Shown here in pieces: positions 1 to 64,000 of a DNA stretch of 64,000 bases (positions are counted from its first letter, which is position 1; every line of letters starts with the position of its first letter). The notes under the pieces are model-generated. The model ran no database searches, was not told the origin of the DNA, and saw nothing but the letters and a program-made list of their open reading frames with translations. A program made the position numbers and the translations under genes. This DNA is from Candidatus Uhrbacteria bacterium (GTDB taxonomy: Bacteria; Patescibacteriota; Patescibacteriia; 2-12-FULL-60-25). The stretch lies in the NCBI GenBank assembly GCA_018499965.2, contig JAHBAS020000017.1, forward strand, positions 10,087 through 74,086. Direction: 5' to 3'.

Positions 1-92
1 GCATTCCACCCATAGCGGAGCGTACCCGAGCACGTCAAAAAACGTAACCATCCGATAGATCGCGTCGCAGATACGCTGATGTCGATCCTGTT

Positions 93-422
93 CTAACATG
101 TGGACTCTGCCCCATCGCTCATCACGGCATCCGACGAACGTTGCGCAAAACGCTCAATGGATAACGAGGCAAGCCCCTTCTTGCGCTGCACGGAAATGCC
201 ATCTTCCACGATGACTTCCCGTTCATTCATGGAAACGATCTGCGACCAGGCGATCACTGCCTGATCTTCGATCAGACCGGCGACCAAGCCCGTCTTCACG
301 CAAATCGCAGCCATCCTACCGTCGTCCGCGTCAAACTCGATATCAATGACCTTCCCGACGACAAGACCGCTCCTCGTCCGAACCGCGGCACCCATAAACC
401 GTTTTGCACGAATACGCGTCAT
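93..422 (-). CDS. PRC-barrel domain protein (109 aa)
   Basis: Intact ORF downstream of yidC on the same strand. The beta-rich core GLVVGKVIDIEFDADDGRMAAICVKTG...AVIAWSQIVSMNEREVIVED resembles YlmC/YmxH-type PRC barrels. Assigned from motif memory only. Confidence 0.55.
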   Translation of the reverse strand: MTRIRAKRFMGAAVRTRSGLVVGKVIDIEFDADDGRMAAICVKTGLVAGLIEDQAVIAWSQIVSMNEREVIVEDGISVQRKKGLASLSIERFAQRSSDAVMSDGAESTC

Positions 423-511
423 ACGACTCCAGCATAAGACGAGGGGGCGAGATTGTGAAGGTCCAAAAAGACGTCCACCGAAGCAGACGTCTTTCGTATC
501 ATCATCTCCTT

Positions 512-1312
512 TTATGCGACAGGTGGAGCTGGCGGCGTTGGCAATGACGGAGTCTCAACGGAGACCGCGCCCCCAACGGGCTTTCGCTTATATTCAAGCA
601 TATACCACTGCTGTAAAACCGTAAGCAAGCTCATCACCAACCAATATAACGTCAATGCTCCGGGAAGACTGAAACCGATGACGATCGTGACGATCGGCAT
701 CATATACATCATCTGCTTGTTCATCATGGCTGCCATGCTCTCATCCTGCGCCGCAGGCTTACCCTGAACATCCTTTGGAGGTTCTTTGGAAGCATTTCGC
801 GCGAACATCTGCTTGGACTGCCAAAACTGTACCGCACCTCCGATGATCGCCATTGGGATATTCGGCTTATCCAATGGAATGATGTGGAACAGCATCGGTA
901 CGATTTGACCAGGCTGCGCCACGAACGAGTACAAGAGATGAAAATCCTGCGTACCTGTAATGGATCGCAACACGTGAAAGAGCGCGATGAAAATCGGAAG
1001 CTGAATGAGAATCGGCAAACAGGAAGCGGCCGGATTCACCTTCTCTCTCTGATACAAGGCCATGAGCTCACGAGCCTGGCCCTCGCGATCGTCTTTGTAC
1101 GCCTTCTGGATTTCGGCAATGTGTGGCTGAATATCCTGCAACGCCTTTTGCTGCGCGATCTGCTTTTTCGCAAGCGGATAGAGCAAGAGTTTCACGATCA
1201 CCGTCAAAAGAATGATCGCGATACCGATATCCTTCCCAGGGATCACGTCATACAACCACAACAGCAAGTTGAGGATCGGACGGGTAAGGATCTGTGTAAA
1301 GAGTTCTCCCAT
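512..1312 (-). CDS. yidC: Membrane protein insertase YidC/Oxa1 family (short form, 266 aa)
   Basis: Has the N-terminal ILNLLLWLYD...IAIILLTVIVKLLLYPL segment, then KQIAQQKALQDIQPHIAEIQKAYKDD and ELMALYQREKVNPAASCLPILIQLPIFIALF, typical of the YidC core. Multiple TM segments. Starts 18 nt after the nusA stop. Confidence 0.9.
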   Translation of the reverse strand: MGELFTQILTRPILNLLLWLYDVIPGKDIGIAIILLTVIVKLLLYPLAKKQIAQQKALQDIQPHIAEIQKAYKDDREGQARELMALYQREKVNPAASCLPILIQLPIFIALFHVLRSITGTQDFHLLYSFVAQPGQIVPMLFHIIPLDKPNIPMAIIGGAVQFWQSKQMFARNASKEPPKDVQGKPAAQDESMAAMMNKQMMYMMPIVTIVIGFSLPGALTLYWLVMSLLTVLQQWYMLEYKRKPVGGAVSVETPSLPTPPAPPVA

Positions 1313-1330
1313 GTAGATAAGAATGACAAA

Positions 1331-2740
1331 TTAAGCGCGTGTTTCGTCTTTTTCCTCTGCAACCGGTTGTGCATCTGCCTCGTTGGCACGTTCCGCATGC
1401 TCGCCATGCTCATCAAGAACGCTCGGATCTGCTTCAACCGCAGCAGGAGCATCCGTTTTCGAAACCTCGGCCTGGGATTCGCTTTCAACCGCTTCTGGCG
1501 TTTCAGCAATATCTTCCGACACCGCCATCACGGTCCCGCCTTCTTCACGAATCGTAATCTTCCATCCGACCAACTTGGCGGCCAAACGAACGTTCTGTCC
1601 ACCCTTTCCGATCGCAAGAGACAACTGGTCACCAGCAACGGCCACGGATGCGAGATGTTGATCCTGATCAATTTCCACGTGCAACACCTTTGCCGGAGAA
1701 AGCGATGCAGCCACGTACTCCTCGATGCTCTCGGACCACAAAATGACATCTACCTTTTCTCCGCCGAGTTCGCGGATCACGGATTGGATACGCGTTCCAC
1801 GCTGACCGATACAAGAACCGATTGGGTCAATCGCATCGTCATTCGTCATCACCGACACCTTGGTGCGGCTACCCGGTTCACGAGCGATAGACTTGATCAT
1901 CACAATTCCGTTCGCGATTTCCGGAATTTCCTGTGCGAACAATGCCTGAACCAACTCTGGAGAAGAGCGGGACAAACGAATTTCCGGACCCTTTGGCGTC
2001 ATGGTCACCTCGCGGAGCAAAGCCTTTAAACGCGTACCAGGGTAATATCGTTCCTCGGCGATCTGATCTTCCGGCAAAAGGATACCCGTAGCACGACCGA
2101 GGTCGATCAAAACCATGCGACCCTCGCGACGTTGAACCGTCACGTTCATCAATTCGCCTTCGCGTCCCTTGAAGTCCTCGAAGATGACGCTGCGTTCCGC
2201 TTCACGGAGCTTTTGCATGATCACCTGCTTTGCGGTCTGCGCAGCCATGCGACCAAATGCTGCCGGGATCGAAAGCTCAACGCGAATCTCTTCTTCAAGA
2301 CGCGCATCCGGCTTGATGTCGCGCGCATCACGAAGCATGATCATGGTCTTCGGATTGAACTTTGGCTCATCATCCTCCGCTTCAACCGAAACCGAAGCCA
2401 TGCCAGGAATCGGCTCGCGCTTTACACCGCGCCAACGGTATTCGTTCGCGATCGCACGCACGGACTCCGCTTCATCCATCGGACGTGTTGTTTCTTCCGC
2501 GGTTTCCGTTGGGAGCTCCATGTCTTCCACGACGGTCTTCACGTCGAACACGCGAATGCCCTCCATGGCACCGTCATACTTTTCCGGGTCGAACTGCGCC
2601 TGGATGTTCTGATTCTTATTTCCGAAATCCTTTCGATATGCCGCAGCGAGCGCGGCTTCGATCGTTTCGATCACGGATTCGTACGAGATGTTTTTCTCGT
2701 CGCAAATCTGCTTGATTGCTTGGGAAATTTGGCTAGCCAT
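1331..2740 (-). CDS. nusA: Transcription termination/antitermination factor NusA with acidic C-terminal tail
   Basis: The S1/KH block pattern is recognisable (GELMNVTVQRREGRMVLIDLG, RSSPELVQALF, DPIGSCIGQRGTRIQSVIRELGGEKVDV, LSLAIGKGGQNVRLAAKLVGWKI). I moved the start to the internal Met (MASQISQAIKQICDEK) at 2740, because the 41 codons upstream in the ORF track do not look NusA-like. Confidence 0.9.
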   Translation of the reverse strand: MASQISQAIKQICDEKNISYESVIETIEAALAAAYRKDFGNKNQNIQAQFDPEKYDGAMEGIRVFDVKTVVEDMELPTETAEETTRPMDEAESVRAIANEYRWRGVKREPIPGMASVSVEAEDDEPKFNPKTMIMLRDARDIKPDARLEEEIRVELSIPAAFGRMAAQTAKQVIMQKLREAERSVIFEDFKGREGELMNVTVQRREGRMVLIDLGRATGILLPEDQIAEERYYPGTRLKALLREVTMTPKGPEIRLSRSSPELVQALFAQEIPEIANGIVMIKSIAREPGSRTKVSVMTNDDAIDPIGSCIGQRGTRIQSVIRELGGEKVDVILWSESIEEYVAASLSPAKVLHVEIDQDQHLASVAVAGDQLSLAIGKGGQNVRLAAKLVGWKITIREEGGTVMAVSEDIAETPEAVESESQAEVSKTDAPAAVEADPSVLDEHGEHAERANEADAQPVAEEKDETRA

Positions 2741-2900
2741 ACGTGAGAGTAGAGTGGTGAGGGTAGAGGGAAGCGACATGAAGATCAGCTTCCTAATAAA
2801 ACGACCCGTTCTTCCGGAACGAGTCAATGCAACCAGGATAGAGGAGCACATGAGAAATGTCAAGCGAAAGAGATCCTACGCCCTCCTTTCGTTATTCCGC

Positions 2901-2934
2901 AAAAAACCTCCGTGATAAACACGGAGGTTTTTTG
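2901..2934. terminator. Bidirectional rho-independent terminator
   Basis: The run is A6, CCTCCGTG, ATAAA, CACGGAGG, T6. That is a perfect 8-bp stem flanked by A and T runs, directly after the stop of the 492-aa gene (minus strand). Confidence 0.8.
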
Positions 2935-2956
2935 TTTCTAATGCTATACGAGGCCG

Positions 2957-4435
2957 TTATGCCGCCTTGCTCTTTCCTTTTGGTTTCTGCGAGGCTGTCG
3001 GCGAAACTTTAACGCCTGAAGCCTCTGATTCATCTTCGGTAGCATCCTCAAGCTCAGAAAGGTCGACATCTTCTCCTTCCTCAAGAAGCACGTTTACCTG
3101 ACGAAGCTCCTCCTTCAAGGCATGTGACTTTTCCAAAAGCGCTTTGCGCGTTGCTCGAATTTCCTTCGGACGATCTTCATCATCTTGCCATGCGTCAAGC
3201 TCCTTACCGAGGATGACGATATGACCCTCCTGTTCCTTTATGTCTTCCGTGATCTTTGCGCGCGTTTCCGGATCCATCTTCTTCATCATTTTCATCTCAC
3301 TCTGAAGCGTTTCGATCTTGGCATTTGCTGCCGCCATATCTTCACGAATACGACGACCGCGGACATCAAGCTTGGAAGGATCCAGCTCCGAATCAATCAT
3401 CGCAATCTCCGCTTCAAGCATTTTCTTCTTTCCTTCCAGTCGATCCTCTGTGGTCAATGCTCGCTCAACGTTAGCTTCTACAGGCGCCTTCGGTTCCTTA
3501 TAGAAAACGTTCGCGACGACCATGTCGGGCTTTACCTCTTCCGAGATATCACCATCTTCGTACGTCACGCTAATACCATCGTCTTCATCCATCACATCTT
3601 TCATGTTGCGGAAAGAAAACATGCGTTCCGCCTCTTCATACTGTTGACTCCAAAGCATTGTCTCTTCTTGAATCTGAGCCAAACGACGCTGAGCCATATC
3701 GCCAGACATCGCCTTGGTCGCTTCCACTTCTTCCGTTAAATGACGGAATCCTTCTGCAACGCCCTTAAAGGCAAAATCAACAGGAATCTCTTTGACATCT
3801 GAACGAAAACCGAGAAAGCCGCCTTCGGCATCGCGAGCGATGAACTGATCATACCCGCGAGCGCGAGCTTCCATGATCGTTTCCCCTTCCTTATGTGCGA
3901 CTTCCCGATAAGCTTTTGCCTTTTCTTGGAACGCGAGATCGCGACCCAATTCCCGATCAGCTGAAGCTAATTCCCGATCTAACGTTTCTTCCTGCATGGC
4001 TCGACGCGTAGCCTTTTCCTGACGAACGGCACTGATTCGTTCAGTGGAAGGCTTTTGGGACTTCACTTTTCTAACCACTACATCCCTCTTCATAACCGGC
4101 GCATCTTCCACCTCTTCAAGAATATCTTCATCGCCCAATTCCATCACCGGCTTGCGTTTTTCCTTTTTCGCATCCGCAGCCTGAAGTCTTGCGAATTCCG
4201 TCTCCAACCTCACGGGTCGCAATTCATCGTCCACGTCCTCTAGGTCATTATCTGAAAGCTCTACCTCCAATTCGCTGGATAAATCCTCAAGCTCTTCAGG
4301 AGCTTTCCGCTTCCCTTTTGGAATGAGATCGTCTAACGACGTATCGGTTTTCACGAGCTTAAGGCCGTGACGCTTCGGGCGCGGTGGCGGCTCAGAAGCG
4401 GCAGGTACTGGCATGTTTTCAGCGAATGATTTCAT
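2957..4435 (-). CDS. Hyper-charged (E/K/D/R-rich) coiled-coil protein, 492 aa, no recognised family
   Basis: Long intact ORF starting 73 nt downstream of the giant gene on the same strand. Composition is dominated by Glu/Lys/Asp/Arg with heptad-like stretches (LEGKKKMLEAEIAMIDSEL, IETLQSEMKMMKKMD). No TM segment seen. Confidence 0.65.
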   Translation of the reverse strand: MKSFAENMPVPAASEPPPRPKRHGLKLVKTDTSLDDLIPKGKRKAPEELEDLSSELEVELSDNDLEDVDDELRPVRLETEFARLQAADAKKEKRKPVMELGDEDILEEVEDAPVMKRDVVVRKVKSQKPSTERISAVRQEKATRRAMQEETLDRELASADRELGRDLAFQEKAKAYREVAHKEGETIMEARARGYDQFIARDAEGGFLGFRSDVKEIPVDFAFKGVAEGFRHLTEEVEATKAMSGDMAQRRLAQIQEETMLWSQQYEEAERMFSFRNMKDVMDEDDGISVTYEDGDISEEVKPDMVVANVFYKEPKAPVEANVERALTTEDRLEGKKKMLEAEIAMIDSELDPSKLDVRGRRIREDMAAANAKIETLQSEMKMMKKMDPETRAKITEDIKEQEGHIVILGKELDAWQDDEDRPKEIRATRKALLEKSHALKEELRQVNVLLEEGEDVDLSELEDATEDESEASGVKVSPTASQKPKGKSKAA

Positions 4436-4508
4436 AGCATGGGATCATTGATGATTATCGGTGATGGTAACACATTTTTTGTTATTTGTCCAGTTTCATT
4501 GACATTTT

Positions 4509-7500
4509 CTATATCCCCTCTCCCTGACGGATCTGCAAGGATCCAGGGAACACGATCCATGGACGACGCGTATTCTCGCTGCCAAAGCTATCCGTTCCAC
4601 GGTCCGGAGCGCATTCGTTCGGACCGATATACGAAATCGTATTCGTATTCGAACTCATAAGGCTGACATTGCTCTTAATGAGTGAAGCGTCGAAACAGCC
4701 GCCGTTCGGATGACGGATTGCTGAACCAGAAACATCCATTGGCTTTTGCGTTCGCGAATCGACCGTGGCTCGACACTCGCCAGAACACCAACCCCAGTTA
4801 TCAACCAAGAGGATGCGAGGCGTAAATCGACAAGACTGCGTTGAGTTGTCGAAACATCCGGATGACTGAGCGGTATTCGTGATACATGCATCGCCGGGCG
4901 CACAACCACTCGCATCGCTACACGTTCGATTCGGATCGCGCGAGCAACGGCCTCCGGCGCTACACGTCGTAAGTCCACTTCCCGTAAGACAGCTGAAAGC
5001 GTGACGGAATTCGAAGTACTGCTCTTCACACGCATTTCCATCGCTCCCGAACGCCACCCGCGACTCGCAGAATCCTTGTTCGCCACCGATATTGCACTGA
5101 CTATCATTCCAGCATCGTGTATTGGCGCTATTCGAACAGTTTCCCATGGTCACGCATTGACCGCCGCCTGGAGGACAATCCGCATCCGTCTGACAAGTTA
5201 ATCCAGACGTTTCCGTACATTCCTTTGCGGTCTGACAGTATGGCTTTCGATTCTTCAAGTAGGCGTCTGGCAATTCACTACGCGTGCCATCACCCCAATC
5301 AACGATCACGCGACGAAGCGGCATCTGCTCATGCGCGGCCCAGCCGTAGAATCGAATCGTCGCCACATGACTACCGGATCCGCCATTCACCACACCTTCC
5401 GCAACGCCATTGACGCTGAACGTATCAAGCGAAGCGATGCGACATTGCGAACCCTGACACGTGCGAGGATCTGGAGCACCCGTATGCGGAGGCGTTGGAT
5501 TGTAGTAATCCACGTAAGAATAGCTCCCATCAATCGGGCTCATCTCACTTTCTGGCGCGCCCGGACGCAAGTAACGCGGCGAGGAAAGACCTGGCGTCAC
5601 ATCCGTTGGTAGCGGTCGATCGTCGCGAATGCTATTCGACGCATCCGTAAGCGCGTACCCGAACAATCCACAATATTCATCATTTGGATCTTTGCAGAAC
5701 TGCGGACGCGGCCAGTACCCCGCAGGATGCGTACAGATATTGGAGTCCTTTGCCGGATCCGATTCACGAGCCGGACGATTCGCCGCGGTGTCGCTTCCCG
5801 TCGGCCAACACGCGTTTGCATCGCCGCTCGATGGACCCCCGTAGATACCGCCAACCGCATCCGGGTTGTTTCCGTTGGTTACTGGATTGCACCAAGAACC
5901 CGCCTCATCCTGAAGATCATCGAAGTCCGCACGAGAAAGATCCGCCGGTCGGCAATCCACATCCTCAGCGCATGCCTCGCCATCACGCCCACCACCTCGG
6001 CACAAACCGAGAATCGGACGATTCTGGGAAGCGGAAGCTCCTTCTCGATACATCAACGGCAATGATTCACACGCACCGTAATGCGCCCAAATATTCGGAC
6101 TGTCTCCGTCATAATCACCCGTCTGCGTCACGCTCACGTATGGAGCATTATCGTTTAATTCGCTATCCGGATTGTCATTTGGATTATTTACACGCGCCCA
6201 CTGCAAAGGCTCGCGCGCATCGGAACCGGCGTAATTACTATTCAAGTTATCGCTAACAAGTCCATCGGGGGTATACCACCAAATATGCGGATTAAAGCCC
6301 GGATAGAGTGCGAGCAACGGCGTATCATCCCATCGGGCATACGTCAGGATGGCATTATCACCAATGGCCGAAGTTATCGAATTGATACGCGTCGCGTAGA
6401 AACAAATGCCATCGTCGTCATCGCAAGAATCGATCAATGCTCCTCCGCCCATATCATATCCCATTGGAAGAGCTGGCCAGAACGCCTCTGCGTACGCCGA
6501 ATTATTCGGACGAATAACTGTGCCGTCTGTCAGCGTCTGTGAACGTGTAAACCAGGTCATGTCATCATTCAACGTTCCTCCGCGTTCAAAAACGTAGAAG
6601 AAATTTTCGCCATGAGGAATGTAGTCCGAGTTCCTACCGTTCGTATCTTGATTCAACTTCCCTACGTGCTGACCAAGGCCGGAATCCTCATATCCCGTTC
6701 GCGTCCAATAGAAGAAATTATTCGCCGCACCAGATGGCCAGTAGTTACGCGCCATGAAATGACAATCGCTATCTTGCGTACACTGTGCCCATGGATGACC
6801 TTCACAGCGATTGTCATTACAGGTACCGGTAAGAATCTCCGTTGGACACTCCGAACTACTACGACTCTCGCGCGTACAGTAGCTCGCGAACGTTCGACGT
6901 CCATCAATCGTTTCTTTCACGTCCTGAGGATCGCGCACACTGCCTTGGCATCGGAATGCACCGTTTTGGATCGCCACGGATCGGCTACATCCCGTCTGAT
7001 ACGTGCTTGCGGTTGGAACGCATTCGGTTGGACACTGAGCTCCTTCACATCGGAAACGTCCGCTATCCATTTGCGTCCATCGAACGTCGATTTCCTGTTT
7101 CAACGCACCAGTGGTCGTGCCATCAACCGTATCTGCAGCACTTCCTGAAACAGGATGATATCCGGCAAAAAGCTGACACTGACCGTAGCTTGGCGTCAAA
7201 ACGCCATTCCGATCCTCCATCGGCGCCTTATGACAAATATCCGGATCTGACGAACAATCCAAACCTCGGTTCACGCCGCTGAATGCATTACAGACATGCT
7301 GCTGGAAAATATCCGAACCATTCAATCCACCACGAAGACATTTGCCTTGAAGACCGCAATACTGACGGGAAAGCTCTTCGCCGTTCGTCATGTTCGCAAC
7401 CGGAGGACACCACTGTCCGAACTGCGGACTGCGCGGATCCGTACAAGCGTAGTCACTACGTGAAACGCCGCGTGCGTAATATCCGTAGATGCGATAGATC

Positions 7501-10500
7501 TTCGCGAAGACATTGCTCAACATTCCCCACTTGCTCGTTGGATACTGCGCAGCCGTGAAATACGTCTGCCCAGGAGATGTGAATGTTGGCGGATTCGTTG
7601 GATTCACATCCTTCTGCGCCACGCCCGTCATGAAGAGCGGTTGAATACCCGCATCCCCGGTAGCCAAACTGGCGCCGAACGGGATGTTCATCGAGTTCCA
7701 GCTGAATCCGTTCTTCATGCTATATCCGCTATTCGCATTGTTACGATCCGTAAACGCAACCGTCTCATGACTATCCTTGCTCGTCGTTTCCAAAAGCTCG
7801 CGACAGACATCAGCCGAATTCATGTTCATCTTCATGTAGATATACCGCGTCTGATCGCCAGGGGCACAAGCCGTCACCCACAAGCCTACAAATTGGAATG
7901 GACCCACAAGTCGATCAGCAGTCACCTCTTCCGGAGAAAGATCGTTTTCGCTCGGACTCGTATCTTCGAACACCGCACGGATAGAGAACCACGGATGTGC
8001 GGATTCGCACTTTCCGTACAACGGTCGACGCGAGAGATGATCCAATCCATTACGGCCGATATCCGGCGTAAAGGCCTGGAATTTCTGTTGGCCAGCCGCG
8101 CGGTAGTTCAACTCCCAGGTCTTGATGAAACATGTTCCATCTTCACTGCGATTATCAGGCGAGCCCGAACCCCCTCGAATAACGCAATCGACTTTGACCG
8201 GCAAACCGCCCGGAGAGCCGTCTTCGGTCACCACTTTTGCCGTACTTCGATTTAATAATCCACCGCCTTCTTGCAAGAACTTCTGGAAGGTCGCATGCCA
8301 CTGATCATCCGTTCCGCCCCACTTGTCCTTTTCATCATCGTAATCATCCACATGGACGTCTGCCCAGGCCTCACTGTATCCGCATCCGATCTTCCCCTTC
8401 GGAACCGAAAACGTGAAGTTAGCAACAGAATCTTCTAAAGAGTAATCCATGACCGTTTCCCAATCCTGCGGAGGACTCCCGAGCGCCGCGTAGGCGATAT
8501 GCGACGGATTGAACAGGATCGCGTATTCAGCATACGAGCGACCAGACCCCTGACCCGTGGTCACGAGACGCATCGCATCCTGGTTCACCACGAAAGCCTG
8601 GTCTTCATCGTCAATCGCTTCACAACGACCACCTTCTTGCGTTCCATCTGCTCGATGTCCATCCAGGGAAGCACCACCTTCATTTCCGGTACATCCACCC
8701 CAGAAAAGGAAGTTCGTACAGCTTCCATCAGACGTAAACCAATCCGCATAGAACAATGCCTTGATGCGACCAGCGTAATTTCCTTCGCTATTCGGCCAAG
8801 GACCGATCGCGTGTTTGCAGTCATTATCCTCTCCTCCATTACACGCTCCGCCGACATCAATCGCATTACCATTCAAAGCCAAATTCGTTAGATCGTTCGT
8901 TGCCATCGCTGCGAGATACTGCGGGAACACTGCCGCTAGAGCAACCGACTCCCAATCGAATCCTTCATCTGGGATATCTTTCGGCCAAGCGGCTTCCGAA
9001 TTGAACGGCTGCTCACGAGGAGCTCTGACCGGACTGGAACAATAATATCGACCGGATGACTGCGGAGCCTGGAATCCAGCGGTTGGACTCCAGTGATATT
9101 GATCTCCAGGACCAGCGAGCACCGGGGTCGGATTCCATACAAGGCACTCGCTTCGCGTCGAATCCCCGGCAACTGGACGCGAGGCATCGTATTCCAAGCA
9201 CTGACCCGTCACGCCACGCACGAGCTGAACATCCGAAATCGGCATGCACGTTCCACCTTCTCCGCAACGATTGTCCGCATTGCGCTGCGCATTGATCCCA
9301 CCGCCGCTCGAAACCGTCTGCGTACCTGGCGTTTCCCCATCCGCAGAAGGCGTTGTCACGGATACGTTCACCGCTTGGCTACCCTGAATGCCTGAACTTG
9401 GCACGCACGGCAATCCGTCACGAGGTCCACCCTGACATACGGCGTTGACCACGTTCGTGCTAAGCGGCTCATAGAATTTCGATCGACCGCCGCCGTACTT
9501 CACACGCTTATACACGCAAGAACAATCCTCACCGTACTCGCAGAAATTTGCATTCCCGTATCCCGACACCGAACGGGACGGCTCCGGCGGATTCGTAGAA
9601 TCATCCCATTCAAGAACGAAATCATTACTGAATGGGGAATCCGGCTGTGGAGCAGCCTTACACTGCGTATTCGGGAAACTTCGGGAAAGGATTTGATCGA
9701 TATTTGGATTTTCCGTCTGCCCAAAACGACCGATCAAACTTGGACCGTTCAAATTATCCGCAACGAGCGAAGCTCCAGAAACGCCAACCTGCGCCGGCGG
9801 ACTCTGATCGAGCGGCAACCAGCAGTACGATCCATTCGCATCCAGCGTACCGGCGGCATTCGTACGAACGCCGTAGGAATTCGTTTGCGGGAATACACAC
9901 GCGTACGATGCCATGCTCGTTCCCGAAAACGCCCTACCTTCATCTGTCGTTGGCACGCGAGCGCCGTTAGAACTTATCGGCACAGAAACCGCCAAACGAT
10001 AATCCTTCTTAAACTTGGCGGCGATCGCAGGATCCGGCGAAAGCATGGCCGCAATCGGCTTCAAGGTCGCATCCATGACCTGGAAGTGGTTCGGGATCGT
10101 GAACCCGCTATAATCGACTGCGCCAAATCCAACCGCACGAGAAGCGTATGTAGCAGCATCAACGACTCGATACTTCTTCAAGATCGTAATCAGAGAATTC
10201 GAAGTACGATTCACATACCCAGTACAGAACGGAATCCCCTCCCCTTGGTCCGTTGCCTTCGCGTCATTACATAAGGCGAGTTCTGAACAGATGCTCTTAT
10301 ACTGACCCGTTTGCTGATCGTAAACCGTTTCCCCGGTCTTACAGGCCAACCACTGGGAACATGAACGATCCGGTTTTACTTTGAGGATGATATTCGAATT
10401 GTTCCCGTTCTCGACTCCGGCACAATTTGCACGAGCAGCATCCGTATCTATGCCATGTTCAAGCTGAGTGGTGACGCATGCGTTAAAAGAAGCGCTGGTA

Positions 10501-13500
10501 GCATTTCCCGACAATGCCCGCACAACGTCATTCGTCCTTGAGATCACAGATCGGAGACAAGAAGGATGCTGCGGCTGCGCGACGCAATCAATCGGAGCGA
10601 CCGGTTGATATCCGCGCGTCTTGTAGTCATCGAATGTCGCGAGCGCATCGTACTTCAAAGACGTATCCGAGGTATCACGGAACAACACGCATCCTCGCCC
10701 CGGATCAACCTTGCCATTGCAACTCTCTTTATCAAGACGTTCATCATTAATCACGAAATACGGACGACCTTGTGGATGCGCCGGATCGCTCGTATCCGCG
10801 ATATCACGGAACTCAGAACACTCCGCCTGCGTCGCAGGACAAACGCCCGTCCATCCTTCATACGTCTGCGGCGACGTGTACCGATCCGCCATGGATCCGT
10901 TCCACGGGTTATACCCTTGCGAGCCCACGGAAGTCTGATCACCCGCATACATGATGCCGAAGGTCGATCCGCGGCGGAGCATAGCCGGGTAACATGGACA
11001 CTCCGTACCAACCTTGAACCAACCGTCATACGTTGCGCCGACGTACTGCCCTGGATTTGGAAGATCACATCCTGCTGTCGACGGTGCCGCAACGCCATTC
11101 TGCATCGTTGCAACCACAGCTCCAGTCTTATACTCGCAAGCATGATCCGATGGTGCACGGAAATACTCCGTGCCGGATTTTCCACCGCCCGAGAAAGAGA
11201 AAGCCTCGCAGAACAGCTCCGACTCCGTACAGATCGCATCATCGTATTTCGTGACGTCGTCTTTGAGGTACACGGTCTCAAACGCTTGCGTACCGTCGAG
11301 AGTCAATCGATCCTGATTGAACTTCGGCAACCCAAAGGCACGACAGCTGATTTGCGTCTTTGGGCACATGGCATCCTTGCTCTCGATGTAATACTCAAAA
11401 TGATCCGCCTTACGCGCCGTCACCTCCGTTCGACCCACTGATGATCGCTCCCAACGCTGTTCATATGGACTCTCGGAATTTTCCGTATTGATAAAGGCCG
11501 AACACCCGATGGCGGATTCCCGACAAAGCCGCGTGAACTGACGAAGCGTCGAAACGGTATTATTACGATCAACATACTCCTGACATCCGAGCATGGCCTG
11601 CGACTGATACACCCCTTCTGGCGTACGATCACATGATGCCGGGGTATTCCAGGAATCGCGGACCGCATACGCCACATCCGTCACCTGCGTAACGCGGATC
11701 GTATCAATGAACGAAGGAGAGGCATTGAATCCGCTCAACTGAATACGCGTCATGCCATTGGTTGATGCCGATCCCGTGAACGGTCCGATACGATACACAC
11801 CCCACGACGATCGAAGCGTCGCATCTCCGATAACCGTTTCCTCGCTCCCAGTCACCATGTCCCATGACCACACGCGAACATTCACCGGCGATGGAGACGA
11901 TGTCTTTCCCCAGAACTCCAATTCATACAGCAATCCAGGCTGCGTCGGAACGTCGAATGTCACATTTCCCGTTCCCGAACCACCCATTTGGATACGCAAC
12001 GATCGATCGCCTACGAGAACGGATTCCTCAGAGGTATTCAATGTCGGCGCTGCGCTCCCCGGATTCACGGCATACGTCTCTTTGGCGAAATCTTCACTAA
12101 ACACATCCAAACGAACCTGACCTCGCGTTCCGATATAGGCGCGACATCCGGCGACGGTTAACGCACATACGCGAGATTTTTCCGGAACTGCCTGATACAC
12201 GCACTGATTCGTATCTGCCGAAAACGCACCGCCAGTCTTCTCACAATCCGCACGCGTAGAACCTTCCTTTCGGAATGACGTACAAGCCGTATCCGCAAGA
12301 ATCGTCTGGGATTCGAATTGATAGAACACATTTCCCTGCGGATCGTAGAATTGACGACAATCCGGATCGAGCGCCGTCACGTAGCTCAACGCATTACACG
12401 TTGCCGGATCTTTCACCGAACCATCCGGACCCGTCTTCCGGAGCAATAACGGTCCCTGTGGAAGCGCCGCATTCGTATCGCGTTGCAAGCTCCATGTAAC
12501 GAGCTGATATCCAGAAGCCTCGGAACCTTCCCACGTGTAATACGTTTGCGTGGAATCATTCGGTTGTTCACAACTTCGAAGATAGCTGAACCCAGAAGCC
12601 TCTTCCGTCTTCAAATTCGTGAAAGATTCACATCCGATATCTTGCGCAGAACAAAGGCGCGCAGAGCTCGGAACAAAGGCCGCGATCGATTGGTCCTCTG
12701 GATCATCCAGTACCGACACTTCGGTATTGCGGACCAAATCGAATGGCGAAGCTTGCTTACGGAACTCCGCATATCCCACACATTCCGATGGACAAGCATC
12801 CGCAGCCGTAAGCACAGCCGGAATTTCCGGCGCGCCAGACTGTCCCTTTGGACGATACCCCTGACATCCGGCTTCTGATTCTTTACACACACGCGCAAAC
12901 TTCTGACAGAGCGGATGATCTGCACTGTCATTTCCCGTACAGTTCAATTCTGCCGGAGGCACCTTCATGGAAACCGAAGGGAGCGCTGGATTGAGACCAT
13001 CGTTAAACGCCGTTGCCGTCTCGCTCGCCTCCAACTTCACGCCATCCGCAAGCCACGGATCTCCGTCGCCTCGAATGAGGAATATGCGGCTCCATGCCGT
13101 CTCCGGCGGAGCGACGAATGAACACTCGAAACGCTGCCAATCAGACGAAAGCGCGGCCGGCAACAACACGTGCACCTGACCTGAGTTCGTACCATACAAC
13201 GGTATTGCGCCCGAGGCACATGTCGCGCTTCGATAGAACGTCGTATCCGCCGATAAAAAGCTGGAGTTCTTGCTAGGAGGCGTATCCGGATTATTTGGAT
13301 CCGCTCGATAGAAATGCAGAGTCGCACCGGCCGACCGGGTATTACCCGCAATGCCGCGTGCATAGAAAGAAAACGTATACTGCCGTCCTGGTGCAAGTCG
13401 AACGACTTCATGAATAGACGGAGCCACTCTTGGAATATATCCGCGTGCACCATCCATGGCCGCCGCTCCACTTGCAATCGACGGCTCCTGATACGGAACC

Positions 13501-15659
13501 GGCGTCGCATCTTCAAAGAAGGCCGTCGGCTCATGCACCCAACCCGTCAGCACGCCCGTTTTATCATTCGTCTCTTCGAACGATCCGTTTCGAATGAGGT
13601 TAAGCGACGGCTTTCCATTTGTTACACGGCGAAGATCCGTACATCCATCATACTGCCCATCGCATCGGCTGATCGTCTTATCAAAATACGTCTTTCCAGT
13701 CGCTCCGCTATACGTAGCATTCCAAGCATTCGCATTATCACGGGCAGCAACGCTCGTGTCGCGCGTATTCGCATACCACATACACCCCACGTTCGTGTCA
13801 TTACACGAACCGTAATCTACGGTACTGCGAAGATACCCGATCGGTTTGGCGTTTGAACCGCGCGGCGTATACGTACGGCAACTCACATACTGTTCCTGAC
13901 AAGATTCTGCATCAAACTGCCAGAACGTTTGCTCCGCCATACAGTACCCGTATCCTCCCACGCACTTCCCCGCCGCATCACGCTCAAGACAAGACACGGT
14001 ATCCTGACATTCCTGCAAGCGCTGATTCGTTCCAGCTAAAAAGCTATTCCCATACCCCTTGGTCAAGCATTGCGTTGGAAATGAGGTCAATACCCAATTC
14101 GGATCAATAAGGTGACACCATGGGTGCGCTGCATCCAATTCCCCCGCATCATTACAATCATCGAAATGCTGCAAAACTTCTGCCAACGTCATGCATCCAG
14201 ATCCGCTCTGGCACTTCTGCTGGTTCGCCGCGGAGTCCGCCGCCAACTCCCATCCAATCGGAACGATACGAGCCAAGCGCATCTTTCGAATGTTTGCAGC
14301 ACAGAACGCACGCTGCGCACATCCTGGATCAAGATTGTCTTTCGCCTGCGTCGAAGGGATAAGTTCCCATTGCTCATTAATAAATCCGCTGTCGATCGCC
14401 TGACGAACAGTCATATGTCCGTTCTTTCGGAGCGCGGCCTCAAGCGTGCTATCAATTGAACAATTCCACTTCGTACGACCATTATCCGGACACCCCAACA
14501 TCTCGCCCAAGATATCCTGCTGTTCGGACGACGCGATGTTCGGCGTAAGGATTTCGCGGAATTGCGAGGCAAAAATCTCTTCTGATCGACCGGACTGTGA
14601 AAGCAATGGTGCTGCCCCGGAACTCAAAAGATCTGGAACCGAAATGCCGCTCGTTCCAGATGAAAGCAATCCTTTCGTAAGTCGACCAAGCAAACGCGTC
14701 ACGAGCACGTTCGAGAACGTGCTAATCATCACCGTTCCGATCTGCATCGCACCGAGCTTAAACGTATTCTGGAGCAATGTCGTTGTCTTTACGTTCTCCG
14801 CCGCATTCGGTTGGCGAATGATCTGCTCCTTCACATTCTCTTCAACCACCGAAGCCGGCGTTCGCACATTCCCAGAGATCATGTCTTGAACGCTCTTAAA
14901 TCCACGACCCTCGAGTCGATCCAAAACACCCGCTTCCTTCTTTTGAGCCACGGTGTCAAAAAAGGCCGTATTTAAACCAATACCGTAGGCGATATCGTTC
15001 CCCCCGATATTAAAACTACTCTTGATGCTGTGAAGCGCGACTGCATTATCTAATGAATCCGCCGTCGCATTCCAGTTGCTCACAATTTGTGTCCATGCGC
15101 ACTTTGGCTTCGGACGCTTAATGCCATTGATGGCAAAATCTGGAATCGAAAGGGCGAACTGAAGATCGATACCTTGAAAACGCGGTGGTCGACAAAGATT
15201 GATGCCGAACATCCCTTCCGTAAATTGCTCGGAGAATGTCCCGAGGAATTCACCGGCAGCGTCCAATCCAATCTGTTTAATGTAATTTTCGTTTGTAAAA
15301 ATCTCAATGAGCGGACCATTGCCTTTAAACCCGCTCGCGACCCACTCCGCGCTGTCATACGCCAATTGTTGCGCCGCGATCGTCACGGCATTCAATACGC
15401 CCATGTAGAGCGGGAACATGATTTGGAAATCCAAACGCTCTTTCACCTTATCGATTTCCTGCGCGGCGCGCATATCCGTACACCACACGCCTACCCCGCA
15501 CGGCACCACCGTTGGTGTATCCCTGATGCCACCAGACCCCTCGCCTTCCGCACGTGCCTGCGGAATCAGGAACTGGCTTGCGATCGGTCCGGCGAACGCA
15601 CTCACGATAATCGTGATCGCGGTAACGGACTTCCAGAAAAATGAAGGACGGGAGGACAT
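4509..15659 (-). CDS. Giant secreted/cell-surface cysteine-rich protein, 3,716 aa
   Basis: Uninterrupted 11,151-nt ORF. The N-terminal hydrophobic segment (VTAITIIVSAFAGPIASQFLIPQARAEG) fits a signal peptide or anchor. Cys is very frequent, mostly in pairs. There are two NGSFE/jelly-roll-like modules and no catalytic motif that I recognise. All overlapping ORFs in other frames are short and compositionally odd. Confidence 0.85.
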   Translation of the reverse strand: MSSRPSFFWKSVTAITIIVSAFAGPIASQFLIPQARAEGEGSGGIRDTPTVVPCGVGVWCTDMRAAQEIDKVKERLDFQIMFPLYMGVLNAVTIAAQQLAYDSAEWVASGFKGNGPLIEIFTNENYIKQIGLDAAGEFLGTFSEQFTEGMFGINLCRPPRFQGIDLQFALSIPDFAINGIKRPKPKCAWTQIVSNWNATADSLDNAVALHSIKSSFNIGGNDIAYGIGLNTAFFDTVAQKKEAGVLDRLEGRGFKSVQDMISGNVRTPASVVEENVKEQIIRQPNAAENVKTTTLLQNTFKLGAMQIGTVMISTFSNVLVTRLLGRLTKGLLSSGTSGISVPDLLSSGAAPLLSQSGRSEEIFASQFREILTPNIASSEQQDILGEMLGCPDNGRTKWNCSIDSTLEAALRKNGHMTVRQAIDSGFINEQWELIPSTQAKDNLDPGCAQRAFCAANIRKMRLARIVPIGWELAADSAANQQKCQSGSGCMTLAEVLQHFDDCNDAGELDAAHPWCHLIDPNWVLTSFPTQCLTKGYGNSFLAGTNQRLQECQDTVSCLERDAAGKCVGGYGYCMAEQTFWQFDAESCQEQYVSCRTYTPRGSNAKPIGYLRSTVDYGSCNDTNVGCMWYANTRDTSVAARDNANAWNATYSGATGKTYFDKTISRCDGQYDGCTDLRRVTNGKPSLNLIRNGSFEETNDKTGVLTGWVHEPTAFFEDATPVPYQEPSIASGAAAMDGARGYIPRVAPSIHEVVRLAPGRQYTFSFYARGIAGNTRSAGATLHFYRADPNNPDTPPSKNSSFLSADTTFYRSATCASGAIPLYGTNSGQVHVLLPAALSSDWQRFECSFVAPPETAWSRIFLIRGDGDPWLADGVKLEASETATAFNDGLNPALPSVSMKVPPAELNCTGNDSADHPLCQKFARVCKESEAGCQGYRPKGQSGAPEIPAVLTAADACPSECVGYAEFRKQASPFDLVRNTEVSVLDDPEDQSIAAFVPSSARLCSAQDIGCESFTNLKTEEASGFSYLRSCEQPNDSTQTYYTWEGSEASGYQLVTWSLQRDTNAALPQGPLLLRKTGPDGSVKDPATCNALSYVTALDPDCRQFYDPQGNVFYQFESQTILADTACTSFRKEGSTRADCEKTGGAFSADTNQCVYQAVPEKSRVCALTVAGCRAYIGTRGQVRLDVFSEDFAKETYAVNPGSAAPTLNTSEESVLVGDRSLRIQMGGSGTGNVTFDVPTQPGLLYELEFWGKTSSPSPVNVRVWSWDMVTGSEETVIGDATLRSSWGVYRIGPFTGSASTNGMTRIQLSGFNASPSFIDTIRVTQVTDVAYAVRDSWNTPASCDRTPEGVYQSQAMLGCQEYVDRNNTVSTLRQFTRLCRESAIGCSAFINTENSESPYEQRWERSSVGRTEVTARKADHFEYYIESKDAMCPKTQISCRAFGLPKFNQDRLTLDGTQAFETVYLKDDVTKYDDAICTESELFCEAFSFSGGGKSGTEYFRAPSDHACEYKTGAVVATMQNGVAAPSTAGCDLPNPGQYVGATYDGWFKVGTECPCYPAMLRRGSTFGIMYAGDQTSVGSQGYNPWNGSMADRYTSPQTYEGWTGVCPATQAECSEFRDIADTSDPAHPQGRPYFVINDERLDKESCNGKVDPGRGCVLFRDTSDTSLKYDALATFDDYKTRGYQPVAPIDCVAQPQHPSCLRSVISRTNDVVRALSGNATSASFNACVTTQLEHGIDTDAARANCAGVENGNNSNIILKVKPDRSCSQWLACKTGETVYDQQTGQYKSICSELALCNDAKATDQGEGIPFCTGYVNRTSNSLITILKKYRVVDAATYASRAVGFGAVDYSGFTIPNHFQVMDATLKPIAAMLSPDPAIAAKFKKDYRLAVSVPISSNGARVPTTDEGRAFSGTSMASYACVFPQTNSYGVRTNAAGTLDANGSYCWLPLDQSPPAQVGVSGASLVADNLNGPSLIGRFGQTENPNIDQILSRSFPNTQCKAAPQPDSPFSNDFVLEWDDSTNPPEPSRSVSGYGNANFCEYGEDCSCVYKRVKYGGGRSKFYEPLSTNVVNAVCQGGPRDGLPCVPSSGIQGSQAVNVSVTTPSADGETPGTQTVSSGGGINAQRNADNRCGEGGTCMPISDVQLVRGVTGQCLEYDASRPVAGDSTRSECLVWNPTPVLAGPGDQYHWSPTAGFQAPQSSGRYYCSSPVRAPREQPFNSEAAWPKDIPDEGFDWESVALAAVFPQYLAAMATNDLTNLALNGNAIDVGGACNGGEDNDCKHAIGPWPNSEGNYAGRIKALFYADWFTSDGSCTNFLFWGGCTGNEGGASLDGHRADGTQEGGRCEAIDDEDQAFVVNQDAMRLVTTGQGSGRSYAEYAILFNPSHIAYAALGSPPQDWETVMDYSLEDSVANFTFSVPKGKIGCGYSEAWADVHVDDYDDEKDKWGGTDDQWHATFQKFLQEGGGLLNRSTAKVVTEDGSPGGLPVKVDCVIRGGSGSPDNRSEDGTCFIKTWELNYRAAGQQKFQAFTPDIGRNGLDHLSRRPLYGKCESAHPWFSIRAVFEDTSPSENDLSPEEVTADRLVGPFQFVGLWVTACAPGDQTRYIYMKMNMNSADVCRELLETTSKDSHETVAFTDRNNANSGYSMKNGFSWNSMNIPFGASLATGDAGIQPLFMTGVAQKDVNPTNPPTFTSPGQTYFTAAQYPTSKWGMLSNVFAKIYRIYGYYARGVSRSDYACTDPRSPQFGQWCPPVANMTNGEELSRQYCGLQGKCLRGGLNGSDIFQQHVCNAFSGVNRGLDCSSDPDICHKAPMEDRNGVLTPSYGQCQLFAGYHPVSGSAADTVDGTTTGALKQEIDVRWTQMDSGRFRCEGAQCPTECVPTASTYQTGCSRSVAIQNGAFRCQGSVRDPQDVKETIDGRRTFASYCTRESRSSSECPTEILTGTCNDNRCEGHPWAQCTQDSDCHFMARNYWPSGAANNFFYWTRTGYEDSGLGQHVGKLNQDTNGRNSDYIPHGENFFYVFERGGTLNDDMTWFTRSQTLTDGTVIRPNNSAYAEAFWPALPMGYDMGGGALIDSCDDDDGICFYATRINSITSAIGDNAILTYARWDDTPLLALYPGFNPHIWWYTPDGLVSDNLNSNYAGSDAREPLQWARVNNPNDNPDSELNDNAPYVSVTQTGDYDGDSPNIWAHYGACESLPLMYREGASASQNRPILGLCRGGGRDGEACAEDVDCRPADLSRADFDDLQDEAGSWCNPVTNGNNPDAVGGIYGGPSSGDANACWPTGSDTAANRPARESDPAKDSNICTHPAGYWPRPQFCKDPNDEYCGLFGYALTDASNSIRDDRPLPTDVTPGLSSPRYLRPGAPESEMSPIDGSYSYVDYYNPTPPHTGAPDPRTCQGSQCRIASLDTFSVNGVAEGVVNGGSGSHVATIRFYGWAAHEQMPLRRVIVDWGDGTRSELPDAYLKNRKPYCQTAKECTETSGLTCQTDADCPPGGGQCVTMGNCSNSANTRCWNDSQCNIGGEQGFCESRVAFGSDGNACEEQYFEFRHAFSCLTGSGLTTCSAGGRCSRDPNRTCSDASGCAPGDACITNTAQSSGCFDNSTQSCRFTPRILLVDNWGWCSGECRATVDSRTQKPMDVSGSAIRHPNGGCFDASLIKSNVSLMSSNTNTISYIGPNECAPDRGTDSFGSENTRRPWIVFPGSLQIRQGEGI

Positions 15660-15662
15660 ACG

Positions 15663-16370
15663 TTATGGGGTAGGAGCAGAGGAAGATGCTGACGTGGAAG
15701 AGCTATTCGAGGAACCGGCGTTCGCACTTCCCGAAAACGCCGCTTGAGATTGATCATACGCATCCAGCAAGGCCTGATCCGAGTAATTCGCCAAATCGGC
15801 ATCCGAAACACCTTGAGATTTTAAGAAGGCTCGAATCGATGCCGGACTTCGATCTGGAACGATTGTCCCGCCGCTACTCCCTGAATCAAGCATTAATCCC
15901 GAACCCGCCCCCACCGAAGAAGAGGTTGCCGAAAGAGACGGCAATAGGCATACCTGTCCTTTTGGACAATTCGGGTCCGTCTGATTTGCGATTTCGGTAT
16001 TATCCGGAACACCATCCGAATCCGTATCTCTCAAATACGAAGACGTACGATAGATATTCGCTTCATCCCAATCGGACAAACCATCCCCATCCGCATCAGA
16101 GCGTTTTGCCTTCGCTTCTTTTTCTTCATCCGTTGGACCAAGCATGTTCCGAATCTCAACAAGGCGCTCCACCGGAGCCGTAAACGGCATAATGATTGAA
16201 CGACGAATCTGCACAACCGTTAAAACCATTGCGATCACGCCGCACAATCCAAAAATCCACGCAGAAATTTTTTGTTCGCGCGTTGAAGAATGCCACCAGG
16301 ACTTTAATCGAGTAAACAGATGGATCTTGCCGCAAATGCGGATGAAAAAAGTATACCACAAGAGAGCCAA
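15663..16370 (-). CDS. Single-pass membrane protein with thrombospondin-type-3-like Ca-binding Asp repeats
   Basis: Has a TM segment ISAWIFGLCGVIAMVLTVVQI and Asp-rich repeats KRSDADGDGLSDWDEANIY and LRDTDSDGVPDNTEIANQTDPNCP. The C-terminal tail is Ser/Gly/Ala-rich. The stop lies 3 nt before the giant gene's ATG. The start is uncertain: the ORF opens with TTG and I saw no SD. Confidence 0.7.
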   Translation of the reverse strand: MALLWYTFFIRICGKIHLFTRLKSWWHSSTREQKISAWIFGLCGVIAMVLTVVQIRRSIIMPFTAPVERLVEIRNMLGPTDEEKEAKAKRSDADGDGLSDWDEANIYRTSSYLRDTDSDGVPDNTEIANQTDPNCPKGQVCLLPSLSATSSSVGAGSGLMLDSGSSGGTIVPDRSPASIRAFLKSQGVSDADLANYSDQALLDAYDQSQAAFSGSANAGSSNSSSTSASSSAPTP

Positions 16371-16432
16371 AAACGAGAGAGAAAAACCGGGCTATCGACG
16401 GCATCCCACAAGCTATCGTACACTATGCCCGT

Positions 16433-16810
16433 ATGACCCCATCTCACTCCCCCATCCACGAATGGACATCCTCCATGGAGGAAGGCCAGTTGAGCGTTGA
16501 CGTGTTTCGTGATAAGCAAGATCTCGTCGTTCGATCGACGGTGTCCGGCGCCAAGCCAGAAGATATCGATATCTCCATTCACGGCGATTTGATGACCATT
16601 CGAGGAAAGCGCGAATCGCAGAATACCGCCCGCGAGGAAGATTGGTTCTACCGCGAATGTTACTGGGGCGCTTTCAGCCGAAGCATCGTCCTCCCCTACG
16701 ACGTCAAAGCCGATAAAGCCGAAGCATCCATGACCAACGGCGTTCTCGAAATCCGCATCCCGATCCGAGACGTCGGCGAACGAAATATCCCGATACGTAT
16801 TAAAGAGTAA
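16433..16810 (+). CDS. Small heat-shock protein, Hsp20/alpha-crystallin family
   Basis: Alpha-crystallin domain pattern GQLSVDVFRDKQDLVVRSTVSGAKPEDIDISIHGDLMTIRGKRE...FSRSIVLPYDVKADKAEASMTNGVLEIRIP. Confidence 0.85.
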   Translation: MTPSHSPIHEWTSSMEEGQLSVDVFRDKQDLVVRSTVSGAKPEDIDISIHGDLMTIRGKRESQNTAREEDWFYRECYWGAFSRSIVLPYDVKADKAEASMTNGVLEIRIPIRDVGERNIPIRIKE

Positions 16811-16825
16811 GTCGCCCCGCCTCGT

Positions 16826-17059
16826 ATGACTCCCATCTCCGCTACCGTAACCTCTATTGAGCAAGATATCGCAACCGTGCAATGCGTGGATGGCCAAACC
16901 CTTCGCCTCCCGCTAGACGCATTCGCCGGTACGCCGACGCTCAACACCCCTGTCCATATTATCGTTGCACCGGTCCAAGCAACCGATGCGGCGACCCGAG
17001 AATTATCACGACATATCATCAATGAATTCCTCGGTTCATCGCCGACGCAAGCATCATAA
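16826..17059 (+). CDS. Hypothetical small protein (77 aa)
   Basis: ORF packed between hsp20 (15 nt gap) and the VanW gene (23 nt gap) on the same strand. Amino-acid composition is ordinary. No family recognised. Confidence 0.45.
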   Translation: MTPISATVTSIEQDIATVQCVDGQTLRLPLDAFAGTPTLNTPVHIIVAPVQATDAATRELSRHIINEFLGSSPTQAS

Positions 17060-17082
17060 GAAATCCGACCCCCCTATCCCGT

Positions 17083-18966
17083 ATGGCAAAGAAACACCGA
17101 TCATCCGAAGCGCCTTCAGAGGCCAAGCAAGAAACACAAGTGAAAGCCGTCATCACCTGGACGCTGGTTGCAAGCGGCGTCACAGCGATCGTCATCGGTC
17201 TCGCGATCTTTAGCGCATGGGGATATGGACGACTCTATGAGCATCGCATCTTTCCGGGCGTTCGAGTCCTCAACGTTCGCCTTGATGGGCTCACGGAAAA
17301 CGAGGCGCGTATCGCCATGAATGAAGCCATTGATCAAAGCATCAAAGACGGGCTTCGTTTCACCTACCGAAATCGTGATATCACCATCGATGCGACGACG
17401 ATTTCACAAGAATGGCCGGATGATGCAAAAGAGCTCGTCCAGTACGACATTGAAGGACCGATCACGAATGCGATGAAATTCGGACGATCCGGGAATCTCT
17501 TGCGCGACACATTGTTACGCTGGAGCGCACGGATCAAATCCATGAACCTCCCCGTAGGCATAACCATTGATGAAGCACGGATCAGAGAAGCCGTTACGCA
17601 TGCCGCAGCGGATATCGCCACCCCGCCCCAAGAAGCGAAGCTTGTCGTCGCCTGGGAGGCTGGAACGAAAAAAGCGAATATCAGCGTTACCGAAGCGAAA
17701 GAAGGACGCATGATCCAATTCGACCAAGCCTTCAAAAAACTCCGCGATCAAGCCGAGCGATTACGATTCGCCCCGATCATGCTCACGGATATCGAAAACG
17801 TTCCTACGCTCACGAAAAAAGACATTGAACCGCTTATCGAACAGGCAAAAACATGGGCGCAATCGGATGTTATCCTAACTTATGACAAAACATCGTATCC
17901 TATTGGACACGAAATGTTCTCAACGTGGATCACGGTAAGTGCTCCAGCCGGAGCCCCTACTCTCACCATTGATCCGACGAAATTTCATACAGACATCCGT
18001 ACGCTCACCGGACTGGAACAAGAAGGAAAAAAAGGGACGTTCACGATTGAAAATGGCGTGATCACATCATTTCAGGCAGGCACCATCGGTTACGTGATTG
18101 ATGATGCCGCGAGCATTCAAAACATCACGCGCGACATTCAGACGACCTCGACAATCCCGCTCGTTGTGAATCGCCAAGACGCATCCCTCTCCGGAGAAGG
18201 GCCGGAAAAACTTGGCATCAAAGAAATTATCGGCGTCGGCAAATCGAACTTCGGAGGATCCCCTACCAATCGACGCAAAAATATCGCCATCGGCGTTGAT
18301 CGCGTTGATGGTACTCTTATCGGTCCAGGCGAAGAGTTCTCCATGCTCAAAACCCTCGGTCCGATCACGGCAGAACATGGATGGCTTCCTGAACTCGTGA
18401 TCAAAGGAAACAAAACACTACCGGAACTCGGCGGCGGACTTTGCCAAATCGGAACCACGGCTTTCCGTGCCGCATTGAATTCAGGCATGAAGATCACCGA
18501 ACGCCGCAATCACAGCTATCGTGTAAGCTACTATGAACCTGCAGGAACGGATGCCACGATCTATGAACCGGCTCCGGATTTCAAATTCCTCAATGACACG
18601 AAAAATTCCATCTACATTCACGCCTATATCACCGGCACGGAAATCACCTATGAATTCTGGGGAACGAAAGACGGGCGCGAGGTCACTGTTGGAGAACCGC
18701 GTATCTACAACATCGTCGGCGCACCGCCGAAGAAGCTCATCGAAACAACAGATCTAAAGCCCGGACAAACCAAGTGCACGGAATCTGCTCATGCCGGAGC
18801 TGATGCCTCATTGGATTACAAAGTTATCTACGCAGACGGAACGAAACACGAGGAGACATTTAACTCCCACTATCGACCATGGGGCGCGGTCTGTTTGGTC
18901 GGCGTAGAAAAGCTCTCCGAACCAGCACCGTCGGAAGAAACCGTGACACCGATCACCGCAGACTAA
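17083..18966 (+). CDS. VanW domain-containing membrane-anchored protein
   Basis: N-terminal TM (VITWTLVASGVTAIVIGLAIFSAW). The C-terminal VanW signature region is GGGLCQIGTTAFRAALNSGMKITERRNHSYRVSYYEPAGTDATIYEPAPDFKFLND. Confidence 0.85.
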   Translation: MAKKHRSSEAPSEAKQETQVKAVITWTLVASGVTAIVIGLAIFSAWGYGRLYEHRIFPGVRVLNVRLDGLTENEARIAMNEAIDQSIKDGLRFTYRNRDITIDATTISQEWPDDAKELVQYDIEGPITNAMKFGRSGNLLRDTLLRWSARIKSMNLPVGITIDEARIREAVTHAAADIATPPQEAKLVVAWEAGTKKANISVTEAKEGRMIQFDQAFKKLRDQAERLRFAPIMLTDIENVPTLTKKDIEPLIEQAKTWAQSDVILTYDKTSYPIGHEMFSTWITVSAPAGAPTLTIDPTKFHTDIRTLTGLEQEGKKGTFTIENGVITSFQAGTIGYVIDDAASIQNITRDIQTTSTIPLVVNRQDASLSGEGPEKLGIKEIIGVGKSNFGGSPTNRRKNIAIGVDRVDGTLIGPGEEFSMLKTLGPITAEHGWLPELVIKGNKTLPELGGGLCQIGTTAFRAALNSGMKITERRNHSYRVSYYEPAGTDATIYEPAPDFKFLNDTKNSIYIHAYITGTEITYEFWGTKDGREVTVGEPRIYNIVGAPPKKLIETTDLKPGQTKCTESAHAGADASLDYKVIYADGTKHEETFNSHYRPWGAVCLVGVEKLSEPAPSEETVTPITAD

Positions 18967-18992
18967 GACGTTCGATACCAAACAACGAATGT

Positions 18993-19021
18993 AAAAAGAC
19001 TGCTGATTAGGCAGTCTTTTT
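18993..19021. terminator. Bidirectional rho-independent terminator after the VanW gene
   Basis: AAAAAGACTGC, TGATTAG, GCAGTCTTTTT. A 7-9 bp stem with flanking A and T runs. Confidence 0.8.
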
Positions 19022-19034
19022 ACATGCTCCTGAA

Positions 19035-19198
19035 ACGAAAAAGCCTCGAGCAATCCGTTCCCAAGAAATCTAGTTATAGGTACGAGCGAGTCCGAAGACC
19101 TGCTACATCCTACGATTAGATCCCATGCTTGTCGTGGAAACGGATTGCTTGAGGCCTCTTGCCCACCAATCCTTTATTTGAACACTCTTTGACACTAA
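19035..19198 (-). ncRNA. Candidate small RNA (about 165 nt), family unknown
   Basis: Lies between a near-consensus promoter (19205..19233, minus) and a 17-bp closing stem (19139..19155 pairs with 19043..19059, one G.U) followed by U5. The apical loop is C(UUCG)G. The longest minus-strand ORF inside is 7 codons. Confidence 0.35.
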
Positions 19199-19204
19199 TG
19201 GCCT

Positions 19205-19233
19205 AGTATAGCCGATATTGCCGAATGTGTCAA
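19205..19233 (-). promoter_or_regulatory. Sigma70-like promoter, TTGACA-17-TATACT
   Basis: The reverse complement of 19228..19233 is TTGACA. The spacer is 17 nt. The reverse complement of 19205..19210 is TATACT. No protein gene follows it on the minus strand. Confidence 0.55.
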
Positions 19234-19356
19234 GCCCCCTTTCTATCCCCTCCCAGAATCCTGAAAAAGGCGATAAAAAAAGCGCACGTTTACATGCTGC
19301 CCAAAGTTCTATTGGGAGTTATATCGGAAAACCAAAATGCTGTCAAGCCCGTTAAC

Positions 19357-21585
19357 CTAGCCCTTTCCTTGCAATGTCCCCACATCCTCCAAACGAACCG
19401 AAAGGACCTTGGACGATCCATCTTCCCCAAGCGTAACGCCATAGATCGTGCTCGCCTGGTGCATGGTCGTTCGATTATGCGTGACCACAATGAACTGCGT
19501 GGCATTCGCCCGCTCTTCGAGAATGTCCGCGTACTTCTTGGTATTTACCTCATCGAGCGCCGCATCAACCTCGTCGAGCACGATGAACGGAGACGGGTTC
19601 GTGGCCATAATGGCACTAATGAGCGCAATCGACGTAAGCGCGCGCTCGCCGCCGGAAAGGAGGGCGATGGACTTCAAGCGCTTCCCCGGAGGCGTTGCCT
19701 GGATATCAATGCCTGCAACTGGCGCATCCGCTGGGACAGGAACGAGATTCCCTTCTTCATCCACGGTCGGCTCCGGTGCGACCTGCAAGAGCGCAGCCTC
19801 TCCCCCACCGAAGAGCGATCGGAACGTCTTGCTGAATTCGCTGTTCAAAATATGGAATGCCTGTTCGCTCTTCGTTCGAATCGTTTCATCAAGTTCCGCG
19901 ATCACGGTATCCAATCCACGGATGGCTCCGCGAAGATCTTCGACTTGCGTGGTCAAGAACTCAAAACGCTCCTTCGTTTCTGTATATTCTTTCTGCGTCG
20001 CCGGATCGATATTTCCAATCCATTCCAATTGGGAACGGGTGCGGGAAAGTTGCGGAAGCAGGGTATCAACCTGATCGACTTTTCCCGTCTCTTGCGCGAG
20101 GATATCGAGCGTAGGCTCGAGATCCGGACGATGCGTGCGAAGCTCTGCAAGGAACGCGTCGCGTCGCGTTTCCCAACGCGCCATTTCCACGGCCGCATCA
20201 CTTGCCGCACGCTCAGCCTGACGAGCTTCATCACGTCGAGCATTCAACTGTCGCTGCGTTTCAAAAAGATGCGCGCGCTTTCCATCCTCCTGACGGTTCA
20301 CCTCTGCCATCTTTGCCTGAATCTCTTTCGTACGCGCCGTTAACGTATCCATTTCAAGCACGATTTGTTTTAACGCTGCCTCGACTTCCGGATCTGTCGT
20401 AGGCGTTGGCGCTTCCTCCATGACTGGACGCTGCAATCGATTCGAAAAATCCGCATGATGCGCATGGAGCGATTCCACGATCGGCTTGATTTTTGCCACA
20501 TCCGGAGACGGGTGACGGACATGATCCAAAAGCGTATCTAATTGCTTCTGCGAAACTTCGACAGCTTCGATGATTTTCGAAAAGGAAAGAGGTGTGCGCG
20601 TCTCCCGCTGCGCCTGCGCTTTGGCTTTGGCGATTTCTACCTGCGCATACAATTTCGCCTGTCGCTCACGCAAAACCGATCGTTCTTCGGCGATTTCTTC
20701 AATCTTGCGGCGAAGCTGATCTAGCTCCACCGAAGGCGGAACGGACTGTTCCATACCTGCCAACTCTTCCTGCATCGCCCTCGCCTCAGCGAGGAACTTC
20801 GTTTCCCGTTCTTGCGCAGCGTCTAATCGAATTTTCACTTCGCCCATGCGCTCGGAAAGCTCATGCCAAGAACCGCCGTAATAACTCTTTTCAAGACGGA
20901 TGCGATCAGCCTCAAGCGCATCGCGCTGCTCCAACCGCTTCACCTGTCGTTCGAGGCTCGAAAGACGAGGGGTGATTTCCCGCAATAGCGCATCCGCTTG
21001 CGCGAGACGTTCACGAGAAGAATCAAGCTTTGAAACAGACTGATGACGCTTGAGCTGGAACGGACGTAAACCCGCGGCTTCATCGAAAAACTCTTTGCGT
21101 TCTGCTGGAGATGCGGAAAGGATCGCATCTGCCATACCTTGCCCGATCACGCTATACGTCCGCTGACCGATACCGGACTGCGCAAGCAACATCGTGACAT
21201 CCGCGAGCTTGGCTTGCTGACGATTGATTTCAAATTCGGATTTCCCGTCTCGATACAAACGACGCGTGAGCACAATTTCCGCCGGAAGATCTTCGGACTC
21301 GGATTGCTCGGTCACGAGCGTCATGGAGACTTCCGCGAATCCAGATCGTGCCTTGTTCTGCGAACCGGAAAAAATGAGATCCTCCTGCTTCTTTCCACGC
21401 AACAACTTCATGCTCTGTTCGCCCATCACCCAACGAATCGCATCCGCCACGTTCGATTTTCCAGATCCGTTCGGCCCCACGATCGACGTCACCCCTCGAC
21501 GCTTTGCTCCTTCCGGGGAGAACTCCAGTACCGTCTTTACGGCGAAGGTCTTAAACCCCTGCATTTCCAAGCGCTTGAGATACAT
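19357..21585 (-). CDS. smc: SMC-family chromosome segregation ATPase, unusually short (742 aa, no canonical hinge)
   Basis: The N-terminal head is MYLKRLEMQGFKTFAVKTVLEF...IVGPNGSGKSNVADAIRWVMGEQS. The C-terminal head is LLSGGERALTSIALISAIMATNPSPFIVLDEVDAALDEVN...QFIVVTHNRTTM. The start is set at the Met preceding YLKRLEMQGF. Confidence 0.8.
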   Translation of the reverse strand: MYLKRLEMQGFKTFAVKTVLEFSPEGAKRRGVTSIVGPNGSGKSNVADAIRWVMGEQSMKLLRGKKQEDLIFSGSQNKARSGFAEVSMTLVTEQSESEDLPAEIVLTRRLYRDGKSEFEINRQQAKLADVTMLLAQSGIGQRTYSVIGQGMADAILSASPAERKEFFDEAAGLRPFQLKRHQSVSKLDSSRERLAQADALLREITPRLSSLERQVKRLEQRDALEADRIRLEKSYYGGSWHELSERMGEVKIRLDAAQERETKFLAEARAMQEELAGMEQSVPPSVELDQLRRKIEEIAEERSVLRERQAKLYAQVEIAKAKAQAQRETRTPLSFSKIIEAVEVSQKQLDTLLDHVRHPSPDVAKIKPIVESLHAHHADFSNRLQRPVMEEAPTPTTDPEVEAALKQIVLEMDTLTARTKEIQAKMAEVNRQEDGKRAHLFETQRQLNARRDEARQAERAASDAAVEMARWETRRDAFLAELRTHRPDLEPTLDILAQETGKVDQVDTLLPQLSRTRSQLEWIGNIDPATQKEYTETKERFEFLTTQVEDLRGAIRGLDTVIAELDETIRTKSEQAFHILNSEFSKTFRSLFGGGEAALLQVAPEPTVDEEGNLVPVPADAPVAGIDIQATPPGKRLKSIALLSGGERALTSIALISAIMATNPSPFIVLDEVDAALDEVNTKKYADILEERANATQFIVVTHNRTTMHQASTIYGVTLGEDGSSKVLSVRLEDVGTLQGKG

Positions 21586-21673
21586 ATGATGCGCATAGGT
21601 TAGCAAGAAAGGCAGGGTTTTGGGTAGGGTATAAGCCAGAGCCTAGCCAATTCCCTTTACATCGTGTACGGTA

Positions 21674-22030
21674 GTGCTCGATATGGATCTCGAACACGAA
21701 AAGCACGTCAGCCACTTCCACCAAGCCCTGGCGGAAAGTATCGTCCGTGGCGCGGAACTTCCGATCGGCCTCATGGTCACGCTCGTGCGTGCCGAGATCA
21801 CCGGGGATGCAAAATACGCCAAAGGCACCATTTCCGTGCTTCCGGTCAGCCGCACCGAAGAGGCCATCGAGGCTCTGGTTCGCGCAGAACCAGAGATTAA
21901 GCGAGAACTTAACAAACGCCTTCGTCTTCGTATCATCCCAAGACTTCACTGGGGTATTGATACCACCGAAGAACACGCCGCCGGCATCGAAGAGACGATC
22001 AACGAACTCAAACGCCGAGGAGAGCTGTAG
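21674..22030 (+). CDS. rbfA: Ribosome-binding factor A
   Basis: Size and pattern fit (VTLVRAEITGDAKYAKGTISVLP...ELNKRLRLRIIPRLHWGIDTT). The start could be GTG at 21674 or ATG at 21683. Confidence 0.7.
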   Translation: MLDMDLEHEKHVSHFHQALAESIVRGAELPIGLMVTLVRAEITGDAKYAKGTISVLPVSRTEEAIEALVRAEPEIKRELNKRLRLRIIPRLHWGIDTTEEHAAGIEETINELKRRGEL

Positions 22031-22096
22031 AGAAAAGTCGTTCTTCCTCAGCACCGCGCTCAAGTCCCCTGACAAGGGGATTTAGAGGTTCTCCCG

Positions 22097-22125
22097 TTGA
22101 CGATTCCGCTGATCCGATATAGGAT
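22097..22125 (+). promoter_or_regulatory. Sigma70-like promoter TTGACG-17-TAGGAT ahead of the DHH-clpP pair
   Basis: Hexamers lie at 22097..22102 and 22120..22125. The first ATG of the DHH gene is only 11 nt after the -10, so the leader would be very short or absent. Confidence 0.45.
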
Positions 22126-22136
22126 CCTTGATCCGC

Positions 22137-23111
22137 ATGCAAGCCTACGCGCATGAGTTCAAGCGACTCCTTCACCTGATCCGAGGTTCGAATCGGATTC
22201 TTTTGATATCCCACCAAAAACCAGACGGAGACACGCTCGGTTCTACGCTTGGCTTGGCCAACTGGATGATTCGGGAAGGCAAGCGTCCAACGATTTTCTG
22301 CGTGGATACGCCAAGTCCGACCTATCGCTTTTTGCCAAACATCCATCTCTACACGAACGACGAGACGGTGTTTGATGATGCATACGACCTCGTAATCGTT
22401 CTTGATTCAAGCAATCTCAAATACGCGGGTGTCGACGTGCACCTCCCCCGCCTCAAACCAGGATACGTCCTCGTGAATATTGACCATCACGGATCGAACG
22501 CACGTTACGGCGATATAAAACTCGTCATTCCGGGAACGAGTTCCACATCGGAAATCATCTACCAGTTCTTTAAAGAAAACGACATCTTGCTCGATAGCGC
22601 CATGAGCACGAGCCTCTTAATCGGACTGTGTACGGATACCTGGAACTTCTGCAATCCACTGACCAGCGTAAGCGCACTTGAAGCCGGTTCCGTTCTCATC
22701 GCGCACGGCGCACGGTTCAACGACATCCTTCGGTACTTCTGGAAGAATCAATCATTCGACGCGTTCGCGCTTTGGGGAAAGCTCCTCTCGCGCTTGCATC
22801 ACGAACCGCAGTTCAGCGTCGCATCGACATATCTTACCGCGATAGAACTGGAAGACGTTCCAACCGAACTCATGGAACAAATGGTGAACTTCCTCGCGAG
22901 CATCGTGGGTGAAGTAGATACCGTTCTCTTCCTCAAAGAGCATTCGGACGGATTGGTGAGCGGATCGTTTCGTGGACACAAACGAAATGTCGATAAACTT
23001 GCCGCCTATCTCGGTGGCGGTGGACATCCGGGCGCCGCAGCGTTTCGCATCCGTGGAAAGCTTGAAATCCTAGAAAACGGACGGGCAAAAATCATTGCCC
23101 TTGATAACTAG
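22137..23111 (+). CDS. DHH/DHHA1 phosphoesterase (NrnA-like oligoribonuclease/pAp phosphatase)
   Basis: Motifs [25 protein letters not shown] and the C-terminal [12 protein letters not shown] (GGGH). The ATG at 22137 is preferred over the TTG at 22128, which sits next to the predicted -10. Confidence 0.8.
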
Positions 23112-23139
23112 CACTCTCCCTGCTAGACTGCCAATACCT

Positions 23140-23751
23140 ATGAATACCCCGTATTCTCTTCTATCCCAGTCCCCTCGCGGATACCTGATCCCAACCGTGA
23201 TCGAAAAGACGCAGATGGGTGAACGCGCATACGACATCTACTCCCGCTTGCTCAAAGATCGCATCATCATGCTCGGCAGCGCGATTGATGACGATATCGC
23301 CAACATCATCGTGGCGCAGATCTTGTTTTTGGAAAGCCAGGATAAAACCAAAGACATCAAACTCTACGTGAACTCTCCGGGCGGAAGCGTGACCGCCGGA
23401 CTCGCGATCTACGACGCCATGCAGCATGTGAGCTGCGACGTAAGCACGATCTGTATGGGCATGGCCGCCTCCATGGGCGCGATCATCCTCGCGGGCGGAG
23501 CGAAGAACAAACGTTTCGCGCTCCCAAACTCCGAGATCATGATCCACCAACCGCTTGGCGGCGTGGAAGGCCAGGCCACGGATATCATGATCCGCGCAGA
23601 ACGCATTATCAAAACTAAGGGTCAGTTAAACAAGATCCTTGCCAAACACACCGGCCAGAACATCAAGAAGATCGAAGAAGACACGGAACGCGACAACTTC
23701 ATGGACGCCAAAGAAGCCATGACGTACGGATTGGTTGATAAGATTTTGTAA
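23140..23751 (+). CDS. clpP: ATP-dependent Clp protease proteolytic subunit
   Basis: [73 protein letters not shown] and IMIHQPLGG match the ClpP Ser/His region. The start is set at MNTPYSLL. Confidence 0.92.
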
Positions 23752-23766
23752 GAAAAAATACGAAAT

Positions 23767-23800
23767 AAAAAAGAGCGCGATGCCATCGTGCTCTTTTTTA
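23767..23800. terminator. Rho-independent terminator after clpP
   Basis: An A-run, then GAGCGCG, ATGCCAT, CGTGCTC, then T6. Confidence 0.7.
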
Positions 23801-23944
23801 TTTCTTTCCGGTTCACACTCCCCTCTACCCGCTTCTCTCTTCCCTTCCCCATATCACAACCCCGCCGACAGCTATTGCCGTGGGCGGGGTCATACAACAT
23901 CGCGAGAATGCGATAAGCAAAGAAGAAAAGAACGAACGTGACGT

Positions 23945-24301
23945 TTACGATGTCGACGGGGGTCGACTTGATGGCCGATCGTTCGCCGGTTGACTTGGCG
24001 TCTTCCGAGATCCGTCAGAGCGCTTCGCGGGCGAACTCTCTAAAAAGAATACTTCCGGATCGGGGTTATACGCTTTTTCCGAAAACTTGGCACATACAAA
24101 CTGAACGGTACACGCTCCCTCCGAAGAACGAACAATGCGCACTTCTGGGAATTCCGGGAACGGACCTCTGGTTTCTTTTCCAATGATCACATAGTATCGG
24201 TGACCTTCTTCTGTCACCACAACCGTTAAACGATTCACACGCACCTCCCTTGGTGGGTCGTTATCTTTGCCATACTTTTGATCGTATGTCAATGATAGCA
24301 T
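23945..24301 (-). CDS. Hypothetical protein (118 aa) with Pro/Ser-rich tail
   Basis: Only plausible ORF in this gap. The N-terminal 80 aa look globular (RLTVVVTEEGHRYYVIIGKETRGPFPEF...). No SD and no family recognised. Confidence 0.4.
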   Translation of the reverse strand: MLSLTYDQKYGKDNDPPREVRVNRLTVVVTEEGHRYYVIIGKETRGPFPEFPEVRIVRSSEGACTVQFVCAKFSEKAYNPDPEVFFLESSPAKRSDGSRKTPSQPANDRPSSRPPSTS

Positions 24302-24351
24302 ACCAAAAAAAGCTCAATAAAGCCCAGAATACATGCAAAAAATACGTTTGA

Positions 24352-25302
24352 TCAGGACTTCGCCGGGGACGGTTGTAATCGTTTCGCGACAAGGCGGAAC
24401 GGGATCACCATAAGCGTCCACGGCAACATAGAAAGGATGACGACGATGGAAATATGCGCATCATGGAAAAACTGGCCTGCTAAAAAAATCGCGAGCGTAA
24501 AATTCATGTACGTAAGACAAATGCTCACCGTAAGACGCTCGGGAATGGATCGCCATGGCGTAACGGCGTATCCGATAAAATGGAATGCAGCAAAGAGCAA
24601 AAAGAGCGCGATGATCGTCATGGTGAATTTTCCGCTCGCGATCTCGCGGACCGCCCCGATCTGTTGTCCGATAATGCCCGCGATCAAAGCCGCAAGCAGC
24701 AAAAGCGACGCCGGTTTAAACGTGAACATGGATACGGAAACTGCTTTTTTAAAAAAATGACGTACGATCATGGCAAGTGCCATCGGAATGATCATCACCT
24801 TCATGAGACTCCATGCCATGGTCCAAAAACCGACCGTCACTGCGGAACCAGCCAAAAGCTGAACGATGAACGGAATGGTAAATGGAGCGAAGAGCGACGT
24901 GATCATGGTGATCACGAGCGCGAGATCCGTTCGACCTCCGACGACGTCCGAAAGAAGCGGAGCGGTCATCCCCGTTGGCATAGCCGCGAGGAGCATAAAG
25001 GGAATGGCAAGTGATGGTGAAATAGCCTGCGTAATTTGAAAAATAACGATAGGGAAAACAATGAGCATGAATGCCGAAGAAATAAGGAGCATCCAAGGAT
25101 CTTTCGCCACGTCCCGAAATCGGGAAAGATCCATTTTCAACGTACTCAAAAAGAAAATAATCGAAAGAAATAATTGTCCGTACGAAGACCATCCAGAAAC
25201 AACGCTTGGAAAAAGCAATCCGGCGACGCATGCCACGAGAAGGACGAAGAGATAGGACTCCAGAAGACGAAAAAATCCCTTCACGATTGGCAACATACGC
25301 AA
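24352..25302 (-). CDS. Bile acid:sodium symporter (BASS/SBF-like) family transporter
   Basis: About 9-10 TM segments. The pattern FLSIIFFLSTLKMDL...LLAAMPTGMTAPLLSDVVGG is typical of SBF-like carriers. Assigned from memory, not searched. Confidence 0.65.
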   Translation of the reverse strand: MRMLPIVKGFFRLLESYLFVLLVACVAGLLFPSVVSGWSSYGQLFLSIIFFLSTLKMDLSRFRDVAKDPWMLLISSAFMLIVFPIVIFQITQAISPSLAIPFMLLAAMPTGMTAPLLSDVVGGRTDLALVITMITSLFAPFTIPFIVQLLAGSAVTVGFWTMAWSLMKVMIIPMALAMIVRHFFKKAVSVSMFTFKPASLLLLAALIAGIIGQQIGAVREIASGKFTMTIIALFLLFAAFHFIGYAVTPWRSIPERLTVSICLTYMNFTLAIFLAGQFFHDAHISIVVILSMLPWTLMVIPFRLVAKRLQPSPAKS

Positions 25303-25377
25303 ACAGTATACCGAAAAAATGAAAATAGGACGATGTGCACGTGCGCATCGTCCTATTTTCGATGTAGGTAGTTATCG

Positions 25378-27912
25378 TTAGACGATTTCCGCATCTGCAC
25401 CTTCATCCGCTTTGAGGAAAGCGACGCTGGAAACGATATCGCCCTCTTCCTTAAAGCGCATCACGCGAACTCCTTGCGTATCGCGACCCAAGGAAGAAAC
25501 ATTCTTGAATGGTGTGCGCAGGACAATGCCTTTCTTTGAAATGATCATCAAGTCGCGATCATCTTCTTTGGAAGAAATGAATGCCGCTACAACGCCACCC
25601 GTCTTTCCGGTCACGCGCATGGTGCGAATGCCGGAACCGCCACGACCCTGAACTTTGTATTCGCGTAAATCCGTTCGCTTACCCAACCCGTTCTCCGCAA
25701 GCGTAAAGAGTTCAAGCAATCCCTTTTTGGCCAATGCCGGATTCACGACGTCCATACCGATCACCTCATCGTCTTTTTTGAGATTGATGCCGCGAACACC
25801 AGATGCCGTACGACCCATCGGACGGACATCTGCTTCTTTGAAGCGAATGCTCTGCCCTGCCTTCGTCACAAGGGAGATATCATCTTCCCCCACGGTCGGC
25901 TTCACCCAACGCAAGTCATCGCCCTCATGGAGATTGATCGCGATCAATCCGGATCGACGGACATTATCGAATTCGGAAAGCTCCGTCTTCTTGATCGTTC
26001 CGCGGCTCGTCACCATCACGAGGTATTTATCGCCTTCGATATCGTCCATCGCCAACGAGGTAGCAACCTTTTCTCCAGGTCCAAGCTGGAGGAAGTTTAC
26101 AATCGCTTGTCCTTTGGACGTACGACTCCCCTGTGGAACGTCATAAGCCTTCAACTGGAACACGCGTCCGCGTGTGGTGAAGAACATGAGATCTGCATGC
26201 GTGGTCGTGCTGAAAAGCTGTTCGACCTGGTCTTCTTCCTTGGTTGTGAGTCCGGAAACGCCCTTGCCGCCACGATGCTGCGCACGGAACGTGTCTGGCG
26301 GAAGACGCTTGATATAACCATCTGCGGTCATAATGACCACGGTTGGTTCGTCTGGAATCAAGTCCTCCGTGGAAAACTCTCCGACCGGACCGGCGATCAC
26401 CTTCGTGCGACGTTCATCGCCGAACTTTTCACGCATATCCACCACCTCACCGCGAATCACGGCGAGCATTCTCGCTGCGGACTTCAAGATGGCTTCGAGT
26501 TCTTCGATCAACTTCATCTTTTCGTCATACTCCTGCTCCACCTTGAGCCGCTCGAGGTTCGCCAACTGCTGCAAGCGCATTTCAAGAATCGCATTCGTCT
26601 GACGCTCGGTGAGACGGAATTTCTTGATAAGGTTCACGCGCGCATCATCGCGGTCTTTCGACTTCTTGATGGTATCAACCACTTCATCGATCTTGATCAA
26701 CGCGATACGCAATCCCTCTAAGATATGTGCGCGATCTTTCGCCTTGGCCAAATCATACTCCGTACGACGACGCACGACTTCACGGCGATGCTTGATATAT
26801 TCTTCCAGCATCTGCTTGAGCGAAAGCACGCGCGGCACCACGCCATCTACCAACGCGAGCATGTTCACGTGGAACGTTTCCTGCAATGGCGAAAGCTTGT
26901 ACAACTGGTTCAAAATCTTCTTCGGGTACGCATCCTTCTTCAAATCGATCACCACGCGGACTTCACCCTTGGAAGATTCGTCACGGAGGTCACGAATACC
27001 TTCGATACGCTTGGTCTGGACGAGTTCAGCGATCTTTTCGAGCATGGTCGCCTTGTTCACCTGGTACGGGATCTCGGTAACGATGATCTGGAACGTTCCA
27101 GCTTTCTGCTCAACGATTTCCGCCTTCGCACGCATCACGATCCCTGCTTTTCCCGTGGCGTACGCACTCAGAATATCCGCCTTGTTGTAAATGACGCCGC
27201 CGGTCGGGAAATCCGGACCCTTCACGAATTTCATGAGGTCCTCCACCTCAAGTTCCGGCTGGTCGATCAATGCAACGATCGCATCACAGACTTCGGTAAG
27301 GTTATGCGGCGGAATATTCGTCGCCATACCGACTGCGATGCCGAGCGTTCCGTTCAACAAAAGGTTCGGGAGTTTTGCCGGCAACACGGTCGGCTCCTGT
27401 TCCGCTCCGTCAAAGTTCGGAGCGAATTGGACGGTTTCTTTTTCAATGTCCAATAACATTTCATCCGCGATCGTTTCGAGCTTGGACTCCGTATATCGAT
27501 AAGCAGCCGCGCTATCTCCATCGAGCGAACCGAAGTTTCCCTGACCTCGAATGAGCGGGTATCGCAATTTAAAATCCTGTGCCAAGTGGACGAGCGTATC
27601 GTAGACAGCCGTATCGCCATGCGGGTGGTACTTCGCGAGCACGTCTCCAACCACCGAAGCGCATTTCTTGAATCGAGCCGACGAGCGCAATCCGTTTTTC
27701 CACATGGAAAAGAGAATACGACGATGCACCGGCTTTGCACCGTCTCGCACGTCCGGTAAGGCACGGCTCACGATCACCGACATGGCATAGTCGATGTACG
27801 CTTTGCGCATTTCATCCGTAATCAAGGTTGGTTCAACATGACCAATCTGATTCTTTGCCGGAATCGGCATATTGATTTGAGCCTCTGGTTCTGGTGTTTT
27901 TCGAGCAGACAT
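25378..27912 (-). CDS. gyrA: DNA gyrase subunit A
   Basis: YIDYAMSVIVSRALPDVRDGAKPVHRRILFSM, AKYHPHGDTAVYDTLV and the catalytic-Tyr region AAAYRYTESKL are present. C-terminal beta-pinwheel repeats follow. No gyrB is adjacent. Confidence 0.96.
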   Translation of the reverse strand: MSARKTPEPEAQINMPIPAKNQIGHVEPTLITDEMRKAYIDYAMSVIVSRALPDVRDGAKPVHRRILFSMWKNGLRSSARFKKCASVVGDVLAKYHPHGDTAVYDTLVHLAQDFKLRYPLIRGQGNFGSLDGDSAAAYRYTESKLETIADEMLLDIEKETVQFAPNFDGAEQEPTVLPAKLPNLLLNGTLGIAVGMATNIPPHNLTEVCDAIVALIDQPELEVEDLMKFVKGPDFPTGGVIYNKADILSAYATGKAGIVMRAKAEIVEQKAGTFQIIVTEIPYQVNKATMLEKIAELVQTKRIEGIRDLRDESSKGEVRVVIDLKKDAYPKKILNQLYKLSPLQETFHVNMLALVDGVVPRVLSLKQMLEEYIKHRREVVRRRTEYDLAKAKDRAHILEGLRIALIKIDEVVDTIKKSKDRDDARVNLIKKFRLTERQTNAILEMRLQQLANLERLKVEQEYDEKMKLIEELEAILKSAARMLAVIRGEVVDMREKFGDERRTKVIAGPVGEFSTEDLIPDEPTVVIMTADGYIKRLPPDTFRAQHRGGKGVSGLTTKEEDQVEQLFSTTTHADLMFFTTRGRVFQLKAYDVPQGSRTSKGQAIVNFLQLGPGEKVATSLAMDDIEGDKYLVMVTSRGTIKKTELSEFDNVRRSGLIAINLHEGDDLRWVKPTVGEDDISLVTKAGQSIRFKEADVRPMGRTASGVRGINLKKDDEVIGMDVVNPALAKKGLLELFTLAENGLGKRTDLREYKVQGRGGSGIRTMRVTGKTGGVVAAFISSKEDDRDLMIISKKGIVLRTPFKNVSSLGRDTQGVRVMRFKEEGDIVSSVAFLKADEGADAEIV

Positions 27913-27921
27913 ACGTGTAGC

Positions 27922-28479
27922 TTATTGAGCGGATTCTGGGGTCAATCCCGGATCATTTGGATCAACGACTTCTTCAAAAGGAACAGGCTTATCCGAAGGG
28001 ACGTCAGGAGACGAGGTCGATGAATAGCTTCCCCCAGGCCCCATCAGATCATCACGACCGGCCTTGGCATTCCCACTTCCAACGACCGCCTGAACCATAT
28101 CGATATCTTCAGCCGCAGACGCAGCGCTTGTTGGACTTGGAATATTTGGCGCGTTCACGATCGGGTCCGTGCGAAGTCGCTCCGTAAAGGTATCCAATTG
28201 CTCTCCCATCGCCTTCCAATCTTTTTCACCGGCATTACCCACCCCCTGCTGGATGCGGCCGCCTACGCTCATCCACCAACCGCCAACGATGACCGCAAGG
28301 GCTACGAACATCCCGGCCCACATCGTCGCCCGCTGCACCGGATCTTTCGGCGCACGAGAAGCGGCATGCGCCAAAATGAGCTGACGCTTTTCCTCATCGT
28401 TTAACAAACGTGGCGTTTCGGAGAACTCTTCCTCCGAACCCACACGAACAGAACCCGATGAACGATTCGTTCTTGCCAT
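27922..28479 (-). CDS. Hypothetical single-pass membrane protein
   Basis: ORF wedged between the MBL-fold gene and gyrA. TM segment MWAGMFVALAVIVGGWWMSV. The start is moved to MARTNRSS (28479), 4 nt after the upstream stop. Confidence 0.5.
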   Translation of the reverse strand: MARTNRSSGSVRVGSEEEFSETPRLLNDEEKRQLILAHAASRAPKDPVQRATMWAGMFVALAVIVGGWWMSVGGRIQQGVGNAGEKDWKAMGEQLDTFTERLRTDPIVNAPNIPSPTSAASAAEDIDMVQAVVGSGNAKAGRDDLMGPGGSYSSTSSPDVPSDKPVPFEEVVDPNDPGLTPESAQ

Positions 28480-28483
28480 AGAT

Positions 28484-29119
28484 TTACGCGCGTTCGAGCA
28501 CCGCAACCAACATCGTATCCGCCGGCAAATCCTTCTGCTGAATCTTCAAACGATTCATGTTTTCACGTTGACAGGATCCGATGTGCTTGCAGAAAGTTTC
28601 AACGTTTCCTAAAGATTTTTTCAAGCCAGGAAGGTCATAGTACAACGGTACAACGATCCGAGGCTCAATATCACTAATGACTTCTGCGGCAAGCGACGAA
28701 TCCATCACATCTCCCCCACCAACCGGAAGCATGAGCACGTCCACACGTTCCAAGCGCTCGAGTTCATCATTCGTCGGACGACGCTTGAGCTGACCGAAGA
28801 ATGCCACGGAAATCCCTTCGGCGAAAATGCGGTAGATGATATTGTCTTCAGCGATTTTCGGATCTTTAATGCCATTCACGAACACGCCTTTAACTTCATA
28901 TTCACCCGGACGAGAAATAATGAATGGTGATCCATTCACGCCTTCAAGGTTAAAGAGGTAACGATCCTCTTTACTCAAAAGCACGGCATCTGATTCCACG
29001 GTACGTGGAAAACGAATGGCGCTCTCATTCTCAAACGGATCCGTGATGATCGTACAAGACTGATCTCCGTTCTTCGCTTCAATACGGATGCTGGAATACC
29101 CGTGCCAAAAGAGTTGCAT
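28484..29119 (-). CDS. Metallo-beta-lactamase-fold hydrolase (UPF0173-like)
   Basis: MQLFWHGYSSIRIEAKNG...IITDPF and VDVLMLPVGGGDVMD fit the small MBL-fold family. The start is set at MQLFWHG. Confidence 0.65.
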   Translation of the reverse strand: MQLFWHGYSSIRIEAKNGDQSCTIITDPFENESAIRFPRTVESDAVLLSKEDRYLFNLEGVNGSPFIISRPGEYEVKGVFVNGIKDPKIAEDNIIYRIFAEGISVAFFGQLKRRPTNDELERLERVDVLMLPVGGGDVMDSSLAAEVISDIEPRIVVPLYYDLPGLKKSLGNVETFCKHIGSCQRENMNRLKIQQKDLPADTMLVAVLERA

Positions 29120-29271
29120 ATTACAGGCAAATCCTAGCATGGCATCCCCAGGACGGGAAGGGGTTTTTCCATAAAAAAAGGCCTGATTTTACGGGGGAAA
29201 TTCGGGGGTTTTCGTAAAAAGAAATCGAGGAAATACGGCCATGGTATGTACCGATTTCTCAAATAATTTCG

Positions 29272-29772
29272 TCAAGCTACCCCTCTCCCCACTCCCCTTC
29301 CCATCAACCCTCCCACGATCGCAATCGCAAGCGCGTCTGCAGCATCGTCCGGCTTTGGGATTTCTTTGAGCTTTAAAAGGCGCTTCACCATTTCCTGCAC
29401 CTGCTTCTTATCCGCCCCTCCCCATCCGGCAATCCCCTGCTTTACCTGATTCGGCGTCACGTCCACGATTGGAAGACCGGCGTCTGCGAGCGCAAGGAGG
29501 ATCACGCCGCGAGCCATACCGACCTGCATCGCGGTTTTAGCATTCGACTGAAAGAACAACGACTCCACACAGGAAACCTGGGGAGCAAAACGTCGGATCG
29601 CTTCGGCGATATCGGATCGAACCGCGGTCAAACGATCCACAAATGACATCTTGGGAGATGTTTCGACCACGCTATGCCATACATGCACGGCATCCGCGCC
29701 TTTCATATCGACAATCCCAATACCCGTCCGGCCAAAACCAGGATCAATGCCAATCACGCGCACGGGCTGCAT
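29272..29772 (-). CDS. ruvC: Crossover junction endodeoxyribonuclease RuvC
   Basis: MQPVRVIGIDPGFGRTGIGIV... carries the catalytic Asp. ESLFFQSNAKTAMQVGMARGV and PKPDDAADALAIAI are also present. Confidence 0.88.
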   Translation of the reverse strand: MQPVRVIGIDPGFGRTGIGIVDMKGADAVHVWHSVVETSPKMSFVDRLTAVRSDIAEAIRRFAPQVSCVESLFFQSNAKTAMQVGMARGVILLALADAGLPIVDVTPNQVKQGIAGWGGADKKQVQEMVKRLLKLKEIPKPDDAADALAIAIVGGLMGRGVGRGVA

Positions 29773-29854
29773 ATAGGAATAGCGTACGCGAAACGCGAGA
29801 GGGCGGCAAAGCTTGAGCATTTCCCAATCACCCATTTACCAATCAGCCCCTGCG

Positions 29855-30478
29855 ATGGCATACTCTTGCCATATGAAAGAATCAGGCTCTACGCCGAAAT
29901 CATTCAACATCGAAACGATTCCCCAAACCCCATCCCTTCCAGATGACACGATCTCTCCCCCAGAAACGACCTTGATTTCCCTTTCACAAGAGACGTCAAA
30001 ACGCCAAATCGAAATCGAACAGGCGGCCGAAGACCAATTTACGCAGCGTATGGTGCAAATCCTCATGCACGGCGATGCGTTCCTTGCCGGAAAAACAGGC
30101 TGGGAGGAGCATTTTTCCACGATGAAGGACATCCTAGCGGAAAACATGACAAAAGGACGCGCACATATCCCTGAAGAAGAGGTGGAACAAGCGATCATCA
30201 ACGGGTATCGTCGCGCCATCAAGGAAATCAAGAATCTTCCCTCCCGACTCTCGCTTGATCCAGAAACCGTGGAACGCATGAAGCATCGCGCTAGTGAAAT
30301 CCTGGCGTCTTTTCAAGAACAGAAGGATGGGGATGAAGCTGCAGGGAACAGCATTCACATCACGAATGAAAAGCGAACTCGAGAATCCGTTTTCGCAAAT
30401 ACTCCGACGCACGCCATAGCGCCAAAAAAACAAGCTGCGTGGCTAAAAGGAAAAAAGCCAAGCCAAAAAAAGAAATAA
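29855..30478 (+). CDS. Hypothetical protein with Lys-rich C-terminus
   Basis: Intact ORF divergent from ruvC, ending at a strong terminator. The start is ambiguous (ATG at 29855 or 29873; the track start at 29813 would overlap the ruvC region). Confidence 0.5.
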   Translation: MAYSCHMKESGSTPKSFNIETIPQTPSLPDDTISPPETTLISLSQETSKRQIEIEQAAEDQFTQRMVQILMHGDAFLAGKTGWEEHFSTMKDILAENMTKGRAHIPEEEVEQAIINGYRRAIKEIKNLPSRLSLDPETVERMKHRASEILASFQEQKDGDEAAGNSIHITNEKRTRESVFANTPTHAIAPKKQAAWLKGKKPSQKKK

Positions 30479-30486
30479 GTCCCATT

Positions 30487-30522
30487 AAAAAAACCTCCCC
30501 GATCACTCGGGGAGGTTTTTTT
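30487..30522. terminator. Bidirectional rho-independent terminator (shared with rpoC)
   Basis: A7, CCTCCCCGA, TCAC, TCGGGGAGG, T7. A perfect 9-bp stem. Confidence 0.85.
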
Positions 30523-30535
30523 ATCTTCTCTGCCC

Positions 30536-33500
30536 TTATGCGACAGCGGGACCAGTATCCCCTTCGTAAGCTTCATCAAGCTCCTCATCGGTCTGGTACT
30601 CTTCTCCGGCATGGAACCCTGTTCCTGCAGGAATCAAGCGACCAATGATCACGTTTTCCTTCAACCCCTCAAGGTTATCGATCTTGCCGGTAATCGCGGC
30701 GTTGATGAGCACCTTAGCCGTCTCCTGGAAGGATGCGGCGGAAAGGAAGGATTCCGTAGAGAGGGAGATCTTCGTAATACCCATGAAGAGATCGTCAGCG
30801 ATAGACGGCTTCTTGCCCTCTTCCTCTGCACGCTCATTCTCCATGCGATAACGGGCACGATCCACCACCTCACCCGGCAAGAGTTCCGTATCACCAGCGT
30901 CTTTCACGTACACGCGGCTGAACATCTGACGGATGATGATTTCCACGTGCTTCGCATTGAGCTTTTGTCCCTGCGAGGCGTAGATGAACAACGTTTCCTT
31001 CAAGACGTAGCGCATGACCGCTTCGCGACCCTTCAATTGGAAGAGCTGGATAAGGTCCATGTGACCTTCGGTCAACGCATCTCCAGGCGTTACTTCATCA
31101 CCATCCTTCACGAGCAACTGGAAGCCGACAGGCACCGGATACTCCAACACGGCAGGACCTTCCCAAATCACCTTCAAGCCCTTGCTCTGCGTGGCGACGG
31201 TTCCATCATGTTCGGCCTTCATTTCCGTGCCGTCCGCCTTGAGGATCAAGGTCTGTCCGGCCTTCACCTTTACGCCATCTTTGACCTGGGCCTTGTCACC
31301 CGTCTCGCGGACGAAGACATCTTCCTGCATAGCGATGTGTTCGACGCAGACCATCTTGCCACCGGAGTTCGTATCGAAGACACGTTCACCGTTTGTCAGT
31401 TCGATGATGCGACGTTCACCTGCGATGATCTTGATCTTACCGGCAACTTCCGTCACAACCGCCTTGCGCTTTGGCGTACGAGCTTCGAAGAGTTCTTCCA
31501 CGCGAGGAAGACCCATCGTGATGTCGCCACCGGCGACGCCTCCCATGTGGAAGGTACGCATCGTAAGCTGCGTTCCCGGTTCACCAATGGACTGTGCAGC
31601 GATGATACCCACGGCCGTTCCCATCTTCACCTGCTCGTTGTACGAGAGGTCGTATCCGTAGCACTGCTGACAAATGCCGCGCTTACAGAGACACGTTAAC
31701 ACGGAACGGACATGCGCTTCCTGAAGATCCTTCTTTTCGATCTGCTTAATGTGATCCTGCGTGATGAGCGTTCCCTTTGGAAGCAACACTTCTTTCGTCG
31801 TGCCATCCTTCAAATCACTCATGAGCACGCGACCCATCAAACGCGTAAGCAATGGTTCACCGATGTATTCACATTCCTTGGCTTCGAGAAGCACACCGAT
31901 CGTGTCGCCACAGTCTTCTTCACCGACTACCACATCCTGCGCCACGTCCACGAGACGACGCGTGAGGTATCCGGCGTTCGCGGTCTTCAAGGCCGTATCG
32001 GTCAAACCCTTTCGGGCACCGTGGGAAGAGATGAAGTACTCAAGCACATCAAGACCTTTGCGTAACGAAGATTTCACCGGAAGCTCGATGATGTTTCCAG
32101 ATGGGTTTGCCACCAAACCCTTCATGCCGGACACGTTCGTGAGCTGACCGATAGAACCTCGAGCACCGGATTCGATCATGGAGTAAATCGTTCCGCTTGG
32201 ATCAAGAGATTCCTTACATAAACGCTGCACACGATCCTTCACGTCCGACCATGTCTTGATGATCTGGTTATAACGCTCGGACTTCGTGAGCAATCCTTCT
32301 GCGTACTGCGATTCGATATCACGAACCTTTCCTTCGCCCTCTTCGAGCAAGAGCTTCTTTTTCGCTTCGAGATCCGGAAGGTCGCCCATGCCGTACGAGA
32401 AGCCAGACTTCGTGGCGTACTTAAAGCCCATCTCTTTGACTTCATCAAGGAAGCGGGCCGTACGCTCGAATCCACGGACGTCAATCGTGACGCGCGTAAT
32501 TTCTGCGAGCTGCTTGACGCCAATCGGTTCATTGCGGAATCCGATTTCCTTCGGGAAAAGTTCGTTCAAGAGCAAGCGTCCGACGTTCGTTTCCACGATC
32601 GTACCGCCGTACTCAATCGGAAGGCGCGTCTTGATACGCTGTCGGATGTCGATCTTTCCCGCCTGATACGCATACACCGCTTCACGGACGGATCCGAATG
32701 TCTTCACCTTCTCGCCCTCTGCCGGCTCAAGCATGGTCGTCATGTAGAACGCTCCCCACGCGATATCCTTATCCGGACGCGCCACTGGCTGACCAGTAGC
32801 CGGCTTCAATAAGTTATTCGTGGACAACATGAGGTTGCGTGCTTCCTGGCGAGCCTCATCCGTCAACGGAACGTGAACGGCCATTTGGTCTCCGTCGAAG
32901 TCCGCGTTGAAAGCGGAACAAACCATCGGATGGATCTGAATGGCTTTTCCTTCGATCAACACCGGCTGGAATCCTTGGATACCCAAACGGTGAAGCGTTG
33001 GAGCGCGGTTCAAAAGCACCACGGCGTTCTTCGCGATCACTTCCAAAATATCCCACACATCCGAATGATCCGCTTCGATGTATCGGTTCGCGCTACGAAT
33101 GTTATGGACGACTTCACGCTTGATCAATTCCGAAATGATGAACGGACGGAACAATTCGAGCGCCATGATCTTTGGCAAGCCACACTGGTCCATACGAAGC
33201 GTTGGACCGATCACGATGACCGAACGACCGGAGTAGTCGATACGCTTACCGAGCAAGTTCTGACGGAAACGACCCTGCTTACCCTTAAGGGAGTCTGCGA
33301 GCGACTTCAACTGACGCTTCTTTCCGGTTGCCGCGATCACGGTCTTGGAATGGCGCGCGCTGTTGTCGATGAGCGAGTCCACCGCTTCCTGAAGCATACG
33401 CTTCTCGTTTCGCGTAATGACTTCCGGTGCATTCAATTCCACGAGACGCTTGAGACGATTGTTGCGGTTGATCACGCGACGGTACAAGTCGTTCAAATCA

Positions 33501-34501
33501 GAGGTCGCAAAACGACCGCCATCGAGCGGAACCATCGGACGCAAATCCGGTGGGATCACTGGCACGACTTTTAAGATCATCCAGCTCGGATCAAGTCCTT
33601 GGATGATGAACGACTTCAAGAGCTTCAAGCGACGGATCACACGATCGCGCTTGGCATCGGAAGCGGTTTCAAGATCCTTCTGGAGCACTTCAACCGTAGC
33701 CGACACATCCATCTTGCCCAACAATTCGTTCACGGCTTCAGCGCCGATCTTCGCTTCGAACACGTGGCCGAACTTCAAAGAGAGTTCGTGGTATTCGACT
33801 TCGGACATCACCTTGAGCGGCTTGAGATCCTTGAGTTCTTTTTCAGCGGATCCGAATTCATCATCGAGTTCTTCGAGACGATTCATCTTGGTCTGGTGGA
33901 GCTTCTCCAAAAGATCTTCCGCTTCCTTTTTCTTCAATCCTTCCTGAGCCGCCTTGGCGTTCGCACGTTCCACTTCACGCTCATATTCCGATTCGATCCC
34001 CTTGCGCTTTCCCTTGTATTCCGCACGAAGCTGCTCGAGCGTGTTCACGCGCAAATCCTCATCAACATCCGTCACGATGAAGTTCGCAAAGTAGATAACT
34101 TTCTCAAGAGCCTGCACGCTCATGTCGAGCGTGGTACCGACTTTGGACGGCACGCCGCGAAGGAACCAGATATGGCTCACCGGAGCGGCGAGTTCGATAT
34201 GACCCATGCGCTCACGACGGACGAGCGAGTGCGTGACTTCCACGCCACACTTGTCACACACGATCCCCTTGTAGCGGATCTTCTTATACTTTCCACAGTA
34301 ACACTCCCAGTCCTTGGATGGTCCAAAGATTTCTTCAGCGAATAATCCGGATTTTTCCGGCTTCTGCGTTCGGTAGTTGATCGTTTCTGGCTTCGTAACT
34401 TCCCCGTACGACCAGCCACGAATGCATTCCGGCGACGCCAACTTCAAACGCATGGCGTCGAAGTCGGTCGTTTTGATGTTCTCCGTTTGGAAGAATGGCA
34501 T
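30536..34501 (-). CDS. rpoC: DNA-directed RNA polymerase subunit beta-prime
   Basis: Zn-finger region CYCGKYKKIRYKGIVCDKCGVEV, catalytic NADFDGDQMAVHVPL, and bridge-helix/trigger-loop regions are recognisable. Confidence 0.97.
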   Translation of the reverse strand: MPFFQTENIKTTDFDAMRLKLASPECIRGWSYGEVTKPETINYRTQKPEKSGLFAEEIFGPSKDWECYCGKYKKIRYKGIVCDKCGVEVTHSLVRRERMGHIELAAPVSHIWFLRGVPSKVGTTLDMSVQALEKVIYFANFIVTDVDEDLRVNTLEQLRAEYKGKRKGIESEYEREVERANAKAAQEGLKKKEAEDLLEKLHQTKMNRLEELDDEFGSAEKELKDLKPLKVMSEVEYHELSLKFGHVFEAKIGAEAVNELLGKMDVSATVEVLQKDLETASDAKRDRVIRRLKLLKSFIIQGLDPSWMILKVVPVIPPDLRPMVPLDGGRFATSDLNDLYRRVINRNNRLKRLVELNAPEVITRNEKRMLQEAVDSLIDNSARHSKTVIAATGKKRQLKSLADSLKGKQGRFRQNLLGKRIDYSGRSVIVIGPTLRMDQCGLPKIMALELFRPFIISELIKREVVHNIRSANRYIEADHSDVWDILEVIAKNAVVLLNRAPTLHRLGIQGFQPVLIEGKAIQIHPMVCSAFNADFDGDQMAVHVPLTDEARQEARNLMLSTNNLLKPATGQPVARPDKDIAWGAFYMTTMLEPAEGEKVKTFGSVREAVYAYQAGKIDIRQRIKTRLPIEYGGTIVETNVGRLLLNELFPKEIGFRNEPIGVKQLAEITRVTIDVRGFERTARFLDEVKEMGFKYATKSGFSYGMGDLPDLEAKKKLLLEEGEGKVRDIESQYAEGLLTKSERYNQIIKTWSDVKDRVQRLCKESLDPSGTIYSMIESGARGSIGQLTNVSGMKGLVANPSGNIIELPVKSSLRKGLDVLEYFISSHGARKGLTDTALKTANAGYLTRRLVDVAQDVVVGEEDCGDTIGVLLEAKECEYIGEPLLTRLMGRVLMSDLKDGTTKEVLLPKGTLITQDHIKQIEKKDLQEAHVRSVLTCLCKRGICQQCYGYDLSYNEQVKMGTAVGIIAAQSIGEPGTQLTMRTFHMGGVAGGDITMGLPRVEELFEARTPKRKAVVTEVAGKIKIIAGERRIIELTNGERVFDTNSGGKMVCVEHIAMQEDVFVRETGDKAQVKDGVKVKAGQTLILKADGTEMKAEHDGTVATQSKGLKVIWEGPAVLEYPVPVGFQLLVKDGDEVTPGDALTEGHMDLIQLFQLKGREAVMRYVLKETLFIYASQGQKLNAKHVEIIIRQMFSRVYVKDAGDTELLPGEVVDRARYRMENERAEEEGKKPSIADDLFMGITKISLSTESFLSAASFQETAKVLINAAITGKIDNLEGLKENVIIGRLIPAGTGFHAGEEYQTDEELDEAYEGDTGPAVA

Positions 34502-34516
34502 AAAGATAGACGAGGA

Positions 34517-38047
<3,531 letters not shown>

Positions 38048-38492
38048 GAAGGTGTAAGAAAATCACGGAGACCAATCCCACTTCCACCCCAACAAAGCAG
38101 ACATGTCGGCTGGGGACGCCGGGGGAAGAGGCAGTGACTGGACGTGATGAGAATGAGTGCGTAGTTCGGTAGGAAACCCGCCTTCGAGTCATAAAGACTC
38201 GATACTCGTACGGGTTCGTACCTGCGCAGCAGACAAGACGCAAACACCTCCCGTGACGAGTCTGTCGGGAGGTCTCTGTATCTTTCTGCTCAGGAATGTG
38301 TCATTGAACCGTTGAAGGCGCTCAAGGTTCTTGACCGTTCTTCGATATGAAAGAGAGGCGCCTGTTTGCATCTCTCTCAATATGAGGAACGTATGCGCGC
38401 GCGGAGGATAACGAAAAAACGACCAAACGTCAAGGTAAACAGTGGATAAGGCTCGAAATACGGCTTTATAGAGGCTATTTTGCCTAACACCC

Positions 38493-38521
38493 TTGACAAA
38501 ATTCCCGTTTTCGTGTATGGT
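38493..38521 (+). promoter_or_regulatory. Sigma70-like promoter TTGACA-17-TATGGT
   Basis: Hexamers at 38493..38498 and 38516..38521 with an exact 17-nt spacer. Confidence 0.5.
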
Positions 38522-38527
38522 TTCTTG

Positions 38528-38850
38528 TTCTTTAGAAAGAGGTCATGCCCCTGCAAACCATACCTGAACCCGGTTCAGATCTGATTTGCGAGGGCTGTAT
38601 GCCCTCGCGCCCCTTTCAAAAAAGAGGAGACCCGCATCTAGGACGTTTCCTAGATTGCGCCGCAGCCCCACAAGGCTGCACAAAGCGGACCCAGCTCAAG
38701 GATCACACGACTGAGCGGCCCCATGCTTCCGCTCACCCATACGATCTTTGGCCTTCCGCGCCACCCCCCCCCACCACTGCCGGGCGATCCTCTCCCAGCA
38801 ACCCAAGAAACCCTACGTTGAAGCGATACCCCCTACCAGGTATCGCTTTT
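38528..38850 (+). ncRNA. Candidate structured RNA (about 320 nt), family unknown
   Basis: Bounded by the promoter above and a terminator hairpin (AAGCGATACC/GGTATCGCTT plus T run, 38821..38850). Contains at least four perfect 6-8 bp hairpins. The only ORF is Pro-rich, low-complexity, and reads through the terminator. Confidence 0.35.
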
Positions 38851-38863
38851 ACATTACAAAAAA

Positions 38864-38903
38864 TAAGTCCGTAAGTCCGTAAGTCCGTAAGTCCGTAAGT
38901 CCG
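38864..38903. repeat. Perfect tandem octamer repeat (TAAGTCCG) x5
   Basis: Read directly from the sequence. Inverted, degenerate copies (CCTACGGAC) follow at 38950..38982. Confidence 0.95.
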
Positions 38904-39004
38904 CCGAGAGTTTCGATTTTTGAGATACTTTCGTCAAGCTGCATTTCGACCTACGGACACACGGACCTACAATCCTACGGACCCATCCCCCATGCCTATC
39001 TATC

Positions 39005-39033
39005 TTGACATTTTTTCCATTTTCTGTTACGGT
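39005..39033 (+). promoter_or_regulatory. Sigma70-like promoter TTGACA-17-TACGGT
   Basis: Hexamers at 39005..39010 and 39028..39033, about 470 nt upstream of the next credible ATG (39506). Confidence 0.4.
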
Positions 39034-39505
39034 CGTTAATCACATTTAGAGATAAAGGGTTCTCTAAATACGTTCCTTGGGTATGTGGGAATAAGACAGA
39101 TATACATCGTCCCGACTGGCATGGAGGGGGCGCTGGTTTCGATCGAATTCGAAGCGCGAAAACTTCGCGCTTGTACAGAACCGAGATCAGTTAAAAGCAT
39201 CGCGTGCATCATCGTGCTCCGGCGAACGCTGGACCAACGCGCACAACATGTGAAAGCTCCGCTCGAACGTAACACTTGTTGCGGCTTGAGCACTAGACTC
39301 CATGCCTGTCCGGAGGAAGGCGATGGTTGAAAGGAGGTAAATCGGGGGTGGCGTTTTCCGTCGTTCAGGCGTGCATGCGGACGCGTGAACGACGGGCAAC
39401 AGCCCGACAACACATCTTTTATTTTCAACCACGTTCTATCTGCGCGACAACGCGCACATTCACAACCGAGGAATAAGGTCGGATCACCGACCGGAAAAGG
39501 AAGCC

Positions 39506-40540
39506 ATGACCCAGAAGAAACTGACAATGTCGTTTCCTGTCGAAGACGAAATCAACGGAGTTCCCGTTGGACATCCACGCTTCATGCTTCATTGCAGGGC
39601 TAGTGCTGACAAATACGAAGTGGAATGGAAAGTAAGTTGCAGCCTACCTGACGATGATCGAAACGTAGACACATTCGAGATCACCTTGAATACATGCGTG
39701 AACGATGAGGATATTCATCCTGATCTACAGAATCTAAACAAGGCCATCTCAACAGCAAAAGACACCGTGCTTAGGGCGATAAATGAAAACATCGCCTTCG
39801 CTCAGCTTGAAGCGCCGGACCTCGGACTTCAGCTTATAAGCAAAGACCAACTTAGTACCAACTCAGTTATCAAACAGTGGAGAGATGGCTTGCTGAGTAG
39901 TCTACAGGGAATCGATAAAACTCTTCCTCATCCAATCAAAGGAGGCGAAGTATCGATCTGGGCGCTCTTGAGCAAACTGATCGAGCTTCACAGCGAAAGA
40001 CACAGAGCCATCTCAAGCGGACGAAGGAATGATCGCATCATATCAATCGCACTTGATCGGTACCTGCTAAAACATGGTGTCAATCTGACTGAAAATGATG
40101 CAATGGCGCTAAAGCAACTAAAAGCAGAAGATGGCGCTACCGTACTGTTCCAACTCGAACCACTGGAGAAAGCGAAGGAATTGCTACAAGAAACCAACGC
40201 GACAGCCCTGAGTACCGAAAGGATATTTGCGGGTGTAGACGTCATCATGGACGCGCTTCAGCCACGCAATCAAGGAAAAGCCGTCATTCGTAACGAGAGT
40301 TATGCGTGCTTCCCTCCTACGGCAGAGCTCGTCCCAACCGGAGACGTGCAGCAATATCTCGATGCTAATGTCGAAAAAGGGATCATCGGTGCAAAATATG
40401 ATGAGCATTGGATCTTTTGGATCGTGGAGCGCAACATGCTGATCGGCCTGCTGGATAGCTGGCAGAGATATCAGCAGAACGACATTCCCAGACTCGTACT
40501 AGGAGCACTCAAAGCACCTCCCCCTTCCGAAGAGACCTGA
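39506..40540 (+). CDS. Orphan hypothetical protein (344 aa)
   Basis: Clean ORF with ordinary composition, followed by a 12-bp hairpin (40559..40592). No motif that I recognise and no TM segment. Confidence 0.7.
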   Translation: MTQKKLTMSFPVEDEINGVPVGHPRFMLHCRASADKYEVEWKVSCSLPDDDRNVDTFEITLNTCVNDEDIHPDLQNLNKAISTAKDTVLRAINENIAFAQLEAPDLGLQLISKDQLSTNSVIKQWRDGLLSSLQGIDKTLPHPIKGGEVSIWALLSKLIELHSERHRAISSGRRNDRIISIALDRYLLKHGVNLTENDAMALKQLKAEDGATVLFQLEPLEKAKELLQETNATALSTERIFAGVDVIMDALQPRNQGKAVIRNESYACFPPTAELVPTGDVQQYLDANVEKGIIGAKYDEHWIFWIVERNMLIGLLDSWQRYQQNDIPRLVLGALKAPPPSEET

Positions 40541-40937
40541 TTCCTCGTTCTATCGTGCAGGACGGGCGTAGTTTTTTTTCTACGCTCGTCCCGCGCTCCT
40601 TTCGGATGTCATGCGGAAACGCATGACCATCGAAAAGGTCGACCTTGAAAAAGGCACGATCCGTTCTTTCCACCTTCGGTTCGATGATCGAAAGATTATC
40701 GCGGCCGAAACATGTGCGAGTATCACACGCGCATCTGTTTCGGTTGTTCCCCTACACGGGAACCACCACCGCACATTCTTATTGAGGAGAGAACGATTCG
40801 CCACCACGAATCGTGTCGCGATACGCGACTCAATACTTGGGAGGCCGTAGGGAACGTTTTCTACGACCTCCCAGCCTCTTCCGCGCTGAAATAGCATCAA
40901 TTTCATCGAGGATGAGGCTGTCATCCACATCTACGAA

Positions 40938-40965
40938 TTGACGGGAACCTGCATGGACGTATAAT
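40938..40965 (+). promoter_or_regulatory. Sigma70-like promoter TTGACG-16-TATAAT
   Basis: Hexamers at 40938..40943 and 40960..40965. GGAGG follows at 40975..40979. Confidence 0.55.
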
Positions 40966-40989
40966 GTACGTCCCGGAGGCAAAGGGTGT

Positions 40990-41154
40990 ATGTTGAACCT
41001 TGATAGTGAAACACAGTATTATCTGCTTGTTAGTCTAGGCACGGGTCTCGTAGGAGCAATCCTATGGCTCGGACTGGTGCGCAGTCCCGTAACGCGACGA
41101 TTCTCACGATCTTCGCACAACGTCTATTATCGACCGCTCCCGCGCATCGATTAA
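40990..41154 (+). CDS. Candidate small membrane peptide (54 aa; below the ORF-track cutoff)
   Basis: The ATG lies 10 nt after GGAGG. Translation is MLNLDSETQYYLLVSLGTGLVGAILWLGLVRSPVTRRFSRSSHNVYYRPLPRID, with one clear TM helix followed by a basic tail. Confidence 0.45.
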   Translation: MLNLDSETQYYLLVSLGTGLVGAILWLGLVRSPVTRRFSRSSHNVYYRPLPRID

Positions 41155-41417
41155 CAAGCATTCAGTCTTCTTTCAGTCTCTCCTTATCTAGACTGCTCTC
41201 GTGTATGCACTTATACATTTGAGGGCAGCTGTCCGAAGCCCCCGAAGATCGGGAGCTACGGTCAGAAAGATTCGCTCGGAGCGGACTGCGGCAGGGAGTA
41301 CGTCACTCGGGAATCTTATTTGACGGCCCGTTCCGATGAAAATCGGGACTCTCTCTCCTCCCGTCGATTGAGACGCCCACTCTCGACGTGGCTACCTGTT
41401 GCAGCCCACTCCGCACG

Positions 41418-41457
41418 AAAAAAATCCCCATCGCGTTTTACGTGATGGGGATTTTTG
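41418..41457. terminator. Bidirectional rho-independent terminator
   Basis: A7, TCCCCATCGCG, TTTTA, CGTGATGGGGA, T5. Serves the plus-strand transcript from 40972 and the convergent RodZ-like gene. Confidence 0.85.
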
Positions 41458-41478
41458 TTATTCCTGTTTTCATAACGA

Positions 41479-42267
41479 TTACGGTTTTACCGTAGACGAC
41501 GCATTCCCATCGGTCGAAGCGGCGGACGTCGACGTTGTCGCAACCGCCTGCGATGAAGATGCGAAAGCATTTCCCGCATCCGTATCCGTAAGCGCCTGCT
41601 CAAAAGAAACGCGACGGATCACGGTCGTTTCACTTCCACGCCTTCGTTTAGCGGTGATGGTGAGAATCGTGGTGCCGCGACGGACGTCGAGTTCCAACTG
41701 AAATGCCCCGTTCTGATCGACCGCGGCATCACGACTATTCACGGAAACGGATGCGCCGGGAATTGTTTCGCCGCGCACGAGCACACGGGGACGCAGGAGC
41801 CGATCATTATCCTCGGGAGAAATCACATTCAACATCGGCGCCGTATGCACTAAAAACGCTTGCCAAAAAACGTATCCGCCAAGAAGAAGCGCTAAAAAAC
41901 CGATCCCTAAAAAGGCCAAAAACTGCGGAGCAACGAAGAGATCGAAAAAATGGATGCGCGTACGGGGAATCACATCGCTTGCCTCACGATGCGCCGCCAA
42001 TGCGGTGAGCGCGGCCTGATACTTCGCTTTAAAGTACGGCTCATATCCTCCGAGGTAGTGTACGTATGCCATCAGATGACGCTCGGCGAACAGAGGATCA
42101 CGAATATCCGAAATGCGATCCTCTTCAAACGCTTTGAGGATACCCGCATCGATTCTCGTTTCTCGACACGCTTGATCGAATGAAATCGCGTGAAGCTCCC
42201 GAAGATCGCGCAAGTCCGAACCGAACAATGCCTGCTCGTCCCCCACGTTCTTATGCAAAAACGTCAT
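41479..42267 (-). CDS. RodZ-like HTH membrane protein
   Basis: N-terminal XRE-type HTH (LRDLRELHAISFDQACRETRIDAGILKAFEED...HLMAYVHYLGG), a central TM (FLAFLGIGFLALLLGGYVFW) and a C-terminal beta-rich domain. The start overlaps the ftsK stop by 4 nt. Confidence 0.65.
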   Translation of the reverse strand: MTFLHKNVGDEQALFGSDLRDLRELHAISFDQACRETRIDAGILKAFEEDRISDIRDPLFAERHLMAYVHYLGGYEPYFKAKYQAALTALAAHREASDVIPRTRIHFFDLFVAPQFLAFLGIGFLALLLGGYVFWQAFLVHTAPMLNVISPEDNDRLLRPRVLVRGETIPGASVSVNSRDAAVDQNGAFQLELDVRRGTTILTITAKRRRGSETTVIRRVSFEQALTDTDAGNAFASSSQAVATTSTSAASTDGNASSTVKP

Positions 42268-44678
42268 ACCATCCGTTCTTCGTCTTTCGTGTCGCCATGT
42301 TCCACGGCGTCTAAATCTCCGGATTCGGTATATGCTTCTTCCGGTTCCGTTTCATCATCAATCTCTTGTTCATCAATATCCGTTTCAACAACATCATCCA
42401 CCATCTGCTGCGCAGGCGTTTCCACGTGATACGTTACCGGAACCGGAGCCTGGCGAGGATCTGGAGCCGGCGGCATTGAAGAACCGAACGACGTTTGGAG
42501 GATTTCTCGCGGCTTTGCACCATCGCCAGGGCCGATCATCCCAGCCTGTTCCAAAAGATCAAGCAAACGAGCGGCTCGTGCGTACCCGACTTTCAATCGA
42601 CGTTGCAACAATGAAGCCGAAGCTTTACCGGCACGAACGATTTCATCCATGGCCGCTTCAAGCATCGGATCCGAATCATTCCCATTACTTCCGCCACCAC
42701 CTCCGAATATCGTATTGGATCGCTGCGATTCCGTAACACCGACTTCGTAATCCGGAGGTCCGTAGGAAGATTTCAAGAACTCCACGACACGACGGATTTC
42801 ATCGTCAGACACGAACGCGCACTGTACACGTTTTGGCGCAGACATTTCCGCGGTCTGATACAACATGTCGCCGCGTCCCAGCAACTTATCCGCACCGACT
42901 TGATCGAGAATCGTTCGGGAGTCCGTGGACGAAGCCACAGAGAACGCCACGCGCGCCGGAACGTTGGCCTTGATCAGGCCCGTAAGAACATCAACGGATG
43001 GACGTTGCGTAGCGAGGATAAGATGAATACCAACCGCACGGGCAAGCTGCGCAATGCGAACGATCGGACCTTCCACTTCCGCACCGGAAGTGACCATGAG
43101 GTCCGCCAATTCATCGACGATGAACACGAGATACGGCAAACGGTCTTTCGATCGCTCGTTAAAAGCGAAGATATCTCGCGCACCGACCGAGGCGAGCAAA
43201 TCAAAACGTCGATCCATTTCCCGAATCGTCCATTTAAGCGCATTCACCGTGTCTTCCGTTTTCGTAATGACCGGAGCGATGAGATGAGGGATGCCGTTAT
43301 ACACCGGGAATTCCACACGCTTCGGGTCAACGAGGATGAACTTCAAATCATCCGGTCCATGATTATAGATCAATGACGTAATCAAAATATTCAAACACAC
43401 GGATTTTCCCGAACCCGTCGCACCAGCTACGAGCATATGCGGCATGCGCGAAACATCAACGAGGCTCGGGTATCCGGAAACGTCTTTTCCAAGCGCGAAC
43501 GGAATCGCAAAACGTCGAGCCTTTTCCTGATACGCGCGCGATTCGAGCATTTCACGCAATCCAACCAATGCCACGCTCTTATTCGGAACCTCAACGCCAA
43601 CGAGCGACTTGCCTGGAATCGGCGCTTCAATACGAATTGGATGCGCAGCGAGTGCGAGCGCCAGATCATTATGTAAAGCCGTCACGCGCGTAAGCTTAAC
43701 GCCTTCCGCCGGTTTAAACGTGAACTGCGTGACTGTTGGACCGACTGACACCTCCCCCATTTCAACGTTAATACCGAATTGATGGAGCGTTTTCCGGATC
43801 ACCTCTCGATTGAATTCGATATCACCGGACGTCGGACGATCATCGCGACGCTGCAAGAGATCAAGCGGAACCTGGATCTTCGGACGACGATGGCGGACCT
43901 TCGCAGGAATCGGCAAAGGCGCTTGCGCCAACGACGGAGAGTGAACCGATGCGGGAGAGGCTGGAATCGAAACCGGCTTCGAGGATACTTCTTCCTCTTC
44001 CTCCACTTCATCATCCTCTTCTTCTTCAATTTCTTCCTTCACCTCCTGCGCCAAACGATTCGCCCGATCCGCCGCAGCTTGCTCCCGACGTTCACGAAGA
44101 CGCGCGAAGATCGAAGCGATGCCACTGAAGACAAAAGCGATCGCTCGCCAAATCGCCCGGAAAAACTTCGCGATGGTCACGATCGACGTGTTAAACGTCA
44201 ACAGGATTGAAGCGATAAAACAAGCCGCGAACAACGTCACCGCTCCGGCGAATCCTAAAAGGGACATCATCGGATTCGCGAGCAATGCCCCCAACTTGCC
44301 GCCAGCCGAACGCAACGCAATATCTTGAACAGGCAATGCCAAATCCGGAAACGTCACTGCATGCACAAGTCCGTTCAAACCAATGAAGAACAGAATGAAT
44401 CCAATAAAATTGGAAGCATTGAGCGGGAATTGATCCGGGCGCGCCAAGGAATACCCCCACGCGAACAAGAAGAACGGAACGACGAGCTTATCCCATCCGA
44501 ATACCTGGGAAACGCCTCCATCGACAATCGTGCCCAATGCCCCAGCCAAACCAAAAATGGAAAGGAGGATGAGAATCCCGAAACAGAAGAGAATGACGGT
44601 AAAAATCCCCTTTTGCGTATCAGGATCTATCGAAAAATCCAATTTAAACGGCCTTTTTCGGCCTCGTCGTCGTGCCAT
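42264..44678 (-). CDS. ftsK: DNA translocase FtsK/SpoIIIE
   Basis: Four to five N-terminal TM segments and an acidic linker. The motor domain has Walker A (VAGATGSGKSVCLN) and Walker B (FIVDELADLM). A C-terminal winged-helix gamma domain is present (ASASLLQRRLKVGYARAARLLDLLE). Confidence 0.93.
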   Translation of the reverse strand: MARRRGRKRPFKLDFSIDPDTQKGIFTVILFCFGILILLSIFGLAGALGTIVDGGVSQVFGWDKLVVPFFLFAWGYSLARPDQFPLNASNFIGFILFFIGLNGLVHAVTFPDLALPVQDIALRSAGGKLGALLANPMMSLLGFAGAVTLFAACFIASILLTFNTSIVTIAKFFRAIWRAIAFVFSGIASIFARLRERREQAAADRANRLAQEVKEEIEEEEDDEVEEEEEVSSKPVSIPASPASVHSPSLAQAPLPIPAKVRHRRPKIQVPLDLLQRRDDRPTSGDIEFNREVIRKTLHQFGINVEMGEVSVGPTVTQFTFKPAEGVKLTRVTALHNDLALALAAHPIRIEAPIPGKSLVGVEVPNKSVALVGLREMLESRAYQEKARRFAIPFALGKDVSGYPSLVDVSRMPHMLVAGATGSGKSVCLNILITSLIYNHGPDDLKFILVDPKRVEFPVYNGIPHLIAPVITKTEDTVNALKWTIREMDRRFDLLASVGARDIFAFNERSKDRLPYLVFIVDELADLMVTSGAEVEGPIVRIAQLARAVGIHLILATQRPSVDVLTGLIKANVPARVAFSVASSTDSRTILDQVGADKLLGRGDMLYQTAEMSAPKRVQCAFVSDDEIRRVVEFLKSSYGPPDYEVGVTESQRSNTIFGGGGGSNGNDSDPMLEAAMDEIVRAGKASASLLQRRLKVGYARAARLLDLLEQAGMIGPGDGAKPREILQTSFGSSMPPAPDPRQAPVPVTYHVETPAQQMVDDVVETDIDEQEIDDETEPEEAYTESGDLDAVEHGDTKDEERMV

Positions 44679-44896
44679 GATGCTGTAGATAGTACATCAC
44701 CGGCCCTTTTTCGGAAATAGGAAAATACCAAAAAGACTTGACAATATACCCTATTTTTGATTCGCTATACTCATCGTATACGCTACCAGCGTTGTCCGAC
44801 GGCCTAGACGCTGGCAGCCTATAAAAACGATGAGGTCCGAATCTCTTCGTTAGCGTCACCGATCTTTTCACATTCAACACACCCGAAGGGAGCGTC

Positions 44897-45139
44897 ATGC
44901 ATCCACAACATCTCGAATACTGCAAAATGAATGTTGCATTCGCAATCTATCAGCACTTTCCACAAGGCGACGAAAAGAAAGATTGGAATGCCGCCGAACG
45001 GTTACTAAAAAAATACCCGTTCGCGCTCGTACGCCACGAGGAAGAACTGTCATATGAAGCGTTTCAGCGAGCGTATGGAGAAGCCGTGTACTATCACACG
45101 CTCAACCACATCCTCTTCCTCCGTTCAAAAATGATCTAA
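44897..45139 (+). CDS. Hypothetical small protein (80 aa)
   Basis: The ATG is preceded by GAAGGGAG with a 5-nt spacing. Composition is ordinary. No family recognised. Confidence 0.5.
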   Translation: MHPQHLEYCKMNVAFAIYQHFPQGDEKKDWNAAERLLKKYPFALVRHEEELSYEAFQRAYGEAVYYHTLNHILFLRSKMI

Positions 45140-45202
45140 CATCGCGCGCGATTCATAGATGTACCGCGAACATGTCGCATGAATGGCGAACATGCGACAA
45201 TT

Positions 45203-45275
45203 CGGGGTGTAGCCAAATTGGTAAGGCACTGGGCTAGAAACCCAGTAACTGGTAGTTCGAGTCTATCCTCCCCGA
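45203..45275 (+). tRNA. tRNA with class-I cloverleaf; formal anticodon AGA (isotype unresolved)
   Basis: Hand-folded. Acceptor CGGGGTG/CTCCCCG has one U-U mismatch. U8 A9 are present. D arm is GCCA-AATTGGTA-AGGC. Anticodon arm is CTGGG-CTAGAAA-CCCAG. The variable loop is 5 nt (TAACT). T arm is GGTAG-TTCGAGT-CTATC. The discriminator is A and no CCA is encoded. Confidence 0.75.
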
Positions 45276-45402
45276 CTCCTCACAGGCGTCCATCGAAAGA
45301 TGTGGCGCCTATTCTTTATTATAGAGATTAGACGAATCCCCTCGTCTGATTTACCCTACTCCTTATCGCATTTCACACGACCCACTCCCCACTCTACTTT
45401 CT

Positions 45403-45798
45403 ATGCCCTCCATCTTCACGCGCATCATCAACGGCGAAATCCCTTGCCATAAAATCTGGGAAGATGAAAACTTCTTCGCCTTTCTCGACATCAATCCCAT
45501 TCAACCAGGCATGACACTCCTCGTGCCAAAAACGGAGATCTCCGATGGTTTTGAGATGGCAGACGACGCATACTGCGCCTGGATGCTCGCAGCAAAAAAA
45601 CTCATTCCAGCCATCAAAACCGCTGCCGGATCCGAACGCGTCGGACTCGTGATCGAAGGCCTGGAAGTCCCGCACGCGCATATCAAGCTGATCCCGATCT
45701 CCCATCCAAACGATCTCGCGCAATCAAACGCCAAACCGGCAAGCACCGAAGAACTCATCGACATGGCGGAGAAAATTCGCAGCGCGTTGCATCGGTAA
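45403..45798 (+). CDS. HIT-family (histidine triad) nucleotide hydrolase
   Basis: IINGEIPCHKIWEDENFFAFLDINPIQPGMTLLVPK and the histidine-triad motif VPHAHIKLIP. Confidence 0.88.
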   Translation: MPSIFTRIINGEIPCHKIWEDENFFAFLDINPIQPGMTLLVPKTEISDGFEMADDAYCAWMLAAKKLIPAIKTAAGSERVGLVIEGLEVPHAHIKLIPISHPNDLAQSNAKPASTEELIDMAEKIRSALHR

Positions 45799-45917
45799 GT
45801 CCAGCTGTATTTCGACCTACGGAAAGATAGACCTATTTCTGATATCGAAAACGTCCTCAAGCTAGTGCCCAAGGACGTTCTTCGAGAAAGATAAACGAGA
45901 AAAAAATAAGAGAGAGA

Positions 45918-46631
45918 TCAGTCGGAAATGCTCTTGATCCAATCGATACATCGACCGAACCACGAACGAGTCGAAGCGCGACGTTCAGATTCCCGAATCA
46001 CCAACGCCGCAATGCGCTCCTCCGTCTCCCTGAGAAGGCCACGATAATCGCGAATGAGCAAATGCATGGGAGGCCACCCTTTCATGAGCGACATATAAGA
46101 AATTCGCTCTTCGACCACCCGACGCATTCCATTGAGCTCCGAAAGGTATTGGGGTTCATCCCTCACCTCCCGTAATTCATTAGCAAGCTCCCCAAACATC
46201 CGATCGAACATGCTCCAATTATTGAGCTGGAACTTGAGAGACTCGAGCGCATGCGCGTACAAAGCGCGCTCTTCAACCGGATGCCCGACCATCGTCTTGT
46301 TCGAGTGTAGGATGAACTTACGTTCAAATTCATCGACCAAAGATCGAGCGTACCGCATTGTTGATGCATCGTTTGCCCGAAACACGGCAGAAGCCAATTC
46401 GGTGAAGGCCCGAGAAACGTCGTTTGACAACACATCGCCTAACGGAGACGTATCCTCGAGAATCGCCGTTCCCGTCGGTCCAGCAATCTTTGGACCGATA
46501 ACACAGCCACCGCCCGGCTCGGAAAATCCCGCAGGCAACGATGCCTCATGTGGAACATCCAACCTTTGCCCGTCTGAGCCCTGTATCATGACTCTATGAT
46601 CTCGTTTTGAATGTTCATTACTCATAACCAC
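45918..46631 (-). CDS. Hypothetical protein (237 aa)
   Basis: Intact ORF with ordinary composition downstream of recA on the same strand. No family recognised. Confidence 0.6.
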   Translation of the reverse strand: MVMSNEHSKRDHRVMIQGSDGQRLDVPHEASLPAGFSEPGGGCVIGPKIAGPTGTAILEDTSPLGDVLSNDVSRAFTELASAVFRANDASTMRYARSLVDEFERKFILHSNKTMVGHPVEERALYAHALESLKFQLNNWSMFDRMFGELANELREVRDEPQYLSELNGMRRVVEERISYMSLMKGWPPMHLLIRDYRGLLRETEERIAALVIRESERRASTRSWFGRCIDWIKSISD

Positions 46632-46715
46632 CTCCTAAAAATCCAAAAATATGGCCACTGAGAATGAAAAAGCATAGCAAAAAAGACCTGAAATGTCAAG
46701 ATTGCTTTGCATATA

Positions 46716-46746
46716 CCAAAAACCGACCGAAAAGGCCGATTTTTTT
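46716..46746 (-). terminator. Probable rho-independent terminator of recA
   Basis: Read on the minus strand: an A-run, UCGGCC, UUUUC, GGUCGG, then U-run. The 6-bp stem includes two G.U pairs. Confidence 0.45.
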
Positions 46747-46819
46747 ACATTAACGATAGCCTCGAGAATTTTTACCGAATCCTTATTTATTCTTCACGCT
46801 CTCTCAAGAAGCAACACGA

Positions 46820-47896
46820 TTACTCGATCGGTGGGAGCTCTTCACCGCCCATATCCTCTACATCATCTCGACCAGCCGAAGGAACATCCAGTCCTTCACG
46901 CTCTTTAAAGGCCGTGATCACGCTCGCTCGAATTTCATCCATAAAATCCGGGCGCTCTCGAAGACCGTTCTTCGCATTTTCGCGACCCATCCCGAGCTTT
47001 TCTTCACCGTACGTATATGAATTTCCATTGCGCTTGATGATGCCAAATTCCGTAGCCGTATCAAGAACATCTCCAGCTTTTGAAATACCCTCGTTATACA
47101 TGATATCAAATTCGCAGGTACGGAATGGAGCAGCAACTTTATTTTTCACAACCTTCGCTTTGGTACGGTTACCGATAATACGTTCCCCCATCTTGATCTG
47201 CGCGGCACGTCGGACTTCAACACGAAGTGATGCGTAGAATTTCAAAGCGACACCGCCGGTCGTGGTTTCCGGATTACCATAGACCACACCAATTTTCTGA
47301 CGCGTTTGGTTAATAAACACAACGACCGTCTTTGTTTTTGAAATGATCGCCGTAAGCTTACGAAGCGCCTGGCTCATCAATCGCGCTTGCAAACCCATGT
47401 GCGAATCCCCCATTTCTCCTTCAATTTCCGCCTTTGGCGTAAGCGCGGCAACCGAGTCGATCACGACCACGTCGAGCGCATTTGATCGCACGAGAGTCTC
47501 CACGATATCAAGCGCCTGTTCTCCCGTATCCGGCTGCGAGATGAGAAGGTCATTCACATTCACGCCGATCTTGCGGGCGTAATCAGGATCGAGCGCATGC
47601 TCCGCGTCAACGAACGCCGCCATGCCACCCAATTTCTGGACCTCGGCAATGATGTGCTGTGCAAGCGTGGTCTTACCCGAAGATTCCGGGCCGTAGATTT
47701 CAATGATGCGACCACGAGGGACGCCGAGCACGCCTAATGCGAGATCGAGCGAAAGACATCCGGTCGGGATCACATCAACGCTCGTGCTCTTCGCTTCGCC
47801 AAAACGCATGATCGCGCCATCACCGAAACGTTCTTTGATTTGATCAATCGCTTCTTGCGCGGCCTGGAAACGAGGATCGACGGTTTTTTTTGCCAT
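46820..47896 (-). CDS. recA: Recombinase RecA
   Basis: [18 protein letters not shown] (Walker A), [21 protein letters not shown], and the L1/L2 regions [20 protein letters not shown] and [14 protein letters not shown]. Confidence 0.97.
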
Positions 47897-47921
47897 AGGA
47901 ATATGAGGTAAATGAAGAAGT

Positions 47922-47936
47922 GTTCTATATTTGTTC
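47922..47936 (-). promoter_or_regulatory. Putative LexA operator, direct repeat GAAC-N7-GAAC (gene orientation)
   Basis: The plus strand reads GTTCTATATTTGTTC. It lies 26 nt upstream of the recA ATG, immediately downstream of a TACTAT -10-like hexamer (reverse complement of 47939..47944). A near-identical 19-mer lies upstream of lexA. Confidence 0.6.
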
Positions 47937-48595
47937 TAATAGTACACATCCCGCGAAAACGCCACAAGGAGATGCACTGGGGATAAACTTTTTCGCCCGA
48001 TACTCCCTATTTTGAAGAAAATCAGAGGTCCGCGGACGGTAAATCCCGCAACACGGACCTCTGTGCCCCATCGAAAATCGACAATGAGCGAACCGCGACA
48101 ACACGTCCTTATCGCATCAGAGAAAAACGACCAACGCCTAGCATCAATGATCGCGCTGCATCGCCGTCACGAAATCAACGGCAGCAGAGAAAGAATCTCA
48201 CGCAATCATCTTTGAAGACCGTACAGGACATCTGTCTGTACAAAAGCTGGCAGTCGCCATTCCCCTTGCGGAATAAAAAACGCATCGGCATAGGAGACAG
48301 GACGACATCCCCTATGCGGCGAAAGGCGTCAGCACCACCTGGACACCCCGCCCGCGTTCAAACGACACGCACACATCTTCGCGGTTATTTCTTCTGAACT
48401 CATCATCATGTGAAAGCGCGATTACGGGAGCAGAAACTGCAACCGAACCACGCCTTCATCATAAGAGACTGACAAGGTGGGTCAAAAAGTTGTCAAAAGC
48501 GACGTTGACACGAAAAAATCGCCATCGAAAAGAGAAAGAGAAAAGACGCGAAATGCTAGGAAAAGAATCCAAAAAAGATAGAGAAAAAATAAAGC

Positions 48596-50083
48596 TCATG
48601 TCATGTTTGAAGTTGACACGTGAGAGTTATCCCCAATTTTTGACCAGACATCCATACGATCTTCTCCGGCAGACGGCTGTCGCTTGAGGCGCCGCCTCCA
48701 CCAAAAAAATCCGCAAACATAACATGCAACGCACATCCACCACGGCATACGCCACGCAATCTGCAAAATAGGATACGAAGATCCAAGGTTCGCAATCCAA
48801 AGCAGGAGGCGCAAACCACCTGATGCAGGAAAAATGAGCCACGGCATAAGACCGCCTAATACCACGCCAATCGCACCCCATAGCATCACGAAAGCCGTAA
48901 GCGGAATCGCAAAAACATTCGTGAGCAGTCCGGCGAGGGAAATCGTCCCAAAGGCCCAAGATGAAAACGGGAACGTGGCGAACGTCGCCGCCAACGTGGT
49001 GGAAATCATCTCACGTAATCCAAAAATCTTTGGAACGCGCGTCAATGCGTCTGCAATCGGTTGTGCCCAAGCGATTAATCCCCACGTCGCTAAAAACGAA
49101 AGCGCAAAACCGGCGTCGTAGAGTAAGGCATGGGGATCAAAAAAGGCCATGAGCGACCCGGCGATCAACAAAAGTCTCGTCGCAGACGCTTTGCGACCGA
49201 ATACGCGTCCGAGAATCGCCAGCCACCCCATGATCGCCGCACGGATCACGGATGCGCTCGCGCCGACGAAAATCGTGAATAAAAAAATTGCCGCACCGGA
49301 AAGAACGATTGCCCATGGCCGTCGATACCCCAACAAGAGAAAAAACGGTACAAACAAACCCACCACGATGGCGATGTTCGAACCAGAGACGGCAATGAGA
49401 TGCGTCATGCCCGCGGCGCGAAACGCGGCATTCGCTTCTTGAGACAATCCCCGATCGCCATAAAGAATTCCTGAGAGAAGCGCACCCTGATCTCCAGGAA
49501 AGAGACGATTAATACGTTGCGATATCGCCATGCGCCATCGGGCAAGGATCGCCGGAAGAAACAACCCTGGGGCATCATCCAACTTGATCGCAGAAACCGA
49601 TCCCCGACATCGGGCAAAAACACGGTCACGACGATCCATGCGATCGCGTATCTCCGACCCTTCACCGGATGTTTCAAGACGGCACGAAACGCGCCATCGT
49701 TCCCCCTCTTTCGCAAACGGCTTCGCAAAGGCGACGAAGGATCGAGAAGCTGCTGGAGAACCTTCAATGAGATCAATGTGAAGCAACGCATCATACGAAC
49801 GCGCTTTCCGGATCACTCCCTCAATCGTCACCGATTCTCCGGTTCGAGAGAGAAGCCCGTCTGACGAAGACGGAAGCATGAGATCAAAACGCACGAATCC
49901 CAAAGCGAGAGCGAGGCAGAATCCGACAATAACGTCGTGACGGATACAGAGACTAACACAAACGATCGCCAACGGAATCCAAAAAGACATCGGCGATATC
50001 GGCCAACATCCATGGATCGCAATACCCGCAAGCAACCCCAAACAACACGCCACGGCACGGCGCTGAATCATAAACGAAGACAT
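48596..50083 (-). CDS. comEC: ComEC/Rec2-family DNA internalisation channel (no C-terminal MBL domain)
   Basis: Polytopic membrane protein with the competence-domain signature LSGILYGDRGLSQEANAAFRAAGMTHLIAVSGSNIAIV. At 495 aa it is too short to carry the beta-lactamase-like domain of full-length ComEC. Confidence 0.85.
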   Translation of the reverse strand: MSSFMIQRRAVACCLGLLAGIAIHGCWPISPMSFWIPLAIVCVSLCIRHDVIVGFCLALALGFVRFDLMLPSSSDGLLSRTGESVTIEGVIRKARSYDALLHIDLIEGSPAASRSFVAFAKPFAKEGERWRVSCRLETSGEGSEIRDRMDRRDRVFARCRGSVSAIKLDDAPGLFLPAILARWRMAISQRINRLFPGDQGALLSGILYGDRGLSQEANAAFRAAGMTHLIAVSGSNIAIVVGLFVPFFLLLGYRRPWAIVLSGAAIFLFTIFVGASASVIRAAIMGWLAILGRVFGRKASATRLLLIAGSLMAFFDPHALLYDAGFALSFLATWGLIAWAQPIADALTRVPKIFGLREMISTTLAATFATFPFSSWAFGTISLAGLLTNVFAIPLTAFVMLWGAIGVVLGGLMPWLIFPASGGLRLLLWIANLGSSYPILQIAWRMPWWMCVACYVCGFFWWRRRLKRQPSAGEDRMDVWSKIGDNSHVSTSNMT

Positions 50084-50127
50084 CCTCTATTCAGTACCAC
50101 GAAAAAAAGACAGGTCAATCCCGTTCA

Positions 50128-50156
50128 TTGACAGGTTTTTGGCGTTCTCGTACGCT
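50128..50156 (+). promoter_or_regulatory. Sigma70-like promoter TTGACA-17-TACGCT
   Basis: Hexamers at 50128..50133 and 50151..50156. The ORF-track start at 50139 falls inside this element. Confidence 0.45.
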
Positions 50157-50180
50157 GGAGCCGCAAAGGAGGGTAGGACC

Positions 50181-50627
50181 TTGAATAGAAGTTCTCAACG
50201 AAGAAGACAAATCCGCTACCGAGTGAAAGACGTGTGGAGATACATCCTCGGACGACATATCATGCTCGGATTCGGTCAATTCATCGGTCTCGTCTTTATC
50301 GCGATATTCCAGGAAAACGGGAAACCGACGCCTGTGAGCATTCTTGCGAGCTTCCTGCTTCTGCTCTACAGCATCTTTGGAGCAGCCCCCGCCACCGCAG
50401 ACTTCGCATTAAGACGAACGGAACGCCCGGAACGCAAGCACCAGGCGTACTATGCCAGCTATGCCTTGCAAGCGATGCTTTGCATCACACTTCTGGCATA
50501 CCTCTACCAAAACGACCTCGTATCACTCCCCTCGTTCATTCCTTACATCGGCGTTCTCGCCTGCCTCATCTCTACCGGAGCGCTCGTCCATGCGATCGTT
50601 CCCGACTCTGTAAAACTTAACGGATGA
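50181..50627 (+). CDS. Small polytopic membrane protein (about 148 aa)
   Basis: AAGGAGGG (50166..50173) lies 7 nt before a TTG. A basic N-terminus is followed by 4 TM segments. An alternative ATG start lies at 50262. Confidence 0.55.
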   Translation: MNRSSQRRRQIRYRVKDVWRYILGRHIMLGFGQFIGLVFIAIFQENGKPTPVSILASFLLLLYSIFGAAPATADFALRRTERPERKHQAYYASYALQAMLCITLLAYLYQNDLVSLPSFIPYIGVLACLISTGALVHAIVPDSVKLNG

Positions 50628-50647
50628 AAACCCTTTTCGTCCGTTTT

Positions 50648-50692
50648 CAGCCACCCTGTCCAAACTCCTGCAGGGTGGCTGAACTTATTTTT
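50648..50692 (+). terminator. Rho-independent terminator
   Basis: CAGCCACCCTG pairs with CAGGGTGGCTG (11-bp stem), followed by a T5 run. Confidence 0.7.
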
Positions 50693-50793
50693 GCTCAACC
50701 TAGCCATTTTTATAAATCATATTGTATACTATACTTGACTTTTTATGCTTTTTCTGCTATGCTTGCGATTATCAGTTTTGGGAGGAATAGTTC

Positions 50794-51162
50794 ATGAACA
50801 CAAACATCGATCGGCTCTTTCTCATCGTTGGCGTACATGTGCTCACCATCTTCGGTGTGAACATCGCATTTCGACTCATCGAACCGCACATCGCCATCAC
50901 CACCCTTCTCATCGCGGCATTCGCTATGTTCGCACTGACGATTGGTACGTCCTGGACTTCGTGGAAATGCCTTTGCATCTTCACGGATTTCGGTGACAGT
51001 CCAGTCGCCACATGGATTCCATGCGCCATTCTCTTGGTAGCGATCCATAGCATGTGCCACAGCTTCGGAATCCAGCATATCGTGCTGAACATTCTCACGA
51101 TCTTGGGCATTCTCGCCTCTCTCTACAAGGCCAATCCGATCCATATTCCATCTCAGGAATAA
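50794..51162 (+). CDS. Small polytopic membrane protein (122 aa)
   Basis: GGGAGG lies 8 nt upstream of the ATG. Four hydrophobic segments. I prefer it to the overlapping 191-aa minus-strand ORF, which has an odd composition. Confidence 0.6.
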   Translation: MNTNIDRLFLIVGVHVLTIFGVNIAFRLIEPHIAITTLLIAAFAMFALTIGTSWTSWKCLCIFTDFGDSPVATWIPCAILLVAIHSMCHSFGIQHIVLNILTILGILASLYKANPIHIPSQE

Positions 51163-51180
51163 CGACCGGCATCGGCTTTG

Positions 51181-51215
51181 AAAACCCTCCCGTGCAGTGC
51201 ATGAGGAGGGTTTTT
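51181..51215. terminator. Bidirectional rho-independent terminator
   Basis: AAAACCCTCC, CGTGCAGTGCATGA, GGAGGGTTTTT. Lies between the membrane-protein gene and the convergent ugd. Confidence 0.8.
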
Positions 51216-51244
51216 CAATACTTAAACGAATAGCTACAAAAACA

Positions 51245-52531
51245 TTACTTTCTCCCCACCCTGATATGCCGGAATCCGTGATGCGCGGCATCTTCCGCTC
51301 GGACCATGTTGCGAGCATCTACGATAAGATCGCCGACCATCGCGCTTTTAATGCGAGCGAGATCCAGTGCTCGGAACTCGTCCCATTCCGTAGCAATAAG
51401 CATCGCATGCGCTTGGTTCGCCGCTTCGTACGGATCTACGACATGAGTGACGCGATCGCCCATCTGCGCACCCGTGAGCCGAGCGATCGGATCGTAAACT
51501 TGCACATGCGCGCCTCGATCACGAAGGAAAGCGATGAGATCGACTGCCGGAGATTCACGCGTATCATCCGTGTTCTGTTTGAAGGCTACGCCGAGCACGC
51601 CGATCTTTTTTCCTTCGAGCGAATCAATCGCTCGTTCTAATCGTTCGATGATACGTTGTCGTGCGCGAACGCTCATCGCCTGTGCCGCACGGATAATCGG
51701 CATGGGATGCTCGTGCTGATCCGCGAGATACACGATCGCACGAACGTCTTTCGGAAAACAACTTCCTCCCCACCCCGGACCCGCACGGAGAAATTCTTTG
51801 CCGATACGCGGATCCGACCCAATTCCCTTGCTCACCGATTCCACATCCGCACCCACTTCTTCAGCTAAATGCGCGATCTCATTGATAAAGCTGATCTTCG
51901 TGGCCAAGAACGCATTCGCCGCGTACTTCGTAAGTTCCGCCGAACGACGATCCATCACGATCTTTGGGCAATCGAGATAGGCGTAGAGATGAACCATCAC
52001 GTCCGTGGCACGCTCAGATGCGGACCCGATGATCACGCGCGCAGGATTCAAAAAGTCGTAGACCGCAAATCCTTCCTTGAGGAATTCCGGATTGGATACT
52101 ACGTCGATCTTGGCACTCGTCATGGATCGAATCATCGTTTCGATACGCTCTGCGGTTCCAACCGGAACCGTGCTTTTATCCGCGACAACGGCACCGTCCT
52201 GGAGATACGGTGCGATTGAGGCTGCTGCCGCATCAAAGTACGACATATCAACCGAACCATCATCCGCGGACGGCGTACCGACGCCAAGCGAAATCACCTC
52301 CGCATCACTCACCCCCTCTGCGACATCCGTGGTAAACGACAATCGTCCGGATCGCGCATTGCGAAGCACAAGCTCCTCAAGGCCGGGCTCGTAAATCGGC
52401 ATCACGCCGTTTTTCAACTTCTCAATCTTTACCGGATCAACATCCACGCAAACCACGTGATGTCCGAGTTCCGCCAGACAAGCCCCAGAGACCAAACCGA
52501 CATATCCTGTTCCGATCACACAAACGCGCAT
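51245..52531 (-). CDS. ugd: UDP-glucose 6-dehydrogenase
   Basis: MRVCVIGTGYVGLVSGACLAELGH (Rossmann fold) and the catalytic-Cys region GWGGSCFPKDV. Confidence 0.92.
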   Translation of the reverse strand: MRVCVIGTGYVGLVSGACLAELGHHVVCVDVDPVKIEKLKNGVMPIYEPGLEELVLRNARSGRLSFTTDVAEGVSDAEVISLGVGTPSADDGSVDMSYFDAAAASIAPYLQDGAVVADKSTVPVGTAERIETMIRSMTSAKIDVVSNPEFLKEGFAVYDFLNPARVIIGSASERATDVMVHLYAYLDCPKIVMDRRSAELTKYAANAFLATKISFINEIAHLAEEVGADVESVSKGIGSDPRIGKEFLRAGPGWGGSCFPKDVRAIVYLADQHEHPMPIIRAAQAMSVRARQRIIERLERAIDSLEGKKIGVLGVAFKQNTDDTRESPAVDLIAFLRDRGAHVQVYDPIARLTGAQMGDRVTHVVDPYEAANQAHAMLIATEWDEFRALDLARIKSAMVGDLIVDARNMVRAEDAAHHGFRHIRVGRK

Positions 52532-52549
52532 AGGGAGAAACGATCTGTA

Positions 52550-52909
52550 TTAAGAATCCTTACGATCAAATAATTCAACGAACCGGATAAATACATCCGG
52601 AGAGATCGCTGAACCGTATGCCGAAGAAACGCCTATGGAAACATCCGACATGAAATGTTTCATGCTTCCTACAAGCATCTTCTGATCTGACTCATCCGCA
52701 TGCGGGAACAGACTCGCCATAACTTGATCGACGACCTCGTCGTGCTCGTCCTTACGCATGCGAGGCAACACGCGTTCTGCGATGCGCTGTGCAATCCCAA
52801 GCGTCGTTTCATTCCACTCCGATCCGGCTTCTTTTAAAAGCTTGAGGTCATCTTCCAATGACTCCGCCGGAGCCACGAAGACGAACTCGGAATCCATGCG
52901 TTCAGCCAT
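52550..52909 (-). CDS. Hypothetical acidic protein (119 aa)
   Basis: ORF tightly packed between leuS (3 nt gap) and ugd (18 nt gap). No family recognised. Confidence 0.5.
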   Translation of the reverse strand: MAERMDSEFVFVAPAESLEDDLKLLKEAGSEWNETTLGIAQRIAERVLPRMRKDEHDEVVDQVMASLFPHADESDQKMLVGSMKHFMSDVSIGVSSAYGSAISPDVFIRFVELFDRKDS

Positions 52910-52912
52910 AAT

Positions 52913-55633
52913 TTACATCGCGATCGTGACGAGTTTTCCCTTCACGTAGATGATTTTCTTTGGCTCTTTGCCTTCGAGATACTTCTGTACGTTCTCCGAA
53001 GCGAGCGCTTTTGCCTTGGCCTCATCCTCCGAAATATCCGAGGGAACCTGGATACGATCTCGAACTTTTCCGTTCACCTGGATCACAAGCTCGAAACTCG
53101 CAGAAACCGTCTTTGTCTCATCATACGTCGGCCAACCAGACATGTGCACGCTCCCGCCTTTTCCAAGCGTATGCCAAAGCTCCTCCGCGAGATGCGGCGC
53201 GAATGGCGCGAGAAGCTTGAGATAACCCTCAACCATTTCTTCCGGAACTCCACCCGCATCAGTAAACGCATTCGTAAGTACCATGAGCTGTGACACGGCC
53301 GTGTTAAACGCAAGTGTTTCAATATCACTGGAAATCTTTTTGACGGACTGGTGATAGATCGTTTCCAATCCAGAATCCGCAATCCGCAATTCGGAATCCG
53401 CAATCTCAAAGAGCCGCCAAACCTTATCCAAAAACCGCTTCACACCTTCGATGCCCTTCACATCCCACGGTGCTGGTTGATCGAATGGTCCGATGAACAT
53501 CATATAGACTCGGAACACATCCGCACCATACTCATTGATCACATCATCCGGATTCACCACGTTTCCTTTGGATTTACTCATTTTCTCACCGCCTTGCGCA
53601 AGGATGAGCCCATGCGACACGCGTGATGCGTACGGTTCTGGTCCAATGCTCTCCGGAAGGAGTTTAAGATCCCACATCATCTTATGCCAGAAACGGGAAT
53701 ATAAGAGGTGAAGCGTCGTATGCTCCATGCCGCCATTGTAGAGATTGACCGGCATCCAATACTTCAGAGCTTCTTCGGATGCGAATGCGCGATCATTGTG
53801 CGGATCGCAGTAACGCATGAAGTACCACGAAGAACCCGCCCAGTTCGGCATAGTGTCCGTTTCACGTTCCGCCTTACCTCCGCAATGCGGACAGGTCGTT
53901 TCGACCCACTCGCGTATCTTCGCAAGCGGAGATTCCCCGTTCTCGGTCGGCTCATAGCTTTCCACATCCGGGAGCAACACCGGGAGCTGCTCTTCTGGAA
54001 CAGGAACGTATCCGCAACTCGGACAAATCACGATCGGAATCGGCTCACCCCAATATCGCTGACGAGAAAAAATCCAATCACGAAGTTTATAATTCGTCGT
54101 TTTTTCTCCACTCTGTTTTTTTTCAAGCCAGGAAGTAATTTCCGCTACCGCATCTTCAGAGTAGCGATCGTTGAATTCCCGTGAATTCATCAACGAACCT
54201 TCATGAGGCCAACAGATTTCACCTAATTCAACTCGCTTGCAGAAGCCATTAAACTCTTCATCAAGTTTTTTCTGCCAATCTTTTTCTTGCTCTGGGTTCT
54301 CAATTGGCGTTCCAAGGGATTCTAATTCTTTTTTAACAAGACTATATTTTGCTTGGAAGATATCTCTTTTTGGCTTTATCACCTCGACGATATTCAACTC
54401 GTACTTCTTCGCAAACGCGAAATCACGCTCGTCATGCGCCGGAACGGCCATGACCGCGCCCGTGCCATAACCTGCGAGAACGTAGTCCGCGATAAAGACA
54501 GGGACTTCTTCACCGTTTGCAGGATTGATCGCGCTAACGCCTTCGAGTTTTACGCCGGTCTTTTCCTTCCCCTCTGCCGTACGATCCATATCCGCCTTCT
54601 TCGCAGACGCCTGCTGATACGCGCGAACCTCATCGATATTCAAAATCACGCCATCCGCAATCCACTTCGAGACAAACTCGTGCTCCGGAGCTAACACGAC
54701 GTACGTGACGCCGAAAAGCGTATCTGGACGCGTAGTGAAGACGCGAACCGCATCTCCTCCGTCGACCGTTAGCCGTTGACCGTAAGCCACCTTAAAATCA
54801 ATAAACGCACCCTCGCTCTTCCCGATCCAATCAATCTGTTGTTTCTTAATTCGTTCGAGATAATTCACGGTCGAAAGATCGTGGATGAGCCGTTCCGCGT
54901 ATTTCGTGATCCCGATCATCCACTGCGCTTTCTCACGTTTCTCAACAACGGATCCGCAACGCTCGCATACGCCACCGATCGCCTCTTCATTCGCAAGACC
55001 GATCTTACACGAAGGGCACCAGTTGATGGTGGTCGTGGTCTTGTAGGCCATGCGAGCAGAGGGTAGTGGGTAGTGGGTAGTGGGTAGCGTATCTCCACTC
55101 CCCTCTCCCCTCTCCCCTCTCCCCTTCACCGGTGCTTCTCGATCTTCCACAAATCTCGCACGCCCCGTTGACTCATCAAAATAGCTCTTGAAAAACTGGA
55201 GGAACATCCACTGCGTCCACTTGTAGTACGCTGGATCCGTAGTATTCACTTCACGCCCCCAGTCGAATCCAAAACCGATCATCTTGAGCTGACGTCGAAA
55301 ATTGTTCACGTTCGCAGTCGTAGCATCTTGCGGTTTAACGTGATTTTTAATGGCGTAGTTTTCCGTTGGCAAACCGAACGCATCCCACCCCATCGGAAAC
55401 AGCACATTCTTCCCTTCCATGCGCTTCTTGCGCGTCACTACATCGATCGCCACATAGGATCGCGGATGCCCCACATGCAATCCAGCCCCGGACGGGAATG
55501 GGAACTCCACGAGGCCGTAAAACTTCTCCTTGGCTTCAATGGTTCCAGGCTGAGCGGCATGATAGAGTCCTTGCTCGTCCCAAGCTTTCTGCCATTTGGA
55601 CTCATAATCACCGAATATTCGCGGGGTGGACAT
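52913..55633 (-). CDS. leuS: Leucine--tRNA ligase
   Basis: HVGH motif (PFPSGAGLHVGHPRSY), the NWCPSCKIGLANEE zinc region, and KMSKS (EKMSKSKGN). The start is set at MSTPRIFGDYESKWQ. Confidence 0.96.
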   Translation of the reverse strand: MSTPRIFGDYESKWQKAWDEQGLYHAAQPGTIEAKEKFYGLVEFPFPSGAGLHVGHPRSYVAIDVVTRKKRMEGKNVLFPMGWDAFGLPTENYAIKNHVKPQDATTANVNNFRRQLKMIGFGFDWGREVNTTDPAYYKWTQWMFLQFFKSYFDESTGRARFVEDREAPVKGRGERGEGSGDTLPTTHYPLPSARMAYKTTTTINWCPSCKIGLANEEAIGGVCERCGSVVEKREKAQWMIGITKYAERLIHDLSTVNYLERIKKQQIDWIGKSEGAFIDFKVAYGQRLTVDGGDAVRVFTTRPDTLFGVTYVVLAPEHEFVSKWIADGVILNIDEVRAYQQASAKKADMDRTAEGKEKTGVKLEGVSAINPANGEEVPVFIADYVLAGYGTGAVMAVPAHDERDFAFAKKYELNIVEVIKPKRDIFQAKYSLVKKELESLGTPIENPEQEKDWQKKLDEEFNGFCKRVELGEICWPHEGSLMNSREFNDRYSEDAVAEITSWLEKKQSGEKTTNYKLRDWIFSRQRYWGEPIPIVICPSCGYVPVPEEQLPVLLPDVESYEPTENGESPLAKIREWVETTCPHCGGKAERETDTMPNWAGSSWYFMRYCDPHNDRAFASEEALKYWMPVNLYNGGMEHTTLHLLYSRFWHKMMWDLKLLPESIGPEPYASRVSHGLILAQGGEKMSKSKGNVVNPDDVINEYGADVFRVYMMFIGPFDQPAPWDVKGIEGVKRFLDKVWRLFEIADSELRIADSGLETIYHQSVKKISSDIETLAFNTAVSQLMVLTNAFTDAGGVPEEMVEGYLKLLAPFAPHLAEELWHTLGKGGSVHMSGWPTYDETKTVSASFELVIQVNGKVRDRIQVPSDISEDEAKAKALASENVQKYLEGKEPKKIIYVKGKLVTIAM
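55061..55125. repeat. Two adjacent heptanucleotide tandem repeats inside leuS
   Basis: On the plus strand, (GGGTAGT) x3.9 lies at 55061..55087 and (CTCCCCT) x4 at 55098..55125. They encode ...GRGERGEGSGDTLPTTHYPLP.... Confidence 0.9.
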
Positions 55634-55740
55634 AGGTAGCCGTAGCTTAGCAACGCTCAATAAAAGGCGCAATAATGCGAAATAACGAAACGCTACACCC
55701 ATTGTCCGAATCCCCTTCTTAGGCTAACCTAATCTTGCAT

Positions 55741-56229
55741 ATGATTCGCTGCAAAAACCAATTGGGAAACATGGTGGAAATCCCAAAAGAAAAGTTCATC
55801 TTTCGTCCGAACGCCTACGGACTCATCGTAAAAGACGGGAACGTCTTAGTCATGAAAAATAAGCACAGCGGCAAATACTGGTTTCCAGGAGGGGGCGTGC
55901 ATGCTCACGAGACACTTCAAGAAGGCCTCGTACGTGAAGTTCTTGAGGAAACAAGTATCGAGATTACTATCATAAATCAACTCTTTTCAACGGAAACATT
56001 TTTCTATTACGAGCCAGAAGATACTGCATACCGTTTCTCTCTTTCTTTTTTTCACTGCATACCAACATCATCTTTTGACCCCCATCCCGGGTCCGAACCG
56101 GATCCAGATCTTCTTGCATGCGAATGGATCTCGATCAACACGCTTGAACCAGAACAAATCAACGACCTAAGCCAATCAGGGGAACTAGGGGAAAAGATTT
56201 GCGAACATCTCAAAAAACTTTCGTCATAA
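55741..56229 (+). CDS. NUDIX hydrolase
   Basis: Nudix box GGGVHAHETLQEGLVREVLEETSI. The ATG at 55741 is preferred to the TTG at 55735. Confidence 0.88.
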   Translation: MIRCKNQLGNMVEIPKEKFIFRPNAYGLIVKDGNVLVMKNKHSGKYWFPGGGVHAHETLQEGLVREVLEETSIEITIINQLFSTETFFYYEPEDTAYRFSLSFFHCIPTSSFDPHPGSEPDPDLLACEWISINTLEPEQINDLSQSGELGEKICEHLKKLSS

Positions 56230-56236
56230 TCAAAAT

Positions 56237-56268
56237 ACAAAATAGACCCTTTAACGGGTCTATTTTGT
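56237..56268. terminator. Bidirectional rho-independent terminator
   Basis: ACAAAATAGACCC, TTTAAC, GGGTCTATTTTGT. A perfect 13-bp stem. Confidence 0.8.
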
Positions 56269-56280
56269 ATAATACGTCCG

Positions 56281-57051
56281 TTATTCCATCGTAAACGTAG
56301 CGCGGACGACCGCTGTCACCTTTTTATCAATCGACGACGTATCATACGCGCCGTAATCAGAGATATCTGTGGAGTTCACAGCCGTAATCTGGAACACGCC
56401 CATGTCTGCCGTGCGAATGCTTCCGAGCTTTGCACCGGTTCCGCTCACGATGCGCTCCGCGCGCTCCTTGGCGTTCTTCGTGGCCTCTGAAAGCATATCG
56501 AGCTTAATGCCCTGCAAGCTGGCGTAGAAATATTCAAGCGACTTCGTGGTCAAAACGATATCCTGCTGCAAAAGGCGCGCAGGCAATTCCTGAGCGATCT
56601 TCGTTAATGCCTGAACGTCTTTCGATTCCACGATCACGACCTGCTGAACCGCGTATCCGATAATTTTACTGCACACCTGATTCCCCATGGCGTCATATGT
56701 CATCGCGGATTGGGATTCGCAGGCTTGCGTGACCGTAAGCGGCTGGATCACGATTCCTTTTTCTTCAACCCCGCTCTTCTGTAACTCCGATTTCACCGAA
56801 GCCACGTCTGCGGCTAAACGCGTACTTCCGTCTTTCAGCGAAACGGCATCAACGTTACGCACAACGGAGAGCGTCCACTTGGCGGTATCGGAGGTGATCA
56901 CGCGTTCCGCCGAACCAGTCACAGAAAGCTGCTGACTCGTCATGGCCTTTGCTTTTAATGCCGCCGTTGCACCGATCACCGTAGACCCGACCGCGCCAAC
57001 AGCGAGAACGATCGATGCGATAATCAATGCGAGAGATGGAAATTTATTCAT
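56281..57051 (-). CDS. SIMPL/DUF541-family secreted protein
   Basis: N-terminal signal/anchor, then LSVTGSAERVITSDTAKWTLSVV... and the C-terminal VTAVVRATFTME. These are typical of the 26-kDa periplasmic SIMPL family. Confidence 0.75.
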   Translation of the reverse strand: MNKFPSLALIIASIVLAVGAVGSTVIGATAALKAKAMTSQQLSVTGSAERVITSDTAKWTLSVVRNVDAVSLKDGSTRLAADVASVKSELQKSGVEEKGIVIQPLTVTQACESQSAMTYDAMGNQVCSKIIGYAVQQVVIVESKDVQALTKIAQELPARLLQQDIVLTTKSLEYFYASLQGIKLDMLSEATKNAKERAERIVSGTGAKLGSIRTADMGVFQITAVNSTDISDYGAYDTSSIDKKVTAVVRATFTME

Positions 57052-57236
57052 ACTATAAAAAGTGTAGCGCGAGTTAAGAAGAAGGACAATGCTAAAAAGA
57101 CGTTTTCATAACAAAAGACGAACAACCCTCCCCTAAGGATCATTCGTCTTCTTCGAGCATAAGTTCCTAACACGCGTTAGGAACAAAGAGAAAGAACAAT
57201 TCCGCAATGCGGAATAAGATTAAGATTTGGCGTATC

Positions 57237-58073
57237 TCACCACCATGGGAACCATGACCACCACCAGTGTCCGGTATGGCCCGTGCCTGTACAGCCGCCA
57301 TGTCCACCGGAACCGGAAGCGCCCGCAATCGAAGAAGACCCACCTTGCGTGGAATCCTCTCCACCAACACCAGCGTCGCTACCTGCAACTCCGGTATTCC
57401 CAGCAACAGACGACGTGTCCGTTATTGAACCGCCAGAGGCAGACTGACCACCAATCGACGAGGTTCCGCCGACATCCGCGCTGGAACCCCCAGACCCATT
57501 TCCTGAGCCGGAAGAACCGTTTGAGCCGCCAACGCCAGCATTACTCCCGCCGACGGAAGAAGATCCAGCGATCGCTGAAGCTCCACCAACCGATGACGTA
57601 TCGCTCGTCGAGCCGCCTAATGCAGCCTGACCGCCGGTAGCTGCGGAAGATCCGCCAGTACCAACATCGCTTCCGCCAACCGACGACGAAGTGCCACCAG
57701 AGGAGGAAGAACTTCCACCGGATTGCGCTTGCGAACCGCCGGAAGCATCAACCGAAGAGCCTCCGACACCAGCGCTAACTCCACCAGCAGCAATGGAAGA
57801 AGTTCCGCCAGTACTAGTACCGACATCGCTTCCACCTACTGTTGAAGCAGTTCCGCCAACAGTCGAATCAGAACCACCTTGCGGCAACCCTGTATCCGTC
57901 GCGTCATCTCCACCTTGGCCGGTAACACTTCCACCAGTTCCTTTGACGGTTTTGCCGCCCACAGAACTTTCATCCGCCTGATCTGCGCCAGCATCATCAG
58001 CGGAGCATGCGGTATTCAATCCCGCAGAACAGAGCAATGCCGCAACAACCCAAAATACCCTTGCGCTTCTCAT
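57237..58073 (-). CDS. Gly/Ser/Thr-rich repetitive lipoprotein with a Trp-rich C-terminal tail
   Basis: Signal peptide plus lipobox (VVAALLCSAGLNTAC). About 230 aa of degenerate GGS/GGT repeats. Ends in HGGCTGTGHTGHWWWSWFPWW. Confidence 0.65.
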   Translation of the reverse strand: MRSARVFWVVAALLCSAGLNTACSADDAGADQADESSVGGKTVKGTGGSVTGQGGDDATDTGLPQGGSDSTVGGTASTVGGSDVGTSTGGTSSIAAGGVSAGVGGSSVDASGGSQAQSGGSSSSSGGTSSSVGGSDVGTGGSSAATGGQAALGGSTSDTSSVGGASAIAGSSSVGGSNAGVGGSNGSSGSGNGSGGSSADVGGTSSIGGQSASGGSITDTSSVAGNTGVAGSDAGVGGEDSTQGGSSSIAGASGSGGHGGCTGTGHTGHWWWSWFPWW

Positions 58074-58268
58074 GACACACAATCTCCATCTTAGATATTG
58101 TCGAATCCTCAACCATCACGTGATGATAAGGAGTAAAGATTACACCACAAAACAGAGGCATGGACAAGTGTATAGGCGGAAGAAAACGCATTTATACGAC
58201 GATGTAGCGAAAAATAATTTCCTCATCTCATGCGGATGTTCCATGCCAAGCCCCGGCGAAATCCAAAA

Positions 58269-58556
58269 TCAGGCAAAAGCCCCCTCGCACTTCTCTTCCA
58301 AAGTCCACGTGAGACTACTGGATCGGAAAGAAATGCGATACGCGGAAGCGGCATTCGAAACTGAAAAGTAGTAAATCCGTTCGCGACCGTCATGTTCCGT
58401 ATGCATGAGATCCACTTTTTGAACCTGATAGTATCGATTCCCCCATTTAAACGTCATAGGTTCAGCGATCCCTCGACGGAACACGGCAAAAACATCGATA
58501 GGCTGGCGAACAGGTTCGTATAACATAGAAGAGAAGAACTTAGCGATAGAGAACAT
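58269..58556 (-). CDS. Hypothetical small beta-rich protein (95 aa) downstream of lexA
   Basis: Intact ORF on the lexA strand. Contains the segment PMTFKWGNRYYQVQKVDLMHTEHDGRERIYYFSV. No SD. Family not identified with confidence. Confidence 0.45.
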   Translation of the reverse strand: MFSIAKFFSSMLYEPVRQPIDVFAVFRRGIAEPMTFKWGNRYYQVQKVDLMHTEHDGRERIYYFSVSNAASAYRISFRSSSLTWTLEEKCEGAFA

Positions 58557-58785
58557 AGTGATTTATATTGATATGGATATTGCGATTGACGAACACATGG
58601 GAAGGGTGTCGACGCTCTTTACGGGTACCCGCCCAAAAGAGCGTCGCTCATGCTTGCACCCCTTCCATGTGATCACAAATCGCGTTAGACGCGACACTGA
58701 GAAAGTACGGAAGATCGAAGGAACATTTTGCGCGCACAAAACCAACCCTTTGATGAGGTAAACCGATATCTGGAAGAAGTTGGCT

Positions 58786-59406
58786 TTAAATCGCGCGCGG
58801 ACGGAATGTGCGTATCACTGCTCGCACCACCCCCTGAATCAGAGGATCGAATGCGTAGATCGGTTTCATCGTGGCATTGGCCGGCTGCAAACGAATGCGA
58901 TCTTTTTCTCGATAGAACCGCTTGAGCGTGGCATGCGTATTATCCAAAAGCGCCACGACCACATCCCCATTTTTCGGCGAAGGGTTCCGTTCAACCACTA
59001 CATAATCCCCGTCGAAAATACCGTCATCGATCATCGATTCCCCTTTCACGCGCAAAACGTATGAATTTGCGGAATCCGGGGCAAGATCAACCGGAATCGC
59101 CATGGTTTCATGTTCTTGAATCGCCTCGATCGGCTCACCAGCAGTAATCAACCCCATAAGCGGCAAGATCACACTCCTCCCCCATCGTACTGCCTTATCC
59201 GTTGGCTCAAGTTCACGTGAGGTCCCGCCATTTGCGCGCAAATATCCGCGCTCACGCAATGACTGAATATGAACATGCACCGTCGACGGCGAAGCGAGCT
59301 TTAAACCGTCCGCAATCTCACGATACGAAGGTGGATATCCTTCTTCGTTAATGAACTGGACGATGAAATCCAGTACTTCTTTTTGTTTGGGTGTGAGGGA
59401 AGACAT
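58786..59406 (-). CDS. lexA: SOS repressor LexA
   Basis: Winged-HTH domain (LTPKQKEVLDFIVQFINEEGYPPSYREIADGLKLASPSTVHVHIQSLRERGYL). An AG cleavage site lies in LITAGEP. The S24 peptidase Ser region is VKGESMIDDGIFDGDYVVV and the catalytic Lys region is ATLKRF. Confidence 0.93.
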   Translation of the reverse strand: MSSLTPKQKEVLDFIVQFINEEGYPPSYREIADGLKLASPSTVHVHIQSLRERGYLRANGGTSRELEPTDKAVRWGRSVILPLMGLITAGEPIEAIQEHETMAIPVDLAPDSANSYVLRVKGESMIDDGIFDGDYVVVERNPSPKNGDVVVALLDNTHATLKRFYREKDRIRLQPANATMKPIYAFDPLIQGVVRAVIRTFRPRAI

Positions 59407-59535
59407 AGAGAAGACGAATTAATGGGTTTGAAAGCTATAACGTGTAAACGCTGTTATCTATAAGTCTATCGACACCTCCTCATAGAAACTTTTCAACATC
59501 CCAACGTTCAAACTTTCTAAACTCATTCGTGCATA

Positions 59536-59561
59536 GAACAAAAATAGAACACAAACAGAAC
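59536..59561 (-). promoter_or_regulatory. Putative tandem LexA operators: three GAAC tetrads spaced N7
   Basis: The plus strand reads GAACAAAAATAGAACACAAACAGAAC. It sits between a TTGACG -35 (reverse complement of 59564..59569) and a TATTTT -10 (reverse complement of 59541..59546) for minus-strand transcription of lexA. Confidence 0.55.
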
Positions 59562-59699
59562 GCCGTCAAGGGCTTTTAGTGAAGCGGAAAAAATGACTTA
59601 TCCACGGGCGGTTTGCAGGGATAAATAAATCATGAGACTAAATAGAAGCAAGAAGCGGATTTTTCATTCCCTCGCTTCCCTATTTCTTCCTATCACCCT

Positions 59700-62291
59700 A
59701 TGCCACGACGACGCATTCGCCGACGGTTGTTTCCGCGCGCCCTGATGCGGTTCACCGCCATCATCATAACGTTAATGCTCTGTATTCCGATGTCGTTTGT
59801 CGATCAGGCATGGAACGCCCATGCCCAAGAAGCGCCGAACATCATCATCGAAGAAATCGCCTGGGCAGGATCAAACTTTTCGATCGCAGATGAATGGATC
59901 GAGCTCGCTAATCTCGGAAATGCGACTGCGACAATCGGAGGATATGCGCTTCACGATGTTGTGGATCCGGATCGCATCATCACGATCCCGGATGGTGCAG
60001 AGATTCCGCCGTTCGGAACCTATCTCATTGCAAATTACGCGGAGACAGATATGAAGTCTGCGCTCATGACGCCCGTTCAACTCGTCACTACCAGCGTGAG
60101 CCTTTCGAATAGCAAACTCGGACTCGAGCTGCGTAACGCTTTAGGCACGCCAATCGATCGCGCAGGAAACGGCGAAACACCAAGTGCAGGATCATCGGGA
60201 TCATTCGCTTCGATGATTCGAACGAACGCAACATCAAGCGGTGATCAGGCCGATAGCTGGATCGCGGCAACGACATCTTCAAACTGGAAGGTGGATATTC
60301 TTAATAAGGGAACGCCGGGTGTATGCGACCTATGTGAGGCCCCCTCGCCCACAGGATCAACAATATCGACGGAAGAAGTATCAGCTTCAGTTAACACATC
60401 GACAGCAAGCGAGATCGTGGCGACGTCAACAGATCCAGTCGCACAAGAAGCAACGTCAACGCCCGCGATGAGTGAGACCGCCATCTCTACCACGACGACA
60501 CCATCCGTCACGGAGATCGTAATACCTCGAGCATATGTAACGTTTAGTGAGATCGTTTCGAATCCACTTTCAGGTAAAGAATGGATCGAACTGCGATTCA
60601 ACGAGGGTATAACGATGACGGATCGGACGCTTCACATTTATGACGCAAAAGGGCGTATCGCGACGATTGCAACGAGCACGCCGCTCACGATCGCTCCGTA
60701 TCTCATCATCTCCCTCTCATCCGCAAAGCTGAATAATGGCGGCGAATCGATTTCCCTTCGGGAGGGAGATACAAACGCCATCATCGAGACGACGTCCGTT
60801 CCGGAACTCGAAAAGGGCCAATCATGGGCAAAACATCCAGAAACGGATTCGTGGAAACAAACGGAAACCATCACCCCGGCCGCAGAGAATATCATCTACA
60901 CGACACCGCCGAAGACGGCATCGTCATCATCCCCTGTTTCAACCGCTCCTATCACGTCAGTCGCGACATCGACATCTACGACACAAACAACTGCGACATC
61001 GAGTACATCCGTTGCAGTAACCCTAACGAATTCGTCTGCGACACGGATCGTCGTGCGACTTTCTGAAACCGTTTCCAATCCAAGTTCCGGACCGGAATGG
61101 GTTGAACTGCTCTTTGCGGACGGAACGACGAGTACGGATCGAGAACTCATCTTAAAGGACGGACAAGGAATAATCGCTCGCATCCCCGCGCGAACGATGC
61201 TCACCGCATCGCCGTATCTTCTTGTCCCGCTCACGAGCGCGCGACTCAACAATAGCGGAGACGCGCTCACACTCGCGGAAACCGATGGCATTGTTTTGGA
61301 TGCCACGGAAATCCCCGCGCTCACCAAAAACGAATCGTGGGCCAAACATCCGTCCGCTCACACGTGGCACGTAACAACCATGCTTACGCCCGGTACGCAG
61401 AATACGTTCGATACGGACATCTCGGATACCGAAATGCAAATGTCGACGAATGAATCCGAGATTTCAAGCGACGCGGTCGACGAAATTATGAGCGCTGCAG
61501 AATCCTTGACGACTGAGACAGTCGCATCATCCAAATCATCATCCTCCAAAAAATCCGATGTCATTACTCCTCATCCTTTCGCCGATATGTTCGATACCTC
61601 GCTGAATAGTTCCCGCGTCCGCGTGAGTGGCACCGTCGGATCCGTGCATCGATTATTCGGGTCATCCCATGTATTCGTCCTCCTTGCGGAAGACGGCCGT
61701 GGACTGCTCGTTTACCTCCCCAAACATCTCAATGTCCCGCCTATGGGTTCAAGCGTGCAGGTGAATGGAACGCTCTCTTCTACCTATCAAGGACCGGAGC
61801 TTCGCATGAAAACCACGGATGTCTGGATGACGGTCCCGACCTCAACACCGCCAACGCCACGCATCGTCGATCTTCTCGCCCCAGGAAGCGAAGATGCCTG
61901 GAGCCTCGTGACGATCGAGGGAACCGTGCAAACCGTGACTGCATCCGCGCTCACGATCGAAACCGCCGATGGCATCGTCGTGACCACATCCGTGCCATCT
62001 GCTGCGAACGTGCGAACGAAGCGCTTCCAAAAAGACGACCGCATGCAAATCACCGCCCTCCTGAATATCCGCAAAGAAACCCCAACCGTCGTGATCCGAT
62101 CTCCGGATGACATCACGCTTCTCTCGCATGCCGAGGGCACGGTCACGCTCCCGTCCGCACAAAAATCCAACGGTTTACCGGATTGGATTCCGTTCGTCGC
62201 TGCAGGCGGGGCGGTTCTCGCCACCGGAACATCCAAACGCGTTCGGGAATACGTAAAGAAGAAAAAGCTTCAAAAAATGGTTAAACCGTAA
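59700..62291 (+). CDS. Surface protein with three lamin-tail domains, Thr/Ser-rich linkers, an OB-fold-like module and a C-terminal membrane anchor
   Basis: LTD signatures occur three times (IIIEEIAWAGSNFSIADEWIELANLG; VTFSEIVSNPLSGKEWIELRFNEG; VRLSETVSNPSSGPEWVELLFADG). An OB-like segment is VRVSGTVGSVHRLFGSSHVFVLLAEDGRGLLVYLP. The protein ends with a hydrophobic stretch plus the basic tail KRVREYVKKKKLQ. Confidence 0.8.
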   Translation: MPRRRIRRRLFPRALMRFTAIIITLMLCIPMSFVDQAWNAHAQEAPNIIIEEIAWAGSNFSIADEWIELANLGNATATIGGYALHDVVDPDRIITIPDGAEIPPFGTYLIANYAETDMKSALMTPVQLVTTSVSLSNSKLGLELRNALGTPIDRAGNGETPSAGSSGSFASMIRTNATSSGDQADSWIAATTSSNWKVDILNKGTPGVCDLCEAPSPTGSTISTEEVSASVNTSTASEIVATSTDPVAQEATSTPAMSETAISTTTTPSVTEIVIPRAYVTFSEIVSNPLSGKEWIELRFNEGITMTDRTLHIYDAKGRIATIATSTPLTIAPYLIISLSSAKLNNGGESISLREGDTNAIIETTSVPELEKGQSWAKHPETDSWKQTETITPAAENIIYTTPPKTASSSSPVSTAPITSVATSTSTTQTTATSSTSVAVTLTNSSATRIVVRLSETVSNPSSGPEWVELLFADGTTSTDRELILKDGQGIIARIPARTMLTASPYLLVPLTSARLNNSGDALTLAETDGIVLDATEIPALTKNESWAKHPSAHTWHVTTMLTPGTQNTFDTDISDTEMQMSTNESEISSDAVDEIMSAAESLTTETVASSKSSSSKKSDVITPHPFADMFDTSLNSSRVRVSGTVGSVHRLFGSSHVFVLLAEDGRGLLVYLPKHLNVPPMGSSVQVNGTLSSTYQGPELRMKTTDVWMTVPTSTPPTPRIVDLLAPGSEDAWSLVTIEGTVQTVTASALTIETADGIVVTTSVPSAANVRTKRFQKDDRMQITALLNIRKETPTVVIRSPDDITLLSHAEGTVTLPSAQKSNGLPDWIPFVAAGGAVLATGTSKRVREYVKKKKLQKMVKP

Positions 62292-62398
62292 AATTAGTCG
62301 TATATACTTGACAAAAGTAACAAATTGCCCTACCGTCGAGCGTTCTTTCACAACTTTCTGGTTTTACACCCTTGAACAGCAAGGAGTTCGAAAATAAC

Positions 62399-63847
62399 AT
62401 GTTTTCGCTCATTTTGAAGACGGCATTCCTTACGGCAATCTTCGGCCTCGTAACGCGCTATGTCATGCTCTGGCTAAAAACGAAAGGTGAGATCACATGG
62501 CATGAATATGGCATTGGCATGGCGATCATCACAATCGCCCTCGCCCCACTCACCGCATGGATCGGTTGGAAACTCGCCATCTCAAACAACGTGACGTTCA
62601 ACCAATATCTGAACGGATACGAGCAAAACGTCACCTGGGAACGAATCACCTGCCATCGTGACGGCGCATGTCGATACGACTATCAATGCGATCCGTACCA
62701 TGTGCCCGTCCCATACGATTGCAATTGCGACAGCAAAGGAAAAAATTGCAGCACGTGTTGGCGAGACGAAATTCACTACCATCAATGTCCGTACGTTACG
62801 GAAGAGTGGACGTTTACCGTCCGAACGACGCTCGGCGAATACGATATCGCTGAACACGTTTTTCCGGACCATCCGAATCAACATCGATGGCGAGCGTACG
62901 AATCCGTGCCGGACTACGTCATCCAGCAAGCCGGAACAGGTATTCCTCCGTTTTGGACGCAAGCGAAAGCCCGCCTGGACGCCGGAAGACCCGGACCGGT
63001 GACAAAGCGAGGATCGTATCCAAATTACATCCTCGCTTCGGATCTCACGATCCTCAAACAGTACTCAAGCGCCATCGATCGACTCAAGAAACAACGATTG
63101 CTTCCTGATATTTCGACCGGCGTCCATAGCTACTACCTCGCCGAAAAAGTTCACTTCATCGGTTACCAATCGGATCAAAACGAGACATGGCAAAAAACGC
63201 TCATGTACCTCAATGAAGAGATCGGACCAAAACTCTTCGGAGACCTCCATCTCGTCATCGTCGGAGACCAAAGCGTCAACGATAATCCTGATGAATACAG
63301 CCAAGCCCTCAAGGCATACTGGCAAAATCGACACATCTGGGGCGAAAATGCCCTGATGAAGAATGCGATCGTCGTGGTCATTGGCACGCGCGACGGGAAA
63401 ACGATTTCCTGGACGCGAGCCTTCACCGGCATGCCTCTCGGCAACGAGACGATGATCGAAGATCTCAATGCCGTACATAGCGGCACACTCACCCCCGAAT
63501 TCCTGCTCGGAACGCTCCCGGAAAACCTCCAGATCGACCCGAGCAAAAAACCATTCATCGGCGTGAACGATTCCGGCTTCATCAAGCGCACGATTTTCGG
63601 ACTTGATCGATCGGATGCAACATTCCACCGAGTGAGCATGGGAGGTCATAGTCCCACCGGAGGCATAGGCCCAGGATATCTCTATCTCAAGAACGAATTG
63701 CGACCGAATCCATCACAGGAAAACTGGATCCTCTTCTTTGGCATCCTGTTCTCCTCCATCATCTGGGTCATCGCGGCATTCCTCGATTTCGATCCAAAAC
63801 GCATACGCAACTCAGCACGCATGTACGGTTACCAAAATTTCTCATAG
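62399..63847 (+). CDS. Membrane protein with a dense Cys/His cluster, no recognised family
   Basis: Two N-terminal TM segments and one C-terminal. The cluster is TCHRDGACRYDYQCDPYHVPVPYDCNCDSKGKNCSTCWRDEIHYHQCPY. AAGGAG lies 12 nt before the ATG at 62399. The track start (TTG at 62372) is an alternative. Confidence 0.65.
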   Translation: MFSLILKTAFLTAIFGLVTRYVMLWLKTKGEITWHEYGIGMAIITIALAPLTAWIGWKLAISNNVTFNQYLNGYEQNVTWERITCHRDGACRYDYQCDPYHVPVPYDCNCDSKGKNCSTCWRDEIHYHQCPYVTEEWTFTVRTTLGEYDIAEHVFPDHPNQHRWRAYESVPDYVIQQAGTGIPPFWTQAKARLDAGRPGPVTKRGSYPNYILASDLTILKQYSSAIDRLKKQRLLPDISTGVHSYYLAEKVHFIGYQSDQNETWQKTLMYLNEEIGPKLFGDLHLVIVGDQSVNDNPDEYSQALKAYWQNRHIWGENALMKNAIVVVIGTRDGKTISWTRAFTGMPLGNETMIEDLNAVHSGTLTPEFLLGTLPENLQIDPSKKPFIGVNDSGFIKRTIFGLDRSDATFHRVSMGGHSPTGGIGPGYLYLKNELRPNPSQENWILFFGILFSSIIWVIAAFLDFDPKRIRNSARMYGYQNFS

Positions 63848-63860
63848 AAAGGAACGTGTC

Positions 63861-64000
63861 ATGAAACTCTCACCCGGACTCATCGTTCTCATCTCCATCG
63901 TCGCCGCACTGGCCCTCGGCTCCTGCAGCGTCTTCAGCTACATCAATTCCGTTCGTGACGATGCCATCGAAGGACAGCAAGGCGTCGTAGCCATCTACAA
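63861..64000 (+). CDS. Lipoprotein, possibly LemA-like (5' partial; runs off the window)
   Basis: The ATG lies 13 nt after the previous stop. A signal peptide with lipobox is present (LISIVAALALGSC). The first residues after it, SYINSVRDDAIEGQQG, loosely resemble the LemA N-terminus. Confidence 0.4.
   Translation, partial: MKLSPGLIVLISIVAALALGSCSVFSYINSVRDDAIEGQQGVVAIY

What the first reader, a model, noticed from the sequence alone, without database searches (positions are those of the whole stretch)
4509..16370. Three-gene surface module built around a 3,716-aa cysteine-rich giant protein
An unbroken 11.15-kb ORF takes up 17% of this window. It has an N-terminal signal/anchor segment and no catalytic or classic adhesin motif (RHS, cadherin, Ig-like repeat array, RTX) that I can recognise. 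By eye about 3-4% of residues are Cys, on the order of a hundred; I did not count them. Its ATG lies 3 nt after the stop of a single-pass membrane protein carrying thrombospondin-type-3-like Ca-binding repeats (DADGDGLSDWDE, DTDSDGVPDNTE). A 492-aa hyper-charged coiled-coil protein starts 73 nt downstream. The first strong terminator comes only after that gene, at 2901..2934. The layout suggests a co-transcribed membrane anchor, giant extracellular protein and coiled-coil partner. Giant proteins are common in reduced-genome episymbiotic bacteria and are suspected to mediate host contact, but this architecture has no assigned function.
Basis: partly seen in the sequence, partly recalled or inferred. 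Interest (0 to 1): 0.75.

Follow-up and report, generated by a model that had tools for sequence, protein, structure and literature searches.

The report
Conserved giant cysteine-rich surface protein pair
A 3,716-residue secreted, disulfide-rich protein and the small calcium-binding membrane protein encoded just upstream form a gene pair conserved across a large family in ultra-small Patescibacteria (CPR), probably a cell-surface attachment or envelope structure whose function has never been tested.

Summary
There is an intact 11.15-kb ORF (3,716 aa, 144 Cys = 3.9%). A TM/TSP3-repeat gene ends 3 nt upstream, an E/K/R-rich 492-aa gene starts 73 nt downstream, and a strong terminator follows that gene.

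The giant is not a singleton. An exhaustive profile search found 1,425 representative proteins (50% clusters), mostly 2,600-4,400 aa with 3-6% Cys. Every member that carries a source name is a Patescibacteria/Uhrbacteria hypothetical protein. No Pfam, NCBIfam or PDB family covers it, apart from two CBM4/9-type jelly rolls.

Most Cys in the conserved regions are invariant, and 94 of 114 full-length members have an even Cys count, which points to structural disulfides. The family has one N-terminal signal segment and no other TM segment, LPXTG, RTX or haem motif.

The small TM+TSP3 gene sits directly upstream in all 15 related loci that include upstream DNA, including 30%-identity members. The real unit is therefore a two-gene module.

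The charged downstream gene has no export signal and occurs only in the closer Uhrbacteria-like clade. Its membership of the module is unproven.

Best reading: a Sec-exported, disulfide-stapled, glycan-binding surface protein held at the membrane by a Ca-binding partner. Adhesion or an envelope role is inferred, not shown.

The parts
15663..16370 (-). Partner ('anchor') gene. It encodes a short cytoplasmic N-terminus, one TM helix, two TSP3 Ca-binding repeats, a CPxGxxC pair, a Ser-rich linker and a conserved C-terminal helical motif. The coordinates give the maximal ORF; the true start is probably later.
16350..16358 (-). TGGTATACT, an extended -10-like box conserved with the closest relative L006 (TGCTATACT). 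It lies inside the maximal anchor ORF. It is a candidate promoter of the module.
   Evidence: sequence comparison only; not flagged by the consensus scan
16212..16268 (-). Anchor TM helix (aa 35-53, ISAWIFGLCGVIAMVLTVV), preceded by the conserved basic motif TREQK.
15993..16097 (-). Two thrombospondin-type-3-like Ca-binding repeats (DADGDGLSDWDE ... DTDSDGVPDNTE).
15750..15863 (-). Conserved C-terminal motif of the anchor (PDRxPxxIRxFLxxxGVSxxxLxxxSDxxLLxAYD). No family match.
4509..15659 (-). Giant gene: 3,716 aa, about 402 kDa, pI 4.8, 144 Cys.
15549..15659 (-). N-terminal signal segment (aa 1-37) with hydrophobic core aa 14-32. An ARA|EG site is shared as A-x-A with close relatives. It is the only TM-like segment in the family.
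   Evidence: cleavage inferred
14667..15470 (-). Conserved N-terminal region of long helices (aa 64-331). Helix pLDDT is 60-84. It is amphipathic, not TM-grade.
13590..14522 (-). Most conserved, family-defining Cys-rich domain (aa 380-690). AF2 pLDDT is about 90 for aa 380-560. No PDB or Pfam match.
12990..13592 (-). First CBM4/9/16/22-type jelly-roll module (aa ~690-890).
11655..12107 (-). Second CBM-type jelly-roll module (aa ~1185-1335), homologous to the first. It is part of an old internal duplication: aa 584-1031 resembles aa 1123-1454.
5490..9029 (-). Clade-specific region (aa ~2211-3390). It aligns poorly and is indel-rich across the family, yet is as conserved as the core (59%) against the close relative P0009.
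4512..5477 (-). Conserved C-terminal domain (aa 3395-3716; ...VDWGDG...YKNxRG...PRVxVxDNWGWCxGxC...PWxxFxGxIxVxP). No Pfam or PDB match.
4464..4492 (-). Promoter-like site (TGGACA-17-TACCAT with TG) in the 73-nt spacer before the charged gene.
   Evidence: consensus match only
2957..4435 (-). E/K/R/D-rich 492-aa protein with no hydrophobic segment. It is a positional orthologue of 299-621-aa charged proteins in the closer clade only. Its link to the module is unproven.
2900..2934 (-). Intrinsic terminator (15-bp stem including A/U-run pairs, then U6) that ends the transcription unit before nusA.

Best explanation
The core of the finding is a two-gene cell-surface module conserved across a large family in Patescibacteria (CPR).

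Gene 1 encodes a small type-II single-pass membrane protein. Its ectodomain carries two TSP3-type Ca2+-binding loops, one Cys pair, a flexible Ser-rich linker and a small conserved C-terminal motif.

Gene 2 encodes a ~400-kDa acidic protein. It is exported by Sec through its single N-terminal signal segment, which is probably cleaved at A-x-A. It is folded with about 70 disulfide bonds. It consists of:
- a conserved helical N-terminal region;
- a novel Cys-rich core made of short C-x6-C-x2-[FY] hairpin-like units;
- two CBM4/9-type glycan-binding jelly rolls;
- a clade-specific region of about 1,200 aa;
- a conserved C-terminal domain.

Proposed mechanism. The mature giant has no membrane or wall-sorting signal of its own. 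It is therefore retained at the cell surface by the co-expressed membrane partner, plausibly in a Ca2+-dependent way. It projects from the envelope and uses its jelly rolls and distal parts to bind glycans or surfaces of another cell or of its own wall. It would then act as an attachment or envelope fibre of these host-dependent ultra-small bacteria.

Shown here: the gene pair and its conservation, the export signal, the Cys pattern, the jelly rolls and the TSP3 loops.

Inferred: signal-peptide cleavage, disulfides, the physical interaction of the two proteins, the role of Ca2+, the ligand, and the adhesion or envelope role.

The downstream charged protein is a clade-restricted, probably cytoplasmic neighbour. 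It may share the transcript but is not part of the family-wide module.
For: Family size and shape: 1,425 representative proteins at E<=1e-3 and 1,097 at E<=1e-30, mostly 2,600-4,400 aa, with 3.1-5.7% Cys.

Intactness: single uninterrupted ORFs in L007, L008, L011, L012, L013, L015, L019, L020 and L021.

Partner linkage: a TM+TSP3 gene lies directly upstream, on the same strand, in all 15 related loci that include upstream DNA. This covers giant identities of 75% down to about 30%. The gap is 1-114 nt. TSP3_bac hits 9 of 10 orthologues, 3 of them above the gathering score.

Export: a hydrophobic N-terminal segment is present in 85% of members. No TM-grade segment occurs elsewhere in 106 of 114 members. 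None has a C-terminal hydrophobic tail, and LPXTG occurs in 1 of 114. The A-x-A site is shared with close relatives.

Disulfides: almost all Cys in aa 150-2210 and in the C-terminal domain are invariant. 94 of 114 full-length members have an even Cys count. 26 of 62 variable Cys share their presence/absence pattern with the adjacent Cys, against a shuffle mean of 8.2 and maximum of 22. There are no CxxCH or CxxC motifs.

Glycan-binding modules: CBM_4_9 hits 9 of 14 members, best E 1.6e-12. Foldseek matches CBM16, CBM4 and CBM22 at TM 0.6-0.7 for both AF2 tiles. The two modules are homologous by hhalign, 93% probability.

Context: the locus is chromosomal and housekeeping (yidC, nusA, vanW, SMC-like, gyrA, rpoBC, ftsK), with synteny kept in relatives. 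No relative was found in the viral contig collection.

Precedent: large, very Cys-rich extracellular proteins proposed to act in attachment have been described for CPR Peribacteria (PMC4736985).
Against: There is no experimental or expression evidence. The two AF2 tiles are of modest quality (mean pLDDT 64 and 59), and only the jelly rolls find structural neighbours.

No interaction between anchor and giant was modelled. Adjacency is the only link.

Typical adhesins are repetitive, fast-evolving and often multi-copy. This protein is non-repetitive by BLAST. It has a conserved 2,100-aa core, sits in a housekeeping neighbourhood, and gave one locus per genome. That pattern fits a core structural or machinery role at least as well as host-specific adhesion.

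The 'variable' region is not faster-evolving than the core between close relatives, which weakens a host-specificity reading.

The long hydrophobic core (about 19-22 aa) of the N-terminal segment could be an uncleaved signal anchor, which would make a tether unnecessary.

Disulfide-forming enzymes were not looked for outside the window, and none was seen inside it.
Confidence: 0.5

Rival explanations
1. Envelope or S-layer-like structural protein. The giant is a core building block of the unusual CPR cell envelope. It would be bound to the cell's own wall glycans by the two conserved jelly rolls and to the membrane by the partner. It would not be a host adhesin.
For: The 2,100-aa core is conserved with invariant Cys across a family of at least 1,425 clusters. 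The scan of species genomes gave one locus per genome, in a conserved housekeeping neighbourhood. The CBM modules lie in the conserved part, which implies a conserved ligand. The clade-specific region evolves at the same rate as the core between close relatives. The protein is acidic (pI 4.8), like many surface-layer proteins (the comparison is from general knowledge).
Against: Known S-layer proteins are usually 40-200 kDa and Cys-poor, and carry SLH or similar anchoring domains (general knowledge). No such domain was found. There is no evidence of abundance or lattice formation.
Confidence: 0.25
2. Three-gene operon. The charged 492-aa protein would be a functional partner, for example a cytoplasmic scaffold that engages the anchor's conserved cytoplasmic TREQK tail.
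For: The gene is on the same strand, 73 nt downstream, with no terminator-like structure in the spacer and a strong terminator only after it. A charged protein of similar composition, with shared short motifs (PPRPK, GLKN, N[LV]FY), holds the same position in L002, L004, L005, L007, L011 and L015. The cytoplasmic juxtamembrane motif of the anchor is conserved.
Against: It has no signal peptide or TM segment. It is absent downstream of the giant in L008, L012, L013, L019, L020 and L021. Similarity among the positional orthologues is marginal: 23-24% identity, with E about 1e-5 in a tiny database of compositionally biased sequences. There is a promoter-like site in the spacer. No family match was found.
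Confidence: 0.2
3. Secreted effector or toxin. It would be a released protein that attacks or permeabilises the host cell, with a helical N-terminal domain plus carbohydrate-binding domains as in Vip3, Cry or binary-toxin B components.
For: Foldseek lists Vip3Aa, Cry1/8/11 and iota/CDTb among the matches. The N-terminus is made of long helices. There is no wall-sorting signal.
Against: Those matches have TM scores normalised to target length of 0.1-0.2, and they rank among matches to isolated CBM16/4/22 modules of about 145 residues. They are therefore best explained by the shared jelly-roll module (my inference; the tool gives no query coordinates). No pore-forming or enzymatic domain is detected. 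A dedicated membrane partner argues for retention at the surface. The C-terminus is conserved rather than polymorphic.
Confidence: 0.07
4. Extracellular metal-binding or redox protein. The paired Cys would ligate metals (Zn, Fe-S) rather than form disulfides.
For: Cys is conserved at 3-6% in organisms that often live in anoxic groundwater. Even Cys counts also fit 4-Cys sites.
Against: There are no CxxC or CxxCH motifs. Spacings are mostly 6-7 residues between two Cys flanking hairpin-like segments. Cys are gained and lost two at a time. The protein is exported and acidic.
Confidence: 0.05
5. Artefact or decaying gene. The long ORF would be a chance or misassembled reading frame, or a pseudogene in the making.
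For: One relative (L002 = L016, a 1-Mb long-read contig) has the gene in three frames, and a Logan contig shows the same sequence at the second site.
Against: The window ORF has no stop in 11,151 nt. Nine other relatives have intact ORFs. Homology is strong along the whole length. Invariant residues occur throughout.
Confidence: 0.02

Closest known systems
Large, very cysteine-rich extracellular proteins of CPR Peribacteria (Anantharaman et al. 2016, PMC4736985)
   Same: Both come from CPR hosts. Both are large, carry a signal peptide, have high Cys content, have a proposed attachment role and have no assigned function.
   Different: Those proteins average about 1,655 aa with about 7% Cys. They occur as a multi-gene cluster, some with FG-GAP annotations. 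No homology to them was tested here. The present family is one gene of 3-4.4 kaa with a fixed TSP3 partner.
Giant Ca2+-dependent RTX/BIg adhesins of Gram-negative bacteria (LapA, SiiE, MpIBP type)
   Same: Both are very large, acidic surface proteins. Both involve Ca2+-binding elements and have ligand-binding (sugar-binding) modules near one end.
   Different: Those adhesins use type-1 secretion, long arrays of near-identical Ig-like repeats, RTX nonapeptides and no Cys. None of these is present here: there are no GGxGxD motifs, no internal repeats by BLAST, and a Sec signal instead.
Giant wall-anchored adhesins of Gram-positive bacteria (Ebh/Embp, and Giant1-5 of Apilactobacillus, PMC12863079)
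   Same: Both are 3,000-10,000-aa Sec-exported surface proteins of monoderm cells with small genomes.
   Different: Those proteins are repetitive helical or Ig-like arrays with LPXTG or a C-terminal TM anchor, and are Cys-poor. Here the protein is non-repetitive and Cys-rich, has no sorting signal, and has a separate membrane partner. The Apilactobacillus paper was seen only as title and abstract.
CBM4/9/16/22 carbohydrate-binding modules, including those in phage receptor-binding proteins
   Same: The jelly-roll fold is shared. Pfam CBM_4_9 hits 9 of 14 members. Foldseek gives TM 0.6-0.7 to CBM16, CBM4-2 and CBM22, with hits to phage tail-fibre and BppA-type proteins.
   Different: The window copy scores just below Pfam's cut-off (24.5 against 25.9 bits). 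Sequence identity is 12-19%. Ligand-binding residues were not examined. There is no attached glycoside hydrolase.
Bacterial TSP3-repeat surface proteins (Myxococcus CglD, MtsD; PF18884)
   Same: They share D-x-D-x-D-G-x-x-D-x-x-E Ca-binding loops in an extracytoplasmic protein involved in cell-surface adhesion complexes.
   Different: Only two repeats are present, in a ~200-aa TM protein. NCBIfam scores are 20-21 bits against cut-offs of 400-800, so it is not an orthologue of CglD or MtsD.
Cellulosome-type anchoring (Ca2+-dependent dockerin-cohesin; scaffoldin with CBM)
   Same: The logic is similar: a small cell-bound anchor, a Ca-binding duplicated loop motif, and a large secreted CBM-bearing scaffold.
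   Different: No cohesin or dockerin domain is detected. This is an analogy from general knowledge only.

Membership tests
Unnamed Patescibacteria giant Cys-rich protein family (this work) | Homology over the conserved N-terminal ~1,150 aa and a conserved Cys pattern | tested here: met
   Profile search found 1,425 hits, 1,097 of them at E<=1e-30. Cys are invariant in the alignments.
Unnamed Patescibacteria giant Cys-rich protein family (this work) | TM+TSP3 partner gene directly upstream | tested here: met
   Found in 15 of 15 related loci that include upstream DNA, and in the window.
CBM_4_9 (PF02018) carbohydrate-binding module | Pfam gathering score | tested here: inconclusive
   The window scores 24.5 bits against a 25.9 cut-off. 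9 of 14 family members match, best E 1.6e-12.
CBM_4_9 (PF02018) carbohydrate-binding module | Beta-jelly-roll fold | tested here: met
   Foldseek matches CBM16, CBM4 and CBM22 at E 1e-5 to 1e-6, target-normalised TM 0.6-0.7, for both tiles. The two copies are homologous by hhalign, 93% probability.
CBM_4_9 (PF02018) carbohydrate-binding module | Carbohydrate binding | not testable with these tools
   This needs glycan arrays or ITC on recombinant modules.
TSP3_bac (PF18884) Ca-binding repeat | Pfam gathering score and D-x-D-x-D-G-x-x-D motif | tested here: inconclusive
   The window scores 21.9 bits against 25, over 2 stretches, and the motif is present twice. 9 of 10 orthologues hit, 3 of them above the cut-off at 34-36 bits.
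CglD / MtsD (NCBIfam NF033765, NF047639) | Equivalog score | tested here: not met
   Scores of 20-21 bits against cut-offs of 400 and 800. Only the TSP3 loops align.
RTX adhesins | GGxGxD nonapeptide repeats and tandem Ig-like repeats | tested here: not met
   There are no GGxGxD motifs, no internal repeat by self-BLAST and no Pfam hit.
Sortase-anchored (LPXTG) surface proteins | C-terminal LPXTG plus a hydrophobic tail | tested here: not met
   There is no LPxTG in the window protein. No family member has a C-terminal hydrophobic segment, and 1 of 114 has an LPxT[GAS]-like string.
Rhs/YD-repeat or polymorphic toxins | YD repeats and a variable C-terminal toxin domain | tested here: not met
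   There are no YD motifs and no Pfam hit. The C-terminal 320 aa are conserved across the family.
PKD domain (my reading of the VDWGDG motif in the C-terminal domain) | Pfam or PDB profile match | tested here: not met
   No PKD family hit at E<=1 in 11 C-terminal domains. There is no PDB hit for the profile. The fold was not predicted.
Multihaem cytochromes or thioredoxin-like redox proteins | CxxCH or CxxC motifs | tested here: not met
   None is present.
S-layer proteins | SLH or another known anchoring domain; lattice formation | tested here: inconclusive
   No SLH or S-layer Pfam hit was found. Lattice formation and abundance are not testable here.

The most novel reading that the evidence does not exclude
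The TSP3 anchor plus giant pair would be a lineage-defining, previously undescribed cell-contact apparatus of Parcubacteria/Uhrbacteria-type CPR bacteria. It would be a Ca2+-latched, ~400-kDa, disulfide-stapled surface fibre built from a new fold class (C-x6-C hairpin units around two jelly rolls). These ultra-small cells would use it to hold on to their hosts, and its clade-specific distal third would track host range.
Probability: 0.25. Interest if true: 0.8.

Novelty: new variant of a known kind. Interest (0 to 1): 0.55.

Why it matters
How most CPR/Patescibacteria attach to and depend on other cells is unknown. Outside Saccharibacteria and Absconditabacteria almost nothing is characterised.

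This two-gene module is vertically conserved across more than a thousand sequence clusters. It takes up about 1% of a ~1-Mb genome. It has no Pfam or PDB coverage over about 90% of its length. That makes it a concrete and testable candidate for the envelope or attachment structure of a major part of the radiation.

The data also give practical handles. These include a compact, well-conserved core domain (aa 380-690) that can serve as a family marker, two putative glycan-binding modules that can be expressed, and a small partner protein for interaction tests.

The unit is two genes, not three, and the giant is a member of a large family rather than a singleton.

Tried and rejected
- Whole-protein word-index search timed out. 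I replaced it with 1,200-aa tiles and the exhaustive profile search.
- PDB sequence searches found nothing. I tried the whole protein, the C-terminal-domain profile and the core-domain profile.
- NCBIfam found nothing for the giant or the charged protein.
- The PKD reading of the VDWGDG motif in the C-terminal domain got no Pfam support.
- RTX, LPXTG, YD, CxxCH and CxxC motifs are all absent.
- Extra TM helices in the N-terminal helical region are not supported. Family median hydropathy is about 1.25.
- I dropped the idea of a 'hypervariable host-specificity region'. Identity to the close relative P0009 is 0.59 both in the core and in aa 2211-3390.
- A phage or mobile origin is unlikely. The viral contig scan found no relative, and the context is housekeeping.
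- Foldseek hits to Vip3, Cry, iota toxin and phage tail fibres are explained by the shared jelly roll.
- Five full-text literature searches found no description of this family. They turned up only the general Peribacteria precedent.
- The third word-index search, with a core-domain profile, returned only 8 fragments. It added taxon labels but nothing else.

Full report
**Observation**

The window carries, on the minus strand, an uninterrupted ORF at 4509..15659 (3,716 codons, ATG). Upstream is a 235-codon maximal ORF at 15663..16370. Downstream is a 492-codon ORF at 2957..4435.

Translation confirms no internal stop. The giant has 144 Cys (3.9%), and the downstream protein is 14.8% Glu.

The hairpin after the third gene folds at -23.6 kcal/mol (z = -6.1) and is followed by U6. 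The 73-nt spacer has no structure beyond chance, but it does contain a promoter-like hexamer pair with a TG extension.

The two Asp-rich motifs in the upstream protein match Pfam TSP3_bac, just under threshold in the window (21.9 against 25 bits). The same model hits 9 of 10 orthologues, three of them above threshold.

**Context and organism**

The neighbours are housekeeping genes:
- yidC and nusA on one side;
- hsp20 (divergent), vanW, an SMC/RecN-like ATPase, a DHH phosphoesterase, clpP, gyrA, ruvC, rpoC, rpoB, ftsK, recA, comEC, leuS and lexA on the other.

Only one tRNA and no other Rfam family lies in the 64 kb. Relatives of the giant that carry a source name are labelled Candidatus Uhrbacteria, Shapirobacteria, Parcubacteria or Patescibacteria group. 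A few MAGs with the same CPR-type synteny carry implausible labels. The locus is therefore chromosomal, in a CPR bacterium. The closest genome found (L006) has 74-75% identity over the first 1,820 aa.

**The giant belongs to a large family**

Word-index searches found only a handful of ~50%-identical fragments. An exhaustive HMMER search with a profile of the first 1,150 aa found much more. Against 1.84 billion cluster representatives it returned 1,425 proteins at E<=1e-3 and 1,097 at E<=1e-30. Most of the best 150 are 2,600-4,400 aa long, with 3.1-5.7% Cys.

Alignments of 14-72 members give three zones:
- a conserved core from about aa 100 to 2210, in which nearly every Cys is invariant;
- a poorly alignable, indel-rich stretch at aa ~2211-3390;
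- a conserved C-terminal domain at aa 3395-3716.

Against the close relative P0009, the 'variable' stretch is as conserved (59%) as the core. It is therefore clade-specific rather than hypervariable.

The gene is intact in relatives. Single ORFs of 2,935-4,348 codons are present in nine loci. Only one long-read 1-Mb contig shows two frame changes.

**What the giant is made of**

There is a single N-terminal hydrophobic segment (aa 14-32) followed by ARA|EG. The A-x-A site is shared with close relatives.

Across the family:
- 85% of members have such a segment;
- 106 of 114 full-length members have no other TM-grade segment;
- none has a C-terminal hydrophobic tail;
- LPXTG is essentially absent.

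RTX, YD, CxxCH and CxxC motifs are absent. The protein is acidic (pI 4.8, ~402 kDa).

The Cys behave like disulfide partners:
- they are invariant where the alignment is good;
- 94 of 114 full-length members have an even number, about 7 standard deviations from a 50:50 expectation by my arithmetic;
- variable Cys tend to appear and disappear together with the adjacent Cys, 26 of 62 against a shuffle mean of 8.2.

That last control ignores phylogeny and shared indels, so it is supportive rather than decisive.

A short unit, C-x6-C-x2-[FYW], recurs at least nine times in the core.

Pfam finds only CBM_4_9, at aa 687-782. It is sub-threshold in the window but hits 9 of 14 members, best E 1.6e-12.

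AF2 models of aa 1-1150 and aa 1151-2300 are of modest overall quality (mean pLDDT 64 and 59). They contain confident parts:
- aa 380-560 at about 90;
- the beta sandwich at aa ~690-890 at 80-90;
- a second sandwich at aa ~1185-1335 at 70-87;
- long helices at aa 64-331 at 60-84.

Foldseek against the PDB returns only CBM16/CBM4/CBM22-type jelly rolls (E 1e-5 to 1e-6, target-normalised TM 0.6-0.7), plus proteins that contain such modules (Vip3, Cry, iota/CDTb, phage receptor-binding proteins).

Local hhalign shows the two sandwiches are homologous (93% probability). A tile-by-tile scan shows collinear similarity between aa 584-1031 and aa 1123-1454. This is an ancient duplication of a 'Cys hairpins - jelly roll - Cys hairpins' unit.

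The family-defining domain (aa 380-690) and the C-terminal domain have no PDB or Pfam match, even as profiles.

**The partner**

The upstream protein has, in order:
- a short basic cytoplasmic stretch (…TREQK);
- one strong TM helix (aa 35-53);
- a conserved PF motif;
- two TSP3 loops;
- a DPNCPxGxxC pair;
- a low-complexity linker;
- a conserved C-terminal motif (PDRxPxxIRxFLxxxGVSxxxLxxxSDxxLLxAYD).

A gene of this architecture lies directly upstream of the giant, on the same strand, 1-114 nt away, in every related locus that includes upstream DNA. That covers 12 loci from the species-genome scan and L001/L002, plus three members at about 30-34% identity (L019, L020, L021). This is the strongest functional link in the data.

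The exact start of the window's copy is unclear. A conserved TGnTATACT box and a frame-breaking indel relative to L006 lie inside the maximal ORF. L006 has an ATG where the window has ACG.

**The third gene**

The 492-aa protein has no hydrophobic segment and no family match. Heptad-like stretches appear only in its C-terminal third.

A protein of the same composition, with a few shared short motifs, holds the same position in L002, L004, L005, L007, L011 and L015. Similarity is marginal. It is absent after the giant in L008, L012, L013, L019, L020 and L021.

The terminator separates it from nusA, so it belongs either to the giant's transcript or to a short transcript of its own. It is best treated as a clade-restricted, probably cytoplasmic neighbour. 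A link to the anchor's cytoplasmic tail is possible but untested.

**Mechanism**

Shown here:
- a conserved gene pair;
- a Sec-type signal;
- no retention signal in the giant itself;
- a Cys pattern typical of structural disulfides;
- two glycan-binding-type modules;
- Ca-binding loops in a membrane-anchored partner.

Inferred: the giant is exported, probably cleaved and oxidatively folded. It is kept at the surface by the partner, plausibly through Ca2+. There it binds glycans or surfaces, either of a host or partner cell (adhesin) or of its own wall (envelope component). I give the surface-module reading as a whole 0.5.

Within that reading, adhesion and envelope roles cannot be separated with these tools. 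The conserved core, the single locus per genome and the housekeeping synteny lean towards a core structural role. The CPR lifestyle and the phage-RBP-like jelly rolls lean towards contact with another cell.

The toxin, redox and artefact readings are unlikely, for the reasons given under the rival explanations.

**Comparison with what is known**

The nearest described phenomenon is the set of large, very Cys-rich extracellular proteins of CPR Peribacteria, proposed to act in attachment (PMC4736985). I did not test homology to those proteins.

Functionally, the module resembles giant Ca-dependent adhesins and anchor-plus-scaffold systems. However, it fails every defining test for RTX adhesins, LPXTG proteins, Rhs toxins, CglD/MtsD and PKD (see the membership table).

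It is therefore a new variant of a known kind, namely giant secreted surface proteins of reduced-genome bacteria. It belongs to a large but undescribed family.

**Limits**

- There are no expression, proteomic or read-level data.
- Only aa 1-2300 were modelled, with shallow alignments.
- Foldseek output gives no query coordinates. The placement of the jelly rolls rests on Pfam coordinates, model secondary structure and hhalign.
- Copy number per genome is inferred only from one locus per genome in a pattern-limited scan.
- The family's taxonomic breadth rests on the few members that carry names.

Noticed in passing
window 16225-16370 (- strand): The anchor gene's start codon is unclear. A conserved TGnTATACT box (16358..16350) and a 1-nt indel relative to L006 lie inside the maximal ORF. 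L006 has an in-frame ATG (MKREQK) where the window has ACG (16283..16281). The next ATG (16229) is in the middle of the TM helix.
   Followed up: partly
L002 / L016 (~4369 and ~9740 in L002), L003: In the 1.02-Mb long-read contig of MAG MFD03726 the giant gene is split over three frames. A Logan contig has the identical sequence at the second site. This is either a homopolymer or long-read error, or a genuinely decaying copy. All short-read relatives are intact.
   Followed up: partly
L001/L005/L010 (GCA_035561755), L006, L007, L012, L013: MAGs that carry this CPR-type locus and synteny are labelled 'Candidatus Methylomirabilis sp.' or 'uncultured Gammaproteobacteria'. These are probably taxonomic mislabels or mis-binned contigs.
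   Followed up: no
window 16433-16810 (+): An hsp20 gene is transcribed divergently from the anchor gene. The same arrangement occurs in L001, L002 and the distant L021. The 197-aa ORF at 16304-16897 (-) overlaps it on the opposite strand, has no family hit, and is probably spurious.
   Followed up: partly
window 59700-62291 (+) and 62372-63847 (+): An 863-aa Lamin-tail-domain protein is followed by a 491-aa protein with no family match. This may be another surface gene pair.
   Followed up: no
L021 14589-15632: A 347-aa protein with 8.6% Cys and a 14-residue Pro run lies directly downstream of a 4,329-aa family member. It is a different Cys-rich neighbour in place of the charged protein.
   Followed up: no
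L005 5817-6068; L021 15697-15987: Genes of the 23S rRNA intervening-sequence protein family (PF05635) sit next to the giant gene in two unrelated loci.
   Followed up: no
L020 13307-19064: In one distant member the giant is followed by a 1,082-aa multi-TM protein, a 685-aa Pro/Ala-rich protein and a PrgI-family gene, which suggests a type-IV-secretion-like neighbourhood. This was not seen in the other loci.
   Followed up: no
window giant aa 584-1031 vs 1123-1454 (window 12567-13910 and 11298-12293): Profile-profile comparison reveals an ancient internal duplication (Cys hairpins - jelly roll - Cys hairpins). It is invisible to self-BLAST.
   Followed up: yes
window 1-64000: GC skew is negative in every 2-kb bin, so cumulative skew is monotonic, and most long genes are on the minus strand. 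The window probably lies within one replichore.
   Followed up: no
window 41479-42267 (-): A 262-aa protein combines an HTH_25 domain with a Glucodextran_B-like domain. It is encoded just downstream of ftsK on the same strand.
   Followed up: no
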